Assembly: GCA_027448865.1 (NCBI GenBank)
Contig: DAIDMR010000069.1
Location: 23,931 to 87,930 of the forward strand
Direction: 5' to 3'
From: Vampirovibrio sp.
GTDB lineage: Bacteria; Cyanobacteriota; Vampirovibrionia; Vampirovibrionales; Vampirovibrionaceae
Length of the DNA: 64,000 bases
Shown here piece by piece: positions 1 through 64,000 of the stretch. The notes beneath the pieces were generated by a model. It was not told the DNA's origin. It saw only the letters and a list, made by a program, of their open reading frames with translations, and did not search any database. Both the position numbers and the translations under genes were made by a program. How positions within the stretch are numbered: position 1 is the first letter of the stretch; every line of letters starts with the position of its first letter.

Positions 1-1
1 G

Positions 2-130
2 TCCGGTCTTAACCCGGACGAAATGTTCCTGCTGGAAAGACAAAGCAAAATATACAAAGGGGACAAAATTAAATACAGGATGATGGATCCCCAAGCTGTA
101 ATCAACAACCTGGAATTGTATGCCAATTAA
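2..130 (+). CDS. 3' end of an upstream gene running off the window edge, probably the periplasmic adaptor (MFP) of the RND pump that follows
   Basis: An open frame runs from the window edge to a TAA stop at 128-130 (...YKGDKIKYRMMDPQAVINNLELYAN*). It sits 18 bp upstream of the RND permease, the usual position of an adaptor gene. Only 43 codons are visible, so the product cannot be confirmed. Confidence 0.3.
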   Translation, partial: SGLNPDEMFLLERQSKIYKGDKIKYRMMDPQAVINNLELYAN

Positions 131-147
131 CTGAGATTTATATCACG

Positions 148-3100
148 ATGTTTCAGAATATACTCAAAAGACCGGTTTTAGGTCTGGTCATCTCAATATT
201 TATCGTATTTTTGGGCTGTCTTTCCATTCAACAACTGCCTATCTCACAGTTTCCACAAATTGCGCCCACAGTCGTCAACGTCTTTATTGCCTACCCGGGC
301 GCCAGTGCAGATGTCCTGACAAAATCCACGTTAATTCCACTGGAGGCGGCCATTAACGGCGTGCCAGGCATGCGCTACATGGCCTCCGACGCGACCAGTG
401 CTGGCGAGGCAACGTTGAGACTGGTTTTTGAACCCGGAACCGATCCAAACCAGGCCGTGGTCAATGTTAAAACACGGGTGGATAGGGTCATGACCTCCCT
501 GCCCGAGTTGGTGCAACGAGAGGGGGTCATCCTATTACCGCTCCAGCCCTCCATGTTGATGTACATCGATTTATATTCTGAATCCAAAAATATCGATCAA
601 AAATACCTTTTTAATTACGCCTACACCAAGCTGATTCCCGAGATTCAACGGATAAACGGGGTGGCCAACGCCAGTTTGCTGGGCACCAGAACCTACTCCA
701 TGAGAATATGGTTAAAGCCGGACAGAATGAGGGCGTACAGCATCTCTCCCGAAGAAGTGGTGAAGGCGGTTAGCGAACAAAGTATTATTGCCCGTCCCGG
801 CAGGTTGGGTCAGAGTTCCGGGAAAAAAGCCCAGTCAACTGAATACGTTCTTGACTATGAGGGTCGATACAATGAGCCCACACAATACGAGAACATCATT
901 ATCAAAAGCTCCGAGTTCGGAGAAATGGTCAAGCTCAGGGATGTCGCCGAGGTTGAACTGGGAAGCGAGTTTTATGACATCTATAACACGCTCGATGGCA
1001 AGCCGTCCGCCTCGCTCATACTAAAGCAAACGCCCAACAGCAATGGGGCAGCCGTCATCAAAAATATTAAGGAAAAGATAAAAGAGCTTGAAAAAGATTT
1101 TCCAGACGGCATCAAAGTCAAGTACAGTTATGATGTTTCCAAATTTCTGGACGCTTCGATTGAGCAGGTAGTGGATACCATCCGAGACGCGTTTATTTTG
1201 GTAACCCTGGTGGTATTTTTATTCCTGGGGGATTGGCGCTCAACCATCATTCCCATTATCGCGGTACCAATTTCACTGATTGGTGCCTTTTTTGTGCTGC
1301 TCTTATTCGGAATGTCCATCAACCTGATTACCCTGTTTGCGGTGGTTCTGGCCATTGGGATTGTGGTGGACGATGCCATAGTTGTGGTAGAAGCCGTCCA
1401 CAGTAAAATGGAGGAAGACCCCACACTTTCTCCCTACGCAGCCACCCAAAAAGCCATGAAGGAATTGGGGGGAGCCATTATTGCCATCACCCTGGTTATG
1501 ATTTCCGTATTCTGTCCGATTGCGTTTATGAGTGGCCCTGTGGGTGTATTTTACAGGCAATTTTCCATTACCATGGCCAGTTCCATTATTATTTCGGGCT
1601 TAGTGGCACTCACTCTGACGCCTGTACTGTGCGCGATGGTTCTCAGAAACCATGGCAGCCACGGCAATCACGCTAGCCACGGCGAAAAAGCCAGCCACAA
1701 AAAATCAAGGAATTTATTGAAACGCGGGATCGATCAATTCAATGTGCTTTTCGATCAATTGACGCAACGATACATGTGGCTCCTGGATAAAATTGTCACA
1801 AAGCGAGTCATAACCTTCGGTGTCATCGTATTATTTGCCATCGGGATTTTTATTTTTAACAAAATCGTCTCCTCAGGTTTTGTACCCAGCGAAGATCAAG
1901 GCACCATCTACGCAATCGTGCAAACGCCTCCGGGATCGACCCTGGAATACACCAATCAGGTCGTGAACCAGTTACAAAAAATTTCCGAAAAAGTAGAGGG
2001 GGTAGAGTCCGTCACCTCAATGGTGGGCTATGAGATTATGACGGAAGGCAGGGGCTCTAATGCGGGCACATGCCTTATCAATCTGAAAAACTGGGAAGAG
2101 AGAAAAGAAAGTGTGCATGACATCATTGAGGCGCTGGAGAAAAAGTCCGAAGCCCTGGGTGCCAAGGTGGAATTTTTTGAACCGCCTGCCATTCCCGGAT
2201 TCGGCACCTCTGGCGGGTTTTCCTTGCGTCTTCTCGACAAATCGGGTGAAACCAATTACCAAGAACTTGAAAAAGTGACCCAGGACTTCATGCGCAATCT
2301 GGAAAAGCGAAAAGAAATTCGAGGTCTGTTTACTTTTTACAACGCCACATACCCTCAATATAAAATCAAAATAGATAACCAATTGGCCATGCAAAAGGGC
2401 GTATCCATTAATAACGCCATGGAAAATTTGAATATTCTAATCAGCGGTTCCTATGAGCAGGGCTTTATCCGGTTTGGTCGCTTTTTCAAAGTGTTTACCC
2501 AGGCGGCTCCGGAGTACAGAAGGAATCTTGATGATCTGAACAATTATTTTGTTAAAAACGATCACGGCGAGATGGTTCCATACAGTTCATTTATGACCAC
2601 TGAAAAAACACAGGGAGCGAATGAGATTACTCGCTATAACCTGTATAACTCTGCCGTCATTCGGGGCTTTCCAGGTAATAACTACACCTCGGGCGATGCC
2701 ATTGACGCCATAAAAGACGTGGCTCTGAAAACCCTTCCCAGAGGCTACGATATTGCCTGGGAGGATCTCTCATACGATCAGGCCAAACGGGGAAATGAGT
2801 TTGCCGTTATCTCCCTGATAGTGGTGCTATTTGTTTATTTGGTATTAGCGGCTCAGTACGAGAGCTTTGTCTTACCCCTGGCAGTGCTATTGTCCTTGCC
2901 CATCGGGATTTTTGGGTCTTACTTCATGCTCAAGCTCATGGGGTTGGCAAACGATGTCTACGCACAGATCGCAATCATCACGCTCATCGGGCTTTTGGGT
3001 AAAAACGCGGTGTTGATTGTCGAGTTTGCGGTGCAAAAGCGCAATGAAGGCTTGTCCATACTGGAGGCTGCGCTTGAAGGGGCAAAAATGCGTTTCAGAC

Positions 3101-3441
3101 CGATTCTGATGACCTCCTTCGCCTTTATAGCCGGACTCCTGCCGCTGGTGTTATCGCACGGCGCGGGCGCGGTGGGAAACAGAACGCTTGGCTCTTCTGC
3201 CATGGGCGGTATGATTTCCGGGACCCTGATTGGCATCGTCATCATCCCCGGATTGTATTTTGCGTTTGCAACCCTGGTCGACGGAAAAAAGCTGTTGCAG
3301 GATGAAACTCAGACAACGTTGACAGAAGCAATCGTTGGCAAAAAGACCAGAAACAAGAAACAGTTCAAAATGCTCAAGCTCATGTTCAGGTTACTCATTC
3401 GTAAACTGAGAACCTCCAGACAAATCAACAAACCGGATTGA
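148..3441 (+). CDS. RND multidrug efflux permease (HAE1 family, AcrB/MexB-like), 1097 aa
   Basis: The length, the 12-TM layout with two large periplasmic loops, and the conserved TM4 segment AIGIVVDDAIVVVE with TM10/11 motifs are typical of AcrB-type pumps. There is an unusual His-rich cytoplasmic insert (HGSHGNHASHGEKASH). Confidence 0.9.
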   Translation: MFQNILKRPVLGLVISIFIVFLGCLSIQQLPISQFPQIAPTVVNVFIAYPGASADVLTKSTLIPLEAAINGVPGMRYMASDATSAGEATLRLVFEPGTDPNQAVVNVKTRVDRVMTSLPELVQREGVILLPLQPSMLMYIDLYSESKNIDQKYLFNYAYTKLIPEIQRINGVANASLLGTRTYSMRIWLKPDRMRAYSISPEEVVKAVSEQSIIARPGRLGQSSGKKAQSTEYVLDYEGRYNEPTQYENIIIKSSEFGEMVKLRDVAEVELGSEFYDIYNTLDGKPSASLILKQTPNSNGAAVIKNIKEKIKELEKDFPDGIKVKYSYDVSKFLDASIEQVVDTIRDAFILVTLVVFLFLGDWRSTIIPIIAVPISLIGAFFVLLLFGMSINLITLFAVVLAIGIVVDDAIVVVEAVHSKMEEDPTLSPYAATQKAMKELGGAIIAITLVMISVFCPIAFMSGPVGVFYRQFSITMASSIIISGLVALTLTPVLCAMVLRNHGSHGNHASHGEKASHKKSRNLLKRGIDQFNVLFDQLTQRYMWLLDKIVTKRVITFGVIVLFAIGIFIFNKIVSSGFVPSEDQGTIYAIVQTPPGSTLEYTNQVVNQLQKISEKVEGVESVTSMVGYEIMTEGRGSNAGTCLINLKNWEERKESVHDIIEALEKKSEALGAKVEFFEPPAIPGFGTSGGFSLRLLDKSGETNYQELEKVTQDFMRNLEKRKEIRGLFTFYNATYPQYKIKIDNQLAMQKGVSINNAMENLNILISGSYEQGFIRFGRFFKVFTQAAPEYRRNLDDLNNYFVKNDHGEMVPYSSFMTTEKTQGANEITRYNLYNSAVIRGFPGNNYTSGDAIDAIKDVALKTLPRGYDIAWEDLSYDQAKRGNEFAVISLIVVLFVYLVLAAQYESFVLPLAVLLSLPIGIFGSYFMLKLMGLANDVYAQIAIITLIGLLGKNAVLIVEFAVQKRNEGLSILEAALEGAKMRFRPILMTSFAFIAGLLPLVLSHGAGAVGNRTLGSSAMGGMISGTLIGIVIIPGLYFAFATLVDGKKLLQDETQTTLTEAIVGKKTRNKKQFKMLKLMFRLLIRKLRTSRQINKPD

Positions 3442-3481
3442 ACATCGAAAACACGGAACCATAGAAAATCAGGAAAACCCT

Positions 3482-4969
3482 ATGAAGTTCATAAAAATAA
3501 TTAGCCTTTTATCGGCACTAACGCTCTTTGTATTGAACACGCAAGAGCCTGTGCTTGCACGGTCCTGGTTTCACCCCCTCAATCTGGTACAAAAAGAGCC
3601 CAAGTTTAATGTTCCTGACAAGTATAGCTATGGCCAGTCCAACGAATACAAGAGCCCAGATGGCTTTGAGAGTGAAGGGCTGGAGAATGCGGCTCATGTC
3701 AGCTGGCGGGAATTTTTCTCAGATCCCTTCCTCATCCGTCTGATCGAAACAGCCCTGTCAAACAATCAGGAATTCAATATCTTTTTGCAAGATATTGAGA
3801 TTGCCAGAAATGAGGTCAAGGAGAAGCAAGCCGAGTACTTGCCCAAAGTAGGCATGGGGATGGGGATTGAAAACTATGCGGTGTCAAAAAATACACGGGA
3901 TGGGGTGTTAGACAAGATTATAGACAGAAACGACTTAACTTCCCGCAATCTGGCTTTGAATATAGGCCCGAACATGACTTGGGAACTGGATATATGGAAA
4001 AAATTAAGAAACGCAAAAGACGCGGCCAGAATGCGTCTCATGGCCCAATACGAGGGCCGGAATTATCTTATCTCACGATTGGTCGCTGAAATCGCCCGCT
4101 GTTATTATGAATTGATGGCTCTGGATAATTCCCTGAAAATATTGGATGAAAATATTCAAATTCAGGAAAAAGCCTTTCTTAAAATGAAGTTGCTGAAAGA
4201 ATATGCCAAAGCCAATAACCTGGCGGTGAATCGGTTTGAAGCACAGTTGTTGAAAACTAAAAGCCAGCGGTTTGAAATAAGCCAAAAAATCGTGGAAAAA
4301 GAAAATCGTCTGAAGTTTTTGTCGGGCATGTACGATAGCGCCCCCATCCCCAGAAACTCCGAAAAACTAATGGCCATGCAGGTTGATGAATTACAGGTCG
4401 GTGTTCCCACTCAACTTTTAGAAAACAGGCCTGATATTCGTCAGGCGGAATTTGCCATCAAGGCGGCAAAACTGGATCTAAAAAGTGTCCAGGCCAGTTT
4501 ATACCCCAGCCTGAGTATTAACGCGACAACTGGTTTTTCAGCGTTTGGCTCCGCTTTGCTGTTCAATCCCAAATCCCTGGTTTACAATTTAATGGGGGAT
4601 TTGACGGCGCCTCTCATCAACAGGAAAGCCATCATCGCCAGAATCGCGATTGCAGACTCTTATCAGACGCAAGTGGTATTAAACTACGAGCAAACCCTTT
4701 TGCAGGCCTACACAGAAGTGCTGAATCAAATGTTAAACATCCGAAACATACAACAAAGTTTTGAGACCAAACAAAGAGAAGTGCGCTTATTGGATACTTC
4801 TGTAGACATTGCCAATAATTTATTTCAATACGCCAAGGCCGATTATGTGGAAGTGCTGCTGACACAAGAAGAAAAACTCAATGCTGAAAAGGAATTGGTG
4901 GAGTTGAAAATGAATTTAATCGGCTCCAAAGTCGATCTGTATCGAGCATTGGGAGGGGGCTGGCGATAA
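3482..4969 (+). CDS. RND efflux outer membrane factor (NodT/OprM/TolC family), 495 aa
   Basis: It lies 41 bp downstream of the RND permease and has an N-terminal signal peptide. The size and the two-repeat helical/beta organisation are typical of OMF proteins (ends ...DLYRALGGGW). Confidence 0.8.
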   Translation: MKFIKIISLLSALTLFVLNTQEPVLARSWFHPLNLVQKEPKFNVPDKYSYGQSNEYKSPDGFESEGLENAAHVSWREFFSDPFLIRLIETALSNNQEFNIFLQDIEIARNEVKEKQAEYLPKVGMGMGIENYAVSKNTRDGVLDKIIDRNDLTSRNLALNIGPNMTWELDIWKKLRNAKDAARMRLMAQYEGRNYLISRLVAEIARCYYELMALDNSLKILDENIQIQEKAFLKMKLLKEYAKANNLAVNRFEAQLLKTKSQRFEISQKIVEKENRLKFLSGMYDSAPIPRNSEKLMAMQVDELQVGVPTQLLENRPDIRQAEFAIKAAKLDLKSVQASLYPSLSINATTGFSAFGSALLFNPKSLVYNLMGDLTAPLINRKAIIARIAIADSYQTQVVLNYEQTLLQAYTEVLNQMLNIRNIQQSFETKQREVRLLDTSVDIANNLFQYAKADYVEVLLTQEEKLNAEKELVELKMNLIGSKVDLYRALGGGWR

Positions 4970-4991
4970 TAGTGCAGGGCCTTACAGAGAT

Positions 4992-6665
4992 CTAACTTCT
5001 TGGGGTAATCAATTCGACCGGGGCCACTTCATAAATTCTTTTACTCACATTGTCGGCCAAAAACAAGCGATGAAGCACCGGATCATAGGTCAGCCCAAAC
5101 TGGCCGGCGGTTCCGGTAGCCGTACTGCCCAAATCGGTGAGGTTAATGGAGAGATACGGGGTCATGGCCAAGCTATAGCTGCCAGTGCGAGGAATCCGGT
5201 ACAGATCCAGGTAATTATTACCACCGGATGCATACACCTGATTGCGCACAATTAGAAAATCACCGGTGGTCGGCTCAATTTCAAAGCCGCCTATTTGCGA
5301 AGCGGTAGCGATGGCGCTGGGTAATTGCCACTTGTTACCAGTTTCGGTCTGGGGCGCGGTGGAGTCCGGGCCGTTCAACTCCACGATTTTGAAAAACCCG
5401 TCATTATCCACCCGTGTAATGTAAAGTCGTCGGTTGTTGGGATTAAAAGCCATAAAAAGCCTGCTGGACTGGGCCGTTACAAAGGTGGCGGCAGCGCCGC
5501 CCGCCACTTCGGTCAGGGGACTGATACTGTTCAGGTTATAGCGATGATAGCGTTCGCTGGTGGTATTACTAATGGCGTGAAGTGTGTTGCCGTCATCTTC
5601 AATGGCCACCCCTCTGGCGGGATATTTTCCGTCATTTAGGGCGTAAGGCTGATTGATAAATACCCCGTTGCGCTCGGTGGTGTAAAGAATGGAATGCGAG
5701 TCACTGCCGATGATCAACCGATCATGGGCGGAATCCCAGGCCAAATCCACAGTGTTAAAGCCAGCGGGCCACATGTTATTGACCGTGCTGTCAAACGAAA
5801 AAGACTGCACCAACTGGGTGTCTTTCACCCCCGGGGCCACCGCCGCCAGATTACTGCGCACCGGGCCCGGGGCCACGGCAATAAAAATATACTGGGGCAG
5901 GGTACGCATCGTTTCGGGTCTACCGGTGCCGGTGGTGAAGTTAAAGTTATTCAATACAACCTTACTGGAATAGGTGGGATTTAAGGAATTGGCGGTTACC
6001 CCGAACCATGAATTTGCAGCGGTACCACAATTCACCTGAGTCTGGGTGGTGTCACCGCTACCCAGCACCCCGTTGGCGTTGTTATCCAAGTAATCAATAC
6101 AATTGTTGGCAGAATGGGCAAACAAAAACCGGGGCCCGCTGGCATTGACCAACCGGTACTTGTTAAAGCCGGAAATGCGGTAAGGGGAGCCCCAGGTGGC
6201 CCCGCCATCGTCGGAACGTTTGAGATAGGGAAACGTCCCTCCGGACTGCTGTAAGGGACAGGTGGTATCGGTACTGGCCGCTTGCACGCTGCTGTAATAA
6301 CAGATGCCGTACACTTTTTTAACCGCATCGCCGGTGCTGGGATCATAGGTGGTGTATTCCAACCGGTTCCGGAAGGAATTGGGACTGATGTAGGCCCCTC
6401 GGTGCAAATCCTCCCGGATGTCATCGATCAGGCTGTGTACTTCGCTGGCCAGCTTGAACCGGTCGTTAAGGGAGACGGAACGAAGATTGGCCCCAAAGAG
6501 CAAGTTCCCCATGGAGAGCAATACAAAGCCCATCAGGGCCATGGCAATCAGCATTTCCACCAGGGTTAAGCCCGGCTGTCTTTTTTGAACCGTCAAACGC
6601 TGAAAGCAGGCCATGGGGTTAAGTCCTTTTCTTAATGGAAAGCGCCTGAATGTAGGGATCGTCAT
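4992..6665 (-). CDS. Type IV pilin-like protein with a prepilin N-terminal methylation motif and a large C-terminal domain (PilV/PilW-class minor pilin or tip-associated protein), 557 aa
   Basis: The N-terminus ...KRQPGLTLVEMLIAMALMGFVLL matches the class III signal peptide/GFxxxE-type motif (cleavage after G, invariant E5). It is the last gene of a minus-strand cluster with two other pilin-like genes. Confidence 0.55.
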   Translation of the reverse strand: MTIPTFRRFPLRKGLNPMACFQRLTVQKRQPGLTLVEMLIAMALMGFVLLSMGNLLFGANLRSVSLNDRFKLASEVHSLIDDIREDLHRGAYISPNSFRNRLEYTTYDPSTGDAVKKVYGICYYSSVQAASTDTTCPLQQSGGTFPYLKRSDDGGATWGSPYRISGFNKYRLVNASGPRFLFAHSANNCIDYLDNNANGVLGSGDTTQTQVNCGTAANSWFGVTANSLNPTYSSKVVLNNFNFTTGTGRPETMRTLPQYIFIAVAPGPVRSNLAAVAPGVKDTQLVQSFSFDSTVNNMWPAGFNTVDLAWDSAHDRLIIGSDSHSILYTTERNGVFINQPYALNDGKYPARGVAIEDDGNTLHAISNTTSERYHRYNLNSISPLTEVAGGAAATFVTAQSSRLFMAFNPNNRRLYITRVDNDGFFKIVELNGPDSTAPQTETGNKWQLPSAIATASQIGGFEIEPTTGDFLIVRNQVYASGGNNYLDLYRIPRTGSYSLAMTPYLSINLTDLGSTATGTAGQFGLTYDPVLHRLFLADNVSKRIYEVAPVELITPRS

Positions 6666-7566
6666 TGGTCGTGTTACTGTTGGGAGCTATCGTGATGTCC
6701 AGATTGCCATCGGTGACCACCACGTCAAACATTTGCACATTGGCGCAAAAAGTTTGGTTGCCACAATATTGGGGGGCAAAATATGGATTACCCGGATTCA
6801 TTAACTTCCCTTCCAGGAAGATGTCCATAAGCCGAAGTACCGCCGCGTTGTTTTCAACAAAATAGAGCTTGACCGTATATAAACCTGTGGATACGGGAGC
6901 AGTATAGGTGATGGAGCCCGTGCTGTTTACCCACCAGCCACCCCGATAAATATCGGCATCCCGGTGAGAGGGCAGGTTAGTGATGGGCTGGGTTGGATAA
7001 TTGGTATACAAGCTGCTGGCGTTATTAATGCCGGGTACCATGGCAGCCCCATTGTAGAGAACCCATGGATTCCACCACTGCCCGGAGGAGTCCATGTAGC
7101 CTGCCTGCGGGGTGTCAAAGCGAACCCGCAGAGTGTTGCGGGTCTGAATGACCTTGGTGCTGTAGCGGGGGGCGTTAGCCGCATCGGCAGCGGTGTTGTA
7201 CAGGTAGTAAAACACCGTTTTCTGGAAGCTGTCCGAGGCCCCGGCATTGGTGGTATCCACCACGGAGCGCCAGGGAATGACCTGCCCGGATTCGGTGGTG
7301 TCGGTATTCATGGCGGCAAGGTTGTATACGGGGACAAAATTATTCCGATCCACGTTCATTTCATCCTGCAGGCTATTCAGCAAAATGCTGCGGGTAGACT
7401 GCAAGTACACGTCGCGGGCGTTTTGGCCGGTTCGGGTCAGCATGAGGGCACAAGGCAGAATGGTGGCCGACAGCATGGTGATCATCAACAGCACTTCCAG
7501 CAGGGAAAGACCCTTGGCGGCCCTTTGGGATGGCCTGGCCTGCTTCAGTGGTGTCTCGATGTCCAT
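6619..7566 (-). CDS. Type IV pilus minor pilin-like protein (prepilin-type N-terminus), 315 aa
   Basis: The N-terminal region AAKGLSLLEVLLMITMLSATIL is a prepilin-like hydrophobic helix with a conserved Glu. Its 3' end overlaps the next pilin-like gene by 47 bp. Confidence 0.5.
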   Translation of the reverse strand: MDIETPLKQARPSQRAAKGLSLLEVLLMITMLSATILPCALMLTRTGQNARDVYLQSTRSILLNSLQDEMNVDRNNFVPVYNLAAMNTDTTESGQVIPWRSVVDTTNAGASDSFQKTVFYYLYNTAADAANAPRYSTKVIQTRNTLRVRFDTPQAGYMDSSGQWWNPWVLYNGAAMVPGINNASSLYTNYPTQPITNLPSHRDADIYRGGWWVNSTGSITYTAPVSTGLYTVKLYFVENNAAVLRLMDIFLEGKLMNPGNPYFAPQYCGNQTFCANVQMFDVVVTDGNLDITIAPNSNTTNDDPYIQALSIKKRT

Positions 7567-7644
7567 GGGTTGCTTGTCCTCTCGACTCCGGTTAAAGGGT
7601 TTGGTAGAGCTTGGTAGAGATTAATGGAGAAGTTTCCTGAAGTG

Positions 7645-10600
7645 TCAGGGGGTGCCGTAGTAACTGCGCTGATCCTGTTCCAGCATAGCCAGTTGAGTCC
7701 CGCTCATGGCGTTGGGATACAGAATGACCTCGCTGACCCCCCCGGCCCAGAGGTCACCGAGGAAGAGAAAGGGCGCCACCCCCAGCCAGAGCCGGTTGAT
7801 GCCGAAGGCACCGCTGCTGGCCACAGAGGTGCCATAGACTCCATTGACGCGAATTTCATGGAAACTGCCGTTAAAAACGGACGTGGCCTGAAAGGGCTGG
7901 TTCAGGGTAAAGGCCGGGGATATGCCCAGCGTGGCGTTATTCCGGTAACTAAACAACTGGTTGGTACTGCCGTAACGGCGCAGAAAGGAAGCCGATTCCG
8001 GCGTGGCGTAATCATAGACGTCCGAACTTTTGTTGCCACCAAACAGCCTGCCAGCAGTACCCGTAGAACCGTCCATGCTGGCCACCACCAGCGCTCTGGC
8101 ATTGGTGCCGGTAAAGTTGAGGGTGCCGGCAGTGTTCATGCAGTTGTTTAAACCGTTAAACTGAATGGCGGGGCGACCCGTTTTTCTATCCAGCCGAATC
8201 ACCGGCTGTAATTCCCGAACGCCTTGCCTGAAATTGAAGCCATTGCCGCTTTGGTCGTACCATGTGGTCACAAAACCGGTGTCCGGAACCTTGTCGTTGA
8301 TGTTGTAATAGGCCATTTGATTGCCTTCCAGACGATTTCGTGTGGCGGTGGTAACGCTGGTGTTATAAATAATCAGTTCTGACATGGCCGCACTGGCACC
8401 GGGATAAAAACCAATCTCGTTATGCCCCAGAACAGCCACTCCCTGTGGGGTAATATCCGTATCGGTGTCCGGTGTGGAAGCATCCACAAGGCCATTGACA
8501 AACAAGCTATAGTCGATCCCCCGGTTTCGTTGAAAGGAAACCAGTTGACCCGTACCATCACTGGGAATGGTATAAGAACCTGTCCGCACAGTTTGATTGG
8601 TTCCATCATTCCGGCGTGTCACAAGCGCAAATTTCCCGGAAGACTTTATTAAACCCACAATTGGATTGCTATTGCCAGCGGGATTACGATCCAGGAAGTT
8701 CGCAGTATCAACACTGCCATAGTCGGCCAGTATAGTGGAATACCACCACCCACCGGTTCCCGCCATGAGATTTGTACCCGACCCCAGCAAAATCCGACTG
8801 CCTATGTTACGCATGGCAGGTCGCCCATTAATGGTATCCAAAACCCCGGCATTCGTAATGCGAGGCTGATTGGCTGCGGTGGGCTGGGTCAGGTGCCGGT
8901 TATTCCCGCTTTGGTCATACCAGATGGAGACAAAACAACTGCTGATGCCGCAAAACTTGAACAAGTTTGCGAGATCCAGATTTCCTTTGGAATCAAAACC
9001 AATAATCTGGGTGCTGTTATCACTGCTGCGACGCACCTGAATAGCTTTATCATCATCAGTTGTCCCGGTATTGTCCGTAATTAATCTGCGTAAGCCGTAA
9101 GCGGCGGTGGCACTGGGTACGGTTACCAGCGGCGGGGTATAGCCCGGGTCCTCCAGAGTGAGCTGGTAATAGCGAGCATCGTCGTTCTCCAGAATTTGCC
9201 GTTCGGCGGTGGTTAAATCAGTCGGGTATTGAATCCATTCCCCCACAGCCCCTTTAAAATAGCCGTAGGGCGCATGGACAGTCGGCGGGCCGCCGATGAA
9301 TACGGGGGTAAATAAATCCCCTCGTAACGATGTAAATCCCACGTCGACCAGTTTACTATTGACAAAGAGAAAAGGCTGCTTGTTGATGTAGTTGTACGAT
9401 ACTATAAGACCATCGTTGTTATTGGGGCTGATGCTGGCGTTGGCAAGGCATGGCATGTAAGAGTTCCCATGCTCATAGACACCCACCCCATTTTCCCCCA
9501 GCGAGATCCCCGAACCGGCGTTGACTGCTCCCCCTTGGGGGGGACTGAGCAGATACTTTTGACCACCAGTCCCCGACGAACCGCTGGTTGCTTTGGACTG
9601 CAAGGTAATGCTTGCCCCGGCGTCCACCTGAGCGACCACAAGATTGAAGGAACTGTTGGCTAAATTGTTGGTGGCTCCAGCAATGGCGTCATCCACACCA
9701 TCAAATCGAAGGGCCACCCGGCCATTGATCATCTCCAGGGCCCCGGCATTCACAATACGGGGTTGCGCGGTCAGTGTGGACTGGGTGGCATTTCGGCCAT
9801 TGCCGCTCTGGTCATACCAGGTGGTTACAAAACAACTATCCGTCTTGCAAAAGCTGAGCAAGGAGGGCGTGTCCAAATCCCCATTGGGCAAAAAGCCGAT
9901 GTTGGTGGTCGTGTCATCGCTACTGCGCCTGACGATAATGGCGTTGCCCGTGTAGGCGGTGTTGATTTTCCTTAAACTATAAGCCCGAAATGCGCCAGTC
10001 ACCCGATCCAGCGGTTTGGGGTAGGTGGTCAGGTTATCATTCAGGAAAGTCATCAAGGCGGGCATGTCCAAATCGCCATTGGGTAAAAACCCGATATCTG
10101 TTTCGGCGTTGTCACTGCCGCGCCGCACCCGAATGGCCCGGGTAATGGCGGCGTCGCTGGTCAGTCGGCGCATGCCATAAGCGGCGGTGGCCCCTGCAAT
10201 GTTGTTGAATGCCATTGGGTAAATGTCGCGCGTCAGGGTCAATAACTGGCTGACGCTGGACTGGCTGCTCCCCACCGTGGCCGTTACCACAACCAGCACG
10301 GTGTTACCATTCACATAACTGACCCGGCTGGTGTAAGAGCCAACCGAGCGGGTAGCCCCAGCCAGACTGTCGGGGCTCTGGGGCATGAGGACATAGGCCG
10401 GATCATTAGTGGAGTTGAAAGAAGCGCCCGCGGCAATGGTTTGCCCGGTATTGTATGAGGTCTGAAGCCGAGCGGTCACCGCCCTCATCCCGCTTTTGGC
10501 CAGTTCCTCTGCCGCCAGGCGGTTCTGGCTGGCGCTGCCCATAACAATGGCTGACAAAGGGCCGCTCATTAATTGCAAAGAGGCGCCAATGGCCATGGTG

Positions 10601-10725
10601 GTTCCTAAAAACGCCAACAACATGGCCAGCCCGTATCCCTTTTTCTTCCCGGGAGAACGACCGGCGGCCTTGAGCCACTGCGCGAACTGAAATCCTGCTT
10701 TACCAGCTTTACCTGTTTTAAACAT
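7645..10725 (-). CDS. PilX_N-domain protein fused to tandem LamG/concanavalin-like lectin repeats (putative type IV pilus tip adhesin), 1026 aa
   Basis: The N-terminus KKKGYGLAMLLAFLGTTMAIGASL resembles the PilX N-terminal domain. About three copies follow of a ~90-aa module (AYGxRRL...VRRSSD...IGFLPNGDLD...) each ending in the WYDQSGNG(R/N) motif characteristic of LamG_3-like jelly-roll domains. There is also one more solo WYDQSGNG module. Confidence 0.55.
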   Translation of the reverse strand: MFKTGKAGKAGFQFAQWLKAAGRSPGKKKGYGLAMLLAFLGTTMAIGASLQLMSGPLSAIVMGSASQNRLAAEELAKSGMRAVTARLQTSYNTGQTIAAGASFNSTNDPAYVLMPQSPDSLAGATRSVGSYTSRVSYVNGNTVLVVVTATVGSSQSSVSQLLTLTRDIYPMAFNNIAGATAAYGMRRLTSDAAITRAIRVRRGSDNAETDIGFLPNGDLDMPALMTFLNDNLTTYPKPLDRVTGAFRAYSLRKINTAYTGNAIIVRRSSDDTTTNIGFLPNGDLDTPSLLSFCKTDSCFVTTWYDQSGNGRNATQSTLTAQPRIVNAGALEMINGRVALRFDGVDDAIAGATNNLANSSFNLVVAQVDAGASITLQSKATSGSSGTGGQKYLLSPPQGGAVNAGSGISLGENGVGVYEHGNSYMPCLANASISPNNNDGLIVSYNYINKQPFLFVNSKLVDVGFTSLRGDLFTPVFIGGPPTVHAPYGYFKGAVGEWIQYPTDLTTAERQILENDDARYYQLTLEDPGYTPPLVTVPSATAAYGLRRLITDNTGTTDDDKAIQVRRSSDNSTQIIGFDSKGNLDLANLFKFCGISSCFVSIWYDQSGNNRHLTQPTAANQPRITNAGVLDTINGRPAMRNIGSRILLGSGTNLMAGTGGWWYSTILADYGSVDTANFLDRNPAGNSNPIVGLIKSSGKFALVTRRNDGTNQTVRTGSYTIPSDGTGQLVSFQRNRGIDYSLFVNGLVDASTPDTDTDITPQGVAVLGHNEIGFYPGASAAMSELIIYNTSVTTATRNRLEGNQMAYYNINDKVPDTGFVTTWYDQSGNGFNFRQGVRELQPVIRLDRKTGRPAIQFNGLNNCMNTAGTLNFTGTNARALVVASMDGSTGTAGRLFGGNKSSDVYDYATPESASFLRRYGSTNQLFSYRNNATLGISPAFTLNQPFQATSVFNGSFHEIRVNGVYGTSVASSGAFGINRLWLGVAPFLFLGDLWAGGVSEVILYPNAMSGTQLAMLEQDQRSYYGTP

Positions 10726-10879
10726 GGGCCAACACCAATCGGCTTTTCAAGTTACTTACGGTTACACGATTCAACATTCAATCAACGCGTTTTGCCTATA
10801 GCGGATATAACTATTTTAAACACTCTTTCTGGATCATCGTTCTGTTTGCCAAAAACTTTAACCCGATTTTCACAATTTC

Positions 10880-11749
10880 CTAAAATCGGACTTTATCCGC
10901 AGACTCTGCCCTCAGAGCGGTAATTTCAGCCCCCACAAAGAAAATCAGCGCTGAATAATAGAGCCAGGTCACCAGGATAATCAGTGCGCCCAGGGCTCCG
11001 TAAACCGGGTTAAACTGGTGCATGTGGTTGACGTACAGACTGAACAGCTCTGAAACGCTGACCCAGGCGATCAGAAAAAAAATGGCGCCGGGTAAGCTGA
11101 CCCGCCAGCGTAATCTTCCTGTTTTCGGGCGCAAAATCAGGGCGTATGTCAAAGTGGTGATTGCGGTAATGCCGCAGCCCAACACCAGCCAGCGGCTGAT
11201 ACGTAACAGGGCCACCACGCTGAAAAGCAAGTGAAAGCGCCCATGCAGCCATGAAATCAGAGCATCGCCAAACAGAATGAGATAAATCGCCACGACCAGC
11301 ATCACGCCCATAAATAATACCAGCACAATGGATACAATCGGCGTGTACCAGAAGGGAAAGTCTTTTTCCGGAATCCCGTAGGCACGTCTCAACCCCTTAA
11401 CAATAACACCGCCACTCCCGGAAGCCGACCACAGCGTCATCAGCATGCCCGCCAGCGTCAGTCCGGTTGTGCTACCCCCAATGGTAGCATCAAGGAGATT
11501 AATCAACAGACTGCCGGTGTGCGCCGGGGCCAGTTCATGGATGAAATCCACGCACAGCGCGTAAAAAACACTGGTTTGCCCCAACAGGCCGAACAGGGCT
11601 ATCAGGAAAAACGTGGCGGGGATGAGGGATTGAATCATGTTAAAGGCCACCTCGGCGGCAAGCCCCTGGCAATCATCCGCATTGATTTTCTGAAATAAGC
11701 CCCTGAGCCACGCCGGAAACCGACGTTTCCGTCCTTCCCCTTCAGTCAT
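10880..11749 (-). CDS. YihY/BrkB (virulence factor BrkB / ribonuclease BN-like) family inner membrane protein, 289 aa
   Basis: It is a six-TM hydrophobic protein of typical YihY size with conserved hydrophobic blocks. Its start overlaps the mgtA 3' end by 8 bp, so the two form an operon. Confidence 0.7.
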   Translation of the reverse strand: MTEGEGRKRRFPAWLRGLFQKINADDCQGLAAEVAFNMIQSLIPATFFLIALFGLLGQTSVFYALCVDFIHELAPAHTGSLLINLLDATIGGSTTGLTLAGMLMTLWSASGSGGVIVKGLRRAYGIPEKDFPFWYTPIVSIVLVLFMGVMLVVAIYLILFGDALISWLHGRFHLLFSVVALLRISRWLVLGCGITAITTLTYALILRPKTGRLRWRVSLPGAIFFLIAWVSVSELFSLYVNHMHQFNPVYGALGALIILVTWLYYSALIFFVGAEITALRAESADKVRF

Positions 11750-14405
11750 AGCCGAACTTCCCGATGAACCAGCGCTTGACCATCTGGATCAGGATGAAGT
11801 AGGCGGCCAGAATACCCATCAGCCATGCAAAATAATGGCCCGGCAGCGTTACGAACCCGAAAAACGGGGCCAGCGGAGAATGTGGCAGATAAATGCCGAT
11901 ACCGATGATGAGCCCAGTCATTACCAGCAGCTGCGGGGCGGCCCAGCTTTGCAGGAATGGAATTCTGGCGGTGCGGATGAAATGTACGATCAGCACTTGC
12001 GACAACAATCCCTCAATAAACCAACCGGTATGGAACAGGGCCTGCCGGTCTACCGTATTGGCCTGAAAAACAAACCACATCACGGCAAACAGGATGTAAT
12101 CAAAAATAGAACTCACCGGGCCGAAGGTCAGCATGAATCGCTCCACGTTGGGAACCTCCCAGCGATGGGGCTTGGCCAGAAACGCTTCATCCACCCGATC
12201 AAAGGGGATGGCTGTTTGCGAGATGTCGTACAACAGGTTCTGGGCCAGGATCTGGATGGGCATCATGGGTAAAAACGGCAACAGAAAGCTGGCACCCATC
12301 ATGCTGAAGACATTGCCGAAATTGGAGCTGGTGGTCATGCGAATGTATTTGATGATGTTGCCAAATACCTTGCGCCCTTCAATCACCCCGTCATTCAGAA
12401 CCAACAGGCTTTGCTCCAGCAGAATCATATCGGCTGATTCCCTGGCGATGTCCACCGCGTTGGCCACGGAAATACCCACATCTGCCCGGTGCAACGCGGG
12501 GGAGTCGTTAATACCGTCTCCCAGAAAGCCCACCACATGGTTTTTTCGTTGAATTGCCTGAATCACCTGTTCTTTGTGTTCCGGGGTCAGCTTGGCAAAA
12601 ATGGTGGTTTGTTCCGCTTTCTCCGCCAGTTGCTCAGGACTCAGCGATTCGATGTCCCGCCCCAGCAGAATGCCTCGAATGGGCAAACCTACCACGGTGC
12701 AGATTTTGCGGGTGACCAGCTCATTGTCACCGGTCAGGATTTTAAGCGCCACGCCCAGCTGGCTTAATTCCTGAATGGCCTGCGCGGTGCTTTCCTTGGG
12801 TGGATCCAGAAAGGCAATGTACCCCAGCAGGGTCAAATCCCGCTCATCTTCAACCGTGTAGGTATTTTGTCGCCCATCCATGTCCTTGCAGGCCACGGCA
12901 ATCGTCCGAAACCCTTCTTCACTCAGTTTTTGCGTATCCTTGTGAATCTGCTCCCGAATGGCCGGGGTGATAGGATATTCCCGCCCCTTATCGTGAATGC
13001 GGGCGCACACGCTCAGCATTTCCTCAATAGCCCCCTTGCAGATCAGCGTGTGTATGGCTTCCCTGGCAATGACCACAGAAAGACGACGGCGTTCAAAGTC
13101 AAAGGGAATCTCATCCACCTTGGCGTAATCGCTTTCAATGTTCAGTGCGTCATCTTGCTCGGCATGGGCCATGATGGCCTCATCCAAAAGATTTTTCAGG
13201 CCTGATTCAAAATAACTGTTGAGGTAGGCCGCTTTGAGAACCTCGATACTTTCTTCGCCATGCAGATTCAGGTGTCGGTAGAGAATGACCTTGTTCTGGG
13301 TCAGGGTACCGGTCTTGTCGGTGCATAGCACGTCAATGGCGCCCAGATTCTGGATGGCGGCCAAACGCTTGACGATCACTTTCTTCTTCGACAGAGCGAT
13401 GGCTCCTCGGGACAGGTTGGTGATGATGATCATGGGAAGCATCTCGGGGGTCAGTCCCACGCCAACGGCCAGGGCAAAGAGTAACGCGGTTAGCCAGTCG
13501 TGCTTGGTCAGGCCGTTGACCAGAAAAATCACCAGAACCATCGCTGTAATAAAGCGAATCAACAGCCAGCTCAGCTTGTTAATCCCCTGATCAAAGCTTG
13601 TGGGCGGCTCATCTTCCACGATTTTTGCGGCCAGATTGCCAAAGTAGGTCTGATCCCCGGTTGCCAGCGCCACGGCCACAGCCATTCCGCTGACCACACT
13701 GGTGCCCATAAAGCAGAGGTTGTCCAGATCAATCAGGTTGCCGCTGGTGTCGTCATCCGGTTCCGCTTTCTTCTCCACCGGAAAGGATTCCCCGCTCAGA
13801 GCGGACTGGTTGATGTGCAAGTCCCGAACTTCAATCAACCGGACATCGGCAGGGATGAGATCCCCCGGGCCCAGGGTCATGATATCGCCCGGAACCAGAT
13901 TTTTCAGGGGGATTTCCTGCAGGTGGCCCTGCAGATCCTGTTCAGTCTGACGCCTGCGGACACTGACCCGGCTGGTGACAAGCGCTTGAAGTTCTTCCGC
14001 CGCTCGACTGGAGCGGGATTCCTGAATAAAGCGCAAGAGCACGCTCAGCAATACCATGATGGCAATCATAATGGCGGACGATCGATTACCGCTGACGTAA
14101 GAGAGAAACCCAAGAACCATCAGCAGGTAATTAAAGGGGCTATTGAACAGTATCATCAAGCGGATCAACCCGGGACGGCGTTTCTTTCGAGTGATCTCAT
14201 TCAGTCCGTACTCAGAAAGACGCGCTTCGGCCTCGGTTTCCGTTAGGCCTGAGGAAGTGCTTTGCAGGTTCTCCAGTACCGCCGCAACCGGTCTGCGGGC
14301 TAAAGCCCGAAAATATTCCAGGCGATGCTCCGGATTGTTTGTTGCGGTCGGCTTTTCGGATTTCAGGCCGGGCATTGGAAGCGGTCTCCTTCGGTCAGCA
14401 TTCAA
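11742..14405 (-). CDS. mgtA: Magnesium-importing P-type ATPase MgtA (type IIIB), 887 aa
   Basis: It carries the P-type motifs CTDKTGTLTQNK (phosphorylation site), TGDN, and GDGINDSPAL. Length and the C-terminal TM organisation match MgtA/MgtB. Confidence 0.9.
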   Translation of the reverse strand: MNADRRRPLPMPGLKSEKPTATNNPEHRLEYFRALARRPVAAVLENLQSTSSGLTETEAEARLSEYGLNEITRKKRRPGLIRLMILFNSPFNYLLMVLGFLSYVSGNRSSAIMIAIMVLLSVLLRFIQESRSSRAAEELQALVTSRVSVRRRQTEQDLQGHLQEIPLKNLVPGDIMTLGPGDLIPADVRLIEVRDLHINQSALSGESFPVEKKAEPDDDTSGNLIDLDNLCFMGTSVVSGMAVAVALATGDQTYFGNLAAKIVEDEPPTSFDQGINKLSWLLIRFITAMVLVIFLVNGLTKHDWLTALLFALAVGVGLTPEMLPMIIITNLSRGAIALSKKKVIVKRLAAIQNLGAIDVLCTDKTGTLTQNKVILYRHLNLHGEESIEVLKAAYLNSYFESGLKNLLDEAIMAHAEQDDALNIESDYAKVDEIPFDFERRRLSVVIAREAIHTLICKGAIEEMLSVCARIHDKGREYPITPAIREQIHKDTQKLSEEGFRTIAVACKDMDGRQNTYTVEDERDLTLLGYIAFLDPPKESTAQAIQELSQLGVALKILTGDNELVTRKICTVVGLPIRGILLGRDIESLSPEQLAEKAEQTTIFAKLTPEHKEQVIQAIQRKNHVVGFLGDGINDSPALHRADVGISVANAVDIARESADMILLEQSLLVLNDGVIEGRKVFGNIIKYIRMTTSSNFGNVFSMMGASFLLPFLPMMPIQILAQNLLYDISQTAIPFDRVDEAFLAKPHRWEVPNVERFMLTFGPVSSIFDYILFAVMWFVFQANTVDRQALFHTGWFIEGLLSQVLIVHFIRTARIPFLQSWAAPQLLVMTGLIIGIGIYLPHSPLAPFFGFVTLPGHYFAWLMGILAAYFILIQMVKRWFIGKFGYD

Positions 14406-14762
14406 TCAGAATACGCTGAATCGATACCATTTGCATCGGATTACGGGGCAAGGTGAGTATTGTCCTTGAGCCAGACACCTCGCTTATGGACTAGTGCCTC
14501 AGGCCCATTCCTTTAGTGCCTGTGGCATTGCACACAAGGTGGCAGGATGGGTTTCATTCAGGCATTGGTTGCGCTGGCATGGCGTTGGTGCTGTTACCAG
14601 GAGAATCAGCCGGGATCCAGGTTTGGATCCTGATACCCAGTGATAAAACAGTCGTTTTGTAAAATATCTGTCGTTGCGCCTCGGGTGGCCAGTCTCCCGT
14701 TATAAAAAAGATCAAATTCAATCACATTTCTATCCGCTCCACCCAGGGATAACCCATCCGGA

Positions 14763-14861
14763 TCAACGGGAACCCAGGACTTTGCCGTTCGGTCGGTTGA
14801 TCTTCAGTGCCTGGAAAGTGCTTTTGAGTATGCGAACTTAAAGCGGGCATTGAAAATTTAA
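14763..14861 (+). pseudogene. Decayed 3' fragment of a hipA-like toxin gene (last ~30 codons) plus a conserved downstream tail
   Basis: Translation gives ...DFAVRSVDLQCLESAFEYANLKRALKI*, against the intact HipA C-terminus ...KFGLRSAEIKRMESAFEHEDLKRALKI* at 30662. The ~65 bp after the stop (to about 14928) also match the sequence after the hipA stop at 30664-30729 at about 85% nt identity. Confidence 0.55.
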
Positions 14862-14947
14862 AAGGCGTTCATTGATTCTCCCGCCATTTTCTCAGTATCT
14901 TTAGCTCGATATTCGGGGAGCAGGCCAACGATGAAATGCAGTCAAAC

Positions 14948-15823
14948 TCAGGCCCGATCTTTCATTTCCTGTTTCAAAAGGGCTAAAAATGCTGCCAGGG
15001 CAGGATTTTTATCGTCTTTTTTCCAGGCGGCGAACACAGACCAGCGGGCCTCCCTGTCCGTTTGTGGATAAAGATTAATGTCGGCAGTGTCCGGACAAAA
15101 GGACGGTGGGAGTATGGAGACGCCCAAGCCCGCTTTCACCAGCGCAAGCACACTCGTCACTTCCGCCACCTCCTGAACAATTCGAGGGTAAAATCCATAG
15201 TTGGCACAGAGTCCTAAAATCTGGTTATGCAGCACGGGGGAGCGCTCTTTCGAGATAATGACAAAGGGAATCTCCGAGCAATCTTCCAGGTGGGTTAATC
15301 TGTTGAAATCGGGATGATGCGGAGTAATCAGTGTTAGCTGTTCACGAACCAGGGGAAGCGTCTCGAATTCAGTTTTGGTCGACAATTTAACAAACCCGAT
15401 ATCCAGCTGCCCGTTTCGCAGGGCTTCAAGCTGCTCATGGGTGGATAGATCCTTGAGTACCAATTCAATGCCGGGTCGATCCTGTCTGAATTTAACAATG
15501 AGAAGCGGGATCATTTCCAGGGCATAATGGCTAAAACCGATGCGCAGCAGCCCTTGTTCGCCGCTGGAGATTTTTTGACCCAGGATACAGAGGTTCTCGT
15601 ACTGGGCCATAAAACCTTGCGCTTCTTTCAAAAACTGTCGTCCAAATGCGGTGAGCTGAGTGGATTTTCGATCCCGTTCAAACAGGGTATTTCCCAAAAA
15701 CGATTCCAGTTTATTGATTTGCTTGCTCAAAGCGGGTTGGGTGATATTCAACAGTTTTGCGGTGCGTCCAAAATGTAAATATTCCGCCAGTAGTACAAAA
15801 GCTTTTATTTCATGAATTTCCAT
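14948..15823 (-). CDS. LysR-type transcriptional regulator (AaeR-like, divergent from the efflux operon), 291 aa
   Basis: It has the N-terminal wHTH LHFGRTAKLLNITQPALSKQINKLE and a C-terminal substrate-binding domain. It is divergently oriented to the OMF-aaeXAB-like operon, as E. coli aaeR is to aaeXAB. Confidence 0.9.
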   Translation of the reverse strand: MEIHEIKAFVLLAEYLHFGRTAKLLNITQPALSKQINKLESFLGNTLFERDRKSTQLTAFGRQFLKEAQGFMAQYENLCILGQKISSGEQGLLRIGFSHYALEMIPLLIVKFRQDRPGIELVLKDLSTHEQLEALRNGQLDIGFVKLSTKTEFETLPLVREQLTLITPHHPDFNRLTHLEDCSEIPFVIISKERSPVLHNQILGLCANYGFYPRIVQEVAEVTSVLALVKAGLGVSILPPSFCPDTADINLYPQTDREARWSVFAAWKKDDKNPALAAFLALLKQEMKDRA

Positions 15824-15980
15824 TTTCTATCTCGCTAGCGATGATCAAGATCGGATTGTAAAGTCTTTTTATGATAACTAAAGGTTATCACAGGCATAAA
15901 CAAAAGTAATTGGCGCAATCAGAAAGGTTTATAGACAATAAGCCTTATCCCCCCTCGCTCTCTGAACGAATGAGTATTCA

Positions 15981-17438
15981 ATGTCACGCCTTACCCCGTT
16001 ACATCGCTTTTGCCTGATTGTTTCCTGTTTCATTTTTGTGTGGCCGTTACCCGTTTATGCCCAGCAAGCCCCGAAGACGCCAGGAAAACCCTGGGATATT
16101 GAGGCCTCGATTCTGTACCAGTCTCAAGAGACTCACAAAAATGAGTGGGCAGACGCGTTATCAACCGATAAGCGCTATACGCTGCCTGAATTGATTAGTT
16201 TGGCAGAAGAACGCAACCCCAAAACACGGCTAGCCTGGGAAAAAGCCAAACAGTTGGCCGCAAAGCTGGGGATTGCCCAAAGTGAGTTGTTTCCAACCCT
16301 GGCGGCTGTGGCCATACTGGAAAATAACAGCTCGGCCCTATTTTTTGAGACCTTCTATACCCAGAACCTGTTTTTATTCAGGCCAGCCATTTCCTTAAGC
16401 TATACGGTTCTAGACTTTGGGGAACGGCGTGGCAAAATTGACGAACAAAAGGCCAGCCTGCTGGCGGCCAATCTGAATTTTAATGATGTCCATCGTCAAG
16501 TGATTTACAGCATGGTGAGCGCCTACTATAAGGTTATGTTGGCTATGAGTCGAAAGGAAGCCGCTGAGGTAACCCTGGCAAACGCCAGAACCGTGCAGGA
16601 TTCTGTGGAAGAACGACTGGAGCAGGGCTTGGCCACCCTACCCGATAAGCTGGACGCACAGGCGGCCTCCGCCAAAGCCGAGTATGAACTGGTCGCCATC
16701 CAGGGCGAGGAGGATATTGCCCGGGGTGAACTGGCCTCTCTATTGCGAGAATCTCCCCAGAAAAAGCTGTCCCTGGAAAGCTTAAACCAAACCACAGGCT
16801 TTAACTTTCTAACGCCAGACGCAACAGCGACCATCGAGGAAGCATTACGGTTCCGTCCGGATTTCCTGGCCAAAATTCAACGTATCAGCGCGGCCCAAGC
16901 AGACATAAAGAGCAAGCGCGCAGCATACTTTCCCAAGCTGACTATTTCGGCCAATTACGGTCGGTTGGCCGCGTATGCCAACCAGGAGCATAGTCCCTAC
17001 GCCTTTGGGCAGATTCCCGTTTATCAATGGCAGGCAAATTTTAACTGGGTTTTATTTGATGGCGGGCGTCGTCGTAATGAATTACGTCTGGCCAAAGCCC
17101 GATACGAAGCAGCGCTCTCAGAGCAGCAAGAAGCCAAAGATCAGATTGAGTTTCAGGTGTGGCAGGCCTACGTCAATCTGGAAACGGCAAAAAAGCAGTT
17201 GGCAGCCTCTGAAAGATTGCTATTGGCCTCTCAAAAATCCTATGAGGCGGCCACGGAGTCCTATCAGTACGGGCTGCGTAATGTCATTGATGTGACCAAC
17301 GCCCAAAAAAACCTGGCCATTGCCCGAAATACCTTTGTGGAAGCGCGTATCAACATACTGGTGGCGATGGCCGAGCTGGCTTTTCAAACCGGCGATCTGG
17401 TTCATATTGGGAATCCTCCGCTTGTTAATCCGCCATGA
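15981..17438 (+). CDS. Outer membrane efflux protein (TolC/OMF family), 485 aa
   Basis: It has a signal peptide and OMF-type repeat architecture, and is the first gene of a four-gene efflux operon. Its stop overlaps the next ORF by 4 bp. Confidence 0.8.
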   Translation: MSRLTPLHRFCLIVSCFIFVWPLPVYAQQAPKTPGKPWDIEASILYQSQETHKNEWADALSTDKRYTLPELISLAEERNPKTRLAWEKAKQLAAKLGIAQSELFPTLAAVAILENNSSALFFETFYTQNLFLFRPAISLSYTVLDFGERRGKIDEQKASLLAANLNFNDVHRQVIYSMVSAYYKVMLAMSRKEAAEVTLANARTVQDSVEERLEQGLATLPDKLDAQAASAKAEYELVAIQGEEDIARGELASLLRESPQKKLSLESLNQTTGFNFLTPDATATIEEALRFRPDFLAKIQRISAAQADIKSKRAAYFPKLTISANYGRLAAYANQEHSPYAFGQIPVYQWQANFNWVLFDGGRRRNELRLAKARYEAALSEQQEAKDQIEFQVWQAYVNLETAKKQLAASERLLLASQKSYEAATESYQYGLRNVIDVTNAQKNLAIARNTFVEARINILVAMAELAFQTGDLVHIGNPPLVNPP

Positions 17439-17776
17439 TGTCCCTGGTACCAATAGAATCACCCTACCCTTTCATACTACTTGGAGTACCGTTCATGAAG
17501 TCATTGTTTGAACCGAGGTCTCTGTCCGCAGTTTTGCTGTTGGTCGGCATTTGTCTTGCGATGTCGGGGTGTCAAAGAAGTCCTTCTATTGATATTTTCG
17601 GTTCTTTTTTCCCGGTATGGTTTTTTTGCATGCTGGGCGGACTGCTGATCACATTTGTGATTCGGTATTTCCTCAGACGTCTGCGGCTGGATCAGGAGAT
17701 GGGCCCCCTGGTCATTATTTACCCCTGTATGACCGCGTTGTTCTCTTTTATCCTTTGGCTGGTTTTTTTCCCTTGA
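17435..17776 (+). CDS. DUF1656/AaeX-like small membrane protein (true start probably internal, about 17495 or later)
   Basis: The C-terminal part IDIFGSFFPVWFFCMLGGLLITFVIRYFLRRLRL resembles AaeX (FPVIVVFG...LVRRVL), and it sits immediately upstream of the HlyD-like adaptor as in aaeXAB. A possible lipobox LAMSGC exists. The annotated start is the longest ORF, not necessarily the real one. Confidence 0.5.
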   Translation: MMSLVPIESPYPFILLGVPFMKSLFEPRSLSAVLLLVGICLAMSGCQRSPSIDIFGSFFPVWFFCMLGGLLITFVIRYFLRRLRLDQEMGPLVIIYPCMTALFSFILWLVFFP

Positions 17777-17797
17777 TTTGAAGAATATAGGTGCGTC

Positions 17798-18997
17798 ATG
17801 GTTTTCAGTTTCAATAAAAAAAGAGTCGGTCGGCTTTTAGGTGGCCTGATCATTGGTTCAACGCTGCTTACCGGCGCTGCGGTGTATTGGCGAATCATCA
17901 CCCACCCCCGTACGGATGACGCAGAGGTGTTCGCCAACCTGATCGGCATTGCCCCGGAAGTCAGCGGCCCCATTACCCATATTTACGTGAAAGACAATCA
18001 ATGGGTCAAAAAAGGCACCCTGCTTTTTGAAATCGATCGCGCGCCGTTCCTGTATGCCTGGCAAGCCGCCAAATCTCAACGTGATACGCTGGAAGGCGAA
18101 ATTCGGGACTTAAAGCGGAAAATCATTTCACAGCAAAACTCGGTTCGATCCGCGGATGCTCAAATCAGGGTCTCAGAGGCATCACTGGAAAACAGTGGGG
18201 CTGGCATCAGCGCCGCCATTGCCGGGGTTGAAAACGCCAGGGCGGGTTTGGTTCGCGCCGAAGCCGATTATGTGTATGTCACCGCTAACCTGAAACGGCT
18301 GGAGGCCTTGCTCAAAAAGCAATTTGTCACTGTGGATCAGGTTCAATTGGCTCAGACCGATGTTCGAAATAAAGCAGAAGCGGTTTTACAGGCCCGATCG
18401 CAACTGGCATTTCAACAGGCTCAACTGAGTGCCGCCCGGGCCAGACAGCGAGAAACCAATGCTCAATTAATCCAGAGTCAAGCCCGTCTGGATGAATCCG
18501 TTTACAAAATTGACATTTTGGATCCGCTGGTGGCGCAGAGGCAAAAGAAAATCGCCGAAATTGATACAGCAGCCTATAATTTGTCCCGTTGTCGTATTTA
18601 TGCCCCTTTTGACGCCAGAGTCACCAATTTGATGGTGTCGGAGGGAGAGTATGCGCATGCCGGGCAAAAGGTATTCACACTGATCGACACCCGGAAATGG
18701 TGGGTCATCGCCAATTTCAGAGAATCTCAAGTCAATTACACCCGTCCTGGCACCAAAGCCGATGTGTACCTGATGTCTGAGCCAAGCGTGCGCTATGAAG
18801 GCGTTGTGGAGAGTGTTGGCTATGGTGTACTGCCAGATAGTAATCTGATTGGTAACCTGGATGGCGACTTGCCTGATGTTCGTCGGACGCTCAACTGGGT
18901 TCGTTTGGCCAGTCGCTTTCCGGTCAGGGTTCGCGTTCTGAATCCGGAAAGTGAGCATTTTCGAATTGGGGCTTCCGCCATGGTGGTTATACAGTGA
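17798..18997 (+). CDS. HlyD-family membrane fusion/periplasmic adaptor protein (AaeA-like), 399 aa
   Basis: It has a single N-terminal TM, a long coiled-coil (QQAQLSAARARQRETNAQLIQSQARL), and a C-terminal beta-barrel region typical of HlyD/EmrA/AaeA. Confidence 0.85.
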   Translation: MVFSFNKKRVGRLLGGLIIGSTLLTGAAVYWRIITHPRTDDAEVFANLIGIAPEVSGPITHIYVKDNQWVKKGTLLFEIDRAPFLYAWQAAKSQRDTLEGEIRDLKRKIISQQNSVRSADAQIRVSEASLENSGAGISAAIAGVENARAGLVRAEADYVYVTANLKRLEALLKKQFVTVDQVQLAQTDVRNKAEAVLQARSQLAFQQAQLSAARARQRETNAQLIQSQARLDESVYKIDILDPLVAQRQKKIAEIDTAAYNLSRCRIYAPFDARVTNLMVSEGEYAHAGQKVFTLIDTRKWWVIANFRESQVNYTRPGTKADVYLMSEPSVRYEGVVESVGYGVLPDSNLIGNLDGDLPDVRRTLNWVRLASRFPVRVRVLNPESEHFRIGASAMVVIQ

Positions 18998-19036
18998 GAA
19001 ACAATGAGTGCTAACAGCCTTAACTAATTACAGGAT

Positions 19037-21190
19037 TTGATCATGACCGTGACGAAGCCTTTACAAGTCTGTAATATTCCGGCCAATCAGCCCTGGCTGT
19101 TTGACTTTTTAAAAGATGAGCTGAAACCGTATCCCAACCGTTTTCACACCGTGGCTCGCATGGTGCTTTCCGCCACTCTGACCATGCTGGTGATCATGAC
19201 TTTGCGCAGTCCAAATGGGGCCATTGGCATTTTTTTCGGGTTATTAATTTCCAGAGAGAATCCTGCCAATACTCTGAAAAGCGGTTTGCAGACCATCCTG
19301 GCTTTTATTGCCGGGCTTGTGTATACCCTGCTGGGGGTGACTCTGTCTTTGAACGAACCGCTGCCTCACTTTGTTTTTATCGCGCTGAGTTTGGCGCTGA
19401 TGTTTTTTATCATCCGCACTGTTAAAAGTTTTAGCGCTGCTTTTGGCTTCTGCTTTATTGTGGTGACAACCCTCCCCGTTTGGGAGCCGCCTTTTTCGGT
19501 TAATGCCCAGGTGGATAGCACGCTTTGGTCGGTCTTTGGCGTTATATTGGCCGTGTGCGTCGCAATGACCGTTGAGCTTATCTTTTGCCCCCGGCAGAAT
19601 ACGACAGAGGAGATTCGGAAAGGGGTTAACTATCGCCTAGATGCCATGCAAGCCCTGTTTCAGGCTTATGTGAATGAACAGGTTACTACCGACAGTCCCA
19701 AATTGGAGCGGATTAAGCAGATGGCAAGACTGGGAGCCCGCCAGTTAAAATGGTTTTTGGCCCGTTCCAGCATCGAGGATTCTTTGGGCCTGCGTAAAGC
19801 CCGATGGGGAAGTTATATTTCCGCTGTAGAGCGCTTGGTGGATACGGCTTCAAACCTGGGTATCCCCAGAAAACCCTTAACGGAGGTGGATAAAAGTCGC
19901 CTGCTTGCTTTGCAGAATGCCTGTCGATCCCTGCGACTCGCCAATATCAGCGAAAACATACCCGTACAAAAGATCGGGTCTTTTTCGGAAAATCTTTCAC
20001 GGGCATTGCCGCTGTTGTCGGATCTAGAGCGCCAGTTTGAGCGTCTGCCCCAGTTGTTGAATGAGACCAGCCTTGATGAAAAAAAGACAGAGCCCACACA
20101 ATGGTCTTGGCGACAATTATTTCTAGCAGATGCCTTTGTGAGCGTGGAGTATCTGCATTTCGCGGTGAAGGGCACGCTGGCCGGATTGGCCTGTTATGTG
20201 TTCTATTCCGCTGTCGATTGGCCCGGACTCGGTAACAGCTTGGCGACCTGTGTGATTACAGCACTTTCTACCGTAGGCTCCTCACGACAAAAACAGATTT
20301 TGAGAATGGGTGGGGCCATTTTGGGCGGCTTAATTCTGGGGATCGGTTCCCAAATTTATATTTTGCCTCACCTGGATTCCATTTTAGGATTCACTCTGTT
20401 TTTTGGGATCATAACCGCCCTATCCGCCTGGGTGACCACGGCCAGTCCCCGATTGTCATACTTCGGACTGCAAATGGCCCTTGCCTTTTACCTTATTATG
20501 TTTCAAAGCACCGCAATTCCAACCGATCTCACCATAGGACGCGATCGGGTCATTGGGACCCTACTGGGTCTGGTTGCCATGTGGGGCATTTTCGATCAAT
20601 TGTGGGCCAAACCAGCCATTCAGGAAATGAAAGAGGCCTTTGCCGCCAACATGAAGCACTTGGGGACTTTGAGCCTGGCCATGCTGTCTGTTTCACCCTC
20701 GGTGGAAGCCATGGATATCCTGCGGGAACGTATTAATAACGGTTTTAACAAGATGGATGGAAACGCGGATATGATTCTTTTTGAGTTTGGCAGGGCTCGT
20801 GCTGAGCATTTATATTGGCGATCGCGACTTGAAAATTGGCAAAATACCCAGGAGTCCTTACTTTTGGCCCAATTGGCTGTTAACCACTATCGCTCTCACA
20901 TGCAAATCTCAGATTGGCCCGAGAGTCTGCAAGCCGCACTTTTACAGTTTAATCAGGCTTTGGCAAAAACCTGGTATGAAGTGGGCCTGCGAGTGACCAC
21001 GACCCCTGACTTAGCCCTCAACAACCATGTCCTGGAACCACTGCTTGTAAAACTGAGACAGGAAGTATTCCTTCATTTCGCCTCACGCCCTGATGAGATG
21101 GGCTTCCATAATGCCGAGGCCATACTGGATTTGGATGAGCAGATCGTGCTGATGACGGAAACCCTGATCAAGGAAGTCTCTGCCGCTTGA
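19037..21190 (+). CDS. FUSC (fusaric acid resistance / aromatic acid exporter) family protein, AaeB-like, 717 aa
   Basis: It is duplicated, with two hydrophobic modules each followed by a hydrophilic domain. It sits directly downstream of the HlyD-like gene, reproducing the aaeX-aaeA-aaeB order. Confidence 0.85.
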   Translation: MIMTVTKPLQVCNIPANQPWLFDFLKDELKPYPNRFHTVARMVLSATLTMLVIMTLRSPNGAIGIFFGLLISRENPANTLKSGLQTILAFIAGLVYTLLGVTLSLNEPLPHFVFIALSLALMFFIIRTVKSFSAAFGFCFIVVTTLPVWEPPFSVNAQVDSTLWSVFGVILAVCVAMTVELIFCPRQNTTEEIRKGVNYRLDAMQALFQAYVNEQVTTDSPKLERIKQMARLGARQLKWFLARSSIEDSLGLRKARWGSYISAVERLVDTASNLGIPRKPLTEVDKSRLLALQNACRSLRLANISENIPVQKIGSFSENLSRALPLLSDLERQFERLPQLLNETSLDEKKTEPTQWSWRQLFLADAFVSVEYLHFAVKGTLAGLACYVFYSAVDWPGLGNSLATCVITALSTVGSSRQKQILRMGGAILGGLILGIGSQIYILPHLDSILGFTLFFGIITALSAWVTTASPRLSYFGLQMALAFYLIMFQSTAIPTDLTIGRDRVIGTLLGLVAMWGIFDQLWAKPAIQEMKEAFAANMKHLGTLSLAMLSVSPSVEAMDILRERINNGFNKMDGNADMILFEFGRARAEHLYWRSRLENWQNTQESLLLAQLAVNHYRSHMQISDWPESLQAALLQFNQALAKTWYEVGLRVTTTPDLALNNHVLEPLLVKLRQEVFLHFASRPDEMGFHNAEAILDLDEQIVLMTETLIKEVSAA

Positions 21191-21332
21191 GGCAGTATAC
21201 CCGCTGGCTTCGTTTTTTTGTTCGCCAATCTTGTGCTGAACCGCTTTTTTGTATGCCGATTCAGAACTGCTTAGTCCGAAAGCTAAAGAGCCCCATCTCT
21301 TGGAACAGAAGGGGCCCCTAGCGAAGATCTTT

Positions 21333-21896
21333 TTAACTGATAACCAATTCCCAGGGCTTGGCATTGTTGCTTTTAAAGCCATCGGCCTGATACCCGGCGG
21401 CGGTCAGTTCTGTTTCGTATTGTTCAGGGTGTGCGGCCGCATCAATCATGACCTCAGAGATAATTTGCAGCGCTTCTTCCCAGTTGGCTTTCATCTCATC
21501 AGTCCATTCACCTTCTTTGGACAAATGCTCATCCAATACAGCCACTAGATTCTCTGCCACAGCGCCATAATGGCCGTTTTCCGTTTTATAGGCGATATGC
21601 CGTATGCCCATGGCTCGCAGGTAAGGCAACATAACCTCAGGGTTGGTAACAGATGCCACAATGGCGCCCACGGAAGCCATCAACTTCTTGTGTTGCTCCT
21701 CAGGCGGAGCGGTAAAGAGGTGTCGCACACTGGGATATTTCTCAAATAAACGCTCGTAAAAACGTAATCCTAATGTTCGCAACCCACCATTTTCTTTTTT
21801 GGCGCGATCAAACGATTCTGCAATCAGGGCCACATTCAATGTCATAGGGCGATTCCTTTTCAATTTAGGGGATACGTTTACTCTAGTCCATCCCAC
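21333..21896 (-). CDS. Single-domain bacterial globin (Vitreoscilla-Hb / flavohemoglobin N-domain-like) with a C-terminal extension, 187 aa
   Basis: The globin A-B-C helix pattern ...FDRAKKENGGLRTLGLRFYERLFEKYPSVRHLF... matches the Vgb/Hmp N-domain pattern (FYxxLFxxxPxxxxLF). The proximal region MGIRHIAYKTENGHY has a candidate proximal His. Confidence 0.65.
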   Translation of the reverse strand: MGWTRVNVSPKLKRNRPMTLNVALIAESFDRAKKENGGLRTLGLRFYERLFEKYPSVRHLFTAPPEEQHKKLMASVGAIVASVTNPEVMLPYLRAMGIRHIAYKTENGHYGAVAENLVAVLDEHLSKEGEWTDEMKANWEEALQIISEVMIDAAAHPEQYETELTAAGYQADGFKSNNAKPWELVIS

Positions 21897-21913
21897 CCCT
21901 GAGCCTCATTGAC

Positions 21914-22615
21914 TTAAGTCAAGCTTGCGTCGATGCTGGCCAGTGTCATCAATTGTTCACGCTCTAATAAATGAATCCGGTTTTCCTCGACCCTAATGAA
22001 GCCTTTTTCCGCCAATTTTTTGAAAGTACGGGAAAGTGTTTCAGGAATAGTGCCCAAAATGGATGCCAGTGTTTTCTTATGAATATATATTATCGCTTTG
22101 TCGGGAGAATTCTCACTGACCGACAACAAGTATTTGGCCAGGCGGGAATCCACCGTCCGGAGTGAGAGATCTTCAATAATTTCACTGAATTTATGAAGCC
22201 GTTGGGCAAAAACGCTCAGTAAGCTCAGCGCCAGATCTGGATATTGCTTTACCAGGGCCCGAAAGGCATGACCCTGAATGACCAGCACCTCGGTATCCTC
22301 CGTACAGAGACTGTTGGCGGGATATTTGGGAATACCGCTAAAAACAGGGACTTCCGCAAAAATATCACCCGGCCCAAAAAGGTGCAGAATCATTTCCTTG
22401 CCCTCCCCGGAAATTTTGTAAATCTGCACTTTACCACCCAATACTATAAAAAAGGCGGTGGCCTCTTCCCCCTGGGAGAAGATTAACTCGCCAGCCTGGT
22501 ATTTTTGAATGGTGGAAATAGCGGCCAGCTCATCCAGCTGCTGTTCTTTCAGCAACCGAAAATGAAAAAGGCGCTTGAGGGTACTTTTAACGGTATGTCC
22601 GGTTAAAGCAAACAT
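21914..22615 (-). CDS. Crp/Fnr-family transcriptional regulator (Dnr/NnrR-like; no Fnr Cys cluster), 233 aa
   Basis: It has an N-terminal cNMP-binding beta-roll (GELIFSQGEEATAFFIVLGGKVQIYK) and a C-terminal HTH (KTLASILGTIPETLSRTFKKLAEKGFI). It lies next to the globin gene on the same strand. Confidence 0.85.
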   Translation of the reverse strand: MFALTGHTVKSTLKRLFHFRLLKEQQLDELAAISTIQKYQAGELIFSQGEEATAFFIVLGGKVQIYKISGEGKEMILHLFGPGDIFAEVPVFSGIPKYPANSLCTEDTEVLVIQGHAFRALVKQYPDLALSLLSVFAQRLHKFSEIIEDLSLRTVDSRLAKYLLSVSENSPDKAIIYIHKKTLASILGTIPETLSRTFKKLAEKGFIRVEENRIHLLEREQLMTLASIDASLT

Positions 22616-22622
22616 GCTCTCA

Positions 22623-22961
22623 TTATAGCGACTTAAACTTGAAAACTACAAACACGCAGTCAGTTTCGGCTTCAGCGCCATGAGGTGTGCCCGCTTGCAT
22701 TTCCAGCATTGAGCCTGGATGCATGACATAGGCGTCATCGTTGGCTGTAAACCGGGCTTTGCCACGCAGCCATAAAACCAGAACCTGATCATCGGTCTTG
22801 TGACATTTGAGAGCAGTTCCGGCTTTCAGGGATACGCGTTTGATCTGGGTGTGCCCCACAGCAGCCAAAGGAGTAATGAGAGGTTTATCGACTTCAAAAT
22901 CACAGTGTTCCAGTATATTTTTGTAGTGAACTTCTGAATTAAAAGCAATTGACATATTCAA
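22623..22961 (-). CDS. Cupin-domain protein, 112 aa
   Basis: It is a small beta-rich protein with the cupin-like motif HKTDDQVLVLWLRGKA...HPG...G.PHG. It lies 7 bp downstream of the Crp-family gene. Confidence 0.55.
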   Translation of the reverse strand: MNMSIAFNSEVHYKNILEHCDFEVDKPLITPLAAVGHTQIKRVSLKAGTALKCHKTDDQVLVLWLRGKARFTANDDAYVMHPGSMLEMQAGTPHGAEAETDCVFVVFKFKSL

Positions 22962-23381
22962 ACTCCACTTAGTACGTTCATCCTAAAACAACGTCCTCAA
23001 GATTGCCTTGATTTAAGTCAAGACTACCGGGTCTGTACCGGTGTAACGCAGTGCTGGAAAGACGCCTTCATCATAAAAACTCGCACCCGAATCGTTAATT
23101 TTTCCAACGCGTTATGCATGTGTCGTTCCCAGAAGCTGCCCAAAATCCACTGGTACAAATTACCGTGTTGTGTTTTTATGCAAAAAATATTGTAAGAGGA
23201 TCATGATCGTGGTCTCTGTTTCTGGCGCAACGACTCACCCATTCGCTCAAACCCATCACGCGAACGGTACTAGGCCGACTTCATCTCTAAAACCCGCTCA
23301 CCTCACACGTTTTTCTGGGGGCGGTAACCCAGCCGAAACAGACAAGGCTCCCCCTCGTGGCCTGAAAAAGCTGACCCACCT

Positions 23382-24203
23382 GTGGAGGGCTTTCAGAAAA
23401 AAGTCCTAGAGCTGCTTCGCTGGGCCACCTACAAATTGGGGTTCAAGGAGCAGCACAAGCAATTCCACCTCAAACTCTTCCCCGGCTATCAGGCCATTCT
23501 GGAAAAAGCACAGAAAAACGCCACGATTTCGCTACCAGAGGGGGGCCTCCAGCTTTTGAAACCAGTCTATGACTCCATTGAAAAGAAGATGGTGTACCCT
23601 AAAGGCATGTTATTCCTGGATGGTGTTCCCTATAACCAGCCGGATGATGAGATTCGACAACTGTCAGCCATGCATTTATGGATCAATAGTAATGCCTTTT
23701 ATCCAGATGGTTCTGGAAAAGAAGACAATTATACCCATAAGGCGAATGAGAATACGGTTCACTATTACCTGGGCGAATTGGTGAAGCGAATTCAACCCGA
23801 AGATGCTCTAAGACTTATGAACCAGGAAAAGGATTACTGGACTCATAAAGGTTCTTACGAAGTCCCTCAGTCATCTGCACGGTTAACTTATTTTTTCAGC
23901 CTCTGCTCTAAAGTGGCAGAGAAGCCCGGTCTGTTAAAAATCAACCCCCAATGGTTTATCGGGGAAGATAAAAATGAGGATTATCAACTTAAAGGGCCAT
24001 CAGGGCTTTTAGATGCTTGGGCCAGTGTCAAAGCCCACAGAGCTGACAATGAATATCTGGAATCTATTGGCTATATGCCCATGAGCCAAGCGTTTCAGGC
24101 GTTTAATCTTCCTAGAACGGTACATGTCATTGACAAGCTAGTCCATGAGGGAAAAATCCCAGCAAAGCGTGAAGACCGGAAACCTGCTGAAACATTTAGG
24201 TAA
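23382..24203 (+). CDS. Hypothetical protein (273 aa), effector-like, no recognisable domain
   Basis: It is a long ORF with a coding-like composition. I see no family match. It is adjacent to the ankyrin-repeat protein. Confidence 0.45.
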   Translation: MEGFQKKVLELLRWATYKLGFKEQHKQFHLKLFPGYQAILEKAQKNATISLPEGGLQLLKPVYDSIEKKMVYPKGMLFLDGVPYNQPDDEIRQLSAMHLWINSNAFYPDGSGKEDNYTHKANENTVHYYLGELVKRIQPEDALRLMNQEKDYWTHKGSYEVPQSSARLTYFFSLCSKVAEKPGLLKINPQWFIGEDKNEDYQLKGPSGLLDAWASVKAHRADNEYLESIGYMPMSQAFQAFNLPRTVHVIDKLVHEGKIPAKREDRKPAETFR

Positions 24204-24317
24204 TTCCGCCTCACACCAAGACAATTCTCAAACGACCCTTTTAAGTGACAAACAGCAGGCATTGAAAAAAGAGGAGTGAAACAAACGCTTATTTTTGAAG
24301 CCAGGTTTTTATCCTGA

Positions 24318-26129
24318 TCATTGTCCTTGAGGCTCTTGAATAAGCGCTCTATCTGATTCGGCCTGTTCTTTGCTCGCCTCAAGCAATATTTGAACGGCTT
24401 GAGCCTGATGATGTTGCCGCGCCAGGTCCAATGCGGTTTGGCCGTTCGCATTTTTTTGCCCAAGCGTTTGAGGTGACTTGGCCAAAACCTGCAACATCGC
24501 CAAGTTATTGCGCAATACCGCTTTCATCAAAGCCGTTTCCCCCTTTTTGTCTTTCAGGGTGGTATCAGCTCCTGCCCGGATTAGCAACTGGGTAACATTG
24601 GCTAAATGATTCTTGTAATCGACAAAAGCTCCCTCAGGGACGCGAACTCTCCGCATCGCCGTGATTGCTTTGACCAAGTGGACTCTGAATCGGTCATAGG
24701 TGGACTGCTGGTAGTCTGAGTCCTTTAATTGAGTGAGGGCCATCAAGGCGCTTTGCCCTTCATGATCCTGGATATTTAGATTGACGGGCTGAGCATCGGC
24801 TCTGGAGAAAATGTTGCCTAAGCGTTGTCTACCCCAGGGGGTAAAGAATGCGAATGCCCCTAATAACGTAAGCTCTCCGTTTTCTGCGGCATGAATCAGT
24901 GCTGTTTTCCCGGCTTGGTTTTGATAATTCGGTTGCCGGGACCTGGAAAGCAGAGCAATACTATAGATGCCGTTTGTGAAAGCCAGAGACGATTTCCTCT
25001 TGGCCAGGTACATTAAAGGGGTGTTTTGATCATTGTCGGGAATGTCTGGACTGGCATCGCTCAGGAGCAGAGAGAGCACAAAGGTACTAAAACAGATTGG
25101 ACTTGCCTCCCGGAGTGGAGAATTCGCCAAATGACTTAATGCGGTCTTTCCGTCTTTGTCCTGAACGTTAATCACATCCAGACTCTTTGTAGAAAGCGCC
25201 TGTGATGCACGAATAAAGCCGGGCACTCCAAATTTACCCGATATTAACTTTTTTCCAAGCGTATAAATTGAGCTGCTCGTCCAAGGCTCTACTTTGACGT
25301 TGGTTGTCCAATGCATCAACGCGGTTTTACCCTCTGAATCCTGAGCATTAGCCTGGGCCCCCAGACTTAAAAGCCGAATAATGGCGTAGGGATTACCCCG
25401 CTGAGCAGCCCAGATTAAGGCCGTTTTTCCTTGATGATCTCGACGATTGAGGGCCGCGCCGTTTTCCGTTAACTCATAGGCCGCAAAGTTATTCCCCGCG
25501 CGAAGGGCATTCATCAGCGGGGTGCGCCCCTGGTTATCCGCTGCGTTCACTCTCACCATAGGGCGCTTTGCCAAAGCCTCACCGGGGAGGGATTGGCTAT
25601 AGGGGTAATCCGGAAGCTCCTGGCAATCTTCGGCCTTGGCATGTTTCAGTAACGTCATGAACGACTGGTTGTTTCCCTGGGCGGCAGACAGCGCAAGCCC
25701 GGTACGCCCTTCGGAATCCTTGGCCGAGGGGTCTGCGCCACCTCGCAGTAATTTTTGAATGGCCTTGGGATAATCCCCTTTTTTAGCCGCTTGCAGTAAA
25801 AGCGTGTCCCCTTCACTGTCTTTGGACTCCAAATCAACTCGAAATTGCTCCCGTCCTGACCGACCTTGTTTTTCGCTGGCCAGCAAGGCTGTCATAATGG
25901 CCCCATCATTATGCTCCAGGCTATTGAATAAGAACGGTGAATTTTCAGTGAGTGCTTTTAATACAGGGTACAAGGATCGTGCATTACTGTCACCCGGGTT
26001 CGTATTTTCAGCCGTAGCAGACTCAGATTTCCTTGTTTTGGGTTTAAACGGGAGCCAACTTGTAAGAGACGAGGAGAGAGGAGAGGTCATAGCAAACGCA
26101 GGGCTTTCTTTACTGATTGCGGGGTACAC
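24318..26129 (-). CDS. Ankyrin-repeat protein (eukaryote-like domain; candidate secreted effector), 603 aa
   Basis: It contains at least 8 ankyrin repeats with the classic consensus, for example DxxGxTALMxAxxxGxxxxVxxLLxxGAxxNxxD. Examples are DSEGDTLLLQAAKKGDYPKAIQKLLRGGADPSAKD, NQGRTPLMNALRAGN, DHQGKTALIWAAQRGNPYAIIRLLSLGAQANAQD, and KNANGQTALDLARQHHQAQAVQILL. Confidence 0.85.
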   Translation of the reverse strand: MYPAISKESPAFAMTSPLSSSLTSWLPFKPKTRKSESATAENTNPGDSNARSLYPVLKALTENSPFLFNSLEHNDGAIMTALLASEKQGRSGREQFRVDLESKDSEGDTLLLQAAKKGDYPKAIQKLLRGGADPSAKDSEGRTGLALSAAQGNNQSFMTLLKHAKAEDCQELPDYPYSQSLPGEALAKRPMVRVNAADNQGRTPLMNALRAGNNFAAYELTENGAALNRRDHQGKTALIWAAQRGNPYAIIRLLSLGAQANAQDSEGKTALMHWTTNVKVEPWTSSSIYTLGKKLISGKFGVPGFIRASQALSTKSLDVINVQDKDGKTALSHLANSPLREASPICFSTFVLSLLLSDASPDIPDNDQNTPLMYLAKRKSSLAFTNGIYSIALLSRSRQPNYQNQAGKTALIHAAENGELTLLGAFAFFTPWGRQRLGNIFSRADAQPVNLNIQDHEGQSALMALTQLKDSDYQQSTYDRFRVHLVKAITAMRRVRVPEGAFVDYKNHLANVTQLLIRAGADTTLKDKKGETALMKAVLRNNLAMLQVLAKSPQTLGQKNANGQTALDLARQHHQAQAVQILLEASKEQAESDRALIQEPQGQ

Positions 26130-26272
26130 TAATTCGGTCTAGATTGTCCTTTAATACAAAACGAAGGGCCTCTATTTGATACCAAATTTTGACTCAAAAC
26201 CTGGATAGAGGGAACTGGCTAGAAGAGAAAAACCGATTTAGCGACTTAAACTGGGTTTATTTTACCCGATTT

Positions 26273-28450
26273 TCAAGCTGACTCATTACCCTTTTCCCTG
26301 TCCCAGTCTTCCTTCAACTGTTGCCAATGTGGGAGATTTCCAAAAAACCAGGGATAAATGGCGTCTTCAACCCAGTATTCTTTACCCTGAACCATTTTAA
26401 ATAAAGATCCAATTGCTTCTGGAAATGATTTTTTCGACAAGACGGATCGGTCGATCAAAATGCGATTGTTGTTCTGACTCACTCGCACAAAACTATCCGA
26501 GGCAAGCTCGCCATTTTTGTTCTCTGGCAGAGAGACCACATCAATAGGCAGGGTGGACAATTCCGCTAAGCGATCGACTCTACTGGTAAAGTAACTGTGC
26601 TTGTCTTTATTTTGCCGCTTCACTGTCTCAATCAGCGAATTCAAGCCGGAGGACAACACCTTCAACTGCCTTTGCTCTCTCGGCGTCAAGTGGGTGATCT
26701 TAGTGGCTTTACTTTCTAATAAGGCATTTCGATCCATAAGAATCGCGTGCCCGTCAGGTACACCCAGGTGCTGCAAGGCAGGATTTACCGGAATATAACC
26801 GTCTTTAAACAACTTAGTCAGTTGCTCCTGGCCTTCTTTTCCACGCATCAATTGATAGGGATTAATGGCGACCAATCCCTCCGGAATAAACGCTGGGTTT
26901 GGCGATTCACCTTTTTTTGTGGTTCCCTTTGCAGCTTCGTAGGTTAAAGCCGCGTAATGACTGCACAAAGTTTCCAGCATCATGTTCGCGGCTTTTTTGT
27001 CATCTCCGCGAATGGCTTTGTCTTCCAGCAAGTCTTCAGGTTTCTTGTAGAACCAATGATCTCTGAGAACCTGAATACCCTGAGCCGTTTGTTCCAGAGA
27101 CATTCCTTCCACCACCTTCCTTAAGATGGTCTCAACATCGTGATCTTGAATGGCCACGCGATCACGATCCGTTAAATTGAGGACTTTTTTGTTACTCCAC
27201 AAAATTAAGCCGGGTATGGCATCATAATGACCTTCCTGACCGAAGGTCCTTAGCTGTCCAGCTTCATAGACACGGCCAGGGGCCTTTTTACTGGTTTGTA
27301 ACTTGAAGCCCCCAATCTCGTTTTCATATAGGGGATCCTTGAATATTTCATTGGAAGGGTTGTAGAAAAGCTTATGCCCATCTTTGAGTGACTCTGCAAG
27401 GATTGGATGCGTTGTCTCAAATTCCAGGCTATTGCCTTTAATCGGCGGATTGAGCGGCGTTAACTGAACCATTAGGCCCCGGACTTTATTGTTAGAAACA
27501 AATTGAGAGCCTGGATAATCCAATTTAAAATCCGCCTGCCATTCACCGGAACGGAAAGTGACCTGCTTGGCTCCAAAATCTCTTAATAGCAAGAGGGCCA
27601 TTACTTTTGCGCCCTCACCAAAGCCACCGGCTGTGGAGTCTTTACCCTGCTTGTCTGTCCCCCCCAGGGCCAGTAGCTTGTCAACGTCATAGGTCGCGGA
27701 GGCGGTGATGTTGACCCGATGGCTTCCTGAGCGTGGCTCGCTGACCTGGATGGACACGCCATCCAGGGTCTGGCCTTGCCCGTCGTAGAAGTTTTGCAAG
27801 GCATCCCGCGCTACTTTAAAAGGACTCCACTGGATACCGTAGCTTTCAAGGATGTTAATAAACGTAAAATTGCGGTAATGCCGCATGATTTCATTCTCGG
27901 GGCCAAAGAATCTGGAGGCCCTGGCAACACCTGTTGTTTTTCGCACCTGTCTGGAAAAGTCTATTTTTTTGAGAGCCGGCTGATCCAAAATGGCTTTCAT
28001 TCTCTCTGGCGTCAACTGTCTCAACTGCTTTAGAACCCCTTCAGCCTGGCGTTTACGTAAAAACGAAAAAAATTGCTGAAGGGCATAGGAAGGATTAAAC
28101 CATTTTACGGCGGATTTAAACCAGTTTTTGAGCTTTGCCCAAAGTCCTTTCGGCTTTTGAGGCAGGATGTCCGGAACTTCAGATAGTTTCTGCTTGGGTT
28201 TGAACCGATTGAAAAATGAGCGAAACCAGGATGTTACACGATTCCAAAATTTAGTAAGCGCAGAAGGCTGACTGTTCTTATTATTACTCCCGCTAAATCT
28301 CGTTCTCTCAACTGGAGAGGATGGAACCGAAGGATACGCATCAGGCCTTTGGCCAGTATGTGTTACGCGATTCCTGGAAGACGAAGATAAGGGTCTCTGC
28401 GTATAATTTGGGGTTTCCGGTATGGACATAAGGCCTTCATATCTGAGCAA
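26273..28450 (-). CDS. Large hypothetical protein (725 aa), Ser/Pro-rich N-terminus, possible GHKL-like ATPase motifs; effector-like
   Basis: It is a long uninterrupted ORF. The N-terminal ~90 aa are low-complexity (S/P/R-rich). The central region has ARDALQNFYDGQGQTLDG ... GGFGEGAKV, reminiscent of Bergerat-fold N/G1/G2 boxes. This is a weak match made by eye only. Confidence 0.5.
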   Translation of the reverse strand: MLRYEGLMSIPETPNYTQRPLSSSSRNRVTHTGQRPDAYPSVPSSPVERTRFSGSNNKNSQPSALTKFWNRVTSWFRSFFNRFKPKQKLSEVPDILPQKPKGLWAKLKNWFKSAVKWFNPSYALQQFFSFLRKRQAEGVLKQLRQLTPERMKAILDQPALKKIDFSRQVRKTTGVARASRFFGPENEIMRHYRNFTFINILESYGIQWSPFKVARDALQNFYDGQGQTLDGVSIQVSEPRSGSHRVNITASATYDVDKLLALGGTDKQGKDSTAGGFGEGAKVMALLLLRDFGAKQVTFRSGEWQADFKLDYPGSQFVSNNKVRGLMVQLTPLNPPIKGNSLEFETTHPILAESLKDGHKLFYNPSNEIFKDPLYENEIGGFKLQTSKKAPGRVYEAGQLRTFGQEGHYDAIPGLILWSNKKVLNLTDRDRVAIQDHDVETILRKVVEGMSLEQTAQGIQVLRDHWFYKKPEDLLEDKAIRGDDKKAANMMLETLCSHYAALTYEAAKGTTKKGESPNPAFIPEGLVAINPYQLMRGKEGQEQLTKLFKDGYIPVNPALQHLGVPDGHAILMDRNALLESKATKITHLTPREQRQLKVLSSGLNSLIETVKRQNKDKHSYFTSRVDRLAELSTLPIDVVSLPENKNGELASDSFVRVSQNNNRILIDRSVLSKKSFPEAIGSLFKMVQGKEYWVEDAIYPWFFGNLPHWQQLKEDWDREKGNESA

Positions 28451-28830
28451 TGAGCTGTAAACACTAATCTAAAACCGTTAAAGCTCATTTGTTGCTATCT
28501 TCCTGCAAAGATTACGCCATTTCAGCGACTGTTTTATTGAACCCTGTCACAAAAGTTTGGCGGACTTGAACGGGCTTGATCGCTTAAGTGTCATCAGAAC
28601 GACTGGCGGGCCAAAAACTAGAAAAGCCCCAGTTGGACGTTCATCCTTCTGAGACTTGGGTTTTGTGAAGAAAAGGTTGGTACCCCCAGGGGAATTCGAA
28701 AAGGAGAAATATGGTTTACCGCCCATTACCGGTACCTCCTTAAACCTAACCGTAGAGATGCTTTTGCCCCTATGCTCAAAAAATAAGTGTTTTTATTTTC
28801 TACTGAGATATACCCCCTTTTCCCAACACA

Positions 28831-28893
28831 ATTACTGCAAAATTACTACCAAATTACTGCCAATTACCTCTACATACTGTTGCATATATGTAG
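28831..28893. repeat. Four tandem ~10-11-bp direct repeats (AATTACTGC / AATTACTACC / AATTACTGCC / AATTACCTC) followed by the 7-bp inverted repeat CTACATA-n10-TATGTAG
   Basis: Read directly from the sequence. It is located about 200 bp upstream of hipB. Confidence 0.6.
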
Positions 28894-29086
28894 CGCTGAG
28901 TAAGGATTTTGTTGTTACGGATCGATTCCCCTTGTAACGAAACCTTCACAAATGTCAGTAGAGTTTTTTGAAACTGGACCAGGCAAGCAACTCCTACGGT
29001 AATTGAAGTTATAGAGACTACACATCTTGAATAATGGAAACTACGTGTTACACTAAACACAGATAACGGAATATAAAGGTTCCATT

Positions 29087-29425
29087 ATGCCAACTCCGCA
29101 TCGCCCTCCCTTGACCGTTCGCCGAGCACTCAAGCAGCTTGGGGAGGATATCCGCGATGCACGCCGTCGCAGCGGACTACCCGCTGAGGTGGTTGCTGAA
29201 CGGGCTTTTACTAGCCGTCCTACTCTGAGACGAATTGAGGCAGGAGATTACAGTGTAAGCATAGGTATCTATGCATCGGTTCTGCAAGCTTTGGGACTGC
29301 TGGAGGGGCTTGGCGAGTTGGCAAGTCCGTCCAAGGACAAGTTAGGAATGGCGCTGGCTTCTGAGAAATTGCCTCAGCGGGTGCGTATGCGCCGAACTCA
29401 ACGAAATAAGAACGATGAGCAATAA
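29087..29425 (+). CDS. hipB: HipB-like XRE-family HTH antitoxin, 112 aa
   Basis: It has the XRE HTH RRALKQLGEDIRDARRRSGLPAEVVAERAFTSRPTLRRIEAGD. It overlaps the hipA start by 11 bp. Confidence 0.8.
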   Translation: MPTPHRPPLTVRRALKQLGEDIRDARRRSGLPAEVVAERAFTSRPTLRRIEAGDYSVSIGIYASVLQALGLLEGLGELASPSKDKLGMALASEKLPQRVRMRRTQRNKNDEQ

Positions 29426-30662
29426 CATCGAAGTCCATATCGATTTTGCCTGGGGACAAAAACGGGTGGGAACGCTTTATCGTCATCCCCGTAGTGGTGG
29501 AGAAGCCCTCAGCTTCGAGTACCATCAAGATTGGCTGAACGATAAAGCTGCCCGGTTTTCGTTAGAGCCAGCACTCAGGCTAACACCGGGAGCTTTTGCT
29601 CCTACGGGTGGGATGTCCATGTTTGGTTCCATTGGGGATTCGGCTCCGGACACATGGGGCAGACGACTGATGCAGCGAGCCGAAAGACGACTTGCAGAAC
29701 AGGAAGGGCGGGCTATCCGGACCCTGATGGAAGCCGATTACCTGCTGGGTGTCTCAGATATCTCCCGAAGTGGAGCCTTGCGGTTCCGGCAGCTTGGAGA
29801 ACCTGAATTTCAATCACCTAAAGGCGTACCGCAAATGATAGCTTTGGGAGAATTGCTAGGCATTACCGAGCGAATCCTGCGCGATGAGGATACGGCAGAA
29901 GATCTCCAGCTTATCTTTGCGCCGGGATCTTCGCTGGGGGGAGCTCGCCCTAAGGCATCAGTACAAGATGTTCAGGGTCAGCTTGTGGTCGCCAAGTTTC
30001 CGAAGGAAACCGATGATTATAGCCTGGAGACCTGGGAAGTCATCTCCTTGGAGTTGGCCAAACAAGCAGGGTTAAATATACCTCAAACCAGATTGGAAAC
30101 TGTGGCCGGGAAACCGATATTGCTGTCTTATCGCTTTGATCGCTCTGGAAATACAAGAATTCCATTTCTGTCTGCTCTGTCTTTAATGGGCCTGAAAGAT
30201 GGAGAGCGCGGGAGTTATCTAGAAATAGTGGATGTACTTACTCAATATGGGGCGCAATGCAAAACCGATGCTCAGGAGTTGTACCGGCGGATGGTTTTCA
30301 ATGTACTAATTTCCAACGTGGATGATCATCTTCGTAATCATGGGTTTCTTTGGCAAGGACAAGATGGATGGGTACTCTCGCCGGTCTATGACTTGAATCC
30401 AACGCCTGTTGACGTCAGGCCCCGAATTCTGACTACTAATATCAGTCTGGATGAGGCGACTTGCGATATCGAGCTGGCTTTATCAGTTGCCGAATATTTC
30501 AACTTGTCACAGGGCACTGCAAAAACCATTATTCGGGAAGTCGCGGTAGTAACCTCAACTTGGTCTTTAGTGGCCGGGAAATTCGGCCTTCGTTCTGCCG
30601 AAATCAAGCGCATGGAAAGTGCGTTTGAGCATGAGGACCTGAAGAGGGCACTGAAAATTTAA
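29415..30662 (+). CDS. hipA: HipA-family serine/threonine kinase toxin (type II TA), 415 aa
   Basis: It has a HipA N-terminal coupling domain and the catalytic motif NVDDHLRNHGFL (HipA DxHxKN-type). It is of typical length and is preceded by an overlapping hipB-like gene. Confidence 0.9.
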   Translation: MSNNIEVHIDFAWGQKRVGTLYRHPRSGGEALSFEYHQDWLNDKAARFSLEPALRLTPGAFAPTGGMSMFGSIGDSAPDTWGRRLMQRAERRLAEQEGRAIRTLMEADYLLGVSDISRSGALRFRQLGEPEFQSPKGVPQMIALGELLGITERILRDEDTAEDLQLIFAPGSSLGGARPKASVQDVQGQLVVAKFPKETDDYSLETWEVISLELAKQAGLNIPQTRLETVAGKPILLSYRFDRSGNTRIPFLSALSLMGLKDGERGSYLEIVDVLTQYGAQCKTDAQELYRRMVFNVLISNVDDHLRNHGFLWQGQDGWVLSPVYDLNPTPVDVRPRILTTNISLDEATCDIELALSVAEYFNLSQGTAKTIIREVAVVTSTWSLVAGKFGLRSAEIKRMESAFEHEDLKRALKI

Positions 30663-30771
30663 AAGTCGTTCATTGATTCTCCCGCGATTTTCTCATTATC
30701 TTTGGTAGGATTTCCGGGAGGCAGACCAAAATCTTTACTCTCTATCCCTCGTCGATAATAGCGTCAGTCTT

Positions 30772-32148
30772 TTACAACGAAGAAAAGCTGACTCGGATCA
30801 AAGCTCCCAGCCCTTGGCTCCCTTCGTGGATGGTGACTTGTGCTTGATGTGTTTGAGCAATTTCCCGCACAATCGACAAGCCTAGGCCGCTTCCGGGAAT
30901 GTTGGTGCCATTCAATCTATAGAAACGTTCAAACACCTTTTCTTTTTCCGATTCAGGGATTCCGGGACCTGAGTCTTCCACACTTAAAATAATCTGGGAT
31001 TCTTGTGCTAAACGCACTGTCACTCGGCCACCGGTCGGTGTATAGAGAAGCGCATTGTCAACAAGATTGGATAACAGATCACGTAAGTGATTTTCATGCC
31101 CTTTCAGAATGATTGCTGTTTCCGGTCCTTCATATCCAAAGTCAATTTCCTTTTTAAGCGCTTGCGGAACAAAGAAAGTAACTACTTCTTGCGTCAATGC
31201 GGTCAGATCGACTGGTGGAAAATTCTCAATTTCCAATGCGTTCGGTTCGGCCTTCGCCAATGAAAGAAGCTGTTGAGACAGATGGATCGAACGATCCAGA
31301 CTGACTTGCATTTGTTCAAGCGCGTGTTGTTTTAAAGCCGGATCGGATTGACGCAAAGCCACTTCCAATTGCGTTTGAAGACCGGCCAAAGGGGTGCGTA
31401 GCTGATGAGCGGCATTCGCCGTAAAGCGTTTTTGGGACTCAATGTGCCCAGAAACACGTTTCATCAAAGCGTTGATGGTGCCCGTCAACGGCCTTACTTC
31501 CTGCGGAATATATTCGTCTTGGAGGCTTCTTAAATCATTCGGGGTTCTCTTTGCAAGCTCTTGTCTCAGGCGCTCCAATGGAATTAACCCACGTGTCACG
31601 CCCAGCCAGACAAAGATGGTTGCCAGTAAAGCTAAAAATAATTGATGGGCAATGGTTGTGATTAAAACCTGATTTGCCAGGATGGATCGCTCTTTCAAAG
31701 TTTCAGCCAATTGGATCAACATGAACGACTGATGTTGATCATGCTTGAGCGGTATTTTAAGTGTGACAACACGGACAGGCTCACCGTGCATGCGCTTATC
31801 CGAAAAAGCCGGATATTTTGATGTAGGGAGAGGCAGGCCGAGTAGCTCTTCCCCGCCGATGAACTCCCCTTTTGGACCGGTAATCAAGAAATAAACTTTG
31901 TCTTGGGAATTGTGACTATAGGACTCACGGGACAGTTGAGGAGAGGCCAAGGTCCATTGATCATTCTTGTAAACCACATGACCCGCCAAACCTTTGGCGT
32001 TTTCCTCCAATTCCGTATCAAAAGCGATGTCTGCAAAATGGGAAGCCAGATAATAACTGGAAAAAATACTGAGAATAATAATGCAAAGAATCGGAATCAA
32101 CAGCCAGAGCAACAACTGTTTGCGGATGGATTTTTGGCGGCTCTTCAT
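30772..32148 (-). CDS. Two-component sensor histidine kinase (CusS/CzcS-like heavy-metal sensor), 458 aa
   Basis: It has two TM segments flanking a periplasmic domain, HAMP, the HisKA H-box (AAHQLRTPLAGL), and HATPase N/G boxes (NLVDNALLYT, VEDSGPGIP, GSGLGLSIV). It overlaps the response regulator gene by 4 bp. Confidence 0.85.
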   Translation of the reverse strand: MKSRQKSIRKQLLLWLLIPILCIIILSIFSSYYLASHFADIAFDTELEENAKGLAGHVVYKNDQWTLASPQLSRESYSHNSQDKVYFLITGPKGEFIGGEELLGLPLPTSKYPAFSDKRMHGEPVRVVTLKIPLKHDQHQSFMLIQLAETLKERSILANQVLITTIAHQLFLALLATIFVWLGVTRGLIPLERLRQELAKRTPNDLRSLQDEYIPQEVRPLTGTINALMKRVSGHIESQKRFTANAAHQLRTPLAGLQTQLEVALRQSDPALKQHALEQMQVSLDRSIHLSQQLLSLAKAEPNALEIENFPPVDLTALTQEVVTFFVPQALKKEIDFGYEGPETAIILKGHENHLRDLLSNLVDNALLYTPTGGRVTVRLAQESQIILSVEDSGPGIPESEKEKVFERFYRLNGTNIPGSGLGLSIVREIAQTHQAQVTIHEGSQGLGALIRVSFSSL

Positions 32149-32819
32149 AGCTCAGGTGCCACCTCCAAAATATAGCCGATTCCCCGGATGGCGCGAAGTG
32201 AAAGACCATAAGGCTCTAGCTTCCGCCTGACACGGGACAGATAGACTTCAACGGCGTTGGTGGTCAATTCCTCCTGCCAGCCGCACAGGTGTTCAACAAA
32301 TTTAGCTTTACTGACAACCTTCCCCGCATTCATCAGCAGCAATTCCAAAACGTCCGTTTCACGGGAGGAAAGCTCAAGCGGTTGCTGGTTGATGTATACC
32401 CGGCGTCCATTCGTATCAAAACGCATCGCGCCCAGCTTGATTTCGGTTTCGGTGGAAAAATGTCTCCGGCGGATCAAGGCCCTGATTCGTGCTTCCAGTT
32501 CCTGGAGCTTAAAAGGCTTTGTTAAATAGTCATCCGCTCCCAGGTCCAGCCCCTGCACCCGATCTTCCAGGGTATCCCTGGCCGTCAGGATCAGAATCGG
32601 AACGGCGTTCTTCTTGGCCCGGATCTGCTTCAATACTTCTAATCCGTCCTGATCCGGCAAGCCAAGGTCTAGGATTGCCGTGTCGTATTGGGTACAGGAA
32701 AGTAAATGCTCCGCATCAGGCCCGCTTTCGGCATGATCAACCACGTAGCCGCTTTGTCTCAGCGCCTGTATAATGCCATCCGCCAGAACGGTATCATCTT
32801 CTGCCAAAAGAACACGCAC
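32145..32819 (-). CDS. OmpR-family response regulator (CusR/CzcR-like), 224 aa
   Basis: It has a receiver domain (MRVLLAEDD...DLGLPDQDG...K) and a winged-helix output domain. It is divergent from the CBA efflux operon. Confidence 0.9.
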   Translation of the reverse strand: MRVLLAEDDTVLADGIIQALRQSGYVVDHAESGPDAEHLLSCTQYDTAILDLGLPDQDGLEVLKQIRAKKNAVPILILTARDTLEDRVQGLDLGADDYLTKPFKLQELEARIRALIRRRHFSTETEIKLGAMRFDTNGRRVYINQQPLELSSRETDVLELLLMNAGKVVSKAKFVEHLCGWQEELTTNAVEVYLSRVRRKLEPYGLSLRAIRGIGYILEVAPEL

Positions 32820-32854
32820 GAAGAGTTGATTCTCCTCAACAGTTACCTAATGAC

Positions 32855-34420
32855 ATGCTAGCAAAATCCACCCCTTCTCGTCTGTCAAGTTACTGTCAGC
32901 TTCTATCTTTAAGATGGATGAGTCATCGGAATATTGATCCCCAAAATTGGAGTTGTTTCGGGTCCATTATGCAAAACTCAAGGCTCATCCGCATTCTAAA
33001 AATACAGATAGCCATAATCCAGCTTTGTTTGCTGGTTACAGCCATGCCGAGCATTGCAAAGGTTCCAGAGAAAACCTTATCGCCAGCAGAGACGGCCTTG
33101 GAATACGAGAGTAGAAGCTTGAATGATCCGCTCTTCAAGGTATATGTCAAGAAAGTTAAGGGCCAGGAAGCGATCGACTGGTCTCCGAGCGCATGCGACT
33201 TGGAACTTCTGACATTGGCGGCATTTTATTACCATCCGGACTTGGATGTGGCCCGATCCCAGTGGGAAACAACCCTTGGCGGCATTGATAATGCCAGCTC
33301 AAGGCCCAATCCGCTCTTACAGAGCCAAGGACGCTATAGCATCAACCCAGCGCCCGGATTAACCCCTTGGTATCTTCAACTGTTCTCGGGCTTTGTGATT
33401 GAGACGGCAGGAAAGCGGCATCATCGTATTGAACAGGCGAAAGCTTTGTCTGAGGCCAGCCGGGCTCGGATCGGACAATCCGCTTGGCTGGTCAGAAGCC
33501 GGTTACGGAGTAGTCTTGTCAATTATCTCAGCGCATTGGAGCGATTGCAGGTCTTACAGGCGCAACAGCATTATCAACAAGATGTCCTGAAGGGCATTCA
33601 ACATCGGGTAGCTGTTGGAGAATCCTCTCCCCTGGAAGCCACGCAGACACAAATACTCTTGGAGCAAATCCAGCTTCAGATCCAGGAGGCGGAACGGCAG
33701 CGCCGGGAAAATCTGGCGTTAGTCGCCCAGGCCGTTGGGATTCCAGTGGATGCCATGAGTGAATTGCCCTTGACCACAAGCTGGTTTGATTATCGGCAAC
33801 CATTATCCGATGTTTCCCGTATGGCCTTGCGTCGAGAGGCGCTTTTGGGACGAGCGGATATTCTAGCCTTGATGCAAGAGTATCAGGCCAGTCATGAGGC
33901 GTTAAAGCTGGCGATCAGTCAACGCTATCCAGATGTCCGTATCGGCCCCGGCTTCCTGTGGAACCAGGGACAAAAGTTCTGGGCGCTCCCGTTGGATCTG
34001 GCTTTCCCGACGCACCTTAGTACCAAGGGAGCCGTTAAAGAGGCATTGGCACGGCGTAGTGAAGTGGCTGCAAGGTTTACTGCCCTACAAGCCCAAGTCA
34101 TCGCGGAGGTAGACCGGGGCTACACGACCTACGAAGGGGCTCTTAAAAAAGTTTCTGCGGCGGATAGCTTGCTCAGTCAACAAGAACGCCGAAGGCAGAT
34201 TCTTCAAAGACAGCTAGAAGTAGGAGAAGTAGATCGCCTAGCTTTGCGGCTGGCAGAAATAGAATTACAGACGGCCAAACTTAACCAGCTTGACGCTTTG
34301 ACTCAAGCACAACAAGCGCTAGGATTGCTGGAAGATTCGATTCAACGACCACTGACTTCGGTTCGCTCCTCACTGGAAGATTTACAAGCTATTCCCCGTT
34401 TAGGACAAACAGCACCATGA
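32855..34420 (+). CDS. Heavy-metal RND efflux outer membrane factor (CusC/CzcC family); real start likely ATG at 32969
   Basis: It is an OMF-type protein and the first of three translationally coupled genes (stop/start overlaps at 34417-34420 and 35598-35601). The N-terminal 38 codons of the longest ORF lack signal-peptide character, whereas M39 (MQNSRLIRILKIQIAIIQLCLLVTAMPSIA) starts a signal peptide. Confidence 0.8.
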   Translation: MLAKSTPSRLSSYCQLLSLRWMSHRNIDPQNWSCFGSIMQNSRLIRILKIQIAIIQLCLLVTAMPSIAKVPEKTLSPAETALEYESRSLNDPLFKVYVKKVKGQEAIDWSPSACDLELLTLAAFYYHPDLDVARSQWETTLGGIDNASSRPNPLLQSQGRYSINPAPGLTPWYLQLFSGFVIETAGKRHHRIEQAKALSEASRARIGQSAWLVRSRLRSSLVNYLSALERLQVLQAQQHYQQDVLKGIQHRVAVGESSPLEATQTQILLEQIQLQIQEAERQRRENLALVAQAVGIPVDAMSELPLTTSWFDYRQPLSDVSRMALRREALLGRADILALMQEYQASHEALKLAISQRYPDVRIGPGFLWNQGQKFWALPLDLAFPTHLSTKGAVKEALARRSEVAARFTALQAQVIAEVDRGYTTYEGALKKVSAADSLLSQQERRRQILQRQLEVGEVDRLALRLAEIELQTAKLNQLDALTQAQQALGLLEDSIQRPLTSVRSSLEDLQAIPRLGQTAP

Positions 34421-35601
34421 AAAAAACCGTATCAGTTCTGCTCATGTTTATCATCGCCACAAGCCTAACTGGCTGCCACAGTGGTTCTTCAGACTCCCAT
34501 AAAACACCTTCTCCCGCTGAAGTCAAAAACCCTGTACCAGAGAACCAGCTTACGACCATCACGCTAACCGCCCAAGCTGAAAAAAGGCTGGGGATTAAAA
34601 CCACAACGATACAGAGCCAAAACATTTCCAAGTCGCTCACCCAACACGGAGAAGTGCTGGCGATTCCTGGCTTTACAGTAGCCGTTACGGCTCCTTTTGC
34701 GGGAAAACTGACCGGAAACACGCTGGTTGCAGGTCGTACCGTCCATAAAGGACAAACAATTTTTAGTTTGGTTGCATTGCCTAATGACACGAGCGGCTTA
34801 GGGGCGCAACAGGAAGTCACTGTTCGCCAAAAACAATTGGATGCAGCCCAAGCCCAGGTGAACCGCTATCAGCAACTCGTTCAAGATCAGAGCGCCAGTC
34901 AAAGATTATTGCAGGAATCCCAAGTGGCGCTTCAAAACGCGCAGGCCGCTTTAAATGCGGCTCAATCACGGCAGCGTTTTTTAAATGGACATATTACCCA
35001 TTCAGACGCTCCCCAGCTTTCGGTCATGGGTATTAAAGCGCCATTAACCGGGATGGTTCAAAAGATTTATGTCACGCCCAATCAGATTGTCGCGGGGGGC
35101 ACACCCTTGTTTGAGGTCAGCAGCCTGAACCCGGTTTGGATCAGGGTGCCCGTTTATGCAGGTGATTTGTCAAGCGTCAGCAGTTCTCAAACCGCATTGG
35201 TACAGCCGTTGGGCGAAAATGCGGGCAGTGGTTCCAGAGTGGCCCGTTTCGTTCCGGGACCACCTACAGCGAATCCCCAAGCCATTTCAACCGATTTGTT
35301 CTATGAGTTATCCAATAGCGATAATGCCTTTCAAGTCGGTCAAAAAGTCAGTGTCACTTTAACCCAAAAGGGAAGCCAGTCCGGCCTGACGATTCCGTTT
35401 TCCGCTGTTGTCTATGATATTGACGGCGGAACTTGGATATACCGGCAGGCGGCACCACACACGTATGCCCGAAAACGTGTTTTGGTCAGCCGTGTTATGG
35501 GAGACAAAGCCATTCTGGCACACGGTATTGAGCCGGAATCAAAAATTGTCTACAGCGGTGCGGCTGAACTCTTCGGCACCGAGTTTGGAGTTGGAAAATG
35601 A
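34417..35601 (+). CDS. Heavy-metal efflux RND periplasmic adaptor (CusB/CzcB family), 394 aa
   Basis: It has the lipoprotein-type signal TGCHSGS and MFP barrel-sandwich/lipoyl/beta-barrel architecture. It lies between the OMF and the CzcA/CusA-like pump. Confidence 0.8.
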
Positions 35602-38600
35602 TCCGCTGGCTGATTCAAACCTCTCTGCAATTGCGGATTGCCGTCGTTGCAATCACGGTGATTCTCATGTTTTTGGGCAGCCGTACTTTGATGGAATCCA
35701 CCGCTTTTGACGTGTTCCCGGAGTTTGCGCCGCTACTGGTTGAAGTGCAGACGGAAGCACAAGGACTTTCCACCACGGACGTAGAATCACTGATTACAGT
35801 ACCGATTGAAAATGCGCTCAGCGGAGTTGCCAAGCTGGATAAGATCCGCTCCAAATCGGTTTTGGGGCTATCGTCCGTAGTTCTTTATTTCCAGAAAGAT
35901 GCGAACCTAACCCAAGTCCGTCAATTGGTTCAGGAGCGTTTGACCCATCTTTCTGCCACGTTGCCCGTTGCCGCCAAGCCGCCGGTCATCCTATCGCCGT
36001 TATCCTCCACCAGCCGAGTCTTGAAAATCGGTATCTCTTCCAAAACCATGTCTCAGGTAGACATGACCACGCTGGCAAAGTGGACAATCCGGCCCCGGTT
36101 GATGGCCGTTCCGGGCGTGGCGAACGTAGCGATTTGGGGACAACGGGACCGGCAGTTTCAAATTCAGATTGATCCGGAGCGATTGAGAACGCACGGTGTC
36201 AGCGTCGATCAAATCGTGAAAGCGAGCCAGGACGCCTTGAGAATTGAGGGAGGCGGGTTTATTGATACACCGAACCAACGGCTTTCCGTTTCCCACATGA
36301 TGAACCTGAAATCAGCCCAGGATTTGGCAAAAATCCCAGTCGGTCTCAACAACGGTGTTCCTCTGAACCTGGATCGAGTGGCAACACTGACAGAGGGGTT
36401 TCCCCCGCCGATTGGGGATGCGGTGGTGAATCACGGGCCGGGACTTTTGCTCATTGTGGAAAAGCAGCCGTGGGGCAATACCCTGGAAGTGACTCATAAG
36501 GTGGAAGAGGCCCTGGATTCGCTCCGCCCTGGTTTGAAAGGACTGGAAATTGATTCCTCCATTTTCAGACCCGCCACGTTTATTGAAATGTCCTTGCACA
36601 ACCTGAACCATGCCATGTTGCTGGGATGCCTGCTTGTCATTCTAGTGCTGGCCTTTTTCCTGAACAACTGGCGAACCGCGCTAATTAGCGTTTTGGCGAT
36701 TCCAACATCTTTGCTGGTTGCGGCGCTTGTTCTTCAGTATCAAGGCGGGACATTGAACACAATGGTATTGGCCGGGCTGATTATCGCGCTCGGCGAAGTG
36801 GTGGATGACGCCATTATTGACGTGGAAAACATCATGCGGCGTCTGAAGCTGAACAAGGTGAGCGAGAACCCACAATCTGCCTTCATGGTTGTTATGAATG
36901 CTTCTCTTGAAGTCCGGAGCGCCGTTGTTTATGGCAGCGTGATCGTGGCCCTGGTATTGCTTCCCGTCTTGATGCTGGAAGGGGTGTCAGGGTCCTTCTT
37001 CAGGCCATTGGCTTTGTCTTATATGACCGCCATCATTGCTTCCCTGTTTGTGGCGTTGACACTGACACCCGCCTTGGCATTGCTGTTGCTCCCGAAGTCG
37101 GCGGGCGAGCAAAAGGAACCGCCTTTAGTGAATTGGCTCAAGCCTCGTTATGAAAAACACTTAACCCGATTGCTGGATCGCAAAAAGCAGGTCACAGGCA
37201 TCATGACGGCTACCATCATGACGGGGCTTTTGGCCTTGCCTTTTCTGGGAGAGGAGTTTTTGCCCCACTTCAAGGAATACGATTTCCTGATGCACTGGGT
37301 TGAAAAGCCGGGAACATCCATTGATGCCATGCGACGGATTACGATCCAAGTCAGCGATGAGTTGTTGGCAATACCGGGTGTCCGCAATTTCGGGGCACAT
37401 ATCGGACGGGCGGAAGTGGCTGATGAAGTAGTCGGCCCCAACTTTACTGAATTGTGGGTGAGCCTGGACCCAAAGGTGCCGTATGAAGCCACCGTAGCCA
37501 AAATCCAGAATGTGATTGACGGCTATCCGGGGCTATATCGGGATGTATTGACCTACCTGCGGGAACGTATCAAAGAGGTTTTGACGGGTTCCAGTGCAAC
37601 GCTTGTTGTCAGAATTTACGGGGATAACCTGGATGTTCTTCGGGACAAAGCCCAAGAAGTCTATGCCGCGATGAAACCCGTTAAAGGCGTGGTGGATCTG
37701 AAGGTTCAGCCGCAAGTCATGGTACCGCAAGTCGAGGTGCATGTCCGAAACGAAGCGGCTTCCCAATTCGGCATCACCCCCGGCGATATCCGCCGAACCG
37801 CCGGTATTTTCCTCAAGGGGATCAAAGTCGGCGAGTTTCATGAAGACCAGAATTCATTCGATATTGTGGTGACGGGTACACCGTCCATGCGTCAAGATTT
37901 ATCGGCCTTGCGGCAAGTTCTAATCACGACGCCCACCGGGGAAACCGTTCCCCTGAGAGACGTGGCGGATGTCATCATTGCCCCAACGCCCAACTTGATT
38001 TCAAGGGAAATGGCTTCCCGTTATACCGAAGTAACGTGCAACGTCGCCGGGCGGGATCTGGGAGGCGTGGCCCGTGACATTGAACAAAAGCTCAAGTCCG
38101 TCCCATTCGATAAAGGATACCATCCGGAATTGTTGGGCGAATATGCCGCACAGCAGGCTTCCAAAGACCGGCTCATGCTCTTTTCCTTCATCTCCCTGAT
38201 TGGCATCATGATCATTCTGCATGCCGACTTCCGTTCAATTCGCTTAACGCTTTTGATTCTGCTCAGTCTCCCCTTTGCATTGTTTGGCGGGTTAGTCGGC
38301 GTGATTCTGACCGGAGGGGTTTTGTCCTTGGGATCATTGATCGGGTTTGTCACGGTTTTGGGCATTGCCGCCCGGAACAGCATCATGCTCATCAGCCACT
38401 ACCGGCATCTTCAGCTAGAAGAGGGAAAACCGTTTGATGCCGCCATGATTATTCAGGGGGCCAAGGAACGGCTTTCACCTATTTTGATGACCGCATTAGC
38501 CGCCATGCTGGCCCTGTTACCACTGGTTTTCGGTGGTGAGAAGCCGGGACAAGAAATCGAACACCCAATGGCAATCGTGATTGTTGGCGGCTTGATCAGT

Positions 38601-38678
38601 TCAACGATCTTGAACTTGTTTATCCTTCCGGTCATGTATAGCCTTTTCGGTCAGCCGGAAGCGTGTGAAGCTGCATGA
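35598..38678 (+). CDS. Heavy-metal efflux RND pump (HME family, CusA/CzcA-like), 1026 aa
   Basis: It has a 12-TM RND architecture. The TM4 segment [19 protein letters not shown] is HME-RND type and the length matches CusA/CzcA. An adjacent cusRS-like two-component system is present. Confidence 0.9.
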
Positions 38679-39367
38679 TATTGAAAGCCATTATTCTGCG
38701 GGTTTTGTATTTACTGATTGCCTGGGTAAAATCGCGTTACTTTTTCAATACAACCGTATTGATAGTTGCACTCTACAAGTTCCTGGATATTGCCTGGAAT
38801 GTACTGACTAAAGACAAAATCACAATTTACGATGAAATTATCGTGCAGTTTATCAATAAGCTTGCCAGCCCGTCATTTACAGAAGGCGTAGTGTTCATTA
38901 CCAATTTTGGGGGTATGAATATCCTATCGGTTCTTTTGCTGGTTGCAGTAAGCCTTTTGTTGGTTCGGAGGCTTTGGACAGAGGCAATCTTGGTTACAAG
39001 CTCAACACTCGGAGGGACTATCCTCATGTTTGCCTTAAAAAACTTTTTCCATCGGGCAAGACCTGTTGTGGGAACACCCATCATCCGCGAAACAGGTTAT
39101 AGCTTTCCATCTGGTCATACCACAATCTCGATGTGCTTCTATGGAATCCTTCTTTATCTGGTTTTTAGATACTGTAAGCCACTTTGGTTAAAGTACCTAT
39201 TGAGCCTTGCATTGGCCTGTCTGATCGGGATGGTCGGCCTGAGCAGGGTTTACCTTGGGGTACACTATCCTTCCGATGTCTTGGGTGGGTTTCTTTTGGG
39301 TCTCTTTTGGCTCAGTCTCTGCATTTTTGTTTATCAATTATCGTTGGTCAGAGCAGATCATTCATAG
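38675..39367 (+). CDS. PAP2-family membrane phosphatase (undecaprenyl-PP / lipid phosphatase-like), 230 aa
   Basis: It has the PAP2 motifs [16 protein letters not shown], and [13 protein letters not shown]. It overlaps the pump stop by 4 bp. Confidence 0.8.
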
Positions 39368-39835
39368 CCTGGAGGCTTCCAAAATAAAAGAATTTTGTTT
39401 GCAAGAGTTCGTCTTCAGTCTGCAATACTATCTGTATTTGTTACTATCGTGGTGGAAATGGAACAATTGCTCCAAGCTTGAAAGCTCAAAATTAATCAGT
39501 GTTTTCAAGATGTTATGGACCTACTGTTCAATGGTTAGAGTGGTGGACTCATAATCATGCGCTCTACCAACTCCAAAACTGGTTTGTATATTTCTGTATC
39601 TACGGCGATTTTTGCCGCAAAAATGGGCAGTCTTAAACTTCCGAAAATGGCCTTTTAGTAATTCTGACGGAACGTTGAAAATCGATCAAGCGAGTCGAAA
39701 AACGTTAAATACAGAAAAAAATCAATAAAATTTAAACATGGTATACCCAAAGCTTGGAATTATTTGAAGGGGTGAATGGGTGGGCAATATTTCCTGTGTC
39801 TGGTGATTGGGGGTATGTTCAGACTGCAACACCTC

Positions 39836-40765
39836 TTAATCCTGCCGAAGTAATATCGCTTCCAACCGCTCCAGTTGTTGGGCATGTTTTGCAGGAGCCT
39901 GAGTTATCAAGCGCTGAATGTTTTTAAGTTTCCATTGAACAGCGGGTAAATCCTTCAGAGCAGGGACTGGAACCAGTTCCCAATCGGGATTACCTTGCTT
40001 GAAACTGATCAGGAATTGTCGTTCCACTTCGCTGAGCCAGGCGGAAACTTCTTGGAACAGCCTTTCTCGGGTTGATAGATAATCTTCATAACTGAAAGGA
40101 ACCATGGTCATACCAGCAAACTGAGCATGATAAGCGGCTTCCTGGTCTTGATGTCTGGGACTGAGTATTTCATTAATGGGTCTCGGTGAACTGATGAGGC
40201 ATGTAATAAACCCAAGCCGTAGCTCGTCAGACAGCCCTTCATTCTCCAACAGGTAATAGATGTCAAAAAGGTCACGGGGATGTTGTCGATCTAGGGCGGC
40301 ACAGATCTTGCCACCAAACAGCTCGGCATGAGAAACCACGCTAATTGCAGCAAACTTGCCAAACTCCTCTTGAACCTTTTCGCTCACCTGCATAAGCCGA
40401 GATGGCACGATCGCTCCACGAAGAGTGGTATTAACTTCGATTTTAATTTGAGCAGATGGACTCTGGCAGGATAACTTCGCGTGTTGACCATCACTCTGTT
40501 GAACTGGTGTAACACGGACAGCAGGCAGGGTGCTTTCAATTCGGTTCTTGATCCGGCCCAGCGATTCAGTAATTTCCTCAAGTGCCTGCTGCCGGTTGTG
40601 AAAAGGAAGATAGGTTAAATCGATATCGACCGATAACCGTGGTAAATCTCGCACAAATAGATTAATGGCAGTGCCCCCTTTCAGGGCAAAGCACGCTTCG
40701 GTTGCCACATGCGGAAGAACCTGAAGTAGCAGCTCGACTTGTGCTCGGTATACCGCTGAAATCAT
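39836..40765 (-). CDS. AbiEii-like nucleotidyltransferase toxin (type IV TA / abortive infection), 309 aa
   Basis: It has the nucleotidyltransferase-fold motif GGTAINLFVRDLPRLSVDIDL (GSx9-13DxD pattern). It is located 4 bp-overlapped downstream of an AbiEi-like gene. Confidence 0.75.
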   Translation of the reverse strand: MISAVYRAQVELLLQVLPHVATEACFALKGGTAINLFVRDLPRLSVDIDLTYLPFHNRQQALEEITESLGRIKNRIESTLPAVRVTPVQQSDGQHAKLSCQSPSAQIKIEVNTTLRGAIVPSRLMQVSEKVQEEFGKFAAISVVSHAELFGGKICAALDRQHPRDLFDIYYLLENEGLSDELRLGFITCLISSPRPINEILSPRHQDQEAAYHAQFAGMTMVPFSYEDYLSTRERLFQEVSAWLSEVERQFLISFKQGNPDWELVPVPALKDLPAVQWKLKNIQRLITQAPAKHAQQLERLEAILLRQD

Positions 40766-41574
40766 AGCTCGGCCAGCTCCTTCGGGATGGTGATTTGGAA
40801 TTCAGCGTCAAAAACCCCACCTTTCACCAAACTGCGTTTCCCCTTGCCCAGATCAAGCTGCCCGAGGTTGATAAATTGCAACCACTGATGTCCAGCTTTT
40901 TGGGCCATGTAAAGAAAGAGTCGTTTAACCTTGATGGACGTGCAGTACTCCAGCATGTCTTGCAGCAGTTTGGGGCGTAGATTAACCATCCCTTCCATTA
41001 AGTGATAACACTCGACCAGATCCAGGTCATCCGGGGTCAAAAACAGACACTCCAGGATGGCGCGTTCAGGGGCCGATATCCATATATGAAAGGTCTTGCT
41101 TTCATACCTAATCAGGCCGATGTCCGGCGGGAGAAACGACGTTCTGACTGATCGAATGGAAGCCTTCAGGTCTGCCTTTTTGAACCACTGGGGAATATTG
41201 ACGTTTGTGGGGAGGAATAGAAATATCTCCTCTGTACCAGTTCGCAGATAATGGGATAGCCCTTGCATGGATAGGGCTGTAAGAGCACCCGCATGGATGG
41301 ACAAGCACGCCTGTGCCTGGAGGGCATAGAGCGCTCCCTGCCAGTGAAGTTCATCTGCAGGACGCTTGAAGGCTCCGGGGCCGACCGTCTCCAGCCAGCC
41401 GCTCTTTCGATAACGTTTTTGCAAATCTCTGGAGATGCCTAATTCCTCTAGCCAAGAGGCTAGGCAGACTGTGCCTGGTTTATGCTCGTTCAGGAATTGG
41501 TTTAATTTCTGTGATTTTTGGGTACTCATAGTACCAATATACTGGTTTTTATGAACCAACACAAGGCACTTCAT
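40762..41574 (-). CDS. AbiEi-like antitoxin/transcriptional autoregulator; alternative start at 41529 (MSTQ...)
   Basis: It is of AbiEi size and sits immediately upstream of the AbiEii-like nucleotidyltransferase. Two 15-bp palindromes GGTACTnATAGTACC lie at its 5' end, and one of them overlaps an internal ATG. Confidence 0.7.
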   Translation of the reverse strand: MKCLVLVHKNQYIGTMSTQKSQKLNQFLNEHKPGTVCLASWLEELGISRDLQKRYRKSGWLETVGPGAFKRPADELHWQGALYALQAQACLSIHAGALTALSMQGLSHYLRTGTEEIFLFLPTNVNIPQWFKKADLKASIRSVRTSFLPPDIGLIRYESKTFHIWISAPERAILECLFLTPDDLDLVECYHLMEGMVNLRPKLLQDMLEYCTSIKVKRLFLYMAQKAGHQWLQFINLGQLDLGKGKRSLVKGGVFDAEFQITIPKELAEL

Positions 41575-41617
41575 GTGAACAGTTTATTATTGTTGAAATA
41601 CAGGTACTAATAGTACC
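41521..41617 (-). promoter_or_regulatory. Pair of palindromic operator-like sites (GGTACTCATAGTACCAATAT at 41521-41540; GGTACTAATAGTACCAATAT at 41603-41622) upstream of, and overlapping, the abiEi start
   Basis: There are two near-identical 20-bp sites 82 bp apart, each containing a perfect 6+3+6 palindrome. AbiEi proteins are known to autorepress via paired inverted repeats in their promoter. Confidence 0.55.
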
Positions 41618-41816
41618 AATATTAAAGAATATTCAAACCCAACTAAGAAAAGGCAGCCATTTTTATATCTATTCAGAAGAAAAATAGCTGCATAATCCCC
41701 TCACTTAGCCTTCTGCTCATGTGTTAAGCGGATTGTAAATGTCTGAAACATGGTGCTTGCATGATTTTCAGCTAAGCGGCTAGCATGAGCCCACGTTTTT
41801 AAAATAACTTTCGCAA

Positions 41817-42833
41817 GTGGTTTTACAGTCAAGCGCATTGGGTTTCGCGCTTATTTTGAGGCATGTCATTTTGGCACAAGTCATATCTTCTGTGAGGGAA
41901 GAGCAGCATCAACGCTATCAGGCGCGGTTGCGGCAAGATATTCCCAGCTTTATTCAAGACTATATGAGCGATCCGGCCATTATCGAAATCATGGCCAATC
42001 CGGATGGCAGCGTTTGGGTGGATGACTTGCGCTCAGGCCAAAGGTCGGTAGGAACCATTGAAGCCTTTCAGACAGAATCCATTCTGAATGTCATTGCTTC
42101 TTTAAGCGGCACCGCGATTACCCAAGAAAATCCCATTCTGGAATGCGAATTGCCTTACGATGGCTCACGCTTTGCCGGGATGATCCCGCCCGTGGTGGAA
42201 AGGCCTATTTTTAGCATCCGGCGCAAGGCTGTCCAGATTTTTACGTTGGATGACTATGTGGCGGCTGGAATTTTGAGTTCCTCTCAAAAAGCTGTCATTG
42301 ATGCATGGATCAAAGCCAGGAAAAATATTTTGATTGTGGGCGGAACCTCCAGCGGCAAAACCACACTCATCAATGCCGTCATTCAGGCGATAACCGAGCA
42401 CAGCCCCAAACATCGCCTCATTTTGCTGGAAGATACGGTTGAACTTCAATCGACGGCTTCTAATATCGTGGCGATGCGAAGCAGCCGGGATGTTTCTTTG
42501 CAAGCATTGGTTAAAGCAACCTTACGCCATCGACCGGATCGCATCATTGTGGGTGAAGTTCGGGGTAAAGAGGCTTTTGATCTGTTAACGGCCTGGTCAA
42601 CCGGCCATCCCGGTGGTGTCGCGTCTTTGCATGCCAATAGCGCGGAAGGTGCGTTTTTAAGGCTGGAACAGCTTCTGGAACTTGCCACTCAATCCCCCAT
42701 GAAAACGCTCATTGGGGAAGCGGTGGATGCCATTGTCTATATTGAAAAGACTGGGAGTGGGCGCAAAGTGAAAGAGTTATTGACTGTTCAAGGCTACCGG
42801 AATGGCCAGTATCAGACTCAAACGGTTGTTTAA
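41817..42833 (+). CDS. trbB: Conjugal transfer ATPase TrbB (VirB11 family), 338 aa; true start may be internal
   Basis: It has the Walker A GGTSSGKTT and VirB11/PilT-class motifs (Asp box, and a His box near GHPGGVASLHANS). It is the first gene of the trb operon. Confidence 0.85.
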   Translation: MVLQSSALGFALILRHVILAQVISSVREEQHQRYQARLRQDIPSFIQDYMSDPAIIEIMANPDGSVWVDDLRSGQRSVGTIEAFQTESILNVIASLSGTAITQENPILECELPYDGSRFAGMIPPVVERPIFSIRRKAVQIFTLDDYVAAGILSSSQKAVIDAWIKARKNILIVGGTSSGKTTLINAVIQAITEHSPKHRLILLEDTVELQSTASNIVAMRSSRDVSLQALVKATLRHRPDRIIVGEVRGKEAFDLLTAWSTGHPGGVASLHANSAEGAFLRLEQLLELATQSPMKTLIGEAVDAIVYIEKTGSGRKVKELLTVQGYRNGQYQTQTVV

Positions 42834-42859
42834 GAAGTAATGAGAGAGAAGGGGAAACT

Positions 42860-43213
42860 ATGAAACATCATCAAACCCATAACCTGAACCGATGGACACC
42901 CGTCATCCTGGTTGGCAGCTTACTAGCTATTGCCGTCCTCTGCCCAGGTGTTGCTCATGCGGCCACTGCCGGTGGAACTGGCTTACCGTGGGAAACACCT
43001 ATTCAGCGCATTGTGGATAGTTTCTTGGGACCCATTGCCGTGGGTATGTGCCTGATTGGTTTTGTGGCAGGCGTATGGCGTTTTATGACCGGTGGTGAAA
43101 TGGATGGTTTTGTTCGCTCCATGGTGGTAATGGCCTTGTCCGGCTCCATCTTGATAGCCGCACGGCCTTTTATTAATAGCCTCTTTGGGGTGGGAGCCGT
43201 GTTAGGCCAATGA
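42860..43213 (+). CDS. trbC: TrbC conjugative pilin (VirB2 family), 117 aa
   Basis: It has a signal peptide and two hydrophobic helices. Position and size match trbC/virB2. Confidence 0.7.
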   Translation: MKHHQTHNLNRWTPVILVGSLLAIAVLCPGVAHAATAGGTGLPWETPIQRIVDSFLGPIAVGMCLIGFVAGVWRFMTGGEMDGFVRSMVVMALSGSILIAARPFINSLFGVGAVLGQ

Positions 43214-43497
43214 GCAACCTTCGACGGATTCCATTTTCTCGAACCCTGCACAGACCCAATTTGCTATTGGGTGGAGAACGCCCATGGGTGATTTTACTGG
43301 GTGTGATTGCCGCAGGCCTGATTCTTTCTGATATAAGCGTGTTGAAAATTCTAGTGGGCTTGGGCATTTGGACTGTGGGCCTTGGCTTGTTACGGCAAAT
43401 GGCCAAGGTCGATCCGTATCTCAGTCAAGTGTATTTTCGGCGTTTGAAATACCGCCGCTATTATCCGGCCCAGTCCAGGGCTAGATTGACTCGATAG
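43210..43497 (+). CDS. trbD: TrbD (VirB3 family), 95 aa
   Basis: It is a small membrane protein between the pilin and VirB4-like genes. It overlaps the trbC stop (ATGA). Confidence 0.7.
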   Translation: MSNLRRIPFSRTLHRPNLLLGGERPWVILLGVIAAGLILSDISVLKILVGLGIWTVGLGLLRQMAKVDPYLSQVYFRRLKYRRYYPAQSRARLTR

Positions 43498-43532
43498 GAC
43501 GCCATAGAGGGCCAGAGGAAGAAGAGGGACGC

Positions 43533-46019
43533 ATGTTATCCACCAAAGCATTTCAAACGGACTCGCAGGGATTACCAACCCTGCTCAACTATGCCGCCAT
43601 GGTTAAAAGTGGTGTGATGCTGGGAAAAGATGGCTCCCTAACGGCAGCCTTTGAGTGTGAAGGATTGGATATCGCTAGTACCACGCCCGCTCAACGGAAT
43701 TACCAGGCTGAAACCTTAAATAACATTTTAACCCAGCACTTTGGCGGCGGTTGGGTCAGTCATCATGAACTCATCCGAAAACCGTCAGCGGCTTACCCGG
43801 ATGCGGCCTTATCTGCTTTCCCGGATCCCATCAGCCGAGGGATTGAGGCGGAAAACCGTGCCAATTTTCTCAAAGAGGGCAATCATTTTGAAAGCGCCAA
43901 TATTCTGGTGGTGCGCTATAAATCCCCGTCACTTCAAAGCCATCGTTTGAGAAACCTGTTCTATGAGTCACGAAAGCAGGAGCCGGTCAATTCTCTGGAA
44001 GCAGATCTGACCTATTTTGAGCGGCAACTGGAAAATCTGGAAGATGCGTTGTCCAGCACCTTGAAAGTACGGCGGATGCGAGGCTATTCGGTCACGGATT
44101 CATACGGACAGGTTCATCTGCGCGATGATTTGGTGAATTACCTGAATTTCACCATTACCGGTGAATATCACCCCGTCAACTTGCCAGCCTGTGGCATGTA
44201 TCTGGATGGGTATCTGGGCATGCAAGACCTGATTCCTGGTGATACCCCAAAAATCGGCGATTATTTCATCGGCTGTATCAGCCTGACTGGTATGCCAAAT
44301 GAATCCTATCCCAATATTCTGGAAGCATTGAATCACTTACCGCTCGCGTACCGCTGGGTTACCCGCATGATTTATGTGGATGCCCATGAAGCCATTACAC
44401 TGCTCAAAAAGGAGCACCGGGAATGGATTCAAAAGTCGCAAAGCCCCTTTCATCAGATTTTCAAAATGAAGGGCGGCTTGGTGAACCAAGATGCTCTCAA
44501 TATGACACTGGACACCCAAGCGGTTATGACTGAGGTGCATAGCGGGCAAATGGCGTTTGGGTACTGCTCACAAGTCGTGGTCTTAATGAATCCAGATCGA
44601 CAAGCATTACTGGATAATGCGCGGCTGGTCATCCGGGAGATCAAACGGTTGGGCTTTAATTGCAGGCTCGAAACCTTGAATGCCATGGAAGCTTGGCTCA
44701 GCACTTTGCCGGGGCATACCCTGCCCAATATCCGGCGTCCCTTGGTTCATTCCAATCACTTGGCGCATATGATTCCAATTACCAGCATTTGGTCAGGCCG
44801 GGCTTCTTGTCAAAATCCGCTGTTCCCTCCCAATCTGCCCCCTTTAATGCATACCGCTACCACGGGCTCAACGCCTTTTCGGTTAAATCTGCATGTGGGT
44901 GACGTGGGTCATACATTGATTATGGGGCCAACGGGAGCTGGAAAATCGGTATTGCTTTCTACTCTGGCGGCACAGTTTCGACGTTATTCCAATGCCACTA
45001 TAACCGCCTTCGATAAGGGCCGCTCCATGTGGGCCTTGGTGGAAGCCTGTGGCGGCCAGCATTATGACATTGGCGGTGACGACAATGCCAGCTTGTCATT
45101 TGCGCCTCTTGCCCTGATTGATACGGATGCCGATATGGCCTGGGCGGAGGATTGGATCGCCACGGTTTATGAAGCTCGAACGGGAAAAGCCACTACCCCG
45201 CGCCAGAGTCAGGAAATCCACCGGGCCATGGGCATACTGCGGGAAACCAAAAGTCAGCAAGAGCGCTCTTTGTCCGATTTTCTGCTGACGCTGCAACAAT
45301 GTGGGGCGGAGGATGACCTCAAGGCTGCCTTGTCGTTTTACGCACTCAGCGGTCCTTACGGGAGCTTATTGGATGCCAGAACCGATGGACTGAAAGCCAG
45401 TTCGTTTACGGTCTTTGAAATCGAAGAGTTAATGGCCATGAAAGAGCGCATTGCCATCCCGGTACTGTTGTATCTGTTCCGGCAATTTGAACGCAACTTG
45501 CAAGGTCAACCCGCCTTGTTACTGCTGGATGAGGCCTGGGTGATGCTGGGACATCCGGTCTTTCGAGGAAAAATTCGCCAATGGCTGAAGGAACTCAGAA
45601 AGAAGAATTGCGCGGTGGTCTTGGCGACTCAAAGCCTGTCGGATGCCGTGCACTCCCAGATTTATGATGTGTTACTGGAAAGCTGTCCGACAAAAATCCT
45701 GCTGCCCAATGAAGAGGCCGATAAGGAAGGTACCAGTGAACATCCGGGTCCACGTGATCTTTACGCCATGATGGGATTGAATGCCGCTGAGAGTCAGATC
45801 ATTAAAACAGCGACCAAGAAGCGGCAATATTATTACATGTCCCCGGAAGGGCGCAGGCTATTTGATTTGGGGTTGGGGCCACTGGCCTTATCCTTCGTGG
45901 CGGTTTCCGATAAGGAAACTCTGTCACATTTGAGCCAGCTCAAGGCAGAGTACGGGGCAACATGGCCATTTGTTTGGTTGAAAGAGAGAGGAGTGGAGTA
46001 TGACAAATTGGTGGGTTAA
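43533..46019 (+). CDS. trbE: TrbE conjugal transfer ATPase (VirB4 family), 828 aa
   Basis: It has the Walker A GPTGAGKS and Walker B ALLLLDEAW. Size and context match VirB4/TrbE. Confidence 0.9.
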   Translation: MLSTKAFQTDSQGLPTLLNYAAMVKSGVMLGKDGSLTAAFECEGLDIASTTPAQRNYQAETLNNILTQHFGGGWVSHHELIRKPSAAYPDAALSAFPDPISRGIEAENRANFLKEGNHFESANILVVRYKSPSLQSHRLRNLFYESRKQEPVNSLEADLTYFERQLENLEDALSSTLKVRRMRGYSVTDSYGQVHLRDDLVNYLNFTITGEYHPVNLPACGMYLDGYLGMQDLIPGDTPKIGDYFIGCISLTGMPNESYPNILEALNHLPLAYRWVTRMIYVDAHEAITLLKKEHREWIQKSQSPFHQIFKMKGGLVNQDALNMTLDTQAVMTEVHSGQMAFGYCSQVVVLMNPDRQALLDNARLVIREIKRLGFNCRLETLNAMEAWLSTLPGHTLPNIRRPLVHSNHLAHMIPITSIWSGRASCQNPLFPPNLPPLMHTATTGSTPFRLNLHVGDVGHTLIMGPTGAGKSVLLSTLAAQFRRYSNATITAFDKGRSMWALVEACGGQHYDIGGDDNASLSFAPLALIDTDADMAWAEDWIATVYEARTGKATTPRQSQEIHRAMGILRETKSQQERSLSDFLLTLQQCGAEDDLKAALSFYALSGPYGSLLDARTDGLKASSFTVFEIEELMAMKERIAIPVLLYLFRQFERNLQGQPALLLLDEAWVMLGHPVFRGKIRQWLKELRKKNCAVVLATQSLSDAVHSQIYDVLLESCPTKILLPNEEADKEGTSEHPGPRDLYAMMGLNAAESQIIKTATKKRQYYYMSPEGRRLFDLGLGPLALSFVAVSDKETLSHLSQLKAEYGATWPFVWLKERGVEYDKLVG

Positions 46020-46752
46020 AGCAGGGCTCGGCATTGCCTTAAGCGTGGTATTGACCACACCTTACCTATTGCCAGCCAAGGCGCAAAATGCGGTCATCTG
46101 TAGCAATTGTGGGACCGAGTGGACGCAACTTATGAATAAAGCCATGATGGCCAAACAACTGGCGACACAAGCCCAGCAACTCAGCACCCAAATCAATCAA
46201 TATAAAGATATGCTGACCAATTCCAACGGGGTATCTACCCATGTTTGGGGACAGGCCATGCAGGATTTTGCAAAGCTCCAGAACTTAATGAGCCAAAGCC
46301 GATCAATGGCTTATTCCGCAAGCAATTTGGATGGGCAATTCTCTAGCCGGTACGAAACTTATGACTCATACCTAAACCGCACTATGGGTGCCAAAGATTG
46401 GCAGAACAAATATACGCAGTGGTCACAAGAAGGCTCGGACAATGCACGCTATGCATTAAAAGGCTTGGGACTACAAGCGTCTCAAATGCAAAATGAACAA
46501 GCCTTGATGCAACAACTGCAATCCATGGCAGGAACCGCACAAGGGCGAATGCAGGCACTGCAAGTGGCTAACATGATGGCTGCTCAAAATGTCGAGCAAG
46601 TTATGAAACTGCGCCAAATGATGATGCTGCAATTGCAAATGCAAGCCAATTACCTGGCCCAACAACAAGATCGAATGGCCGCTCAAGAAGCCGCTCATCA
46701 ACGGTTTATGAATGCGCCGAGAGTCCGTAATGATAATGGCAAGACCTATTGA
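46000..46752 (+). CDS. trbJ: TrbJ (VirB5-like), 250 aa
   Basis: It has a signal peptide, a Q-rich coiled-coil C-terminal region, and sits after trbE. Confidence 0.7.
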   Translation: MTNWWVKAGLGIALSVVLTTPYLLPAKAQNAVICSNCGTEWTQLMNKAMMAKQLATQAQQLSTQINQYKDMLTNSNGVSTHVWGQAMQDFAKLQNLMSQSRSMAYSASNLDGQFSSRYETYDSYLNRTMGAKDWQNKYTQWSQEGSDNARYALKGLGLQASQMQNEQALMQQLQSMAGTAQGRMQALQVANMMAAQNVEQVMKLRQMMMLQLQMQANYLAQQQDRMAAQEAAHQRFMNAPRVRNDNGKTY

Positions 46753-46991
46753 AAGGAACACTTATGAATATCTTTAACCAAGTTTTCACTATGAAGCTAT
46801 GGATGCTTATGAGCTTAATAATAGGCACCGCCATAATATCTACTTGCCTTACAACTGTTTTGTCTAAACCTTCCCAATCTCAAGCACTGGTATGCCCTCC
46901 ATGCAAACCAGTCTCGGCTTCAGACCCAGTAAAACCAAGCCCAAATCGTAAATCGTACAGGGTACCCAATGATAACGGCAAGACTTATTAA
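46722..46991 (+). repeat. About 30-bp imperfect direct repeats (GTCCGTAATGATAATGGCAAGACCTATTGA at 46723-46752; GTACCCAATGATAACGGCAAGACTTATTAA at 46962-46991) flanking the trbK-like gene
   Basis: The repeats match at 24 of 30 nt. Both encode the peptide tail R(V/P)(R/P)NDNGKTY* at the ends of trbJ and the trbK-like ORF. Confidence 0.7.
46749..46991 (+). CDS. TrbK-like small lipoprotein (putative entry-exclusion protein); real start probably ATG at 46764
   Basis: It is a small ORF with a hydrophobic leader and a Cys (IISTCLTT). It lies between trbJ and trbL, the position of trbK in Ti/Tn4371-type trb operons. It is flanked by about 30-bp direct repeats that duplicate the trbJ 3' end. Confidence 0.45.
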   Translation: MKGTLMNIFNQVFTMKLWMLMSLIIGTAIISTCLTTVLSKPSQSQALVCPPCKPVSASDPVKPSPNRKSYRVPNDNGKTY

Positions 46992-48252
46992 CGGAGAAAT
47001 TACTTTAATGCCCAAATCTTGGCTCTTTAGGCATCTTTTGTTTGCAATATTAGGTTTGGTGGTTTTGTTCTTAAACACGACTCATCCATCTTTTGCGCAA
47101 ACCATTAGTGATAACTTTTTGGAGCCAATTGTTGATCAGTATGCTAACCATACGTCTGCATGGGAAGGGCCACTGCAACGCTTTGCCATGAGCATATTTT
47201 GGCTGCTCGTGCTGATCGATGTGGTCTGGACTGGGGCAGAGCTGATTATCCACAAAAGTGATTTGGGGGAGTGGGCCATTACGGTTGCGAAGCAACTCCT
47301 AACCATTGGCTTTTTCTATGCCTTGCTGACTCATTCCTCAGAATGGGCCAATGCGTTGATTCAAAGCTTTCGACTAGCGGGGGATGCGGCCAGTTCGGCT
47401 GCCAGCGGCAGGACTGGCCTGCAACCCTCCGATATTTTTGATTCTGGGGTCAATATTGCGGTGACTTGCATTAAGTCCTTCAAAATAGAAAAGCCCATTG
47501 ACAGTTTGGCAATGGCTTTTGGGGCTATCATCATGCTGATTAGTTTTGCTCTAATCGCGGCATTACAGGTTGTGGCCTTGGTGGAGAGCTACATTTTCAC
47601 CTATGCAGGCATTCTATTCCTGGGTTTTGGGGGAAGTCGTTTTACGCGCGATTTTGCCCAACGCTATCTGGTGGGCATTATAGCCGTTGGGGCAAAACTT
47701 TTTGTAATCCAGCTCATTATTGGATTGGCTGTGGTGCTGGTTAAACAGTGGGATGCCGATATTGATGCTAATCAGGCTATTCTCGATATTGGCCTGGTAC
47801 TCCGCATTGCGGGTGGATCTATCGTTTTCCTGGCATTGGCCAAGATGATTCCATCGATGGTGCAGGGCATGATCAATGGCGCGTCCTATAGTTCTGCTAC
47901 CACCATGATCAACACCACCATGGCCGGAGCCAATGTTGGGGCAGCAGCCGCCAACGGGGTAGGGGCTATTGCCACTGCCGGGCTGGGTGGGCTGTCCAGC
48001 CTGGTTGGACAGCAAGGTTGGGCGGATGGACTTTATAGCGCCTCCGGTGAAATGGCCAACCGGGCCAATCATCATGCGGGAGATGCTTTTAGCCATTCTT
48101 TTGATGCCAGTGCTGGGAGTATGGGCCAATACATGCCAGGCGCTTTTACTCCCGGTAAGTTCGATGAGATGAAGCCTGCGTTTCGAGGGGATGAGTTCGG
48201 TGAGGATGTGGGAAGTGGTGCTCAGGAAGAGCGCAATACCATTGGGGTTTAA
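46969..48252 (+). CDS. trbL: TrbL (VirB6 family) polytopic membrane protein, 427 aa
   Basis: It has multiple TM helices and a Gly/Ala-rich C-terminal segment. Its position follows trbJ/K. Confidence 0.8.
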   Translation: MITARLINGEITLMPKSWLFRHLLFAILGLVVLFLNTTHPSFAQTISDNFLEPIVDQYANHTSAWEGPLQRFAMSIFWLLVLIDVVWTGAELIIHKSDLGEWAITVAKQLLTIGFFYALLTHSSEWANALIQSFRLAGDAASSAASGRTGLQPSDIFDSGVNIAVTCIKSFKIEKPIDSLAMAFGAIIMLISFALIAALQVVALVESYIFTYAGILFLGFGGSRFTRDFAQRYLVGIIAVGAKLFVIQLIIGLAVVLVKQWDADIDANQAILDIGLVLRIAGGSIVFLALAKMIPSMVQGMINGASYSSATTMINTTMAGANVGAAAANGVGAIATAGLGGLSSLVGQQGWADGLYSASGEMANRANHHAGDAFSHSFDASAGSMGQYMPGAFTPGKFDEMKPAFRGDEFGEDVGSGAQEERNTIGV

Positions 48253-48287
48253 ACACAAGAAACAGAAACGATGAAAGAAGAGATTGC

Positions 48288-49019
48288 ATGAACAAACAAA
48301 GAGACTACTCGGCCTCATCAAATTTCGTTGTGCCTTTTTTCAGAGAGGAGCGACGAACCACCGACTCTGAAGCTGTAATGGCGATGCACCATTTAGCCCA
48401 GAAACGCTGGAATGAAGAGTTTGGCGGCTTTATTCATGAAAAGAAAGTTTGGCAACGGGTCGCGCTTATTAGTTTGACTGTAAACCTTCTAGCCATCGCT
48501 GGCATTGCCTATATTGGTGCTCAAAACAAGATGGTGCCCTATGTGGTGGAAGTCGACAAATTGGGAGCGGCGGTTGCCGTGCAACGGGCTGATACACCCA
48601 TGGTCCCAAACACATCCGCCATTAAAGCCCATCTGGCTCGGTGGATTCAAAATACCCGCAGTATTTACCTGGATGTAGCGGCTGAAAAGCAGGCATTAAA
48701 AGAAGCCTATGCGTCGATCAACAACCATGGCCCAGCTTTGGCCACGTTGAACGACTATTTTCAAACTCATGAGCCATTTAAACAGGCAGAAAATGAATCC
48801 GTCAGTGTGCAAGTGGAATCCGTTCAGCCAATTAGTGAAAAAACCTGGCGCATTGAATGGCATGAAGATCATCGAGCTAGAGACGGTCGCGTCATTAACA
48901 GCATGCAACAGCAAGCCACTGTTTCGATTGTGATCAGCCCGCCATCGGATGAAGCCACCATTTTAATGAACCCGCTGGGAATCTATATCGATTCCTTCAG
49001 TTGGTCGCAACGATTGTAG
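48288..49019 (+). CDS. trbF: TrbF (VirB8 family), 243 aa
   Basis: It has a single N-terminal TM plus a periplasmic NTF2-like domain. Position is consistent with trbF. Confidence 0.8.
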   Translation: MNKQRDYSASSNFVVPFFREERRTTDSEAVMAMHHLAQKRWNEEFGGFIHEKKVWQRVALISLTVNLLAIAGIAYIGAQNKMVPYVVEVDKLGAAVAVQRADTPMVPNTSAIKAHLARWIQNTRSIYLDVAAEKQALKEAYASINNHGPALATLNDYFQTHEPFKQAENESVSVQVESVQPISEKTWRIEWHEDHRARDGRVINSMQQQATVSIVISPPSDEATILMNPLGIYIDSFSWSQRL

Positions 49020-50002
49020 AGGGAGAGTCATTGATGAAGCGTTATACATTCGGGATCCTTTTGGGTGTCACCCTATTGAGTGCCAGTCTGACAGTGGCTT
49101 TGGCTCAAGATCTTTCCGGCATTGAGAATATCAGCGTGCATTACATGCCGGGTAGCTATCAACCCATCCCGGTCAACAAAACCTATTTCAACTATCAGCC
49201 AAAAACACAGGCTCAGCCAGTAAAGGTTGTACCCTTAGAGTCCAAGATGAAACCAGCCAGTGAAACGCCTTTAGTCGAGAAGAGACAACAGCAAACAGAT
49301 TCACCAATTCTCAGTCCAAATGGAAGTCTCATTTTTCCCTTCGGAGCCAATCTACCCAATGTCATTTGTGCCCCTTTGCACGTTTGTGAAGTCAGCCTGC
49401 AACCGGGGGAAACCATTCAGCAAATCGATGTGGGCGATACACTCCGTTGGCAAGTGAAACTGGCCCGAAGTGTTCGAGATGGGGTGGAAACTTCTCACTT
49501 GATCATTAAACCGACTGAAGTGGGCATTGTGAGTAATTTGGTAGCCATTACAGACAGGCGCACCTATACCATTCAGTTGGTTAGCCGAAAAGAGCGGATG
49601 TGGATGCCCAAAGTGGCTTTTTCGTACCCGGATGATATGCAGGCCAACTGGAATGCTTATTTTGCCCAATCGAAGCACAACTCAGCGGTTACTTTGGCAA
49701 GCAACGGCCTATCCACTTCGCCGCTTGATTTTAAATACCAACTTAAAGGCGATAAACCGGTTTGGCGGCCTATGCGGGTTTATACCGATCACGTCAAAAC
49801 TTACATTGACTTGCCACCGGCTGCAAAAAACGAGGAGATTCCCGCCTTGGTGTTGCTTGGCCCAGGCTCGACTGAACAACTGGTCAACTACCGCTTGGAT
49901 GGCAATCGGTTCATCGTGGATAAAGTGATCCACCGGGCCTCTTTGATTAGCGGGGTCGGACGCAATCAGGAACGGGTCGATATCGTGAGAGAGGGGAGCT
50001 AA
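49001..50002 (+). CDS. trbG: TrbG (VirB9 family), 333 aa
   Basis: It has a signal peptide, the VirB9 C-terminal beta-domain motifs, and fits the trb gene order. Confidence 0.85.
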   Translation: MVATIVEGESLMKRYTFGILLGVTLLSASLTVALAQDLSGIENISVHYMPGSYQPIPVNKTYFNYQPKTQAQPVKVVPLESKMKPASETPLVEKRQQQTDSPILSPNGSLIFPFGANLPNVICAPLHVCEVSLQPGETIQQIDVGDTLRWQVKLARSVRDGVETSHLIIKPTEVGIVSNLVAITDRRTYTIQLVSRKERMWMPKVAFSYPDDMQANWNAYFAQSKHNSAVTLASNGLSTSPLDFKYQLKGDKPVWRPMRVYTDHVKTYIDLPPAAKNEEIPALVLLGPGSTEQLVNYRLDGNRFIVDKVIHRASLISGVGRNQERVDIVREGS

Positions 50003-50008
50003 CGGATC

Positions 50009-50788
50009 ATGCGGCATTGGATATCCCTGTTTCTACTAAGCAGCCTACTAACCGGCTTCTCTAGCCCAGCGAATGCAACGACGCCTTACCATAGCAAGGC
50101 ACACACCACTTATCGGAAGCCTGCACAACGGAAAACGCCACCCAGGGTACAGCAGCACTATTCCTTTATTCCACCCAGACAACCCTCTGAAATCATTCAG
50201 CGGCTTCAAGCTCCGCTTCAAGGCCGCGTTGTTCAAGAGCAGGTAAATCCGACATCCACCACAAGCACACCGCCTGCCGCTCCAATCAGTGAACCATTAC
50301 CGGTTACCACGCGGCTTAAAAAGCCTATACCCAAAAGACTTGGGCTTTGGGAGAGTATGAAAAACCGGATTCGATCCAGTCACTCTTTGCCAGAACGGAT
50401 TACCCCACAAAACTCCTGGATTGAACACCTCTCGGATTCGGAAACTGCCTCTCTGAGTGAGATTGTTGCTCAAGTGATTCAAGCCCAAATTGCCAGCCCA
50501 CAAGCTACGCTAGTATTGGCTGATCCGCCTCAAGCCCAGCTCAAGAGCCACTTTATTCCCAGCTTGATCTATGCGCTTCAAAAACGGGGCTATGCCTTTG
50601 CCGGAAAGAATGACAGTGTGCAGAATACCTATTGGATTCGCTGCCGTATCCGGGCCTTTGAGCAAGGCCTGCTCGTTCAAATTAAAATCAACGGGCAAGA
50701 AACAAGCCGGTTGTATGCACGCTCTCAAACAGGGGCACTGGTGGCGGCTTCACCCATGACTCGTCTGGGAATAGGAGGTCAGCCCTAA
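50009..50788 (+). CDS. TrbH-like Pro-rich protein (VirB7 functional position), 259 aa
   Basis: It has a signal peptide, a Pro/Thr-rich linker, and sits between trbG and trbI. It is longer than canonical TrbH and no lipobox Cys was seen. Confidence 0.45.
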   Translation: MRHWISLFLLSSLLTGFSSPANATTPYHSKAHTTYRKPAQRKTPPRVQQHYSFIPPRQPSEIIQRLQAPLQGRVVQEQVNPTSTTSTPPAAPISEPLPVTTRLKKPIPKRLGLWESMKNRIRSSHSLPERITPQNSWIEHLSDSETASLSEIVAQVIQAQIASPQATLVLADPPQAQLKSHFIPSLIYALQKRGYAFAGKNDSVQNTYWIRCRIRAFEQGLLVQIKINGQETSRLYARSQTGALVAASPMTRLGIGGQP

Positions 50789-52305
50789 TGGATTCAGAAA
50801 TGCAGAGTTCTAGCCCATCCAAGCAGAACGAGACAACGCCTCATGCACCAGTCTCATCGGAACATTCGAATGAAACTCCAGCGGATAAGGCCGCCAGAAC
50901 CATTCCCAATGAAACATATCGCCTATCCGCATCCAAACCAATACCACAGGCAGATCCAGCAAGCCCTTCAGATACTAGAAGTTATAGTCATACGCCTTAT
51001 CAAGCCAAGCTCAAAGGGTTGGAACCCAACGGACTTTCAACCCATATGGCCCAATCACATCCTTTCAATGACCAGCTCAGTAAATGGCCAATCGTTGTCG
51101 GAAGCACCTTGGTTGCCCTGGCACTTTGCACGATTTTATATAACTGGATTGTACCGAAGCCTGCAATGAGTGCACAAAGTGGCGGTCCTGCACAGCAGAA
51201 GCCTGGTCCCGGTGCACCAACGCATCTGTTAGAAAAAGCACCAAACAGTGTATTGGTAGACCACTCGGCGCAGTCTACGCTCAAGGAAGAGCCTTTGATA
51301 CCGGAATCCTCGCCGCGCAGTAATAATCCTGATGCGATTAACACGAATGCGTATTCAGCGGCAGAACCCGTCGATTACCAAGCCCAGGCACAATTACAAC
51401 GTCAGCTTCAACAGGAACAAGAGGCCGCCCAACGAGAGGCGGCTCGATTAGCCCGCTTGCAAAGTGCCAAAGAATCCAACTCTACGGTTTATTCTGCGGC
51501 TTCATCCAATCAATCTTATTCATCCCAGGGCCAGCAAACTACAGCTGGACTGAACTCAACAGATACTTCCACTATCCTAGAGGCTAGCAATAATCGGCCT
51601 TCTGGCCCGGTTTTAAAAGGGCATTTAAATACTCTGGAAGGCTCGAACTATCTGCCGAATACCCGAGTTCCAGCTATTTCGCCTTATGAGGTTAAAGCAG
51701 GAACCGTCATTCCCTCGATTATGATTAGCGGTATTAACAGCGAGCTACCGGGGCAACTGATCGCGCAAGTAGTCCAGAATGTGTATGATTCGGCGACCGG
51801 TCGCTACCTACTCATACCGCAAGGGGCAAAACTGGTTGGAGCATATGATCATCAGGTTTCAACGGGTCAAAAACGGGTTTTAATTGTCTGGAACCGGATT
51901 ATCTACCCAGATTCATCTTCTTTGGATTTGGGCGCAATGGCGGGACTGGACCAGAGCGGCTATGCCGGATTTAACGACAAAACTAATAATCATGTCTGGC
52001 CCACCTTTAGAAACGCGTTGCTTTTATCCGCTATTACCGCAGGCGTACAACTCTCTCAACCGAGAGCCCAACAGGGAAATTATGCCTATTCCAGCCAGCA
52101 AATGATCGCAGGCTCGTTGGGTATGCAGCTCAATCAACTGGGCCTCTCCAGTTACCAGAACCAGGTCAATATGGCTCCCACGCTGACCATCCGGCCTGGC
52201 TACCGTTTCAATGTAATGGTGTCCAAGGATATGGTATTACCGCCATGGTCTACCAATGGGAATACCATTTCAACCGGCACGCTACAAACCGCCCAACAGT
52301 GGTGA
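50788..52305 (+). CDS. trbI: TrbI (VirB10 family), 505 aa
   Basis: It has an N-terminal cytoplasmic segment, a TM, a Pro/Gln-rich linker, and a conserved C-terminal beta-barrel (…YDHQVSTGQKRVLIVWNRIIYPD…). It is the last trb gene. Confidence 0.85.
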   Translation: MDSEMQSSSPSKQNETTPHAPVSSEHSNETPADKAARTIPNETYRLSASKPIPQADPASPSDTRSYSHTPYQAKLKGLEPNGLSTHMAQSHPFNDQLSKWPIVVGSTLVALALCTILYNWIVPKPAMSAQSGGPAQQKPGPGAPTHLLEKAPNSVLVDHSAQSTLKEEPLIPESSPRSNNPDAINTNAYSAAEPVDYQAQAQLQRQLQQEQEAAQREAARLARLQSAKESNSTVYSAASSNQSYSSQGQQTTAGLNSTDTSTILEASNNRPSGPVLKGHLNTLEGSNYLPNTRVPAISPYEVKAGTVIPSIMISGINSELPGQLIAQVVQNVYDSATGRYLLIPQGAKLVGAYDHQVSTGQKRVLIVWNRIIYPDSSSLDLGAMAGLDQSGYAGFNDKTNNHVWPTFRNALLLSAITAGVQLSQPRAQQGNYAYSSQQMIAGSLGMQLNQLGLSSYQNQVNMAPTLTIRPGYRFNVMVSKDMVLPPWSTNGNTISTGTLQTAQQW

Positions 52306-52364
52306 ATCGAGTGTGATCTGATACGCGTAATCAATTTCAAATTTGAAAAGAGGAGGAAAAAATA

Positions 52365-52556
52365 ATGAACATTCATCAACCGAATCAACCTGTAATCAGT
52401 CGTGATATGACAGATTTTGGGGTTCCCGGCGTGGTAATTGAGGTGGATCCGATTGAAGCTGAAGCCTGGGGATCCTTTGAGGAAACCGCCATTACCGAAC
52501 AAGACGCCATTGACTCAGAAATAGATGTTGAATTGGATGTGGAGGCTGCCCAATGA
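52365..52556 (+). CDS. Small highly acidic protein (63 aa) translationally coupled to the ArdC-primase gene
   Basis: It has a plausible RBS (aggaggaaaaaataATG), a C-terminal half that is almost pure D/E (EAEAWGSFEETAITEQDAIDSEIDVELDVEAAQ), and a stop that overlaps the downstream start (ATGA). Confidence 0.4.
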   Translation: MNIHQPNQPVISRDMTDFGVPGVVIEVDPIEAEAWGSFEETAITEQDAIDSEIDVELDVEAAQ

Positions 52557-54757
52557 GCGATTACGCCAAAACCGTGTCTGAATCTATCATTAGGCAACTA
52601 CAAGAGGGAACCGCCCCATGGCTACGACCCTGGCAAACTGGAGAACGTTATCTTCCGTTTAACCCAACCACGGGCAATGCATATAAGGGCATTAACGCCA
52701 TTTGGTTGCTCTCTATTACGGAAGCCAGAGGCTATGGGGATACCCGCTGGATGACCTATAAGCAAGCGAGCAGTCTGGACGCTCAAGTGAACAAAGGCGA
52801 AAAAGGAACCATGATCCAGTTCTGGAAGTGGCACGATGAAATTCTGAAGCGGGATGATGAAGGCAAGCCAGTTTTGGATGAAAATGGTAATCCAGCCAAA
52901 GTTTTGATACGCCTACAATGCCCTAAAGTTCGTACTGCAATCGTCTTTAATGCCCAGCAAATCAACGGTTTACCGGCTATTGAAAACAAAGCCCTCCTCA
53001 CTGAGTGGGAGCGCCACCTGGAAGCCGAAGCCATCTTGAAGGATTCCCAAGCCAGGATTGAGCACGTACCAGGAAACCGGGCCTTTTACCGGCCATCCAG
53101 CGATAGCATTACACTGCCACTCAGAGAGCAATTTCCTACGGCAGATAATTATTATGCAACCGCTCTGCATGAATTGGGCCATTGGACCGGGCATGAGTCC
53201 AGGCTGAATCGTGACATCAAGCATCCGTTTGGTTCGGAGGCTTATGCCAAAGAAGAATTGCGGGCGGAAATCGCGTCCCTGATGCTGGGTGAAAAACTCA
53301 GTATCGGGCACGATCCAGGGCAGCATGTTGCCTATATTGGATCCTGGATCAAGGCGTTAGAGGAAGACCCGCGAGAAATTTTCAGGGCGTCAGCCGATGC
53401 TGAAAAAATCACCCAGTATCTTCTGGGCCGTGAAATGCAAAAGGTCCAGAGCCAAGACATTGAAGAACAGGCAAAAATTCAAGTGCCTGTATTAAAAATT
53501 CAGGAGGAGAGTGCATTGAGAACTACGCCTGAGCGGGTCTATTTGGATGTCCCCTATGCCGAAAAAGAGGCAGTCAAGAAACTAGGAGCCAAGTGGGACC
53601 GACAGGAGAAATCCTGGTATGTTCCGGCAGGCATTGCGTTAGAACCCTTGAAACAATGGTTAAAGAGTCAAAATACGGTTTCCAAGGATCCACAGGCCGA
53701 GTTTGCCTCAGCACTGCAAGAGGCAGGCTTACAGTTGAAAGGCTTACCCATTATGGATGGAAAGCTGCATCGAGTCCCTGTAGAAGGTGATAAGCACGGT
53801 CAAAAGAATGGCGGGTATGTTGGCTTTATGGACGGGCATCCTGCAGGCTACATCAACAACTACAAAACAGGTCTGGAAACCACTTGGAAATCAGAACAGC
53901 CGGTGAATCGTTTAAGTGACAGTGAGCGCTTGCGTCTGGAGCAAGAAGCTACGCAACGGCAATTGAAACGGGCACAGGAAAGAGAGGAGCTTCAAACTCA
54001 AACTGCGGATTTGGTGGCCGATTGCTGGCTGAACGCTGCCCCCGCGCAAAATCACCCGTATTTGGACCGAAAAAGTGTTCAAGCCCATGGCTTAAGAGTC
54101 AATACCTGTGGCTCGGTGGAAATTGGTCATGCTCAGCCTGATGAGCCCGCCCAGCAATGGAGTGGTCATGGAGAATTGCTCATCCCCATTGTCGACATCA
54201 ATGGCCGCTTCTGGGGTGCCCAATCCATTGATGATCAAGGGCGTAAGAGTTTCCCTCGGGGTGGCCGGATTCAGGGCGGGCACCACGTGTTAGGGCATAT
54301 CCAAGAGGGGCAGCCCATTTTAATTGCAGAAGGGTACGCCACTGCCGCGACGGTGCATGAATCTTCGGGACTGCCGGTTGTGGTGGCGTTTAATTCTGGA
54401 AACGTGCCGGTTGTCGCGCAAGCGTTTCGAGACAAGCACCCAGCCAGCACATTGGTAATTGCCGGGGATAACGATCACAGCAAACCAATTGAGAAGAATG
54501 TCGGACTCCAGAAAGCCCAAGAGGCCGCTCAAAAGGTGGATGGTCATCTGCTACTGCCTGAATTTGAAAAAGGCTCAACAGGAACAGACTGGAATGATTT
54601 GGCTCAGGAAAAGGGAAAAGATGCAGTTCGGCTTCAGTTGCAAGTAGGTATATCGCTCATCAAGGCGCAAGCCAAGCCGTTCATACAACAAGTCTCATCC
54701 GCTCTTGAGGCGAAAGTCAATCTCACTCCCACGAAGCCTCAGGCCTTGACGCGATGA
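52553..54757 (+). CDS. ArdC-like antirestriction/ssDNA-binding N-domain plus zincin-like metallopeptidase plus C-terminal TOPRIM primase domain (TraC-like), 734 aa
   Basis: It has an ArdC N-terminal domain and the HExxH metallopeptidase motif ALHELGHWTGH. The C-terminal region has Toprim-like acidic motifs (LIAEGYATAATV..., VIAGDNDH). The fusion architecture is common on conjugative elements. Confidence 0.75.
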   Translation: MSDYAKTVSESIIRQLQEGTAPWLRPWQTGERYLPFNPTTGNAYKGINAIWLLSITEARGYGDTRWMTYKQASSLDAQVNKGEKGTMIQFWKWHDEILKRDDEGKPVLDENGNPAKVLIRLQCPKVRTAIVFNAQQINGLPAIENKALLTEWERHLEAEAILKDSQARIEHVPGNRAFYRPSSDSITLPLREQFPTADNYYATALHELGHWTGHESRLNRDIKHPFGSEAYAKEELRAEIASLMLGEKLSIGHDPGQHVAYIGSWIKALEEDPREIFRASADAEKITQYLLGREMQKVQSQDIEEQAKIQVPVLKIQEESALRTTPERVYLDVPYAEKEAVKKLGAKWDRQEKSWYVPAGIALEPLKQWLKSQNTVSKDPQAEFASALQEAGLQLKGLPIMDGKLHRVPVEGDKHGQKNGGYVGFMDGHPAGYINNYKTGLETTWKSEQPVNRLSDSERLRLEQEATQRQLKRAQEREELQTQTADLVADCWLNAAPAQNHPYLDRKSVQAHGLRVNTCGSVEIGHAQPDEPAQQWSGHGELLIPIVDINGRFWGAQSIDDQGRKSFPRGGRIQGGHHVLGHIQEGQPILIAEGYATAATVHESSGLPVVVAFNSGNVPVVAQAFRDKHPASTLVIAGDNDHSKPIEKNVGLQKAQEAAQKVDGHLLLPEFEKGSTGTDWNDLAQEKGKDAVRLQLQVGISLIKAQAKPFIQQVSSALEAKVNLTPTKPQALTR

Positions 54758-54983
54758 TGTTGACTGACGCTCACCTAATTTTTTCGTCTCTCAATTCCAT
54801 CTCTCTTAATCTTCTTGGTTCACAATCAGGACATGATGAATGGATATATCCGGTGTATAAGCATTCGGGTTTACTTTTTGATTTCAGTTGAATTAATTGG
54901 TAGAAGGCTTTCTAATCTGCTTTGCGCAGATCTGGAAAAAGTCCTATGCATCAAATAAACTCTGCTGTAAAATGCCTTAATCG

Positions 54984-56111
54984 TTGATTAGACCAGAGAG
55001 GCTTCGAGTGGCTGGGGAAATTAGAAATAGCCAAGATGCTTTTACGTTCCAGGATATACCCGAGCCAAACAGTGTTATTGCTACCGCTGCAAAGATTCAA
55101 TTTGGGAAGCCCATCCCTCCTCAGCAGCAGGTCTTCCTATATAGCGCTGATGAATGGGAGTATTTCATCGAAGAGTGGGTGCATAGCCAGAAACAAAATT
55201 ATACAAAGGTTCGTCGATATGCTGGCGCTAATGACATGGGCATTGACGTTGCTGGATTTGTTGATGATACTGGTCTCCAAAGTGATTGGGACAATTTTCA
55301 ATGTAAGCACTATGATGGTGCACTAGCCCCCAGTACAGCAGCGGCTGAGGTGGCAAAAATTCTTTGGCATTCATTTCAAGGTAAATATATACCCCCACGC
55401 GCTTACTATTTTATAGCTCCTAAAGGTTGCGGGACTAGTCTCTCCAGGCTTTTAGACAACCCATCAAACTTGAAGAAGCATATTATAGAGAAGTGGGATA
55501 AGCAGTGTGCAAAGGCAATCACTGCAACACGAGTGATCCTTCTTGAAGAATCCTTTCTTGCCTATATAAACAATTTTGATTTCTCAATATTTAAGGCTCG
55601 CACTTTATTGGAGATTATCGATGACCATCGCAAGACTCCCTATTATGCTAATAGATTTGGAGGTGGATTGCCCGATAGGCCCATAGTGAAACGGCCTCCT
55701 GAGAATCTGGCAGATGGAGAAAGTCGTTATATTGAGCAACTTTTTGAAGCCTATAGCGATCATACAAAAAGTGAAGTCACACACCTGGAAAGTTTGAGGA
55801 GCGATCTGATTGATCATTATCATCGGCAACGAGAAACGTTTTATCACGCCGAAGCCCTGCGGAATTTCTCACGAGATACTGTTCCACCTGGCACGTTTGA
55901 GCAACTACAAGATGAGGTTCATGCCGGAGTGATTGACATTGAGGGACTTTTACACGCCGATGGGTATGCTCGTTTAAATGAAATCCTCAAGTCAGCCACG
56001 CAGCTTCAAATGACCTCAAATGCCCTGATGAGTGTTGTGAAAATCCAGGATAGAAAAGGAATCTGTCATCAGCTCTCTAACGAAGACCGTTTGCGCTGGA
56101 GGAAGCCATGA
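54984..56111 (+). CDS. Putative effector of a Lamassu/ABC-3C-like defence cassette: N-terminal PD-(D/E)xK-like nuclease motifs plus C-terminal helical domain, 375 aa (TTG start; GTG at 55008 is an alternative)
   Basis: It has the E-D-QxK pattern (DEWEYFIEEW ... GIDVAGFVDD ... DNFQCKHY) with restriction-endonuclease-fold spacing. Its stop overlaps the next gene by 4 bp, and its GC is lower than the flanking trb/tra genes. Confidence 0.5.
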   Translation: MIRPERLRVAGEIRNSQDAFTFQDIPEPNSVIATAAKIQFGKPIPPQQQVFLYSADEWEYFIEEWVHSQKQNYTKVRRYAGANDMGIDVAGFVDDTGLQSDWDNFQCKHYDGALAPSTAAAEVAKILWHSFQGKYIPPRAYYFIAPKGCGTSLSRLLDNPSNLKKHIIEKWDKQCAKAITATRVILLEESFLAYINNFDFSIFKARTLLEIIDDHRKTPYYANRFGGGLPDRPIVKRPPENLADGESRYIEQLFEAYSDHTKSEVTHLESLRSDLIDHYHRQRETFYHAEALRNFSRDTVPPGTFEQLQDEVHAGVIDIEGLLHADGYARLNEILKSATQLQMTSNALMSVVKIQDRKGICHQLSNEDRLRWRKP

Positions 56112-56602
56112 AAGCTGCAAATCATTTGAGCCCTTTCAATGGACCACTAGAGGCTGGGATTCGAGCACTGGGCATTCTCCTTCCCGCATTTCCTCGTTCT
56201 TTTGACTTGCAACGTCTGGTAGCACTTGACCACTTGGTTGTGCATACCGGAGATGTAGGAGGACCAGAGAGCCTTCACCCTCCACTTCCTCTTCGCTCTG
56301 CGGAGCTGACTATCCGTCGCTCTGTAGTCGAGCGAGGCATTCTGCTTATGGTGAATCGAGGATTAATTGAACGAGTTATGGATGATACGGGGCTAAGCTA
56401 TCGTGCTGGAGATTTAGCACAAACATTCATGTCAACTCTATCTGCCGATTATCTCATTGCCCTTCAAGAGCGTGGTGAATGGGTAGTTTCCACTTTTGCA
56501 GATCTGGATGATGATCAACTTCGCCAAACCATAGGTGATCTGTTTGGACGCTGGATTGAGGAGTTTCAGGCAACACAGCGCAGCATGGCATTAGGAGTAT
56601 AA
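56108..56602 (+). CDS. Small helical middle component (LmuC / ABC-3C MC-like), 164 aa
   Basis: It is translationally coupled on both sides (ATGA overlap upstream, 4-bp gap downstream). Its size and helical character match ABC-3C middle components. Confidence 0.45.
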   Translation: MKAANHLSPFNGPLEAGIRALGILLPAFPRSFDLQRLVALDHLVVHTGDVGGPESLHPPLPLRSAELTIRRSVVERGILLMVNRGLIERVMDDTGLSYRAGDLAQTFMSTLSADYLIALQERGEWVVSTFADLDDDQLRQTIGDLFGRWIEEFQATQRSMALGV

Positions 56603-56606
56603 CAAT

Positions 56607-58451
56607 ATGCCAACTCGTTTAATACTTCGTCATCTCTGCTTTACAGGACCGGATCAACCACCAGCGATTCTTACATTTGAGCGTGGTCTAAACGTACTTT
56701 ATGGGGCATCAGATACTGGAAAGTCTTTTGTTCTAGAAGCTATTGACTTTATGTTGGGTGGTAAAAAACCCCTTAGAGACATAAAAGAACGGATTGGATA
56801 CGATAAGGTATTTCTTGGCATAGAGACGACGGATGGTTCTATATTTACACTGTATAGAAGTACAAGTGGTGGAAGCTTTTATCTGTTTGAAGGATTGCAT
56901 CAATCATTTCCCCAAGATGTAGAAGCTCTCTCGCTTGCACCGCAGCATAAGAAAGGTAAAGATGATAGTCTGTCTAGCTTCCTGCTAGAAATAGTGGGAC
57001 TTAACGGCAAAAAAATCAGGAAGAATAATAAAGGCATAAACCAACAATTTACCTTCCGTAACCTTGCAAGGTTTTGTGTTGTTGCAGAAGGAGCTATTCA
57101 AGACCAACGCTCTCCTATTGAAAGTGGACAAGCCATTTCAGAAACCGCAGAATATTCAGCATTTAAGCTTCTGCTGACTGGCCTTGATGATAGTGCGATC
57201 ATTCCTGCACAGAAAAATTCTACCCTTTCACAATCTCAAGCAGGCAAACTTGAGATCCTTGATGAAATTCTTTCCAATCTCAAAGAGAAATTTTCTGGTG
57301 CCCTACCTGCCGCTGAGGAACTAGATGAAGCCTTGGCAAAACATGAGTCTATGATTGCTATTGAGTTCCAAAATCTTCAATCATCGGAGAGTGAATACCA
57401 GATACTTGTTTCCCGTAGGGATTCGTTACGCTTTAAGCTTCAAAATGGAGTCGAGCGTCGCGGCGAAATTCAAGACTTGCATACCAGATTTGCTCTGCTT
57501 GATCAACACTACCAATCCGACCTTTCAAGATTGGCTAGTATCCGAGAAGCCGGTTCTCTTATGGCTGTATTGCCAGAGCATACATGCTCGCTTTGTGGTG
57601 CTGAACCTAAGGATCAGCACAAAAAATCTGACTGCGATGGCAATATAGAAGCTGTAGTTTCTGCCTCTGATGCAGAGAGTGCTAAGATACTATTGCTTCG
57701 TAGGGAGCTTAACGATACCATTGCCCAACTAAAACAAGAAGCTGACGGTTTTGACCATTTAATACCAAATCTTCGAGGCGAACTAGCGACGATTGAAGAG
57801 CAGATTAAGCCTTTAAGACCTGCTTTAATAGAGCGTCGGATATACTATGCCAATCTAGTTGATGGAAGGGCAGCTATCCGTAATGAGCTTGCACTGTATG
57901 ACCAGTTAGTAGAACTTCAGACTCGTCGCAGTAAAATCCAAGTTCTACTTGAAGCAGAGGGGAATACGTCTCAACCAACTACTGATTTTCCAATATCAGT
58001 TCTAGATGAATTTGCTCAACAGATAGAGCGAGTGCTCAAAGCATGGCATTTACCCGGAGCCGAACGAGTACAATTCAACGAGACAGACCGTGACCTTATT
58101 ATTGATGGCAGTAGACGAGGAAGCCATGGCAAAGGCATGCGTTCCATTACCCATGCTGCGTTTACAATTGGACTTTTAGAATATTGTAAAAGCAAGAATC
58201 TACCCCACCCTGGCTTCATAGTGCTGGATTCCCCTCTGCTTGCATATCGCCAGCCTGAGGGGGATGAGGATGATCTTCGGGGTACTGATGTGCAAGATCG
58301 ATTCTATGAATATTTAGCACAATGGGAAGATGCTCAAGTGCTAATTATTGAAAACGTTACCCCTCCTGATGCAGTTCAGAAATCACCAACAACCCAAATT
58401 TTCACTGGAAACCATAATTTAGGTCGTTATGGATTTTTTCCAGATCTCTAA
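56607..58451 (+). CDS. SMC/ABC-type ATPase with long coiled-coil and CxxC hook-like apex (LmuB / ABC-3C ATPase-like), 614 aa
   Basis: It has an N-terminal Walker A (LNVLYGASDTGKSFVLEAIDFMLGG) and a C-terminal Walker B-like motif (GFIVLDSPLLAY). About 270 aa of heptad-rich sequence lie between them, with CSLCGAEPKDQHKKSDC at the midpoint. This is Rad50/SMC-like head-coil-hook-coil-head topology. Confidence 0.65.
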   Translation: MPTRLILRHLCFTGPDQPPAILTFERGLNVLYGASDTGKSFVLEAIDFMLGGKKPLRDIKERIGYDKVFLGIETTDGSIFTLYRSTSGGSFYLFEGLHQSFPQDVEALSLAPQHKKGKDDSLSSFLLEIVGLNGKKIRKNNKGINQQFTFRNLARFCVVAEGAIQDQRSPIESGQAISETAEYSAFKLLLTGLDDSAIIPAQKNSTLSQSQAGKLEILDEILSNLKEKFSGALPAAEELDEALAKHESMIAIEFQNLQSSESEYQILVSRRDSLRFKLQNGVERRGEIQDLHTRFALLDQHYQSDLSRLASIREAGSLMAVLPEHTCSLCGAEPKDQHKKSDCDGNIEAVVSASDAESAKILLLRRELNDTIAQLKQEADGFDHLIPNLRGELATIEEQIKPLRPALIERRIYYANLVDGRAAIRNELALYDQLVELQTRRSKIQVLLEAEGNTSQPTTDFPISVLDEFAQQIERVLKAWHLPGAERVQFNETDRDLIIDGSRRGSHGKGMRSITHAAFTIGLLEYCKSKNLPHPGFIVLDSPLLAYRQPEGDEDDLRGTDVQDRFYEYLAQWEDAQVLIIENVTPPDAVQKSPTTQIFTGNHNLGRYGFFPDL

Positions 58452-58509
58452 TTGAACCTCTGTCACATTGTGCCAAAATTAAATTTATATCATTTTAAAT
58501 TTAATTTAC

Positions 58510-58541
58510 ATGCCCTACCTGAGGGCATCTTTGCATCTTTT
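58510..58541 (+). terminator. Rho-independent terminator-like hairpin after the defence cassette
   Basis: The hairpin is ATGCCCT-acctg-AGGGCAT (7-bp stem), followed by the T-rich CTTTGCATCTTTT. Confidence 0.5.
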
Positions 58542-58661
58542 ACCAACGACTTCTAGCAGAAGTAATCACAGGAAACATAGATCCCTATTTAAAATTCTAG
58601 CAAACTAGATACACAAGAAATGACTTCGTTTCTTTCTTCCCATGACTGGTAGGGCTAAAAT

Positions 58662-59270
58662 CTATGAGGGTAATTTCCAGGCTAAATAGCCAATACACTT
58701 TATTTGTTGAAGTGAGATAGGCCCAAAATAACGGCTGTCCAGGCTATTTCTATGGTAAGGCGAAATCAGCCAAACTTCCCCTTGTTTCACCCGATAGTCA
58801 CCGGGATTGAGTTGGGGCAAAGGTAAGCTAGTCCGGCCAAAGCTCTGTGATTGGCTTTTAGGGAGCCACTTCCCATTGATGGCTATACCTTGAGGTGTTA
58901 TTGAAACGATATCGTTTGAAACGGCTGCCACGGGCTTCATAAGATGGCTATAACCACCAGGACAATCGCCATCGGGAATGTAACCTCGTTGCTTGGCGAT
59001 TCGAAAGAAAGGTTTATCTGGCGGGCAAAGCCAGACAAACTGTCCCCTCCGAATAGGGCCATGAATAGGTTCCACCTTCCAAATGCCTGGCGGAACGGAG
59101 GGCGTGGTAATAATTCGGTAGCCTTGAGCATAAAATAGCCCTAGAAAGCTCCCAATGAGGGCAACCGCAATAAAATATCGAATTAACAGCAACTTCATCG
59201 GGCTTGTATTGGCGGTTGTTGGATCCGCTCCAATACCACAGGCTGGACCCGATGTTTGGTAGCAGGGCAT
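58662..59270 (-). CDS. traF: Conjugative transfer signal peptidase TraF (S26 family); likely start at 59198 (MKLLLIRYF...)
   Basis: It has an N-terminal TM, an S26-type catalytic region, and the TraF-specific C-terminal motif (…GDYRVKQGEVWLISPYHRNSLDSRYFGPI…). It is directly downstream of traG. Confidence 0.8.
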   Translation of the reverse strand: MPCYQTSGPACGIGADPTTANTSPMKLLLIRYFIAVALIGSFLGLFYAQGYRIITTPSVPPGIWKVEPIHGPIRRGQFVWLCPPDKPFFRIAKQRGYIPDGDCPGGYSHLMKPVAAVSNDIVSITPQGIAINGKWLPKSQSQSFGRTSLPLPQLNPGDYRVKQGEVWLISPYHRNSLDSRYFGPISLQQIKCIGYLAWKLPS

Positions 59271-61156
59271 GTGGAACTTTCACTTGAAGACGCCAAACCG
59301 CCCGCATGTTTAAGCCGGATTTGCTTGGCATCCAAGATTTTATCTGACTGTTTGGGTGGACCAATTTTGGCGGCTTCCTTAAACCAGGGATCCCGGAAAT
59401 ATAGGATTTGGGTTCCTTTGATGGGGGCATGGCCCGCTGCAAAAATCAGCATTTCTCCTGGGTTTTGGATGTTTCCCAGTCGGTCTTTTCGTGGGGCTTT
59501 TAACCGCATTACCTCATCCGGGGTCATTAGGGGACGCCCTAGGGAGTGAAACGAACGGCTGACTTGCCCTAACATCCCGCTAGAGCGTTTCCCAGAGCTA
59601 GTGTAATCCTCCTTGACCACGGTGGCCTGTCCCAGTAATTTAGATAACCATTCTGCCGTCAGCACGTTATTGGGCGCGTATGCCACTCGGATGTGACAGT
59701 TAGCCAGAATGCTTTCGTTTTGGCCGTATGCGGCCTGAAGTTGGGCGATATCCTGCATGATGAGATAGGCTTTCATTCCATAACCAGCAATGAACGCCAG
59801 AGCCTCTTGAAAGATTTCCAGACGGCCAAAAGTCGGGAACTCATCCAACATTAATAGTAGGCGCTGTTCATAGGATTTGGCAGGCTGGCCGCCTTCAAAC
59901 TTTTGCTCATCACGAGTTAAAACTCGGACAATCTGGTTCAGAATTAGGCGCATTAAAGGTTTCAGCCGGTCTTTATCTGCCGGGCGCACAACCAGATAAA
60001 GTGAAACCGCGTGTTTTTGATGCATCAGGTCATGAATGGAAAAGTCACTGCGGCTAATGTTTCGGGCCACCAACGGATCCCGGTAAATGGTTAAAAAGGC
60101 CTGGGCAGAGGAAAGCACCGAGCCCCGTTCCTGCTCTGGCCGGTTTAGCATATCCTGGCCCGCTGCCGCTACCACTTGCCGAGCCGTTTGGCTGCTGTGC
60201 TGGTTTTCAACCATTTCTTGATACAGCGCATCAATGGGCCGTGTCGGATCCGAGATGGCATAGGCCACCTCTGATAAACTGGCTTTTTTATCAGTCTTGT
60301 AAATCAGATGCAAAATGAGACCGGTTAAAAACGCATGCGCGGTCTTGGCCCAGTGATCCACCAGGCCTTTTCCATCAGGGTCGACAATAATATTGGCCAG
60401 GTTTTGCACATCCCCCACTTCCGTCACGCCTAGGCGTACCTCATCCAGAGGGTTAAAAGCGCAACTGCCTCTTTCAGACGCCGGATCAAACTTCAGAACG
60501 GTACCATTCAGCTCATGTTTTCGGTAACCCGCCGTTAAATTCCAGAGTTCTGCCTTCATATCATTGACCACCACCGAATGCGGCCATGTCAGTAAGGTGG
60601 GAACGACCAGGCCCACACCCTTTCCAGACCGTGTGGGCGCAATGGCTGCAATATGCTCAGGTCCATTGTGCCGTAGGTAATGAAGTCGTTTCTTCTGATC
60701 CATCCAGCCGCCTACATACACCCCGGCGCTGGAGTCATGGGAATTGGGCAATAGGCCGGTGTCTTCAATTTCTTCTTGGGCGGCAAAATGGGCGGTGCCA
60801 TGTACGTCCTGGTGTCCTTGGGGATTTCGTGCCCGTACATTCAACAGGGTCGAGTATGAAAAAATGGTTATTCCCAGCGTTAAAAGCAGGAAAACGTTGA
60901 CCACTGAAAACGTTTGAGGACCATTGTCGGCAAACTGAGCCTGCCAAACTAGCCAATTCCAGGGCGCGTAAAAATGATCAAACCAAGGATTTCCCAGCGC
61001 TAGCTCATAGTGAAAACGCTCGGCCACAAACTGAGTGGCCATTATGCTGGCCAGAAGTAGGACAAAAGCAATGACAGTAAAATCCAGTGACGTCTGAGTT
61101 CTTGTGGCTGCTTTGGTCATCGCCCTCGTCCTTTCGCTTGCCCTTGGCGCTGCCAT
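59195..61156 (-). CDS. traG: Type IV coupling protein TraG (VirD4 family), 653 aa
   Basis: It has two N-terminal TMs and the Walker A APTRSGKGVGLVVPTLL. Size and context follow the relaxase gene. Confidence 0.9.
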   Translation of the reverse strand: MAAPRASERTRAMTKAATRTQTSLDFTVIAFVLLLASIMATQFVAERFHYELALGNPWFDHFYAPWNWLVWQAQFADNGPQTFSVVNVFLLLTLGITIFSYSTLLNVRARNPQGHQDVHGTAHFAAQEEIEDTGLLPNSHDSSAGVYVGGWMDQKKRLHYLRHNGPEHIAAIAPTRSGKGVGLVVPTLLTWPHSVVVNDMKAELWNLTAGYRKHELNGTVLKFDPASERGSCAFNPLDEVRLGVTEVGDVQNLANIIVDPDGKGLVDHWAKTAHAFLTGLILHLIYKTDKKASLSEVAYAISDPTRPIDALYQEMVENQHSSQTARQVVAAAGQDMLNRPEQERGSVLSSAQAFLTIYRDPLVARNISRSDFSIHDLMHQKHAVSLYLVVRPADKDRLKPLMRLILNQIVRVLTRDEQKFEGGQPAKSYEQRLLLMLDEFPTFGRLEIFQEALAFIAGYGMKAYLIMQDIAQLQAAYGQNESILANCHIRVAYAPNNVLTAEWLSKLLGQATVVKEDYTSSGKRSSGMLGQVSRSFHSLGRPLMTPDEVMRLKAPRKDRLGNIQNPGEMLIFAAGHAPIKGTQILYFRDPWFKEAAKIGPPKQSDKILDAKQIRLKHAGGLASSSESSTCPATKHRVQPVVLERIQQPPIQAR

Positions 61157-63081
61157 TGCCCTTTTTCATCCAGTTGAATCGTTTGCCCCACTGAAAGGCT
61201 TCTGAAGTCTTGTAATCGTTGAACAGGTTTCACCAGCATGGCTGCCTGGGTTTCTAGAAGGACTGCTTCAGAGCCATCCGTTAGAGTGCGCCGTCCTTGA
61301 TAAATCACGGTACCTTTATCTTGAGCGGTCCACGCCCGATGGGGTTTTAGGTTCTGGACGCGTTCCCGCACCAGGTTACGCTCGGTGATGTACGCTTGCA
61401 GTGCTGGCGATATTGAGCCATCTGCAAACAAAGAGGACTGCTTCGCTTGTTCTATTAGCTGCTGCCGCTCTTGTTCCAGTGCTTCATCCTTGAAAGTCAC
61501 TGCCATCTGATGTTGAGCGGCCAACTGAACAAGGTGCCGTTTGAAATCCGAGCTGCCTTGTACATCCAGTGGCTGATTCTGGAAGCGTTCAGCGGCCATT
61601 GTCAAAGCCAAAAGTATTGATCCGACGGTTACGGTGCCTACCGATACCAACTGCTTTTCATCGGTCACAGAACCACCATCCTGAACTTGGTAGACCAAAT
61701 CCCCGTTTTTTCGAATATAGGGCTTCAAGTCCTGGTAGATGAGATGCTTGGCTTGAGTCAGGTCATCCGCCGTTAATAGGGCTTTTTCAAAGTTTGCTTG
61801 CCTGGTTTTGCGCTGGCGCAGTAGCTCAAGTGCCTTACTATTCCCCTGCTCCGCCTGCTGAATCAGGAACTGCTCCCAAGTTAGTACGGGATGCTTGGCT
61901 TTTGATGCCTGCTTTTGGTGTTTTATCGATTGACTATGTGTTTGCAAGGCTGATTGTCGAGCTTGGGCCAATTGCTGGTAAGCTAGTCGTTTAGCTTGCC
62001 TACTTTGGCTGGATTGCTTAATTTTTAGGCGCTCTTGAGCATGCCAAGTTTTTAATTGCTGGGCAAATAGTGCTTTTTCCTCTGTTATTCTTTCTTTGAG
62101 CTGGCTTTTGACCAACCAGGCCGCTTGTTTTTGGGATTGAAAGTCAGAATGAAGTGCTTGGGTCGCCTCATCTGTTTGTTTAAGACTTTTTTGGTAAGCC
62201 CTCTTTGGATTTTCCAGCGCTGGATCGGGAGATTGAGAGTTTACAGGTGGTTCATATGGGCCGAAACGCTCCGTCAATGCCTTGAACGACAGGCTTTTAT
62301 CCACGGAACTGGCTTTGACACCCATGGAACCATCGCCAAGGGCAATCACCAGTCCGGCCCCACGGGGTTTTATCATTAAGCCATACTCAGCCATTGCCTG
62401 GTGTAGCCCGTCCCAACTTTTGCCCTCTTTGACAGCCTGAAGCAGGTCTGGTTTGGCCTCCGCCTGTATCCAGCCTAGCAAGGTTTGTTCACCAATATGA
62501 GCCTCAAGGGCATGGGCTTTTCCATACCGTTGCCCCTGCCCCATCCCGTTATCAACCGTCAAGCCGTGTTTATGCTCCAGGGCTCGGCAGGCCTTATCCC
62601 GAATATAGTAATCCCGATAAGGTTCATGGAGTTTAAAAGTCGCTGGATGCACCTTATTGATGGCCAAATGCAGATGAATATTATCTGTATCCTGGTGTAC
62701 CGCACTAATTCGCTGGTGTTCTCCAAAGCCTAATGCGTCGCACATTTGGTCTTCAATGTCTTCCAGTTGCGCTCGGGAAGGCTGCTCGCCTTCCGGGAAT
62801 GAAATCACACAATGATAGGTCTTATCCGCTTGAGAGCGCGTATTCTGGGACTGGGTGACCAGCACTTCTGCGATGGCCATTGCCGGAATTTCAGCCTCGC
62901 AATTGGAAAGTCGGTACCAAAGCACCTTCTCCCCTTCGGTTTCCGCTTTTAGATCCACCACGTATTCTGCGGTTCGGGTCCAAAGTATGGTCGAGGCATC
63001 ATTCTTGGCCTCCAGCACATACCGGCCCAGTCGGTCAAAATCCGAGGTTTTCAGTTTCCGATCAATGCGCTTGGAAATCAT
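61117..63081 (-). CDS. traI: MobP-family relaxase TraI (RP4 TraI-like), 654 aa
   Basis: It has relaxase motif III HQDTDNIHLHLAINKV (compare RP4 HTDTDNLHIHIAINKI) and the N-terminal motif I region with a candidate catalytic Tyr. The C-terminal region is Q/K-rich. Confidence 0.9.
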   Translation of the reverse strand: MISKRIDRKLKTSDFDRLGRYVLEAKNDASTILWTRTAEYVVDLKAETEGEKVLWYRLSNCEAEIPAMAIAEVLVTQSQNTRSQADKTYHCVISFPEGEQPSRAQLEDIEDQMCDALGFGEHQRISAVHQDTDNIHLHLAINKVHPATFKLHEPYRDYYIRDKACRALEHKHGLTVDNGMGQGQRYGKAHALEAHIGEQTLLGWIQAEAKPDLLQAVKEGKSWDGLHQAMAEYGLMIKPRGAGLVIALGDGSMGVKASSVDKSLSFKALTERFGPYEPPVNSQSPDPALENPKRAYQKSLKQTDEATQALHSDFQSQKQAAWLVKSQLKERITEEKALFAQQLKTWHAQERLKIKQSSQSRQAKRLAYQQLAQARQSALQTHSQSIKHQKQASKAKHPVLTWEQFLIQQAEQGNSKALELLRQRKTRQANFEKALLTADDLTQAKHLIYQDLKPYIRKNGDLVYQVQDGGSVTDEKQLVSVGTVTVGSILLALTMAAERFQNQPLDVQGSSDFKRHLVQLAAQHQMAVTFKDEALEQERQQLIEQAKQSSLFADGSISPALQAYITERNLVRERVQNLKPHRAWTAQDKGTVIYQGRRTLTDGSEAVLLETQAAMLVKPVQRLQDFRSLSVGQTIQLDEKGQWQRQGQAKGRGR

Positions 63082-63431
63082 AAGCGCTTTTTCTCAGTCA
63101 TCACAATATGAGCCAATTCCAGTTGAAGCGACTCTATTTGCTGGAGTACCGAACGCACATTGCTTGTGTTCAGACCTTCTCCTTTCCTTTCTGTCAGCCA
63201 AAGTTTGAGCAGCCCTCCCAATCGGCCTTGATCCGCATGGAGTTTAATAAGCATCGCAATGGCCTCTTTATCAAAGGCGCTTTTGGGTTCAAACCCCAAA
63301 GCCAGAGAGCGCATTAAGGTACTGGGAGCCAGCTTGACAGCCTTTGCCCGGTGTTCAATCTCCGCACGTTCGCGAGCGGAAACATAGACTTTGATTGGAT
63401 GTAGGCGGTCTCGGCACTCCCGAACGGCCAT
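63078..63431 (-). CDS. Relaxosome accessory protein (TraJ/MobC-like), 117 aa
   Basis: It is a small basic protein encoded between oriT and the relaxase gene, with a 4-bp overlap with traI, as RP4 traJ is. Confidence 0.55.
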   Translation of the reverse strand: MAVRECRDRLHPIKVYVSARERAEIEHRAKAVKLAPSTLMRSLALGFEPKSAFDKEAIAMLIKLHADQGRLGGLLKLWLTERKGEGLNTSNVRSVLQQIESLQLELAHIVMTEKKRL

Positions 63432-63815
63432 TGTATTTCCCCTTAAAATTTAAACCACTTGAATCACTTGGCGGTAGCCAATCAGGACTCGCGTTGAGGG
63501 GTTCCCCCGAATAAGCGCTTTGTATTGGAGGGGTGCAAGCTGTGCTTGTAGGCCTACAATACCTGTCCTGCCATTTTTATTTATGAAAATCTGTGCAAAA
63601 GTATGCAATATTCATGTCACACCGGTCTTTTTCATGCAACATTTGCATTGTATTGCACTGTTTTGCATAGTTTTTCGGAGTTTTGCGTTGTTTTGCATTC
63701 TTGAAAAGGCCAAACTATGCAAATCTATGCAAACCTTGTCAAAAAATGTATCCCGTGCTATCGTTCGCATGCTTTCGCCAGCACAGACTCTATTTTTCAT
63801 TTCTAGAGGGTTTCA
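63432..63815. promoter_or_regulatory. Putative origin of transfer (oriT) with IncP-like nic motif and phased TGCA-core repeats
   Basis: ACCTGTCCTG/CC at 63561-63572 resembles the IncP nic region ACCTATCCTG/CCC. It is preceded by the imperfect inverted repeat TGCAAGCtgtGCTTGTA (63534-63550). At least 10 TTGCA/ATGCAA-type repeats lie between 63594 and 63733. The region sits between divergent relaxosome genes. Confidence 0.55.
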
Positions 63816-64000
63816 TGAATCAAACAACCAAGGGCCAATATGGCCTGGGACGCATCACGTTTAAAGCACATTTTGCAGAGATTCAGCAAGAAATTGAAGC
63901 GGGTTATCCGCTAACCCAGGTCTACGAAAAGCGAAAAGACAAGCTTGGGATCGCATATACCCAATTTACCCGCTACGTGGGCAAATATATCACGGGAGAA
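63816..64000 (+). CDS. 5' part of a gene divergent from traJ across oriT (TraK-position gene), partial
   Basis: An open frame from ATG 63816 to the window end (MNQTTKGQYGLGRITFKAHFAEIQQEIEAGYPL...) is preceded by the purine-rich stretch agagggtttc. Confidence 0.4.

Follow-up and report, generated by a model that had tools for sequence, protein, structure and literature searches.

The window, a 64-kb (64,000-nt) stretch of DNA from Vampirovibrio sp., ends in a transfer region in which the divergent genes traJ (relaxase operon) and traK (leader operon) enclose a gap of 384 bp (Table 1). TraI has the Pfam domains Relaxase, TraI_middle, and TraI-like_C and scores above the equivalog cutoff for MOBP relaxases. 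Close to its N-terminus, LGRYV supplies a candidate catalytic Tyr, and NTRSQADKTYH and HQDTDNIHLHLAINKVHP are present as well; all three relaxase motifs (Tyr, NTRSxADKTYH, HxDTDNxHxHxAINK) can be aligned to R751 TraI (34% identity, E = 2e-85). The MobP relaxase motif HQDTDNIHLHLAINKV and the 117-aa TraJ-like protein described in a first-pass annotation of the window are both present. TraJ scores 86 bits on the NCBIfam TraJ model, which is under the equivalog cutoff of 134, and has 32% identity to R751 TraJ; it is the predicted binder of an inverted repeat in the gap. TraG, TraF, and the trb operon are also encoded, and the traI, traJ, traG, traF, and trb genes are intact open reading frames.

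The visible part of TraK matches Pfam DUF5338 (28.5 bits; threshold 25.9), which places it in the TraK family; TraK of R751 and of the IncP-alpha plasmid pBS228, the IncP-alpha reference used throughout, scores 100 bits on the same model. Identity to R751 TraK is 33% (BLASTP E = 5e-8), and plasmid matches carry the annotation "TraK family protein". In related loci, TraK has 111–118 aa and is followed by traL and then traM; their TraL, which lies outside the window, is a CbiA/ParA-type P-loop ATPase (E = 9e-9). An AlphaFold model of TraK residues 1–61 gives a small helical domain (mean pLDDT 79), the helix order of which resembles the tri-helical helix-turn-helix (HTH) reported for StbA (bioRxiv 10.1101/2022.04.29.490116). 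A Foldseek search of this model against PDB gave nothing significant (best E-value 2.6; homeodomain and Fis HTH domains at the top), a PDB sequence search gave no match, and a homologous-protein search with the 62-codon fragment returned nothing. The candidate traK promoter block is kept in the related loci L002–L005. The candidate leftward promoter, if real, would read through the array of repeats, nic, and the inverted repeat towards traJ. Two intergenic open reading frames, 63520–63864 (+) and 63612–63800 (−), were rejected, as their frames would be broken by the 10-bp indels seen among relatives.

Table 1. Features at and around the traJ–traK gap (window coordinates)
Feature	Position	Strand	Basis or remark
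traI, MOBP relaxase, 654 aa	61117–63081	−	NCBIfam TraI_MobP_relax, 457.7 bits (cutoff 250)
traJ, 117-aa NikA-like ribbon-helix-helix accessory protein	63078–63431	−	Pfam NikA-like, E = 2.5e-14
Small palindrome TTGGC-GGTA-GCCAA	63468–63481		just upstream of traJ
oriT core (RF01760, traJ-II)	63476–63573	−	Rfam covariance model, positions 1–104
CAGGAC, distal inverted copy of nick hexamer	63483–63488	+	outer stem of RF01760 model
CGTTGAG (63492–63498) and GAATAAG (63509–63515)	63492–63515	+	common to IncP-1
Inverted repeat, left arm GTATTGGAGGGGTGCAAGC	63522–63540	+	repeat search; 15/19 paired with right arm
Inverted repeat, right arm GCTTGTAGGCCTACAATAC	63544–63562	+	predicted TraJ-binding arm; ends 8 nt before nic
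Nick region CTGTCCTG/CC	63563–63572	+	predicted cleavage G63570/C63571, position inferred from RP4
Predicted nick-site contexts ...ACAATACCTGTCCTGCCATT... and GGCCTACAATACCTGTCCTGCCATTTTTAT			cleavage predicted after G63570
Array of about twelve 10-bp units, consensus TTTTGCAYWG	63591–63744		predicted TraK binding/wrapping region
Array units, inverted	63591, 63601, 63632, 63715, 63725, 63735 (degenerate)		
Array units, forward	63641, 63651, 63661, 63671 (degenerate), 63681, 63691		
Candidate leftward promoter: TTGACA, 17-nt spacer, CATAGT	63714–63742	−	consensus scan, 10/12
Candidate traK promoter: TTGTCA, 17-nt spacer, TATCGT preceded by TG	63736–63764	+	consensus scan, 9/12
traK, 5′ part, 62 codons (gene cut by window end)	63815–64000	+	GAGGG ribosome-binding site ahead

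The gap contains the sole above-threshold Rfam match of the window, a full-length hit to RF01760 (50.7 bits; gathering score 40), the family that corresponds to the RP4 oriT (PMC6206304). The same model scores 111.7 bits on R751 and 112.6 bits on the IncP-alpha plasmid and was found in all 15 IncP-type origins compared (these two and 13 others flanked by TraJ/TraK). A blastn search of 63000–64000 against plasmids gave no match because the similarity is too remote at the DNA level, and protein searches were therefore used. Alignment to IncP-1 origins, as proposed in the first-pass annotation, reveals the blocks GGCGGTAGCC, CGTTGAG, GAATAAG, and TCCTGCC in common with R751 and the IncP-alpha plasmid; CGTTGAG and GAATAAG are invariant among the window, two relatives, and both of these plasmids. 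GGCGGTAGCC, likewise invariant in the alignments, belongs to the small palindrome, the IncP-1 counterpart of which reads GCCGGC-GGTA-GCCGGC; as read from the alignment, the palindrome arms vary in plasmid relatives with complementarity kept. The closest relatives are all contigs of Vampirovibrio or Melainabacteria, and seven of them (L002–L007 and L009) form, with the window, the set of eight related loci used below; a wider set of 16 loci was used for geometry.

The inverted repeat has 19-nt arms, a 3-nt loop, and 8 nt between its right arm and the predicted nick, which is the layout of RP4, where the TraJ site lies next to nic (PMC7314908). The shorter repeat recognized earlier (TGCAAGC tgt GCTTGTA) is real, but is the inner part of this longer one and lies 8 nt, not about 11, from the nick. 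The geometry is common to 16 of 16 origins (19-nt arms, loop of 2–5 nt, 8 nt to nic), with 14–19 of the 19 positions paired; pairs were counted by script, not from the MAFFT alignment, in which gaps interrupted the left arm. At most of the paired positions, two or three Watson–Crick types are seen among the 16 loci, consistent with compensatory change, and L009 is fully paired (19/19). As single-stranded DNA, the repeat would form a hairpin of only moderate stability (−10.6 kcal/mol, z = −1.95).

The nick region aligns with the nick of RP4 and R751. Its 12-mer ACCTGTCCTGCC is found exactly at 63561–63572, one base off the IncP-alpha sequence ACCTATCCTGCC (pBS228), as first described; the accompanying attribution of this reference 12-mer to R751 fails, because R751 reads CACACATCCTGCC and the quoted form is that of RP4 only. 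CTGTCCTG/CC is the same in the window and L002–L007, and L009 reads ATGTCCTG/CC; TGTCCTG/CC is invariant in all eight loci. The nick core is thus GTCCTG instead of ATCCTG and is fixed across relatives with TraI identities of 64–95%. By itself, the short motif lacks significance: the window has 12 occurrences of YRTCCTGY, where 13.7 would be expected. The 17-mer ACAATACCTGTCCTGCC has no second occurrence in the window, even at up to 3 mismatches. It is context that makes the nick motif special, not the short motif itself. In 15 of the 16 loci, the nick hexamer of the locus recurs 77–84 nt upstream as its exact reverse complement, and the two covary in three states: ATCCTG/CAGGAT, ATCTTG/CAAGAT, and GTCCTG/CAGGAC.

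Judged by its sequence, the 384-bp gap is a clear and largely ordinary example of an IncP-type transfer origin. The RF01760 score, the spacing of repeat and nick, the shared blocks, the position between traJ and traK, and the TraI, TraJ, and TraK homologues indicate homology to IncP origins beyond likeness of motifs, which bears out the original proposal of an IncP-like oriT. The whole is best explained as the oriT of an IncP-like (Trb/Tra) conjugative element with an RP4-style relaxosome and a TraK-bound array, a reading to which we give a probability of roughly 0.8.

Like the window site, those of the IncP-1 plasmids RP4/RK2 and R751 lie between divergent traJ and traK and have a 19-nt inverted repeat with a short loop 8 nt from nic, a TCCTG/CC nick, a distal inverted copy of the hexamer, and a curved nic–traK region; the traK-traL-traM leading operon of IncP-1 is seen in relatives of the window element. 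Unlike them, the window site lacks about 14 bp (GCCAGCCTCGCAGAG in IncP-1), its TraI, TraJ, and TraK are only 32–34% identical to theirs, and no TraH, KorB, or TrbA sites were identified. The strict IncP-1 form of the nick, ATCCTG within YATCCTGY, is replaced in the window and seven of seven relatives by TGTCCTGC. The site is filed as an IncP-type origin, not as IncP-1, because its hexamer is GTCCTG and not the ATCCTG needed in vitro by RP4 TraI and VirD2 (PMC3772185); for the same reason, cleavage by the cognate TraI is an assumption. The environmental plasmids Nitrosospira pNRS527-1, Azospirillum TSA2s p3, unnamed plasmids of N. europaea, P. viciae, and Synechocystis B12, and one of Stenotrophomonas (in which the neighbor gene is not annotated as traJ) share the RF01760 core, its geometry, and 10-bp phased, lineage-specific arrays between nic and traK, with units of the TTGCA/TTCGC type in N. 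europaea. They differ from the window in the hexamer ATCTTG with distal CAAGAT and in TraK, which is 37–50% identical over the visible domain.

Between the nick and traK lies the array. Ten cores, one of which is TGCG, lie at 63594, 63604, 63635, 63644, 63654, 63664, 63684, 63694, 63718, and 63728, and seven of the ten keep to a single 10-bp register. The period given by Tandem Repeats Finder is 10, and self-identity at lag 10 is 0.45 compared with about 0.26 at other lags (z = 6.2), so that the at least ten TTGCA-type repeats at roughly helical spacing that were reported earlier are confirmed. TGCA occurs 9 times in 63590–63740 against 0.57 expected from its window frequency (16-fold enrichment), and nowhere else in the 64 kb are TGCAA/TTGCA motifs clustered as densely. 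All 15 of the strongest 120-bp segments for AA/TT helical periodicity in the 64 kb fall within it. A position weight matrix finds 11 units in 190 bp at the array and 83 in the other 63.8 kb, where the only other cluster is a weak one of 3 hits at 2387–2482; with no further unit cluster across the 64 kb, a set of operators for a global regulator was rejected. Sub-threshold Rfam matches of miRNA families in the array probably arise from its inverted repeats and are not meaningful. Length differences among relatives include gaps of exactly one 10-bp unit (L002, L003, L004), next to smaller indels.

The array was also said to be more regular than that of RP4, and it is: lag-10 identity is far higher than in RP4 and R751 (0.33 and 0.32, respectively), and the TTGCA unit is clear. 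Values in origins of the TraK family other than IncP-1 are similar (Azospirillum, 0.47; N. europaea, 0.43); the regularity is typical of these origins, and therefore no extra function is needed to account for it. Comparable phased arrays were seen in every TraK-family oriT examined. Phased arrays of short repeats seem to characterize TraK-family origins in general, a trait that links the RP4 TraK site with the centromere-like StbA site of R388.

The motif of the array changes among relatives. In L002 and L005, one T-to-C change is shared by nearly all units, which then read TTTCGCR. L005 is 94% identical to the window in TraJ and 95% in TraI, but only 70% in TraK, and has the other array motif. 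Conversely, L003 and L004 are 85–88% identical in TraJ and TraI, but 95% in TraK, and have the same array motif as the window. These loci are natural recombinants with a junction that maps to the nick region, and the array motif goes with traK, not with traJ or traI. Recognition of the array by TraK is a prediction supported, at the level of sequence, by position, phasing, predicted curvature, and the change of motif together with traK. The array adjoins traK, and a single recombination at nic would therefore carry both, even without a functional tie between them.

Covariation, geometry, site and gene homology, the phasing of the units with their AA/TT periodicity, and the linkage of the repeat motif to traK were computed here; the exact nick position, the assignment of proteins to sites, and the regulatory effect are inferred, mainly from RP4, as follows. 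TraJ, a ribbon-helix-helix protein, would bind the nic-proximal arm of the inverted repeat, and TraI would sit on the adjacent 8-nt stretch, cut the + strand after G63570, and become covalently joined to C63571. The + strand would then be the transferred strand, leaving in the 5′ to 3′ direction, so that the traK side (traK-traL-traM) would enter the recipient first and traI-traJ, the inverted repeat, and nic last; on this late entry, the hairpin and nic may serve termination. Downstream of nic, about twelve units of 10 bp built around TTGCA would make up an array of 150 bp with intrinsic curvature. TraK, which is small, HTH-like, and of the TraK/StbA lineage, may bind it in multiple copies along one helix face and wrap or bend the DNA, an action that would assist the assembly of the relaxosome and keep down the divergent promoters in and beside the array. 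In RP4, the target of TraK is a curved stretch of about 200 bp that separates nic from traK, and TraK represses both traJ and traK (PMC7314908, PMC3098194).

A partition-like role for the array was also raised in the first-pass annotation. In such a case, the array would secondarily or mainly be a centromere-like site for segregation or positioning, with TraK as binder and the ParA/MinD-like TraL as partner, as in StbA-stbS-StbB. This is a tentative reading that we consider rather unlikely, but it finds a real precedent in R388 (NC_028464). There, between nic and the first leading gene, stbA, stbS (stbDR) comprises ten TTGCATCAT repeats (reading ATGATGCAA on the strand displayed) that are short, have a TTGCAT core, lie one helical turn apart, are bound by StbA, and are required for plasmid stability (PMC3098194). 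StbA is a small HTH protein, its gene is followed by one for a ParA/MinD-like ATPase, and StbA and StbB are reported as homologues, remote in the former case, of RP4 TraK and TraL, the TraK–StbA homology being reported only after seven PSI-BLAST iterations (PMC3098194). The window array and stbS have position and the ATGCAA/TTGCAT core in common, the gene after traK in relatives encodes the CbiA/ParA-type ATPase described above, and a Pfam scan of window open reading frames of 150 aa or more, which covered all but three at 34.4–39.4 kb, revealed no par or rep genes.

The formats nevertheless differ: the direct 9-bp repeats of stbS come in two sets of five, with 2-bp spacers and an 11-bp period, whereas the window array consists of about 12 units that are 10 bp long and face either way. 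R388 also has a MOBF relaxase and no RF01760 match, and its segregation role is shown for R388 only. StbA lacks a DUF5338 match, and its BLASTP alignment with TraK falls short of significance (E = 0.065). Moreover, StbB is dispensable for stability in R388 (PMC3098194). The array regularity, as noted, calls for no added function. RP4 TraK is a relaxosome protein, and partition of RP4 relies on the plasmid's own IncC/KorB system.

The oriT core could instead work as structured RNA within the 5′ untranslated region of traJ, with the covariation reflecting RNA pairing and not a DNA origin. RF01760 is typed as cis-regulatory, the match lies on the traJ-sense strand, and a leftward promoter-like site is present at 63742–63714; the RP4 traJ transcript starts 24 nt beyond nic and so includes nic and the inverted repeat (PMC7314908). 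Stem covariation fits RNA as well as DNA, but a hairpin in DNA or a palindromic site for a protein explains it equally, and both the hexamer of nick type and the constant spacing of 8 nt are features associated with relaxases. The same RP4 sequence is an experimentally defined oriT (PMC6206304, PMC7314908). An RNA role would add to the oriT function rather than replace it, and as a replacement for a DNA origin we regard it as improbable.

The altered hexamer might also mark a defunct origin, the site being an inactive relic. Its first base differs from the hexamer required by RP4 TraI and VirD2 (PMC3772185), and the segment of about 14 bp that is present in IncP-1 and in L006 and L009 is absent here. 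GTCCTG is, however, invariant in the eight loci over the range of TraI identities given above, a matching change is found in the distal inverted copy, the transfer genes are intact, and the recombination junction at nic suggests past use of the site. Loss of function is a decidedly improbable account of the hexamer.

Agrobacterium-like trans-kingdom transfer has been proposed for Vampirovibrio (Soo et al., 2015), the type IV secretion system (T4SS) and plasmids of which are proposed to act in predation on Chlorella; the genome paper makes no mention of oriT (PMC4451040). The origin might accordingly yield a T-strand that Vampirovibrio-type predators deliver through the T4SS into algal prey, with the GTCCTG nick and the TraK/TraL array as adaptations. 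The closest relatives are all Vampirovibrio or Melainabacteria contigs, and an ankyrin-repeat protein is encoded on the element. The Agrobacterium T-DNA border is a partial likeness, with a MOBP-type ATCCTG/C nick and an accessory DNA-binding protein and ParA-like ATPase beside the nick (PMC3772185, PMC3098194). Compared with the border/overdrive/VirC1/VirC2 arrangement, the window has accessory proteins that belong to the TraJ/TraK type and not to VirC or VirD1, and there is no pair of borders, because a single nick-type site and no second border-like one was found in the 64-kb window. All findings match an ordinary bacterium-to-bacterium origin of the IncP type, and delivery into algae is highly improbable.

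The iteron role also suggested earlier, that of a repeat set in a vegetative replication origin, has a negligible probability, and nothing favors it except that short phased repeats are numerous here: the units measure 10 bp and occur in both orientations, compared with direct repeats of 17–22 bp, the neighbors are traJ and traK with no adjoining rep gene and no Rep family among the window open reading frames scanned, a like array in a like position occurs in plasmids of differing replicon types (rep_cluster_429, rep_cluster_297, IncP), and the array motif goes with traK.

As an IncP-type origin with a TraK-bound array, the site would provide a precise predicted origin and nick position (G63570/C63571) for the conjugative elements of Vampirovibrio-type bacteria, and a 400-bp fragment could serve for mobilizable vectors or for tests of what these systems transfer. 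The region also offers two natural handles on specificity: the covariation of the nick hexamer with its distal copy, in three states, and the switching of the array motif with traK across recombinants joined at nic.

The 384-bp gap that separates the divergent traJ and traK genes is occupied by the oriT candidate, and traJ, traI, traG and traF form one minus-strand operon to the left of the gap (see table). The product of traK matches Pfam DUF5338 with 28.5 bits (threshold, 25.9); this is the TraK family, scoring 100 bits for both R751 TraK and IncP-alpha TraK, and plasmid proteins matching the traK fragment are annotated as "TraK family protein". Identities between the window and R751 are 34% for TraI (E = 2e-85), 32% for TraJ and 33% for the TraK domain. 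The first-pass annotation read the gap as an IncP-like oriT, and a match to RF01760, blocks shared with IncP plasmids, RP4 geometry and the tra gene homologues support this reading with refinements: the sequence points to an IncP-type origin whose nick core is a variant one, carried by a Vampirovibrio-type element.

Features of the oriT region and other genes in the window (window positions)
Feature	Position	Strand	Description
Efflux modules	148-4969, 15981-21190, 32855-38678		AcrB-type pump, three outer-membrane factors, HlyD, FUSC
Ankyrin-repeat protein	24318-26129	-	603 aa
AbiEi/AbiEii	39836-41574	-	toxin-antitoxin pair, upstream of trbB
trb operon	41.8-52.3 kb		mating-pair operon
ArdC-N fusion protein	52553-54757	+	ArdC-N + zincin peptidase + Toprim, after trbI
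ABC-3C system	54984-58451	+	CTD6, MC2, AAA/SMC-like ATPase; between trb operon and traF
traF	58662-59270	-	signal peptidase (profile search)
traG	59195-61156	-	coupling protein (profile search)
traI	61117-63081	-	TraI/MobA(P) relaxase (NCBIfam, 457.7 bits; cutoff, 250)
traJ	63078-63431	-	NikA-like ribbon-helix-helix protein (profile search)
Small palindrome	63468-63481		TTGGC-GGTA-GCCAA
RF01760 match	63476-63573	-	full model length
Distal copy	63483-63488		CAGGAC
Inverted repeat	63522-63540, 63544-63562		19-nt arms, 3-nt loop
Nick-region 12-mer	63561-63572		ACCTGTCCTGCC
Nick core	63565-63570		GTCCTG
Array group 1	63591, 63601, 63632		inverted units
Array group 2	63641 to 63691		forward units
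Array group 3	63715, 63725, 63735		inverted units
Promoter element	63736-63742		TTGTCAA
traK	63815 to past window end	+	DUF5338

Alignment with an IncP-alpha plasmid and R751, part of the check proposed at first pass, yields the common blocks GGCGGTAGCC, CGTTGAG, GAATAAG and TCCTGCC. RF01760 ("traJ-II"), the sole Rfam match within the 64-kb window, scores 50.7 bits here (gathering score, 40) and about 112 bits on R751 and IncP-alpha; it also matches all 13 other TraJ/TraK-flanked origins collected. Rfam lists this family as a cis-regulatory RNA. In RK2/RP4, traJ-II is the very sequence defined earlier as oriT (PMC6206304), and all 15 IncP-type origins tested match the model; therefore, the family is, in part at least, an origin in DNA that has been entered as RNA, as already pointed out (PMC6206304). 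The inverted repeat seen at first pass is real, but is only the inner part of the longer repeat, which ends 8 nt, not about 11, from the predicted nick. In RP4, the inverted repeat bound by TraJ is 19 bp long and lies 8 bp from nic (PMC7314908), and 19-nt arms, a loop of 2–5 nt and exactly 8 nt to the nick are found in 16 of 16 origins compared. Across these origins, 14–19 of the 19 arm positions pair, and most positions show two or three kinds of Watson-Crick pair; the arms of one relative (L009) are unlike those of the window, yet pair at 19/19. Alignment, Rfam and geometry thus indicate that the region is a homologue of the IncP origin, beyond motif similarity.

Just upstream of traJ, the small palindrome has counterparts with other, still complementary arms in IncP-1 (GCCGGC-GGTA-GCCGGC) and in plasmid relatives (e.g., AGTCGC-GGCA-GCGACT). 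A segment of about 14 bp, GCCAGYCTCGCAGAG, is absent from the window (at about 63481–63483) and from L002–L005, and occurs, nearly identical to IncP-1, in L006, L007 and L009.

The nick-region 12-mer lies exactly where it was annotated, one base off IncP-alpha, whose reference nick sequence is 100% identical to that of real IncP-alpha plasmids; the likeness claimed for R751 does not hold to that degree, as R751 diverges further and reads CACACATCCTGCC. The short nick consensus by itself is uninformative (YRTCCTGY: 12 occurrences in the window, 13.7 expected); an extended 17-mer around the nick is unique in the window. The core GTCCTG is present in the window and in 7/7 oriT-bearing relatives, whereas the IncP-1 core is ATCCTG, the hexamer needed in vitro by RP4 TraI and VirD2 (PMC3772185), and ATCTTG is the core of six environmental plasmids built on the same plan. 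In the RF01760 model, the nick region is paired to a distal block; 15 of 16 loci have, 77–84 nt upstream, a sequence exactly reverse-complementary to their own nick hexamer: CAGGAT in IncP-1, CAAGAT in the environmental plasmids and CAGGAC in the window and its relatives. The fixed hexamer and its co-varying distal copy show that the one-base difference is a fixed, compensated lineage variant rather than decay. Base pairing, in DNA or in the traJ leader RNA, may underlie this covariation, as may the presence of two protein sites.

Between nic and traK, the phased TGCA-core repeats recognized at first pass are borne out by nine TGCA in 151 bp (0.57 expected), the densest such cluster in 64 kb, and by a Tandem Repeats Finder period of 10. 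Units with the consensus TTTTGCAYWG, in three groups, line up when the sequence is set in rows of ten counted from the nick. Position-weight-matrix matches to the unit number 11 in 190 bp here and 83 in the other 63.8 kb, where the sole cluster is a weak three-match one at 2387–2482; this confinement argues for a local factor and against a global regulator. All 15 of the top 120-bp windows for AA/TT periodicity (10–10.5 bp) lie inside 63566–63780, which predicts intrinsic curvature. In RP4, TraK binds the roughly 200 bp of intrinsically curved DNA that separates nic from traK, and it represses both traJ and traK (PMC7314908, PMC3098194). In relatives L002 and L005, one T-to-C change recurs in nearly every unit, whichever way the unit is oriented (TTTCGCRYTG), a concerted change that points to a binding-site array under selection; L002, L003 and L004 each have a gap of exactly one 10-bp unit, plus smaller indels. 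The array is more regular than that of RP4, as claimed, and than that of R751 (lag-10 identity, 0.45 vs 0.33 and 0.32), but it does not stand out beside other TraK-family origins (Azospirillum, 0.47; N. europaea, 0.43; Synechocystis, 0.38). Each origin compared has its own unit, that of N. europaea being TTGCA/TTCGC. Rfam matches below threshold at 63652–63746, to mir-19, mir-3613 and other miRNA precursor families, probably arise artefactually from the inverted unit arrangement.

Of the two further roles suggested for the array, an iteron-like one has nothing in its favour, and a partition-like one has a precedent in R388, whose stbS is a close analogue. There, ten TTGCATCAT repeats with an 11-bp period, confirmed here in the R388 sequence, lie between nic and stbA and bind StbA, and the complex is required for R388 stability and modulates conjugation (PMC3098194). 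StbA is reported to be remotely homologous to RP4 TraK, and StbB is a ParA/MinD-type homologue of RP4 TraL (PMC3098194); the relatives have traK (111–118 aa), then traL, of CbiA/ParA type, and then traM. BLASTP of TraK against StbA is not significant. For the visible TraK domain, the AlphaFold model (helices 11–28, 33–44 and 48–59; mean pLDDT, 79) has no significant Foldseek match in the PDB, and the order of its helices is similar to that of the tri-helical HTH reported for StbA (bioRxiv 10.1101/2022.04.29.490116). Compared past the window end in L001, L002–L009, L010, L011 and L013–L016, TraK-family proteins all begin with a helical domain of about 60 aa, continue with a linker rich in Pro, Ala and Lys, and end in a short acidic-hydrophobic tail that is conserved (e.g., ...TPLADSELF, ...KKEDLL, ...RDDLI) and may be a partner-binding peptide.

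A scan with one genome per species gave eight related loci, seven of which span the oriT region, all in Vampirovibrio chlorellavorus or Melainabacteria assemblies (TraI, 64–95% identical). The Vampirovibrio genome paper predicts conjugative plasmids and their nicking at a transfer origin, naming no site and without the word oriT (PMC4451040). L005 is close to the window in TraJ (94%) and TraI (95%), less so in TraK (70%), and has a different array motif, TTCGC, whereas L003 and L004 (TraJ, 85–87%; TraI, 88%; TraK, 95%) have the same motif, TTTGCA. The motif therefore travels with traK, not with traJ or traI, with the caveat that array and traK are physically linked. The window is a mosaic of two lineages: over 300 informative sites (61100–64000), it sides with the L005/L002 group across 61100–63520 (traI, traJ and the left part of oriT) and with the L003/L004 group across 63583–64000 (array and traK). 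The switch interval, 63521–63582, contains the right arm and the predicted nick. Relaxase-mediated exchange between two origins would account for a junction at nic, as would homologous recombination within the stretch of highest conservation.

Homology, geometry, covariation, phasing and linkage are established by these comparisons; the nick position, binding assignments and regulation that we infer are as follows. TraJ would occupy the nic-proximal arm of the inverted repeat, and TraI would cut the plus strand after G63570 and remain attached to C63571, so that the traK side would enter the recipient first. TraK copies on the phased units would line one face of curved DNA, helping relaxosome assembly and repressing the promoters. 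The candidate divergent promoters, which are consensus matches only, have the TTGTCAA element in common.

Elsewhere in the window, the ankyrin-repeat protein could be a candidate secreted effector, because relatives of the window occur in a bacterium that preys on eukaryotic algae. An ABC-3C three-component system, an AbiEi/AbiEii pair and an ArdC-N fusion protein are also encoded. The efflux modules, together with a P-type ATPase, agree with the published account of a Vampirovibrio plasmid, which "encodes several efflux transporters" (PMC4451040).
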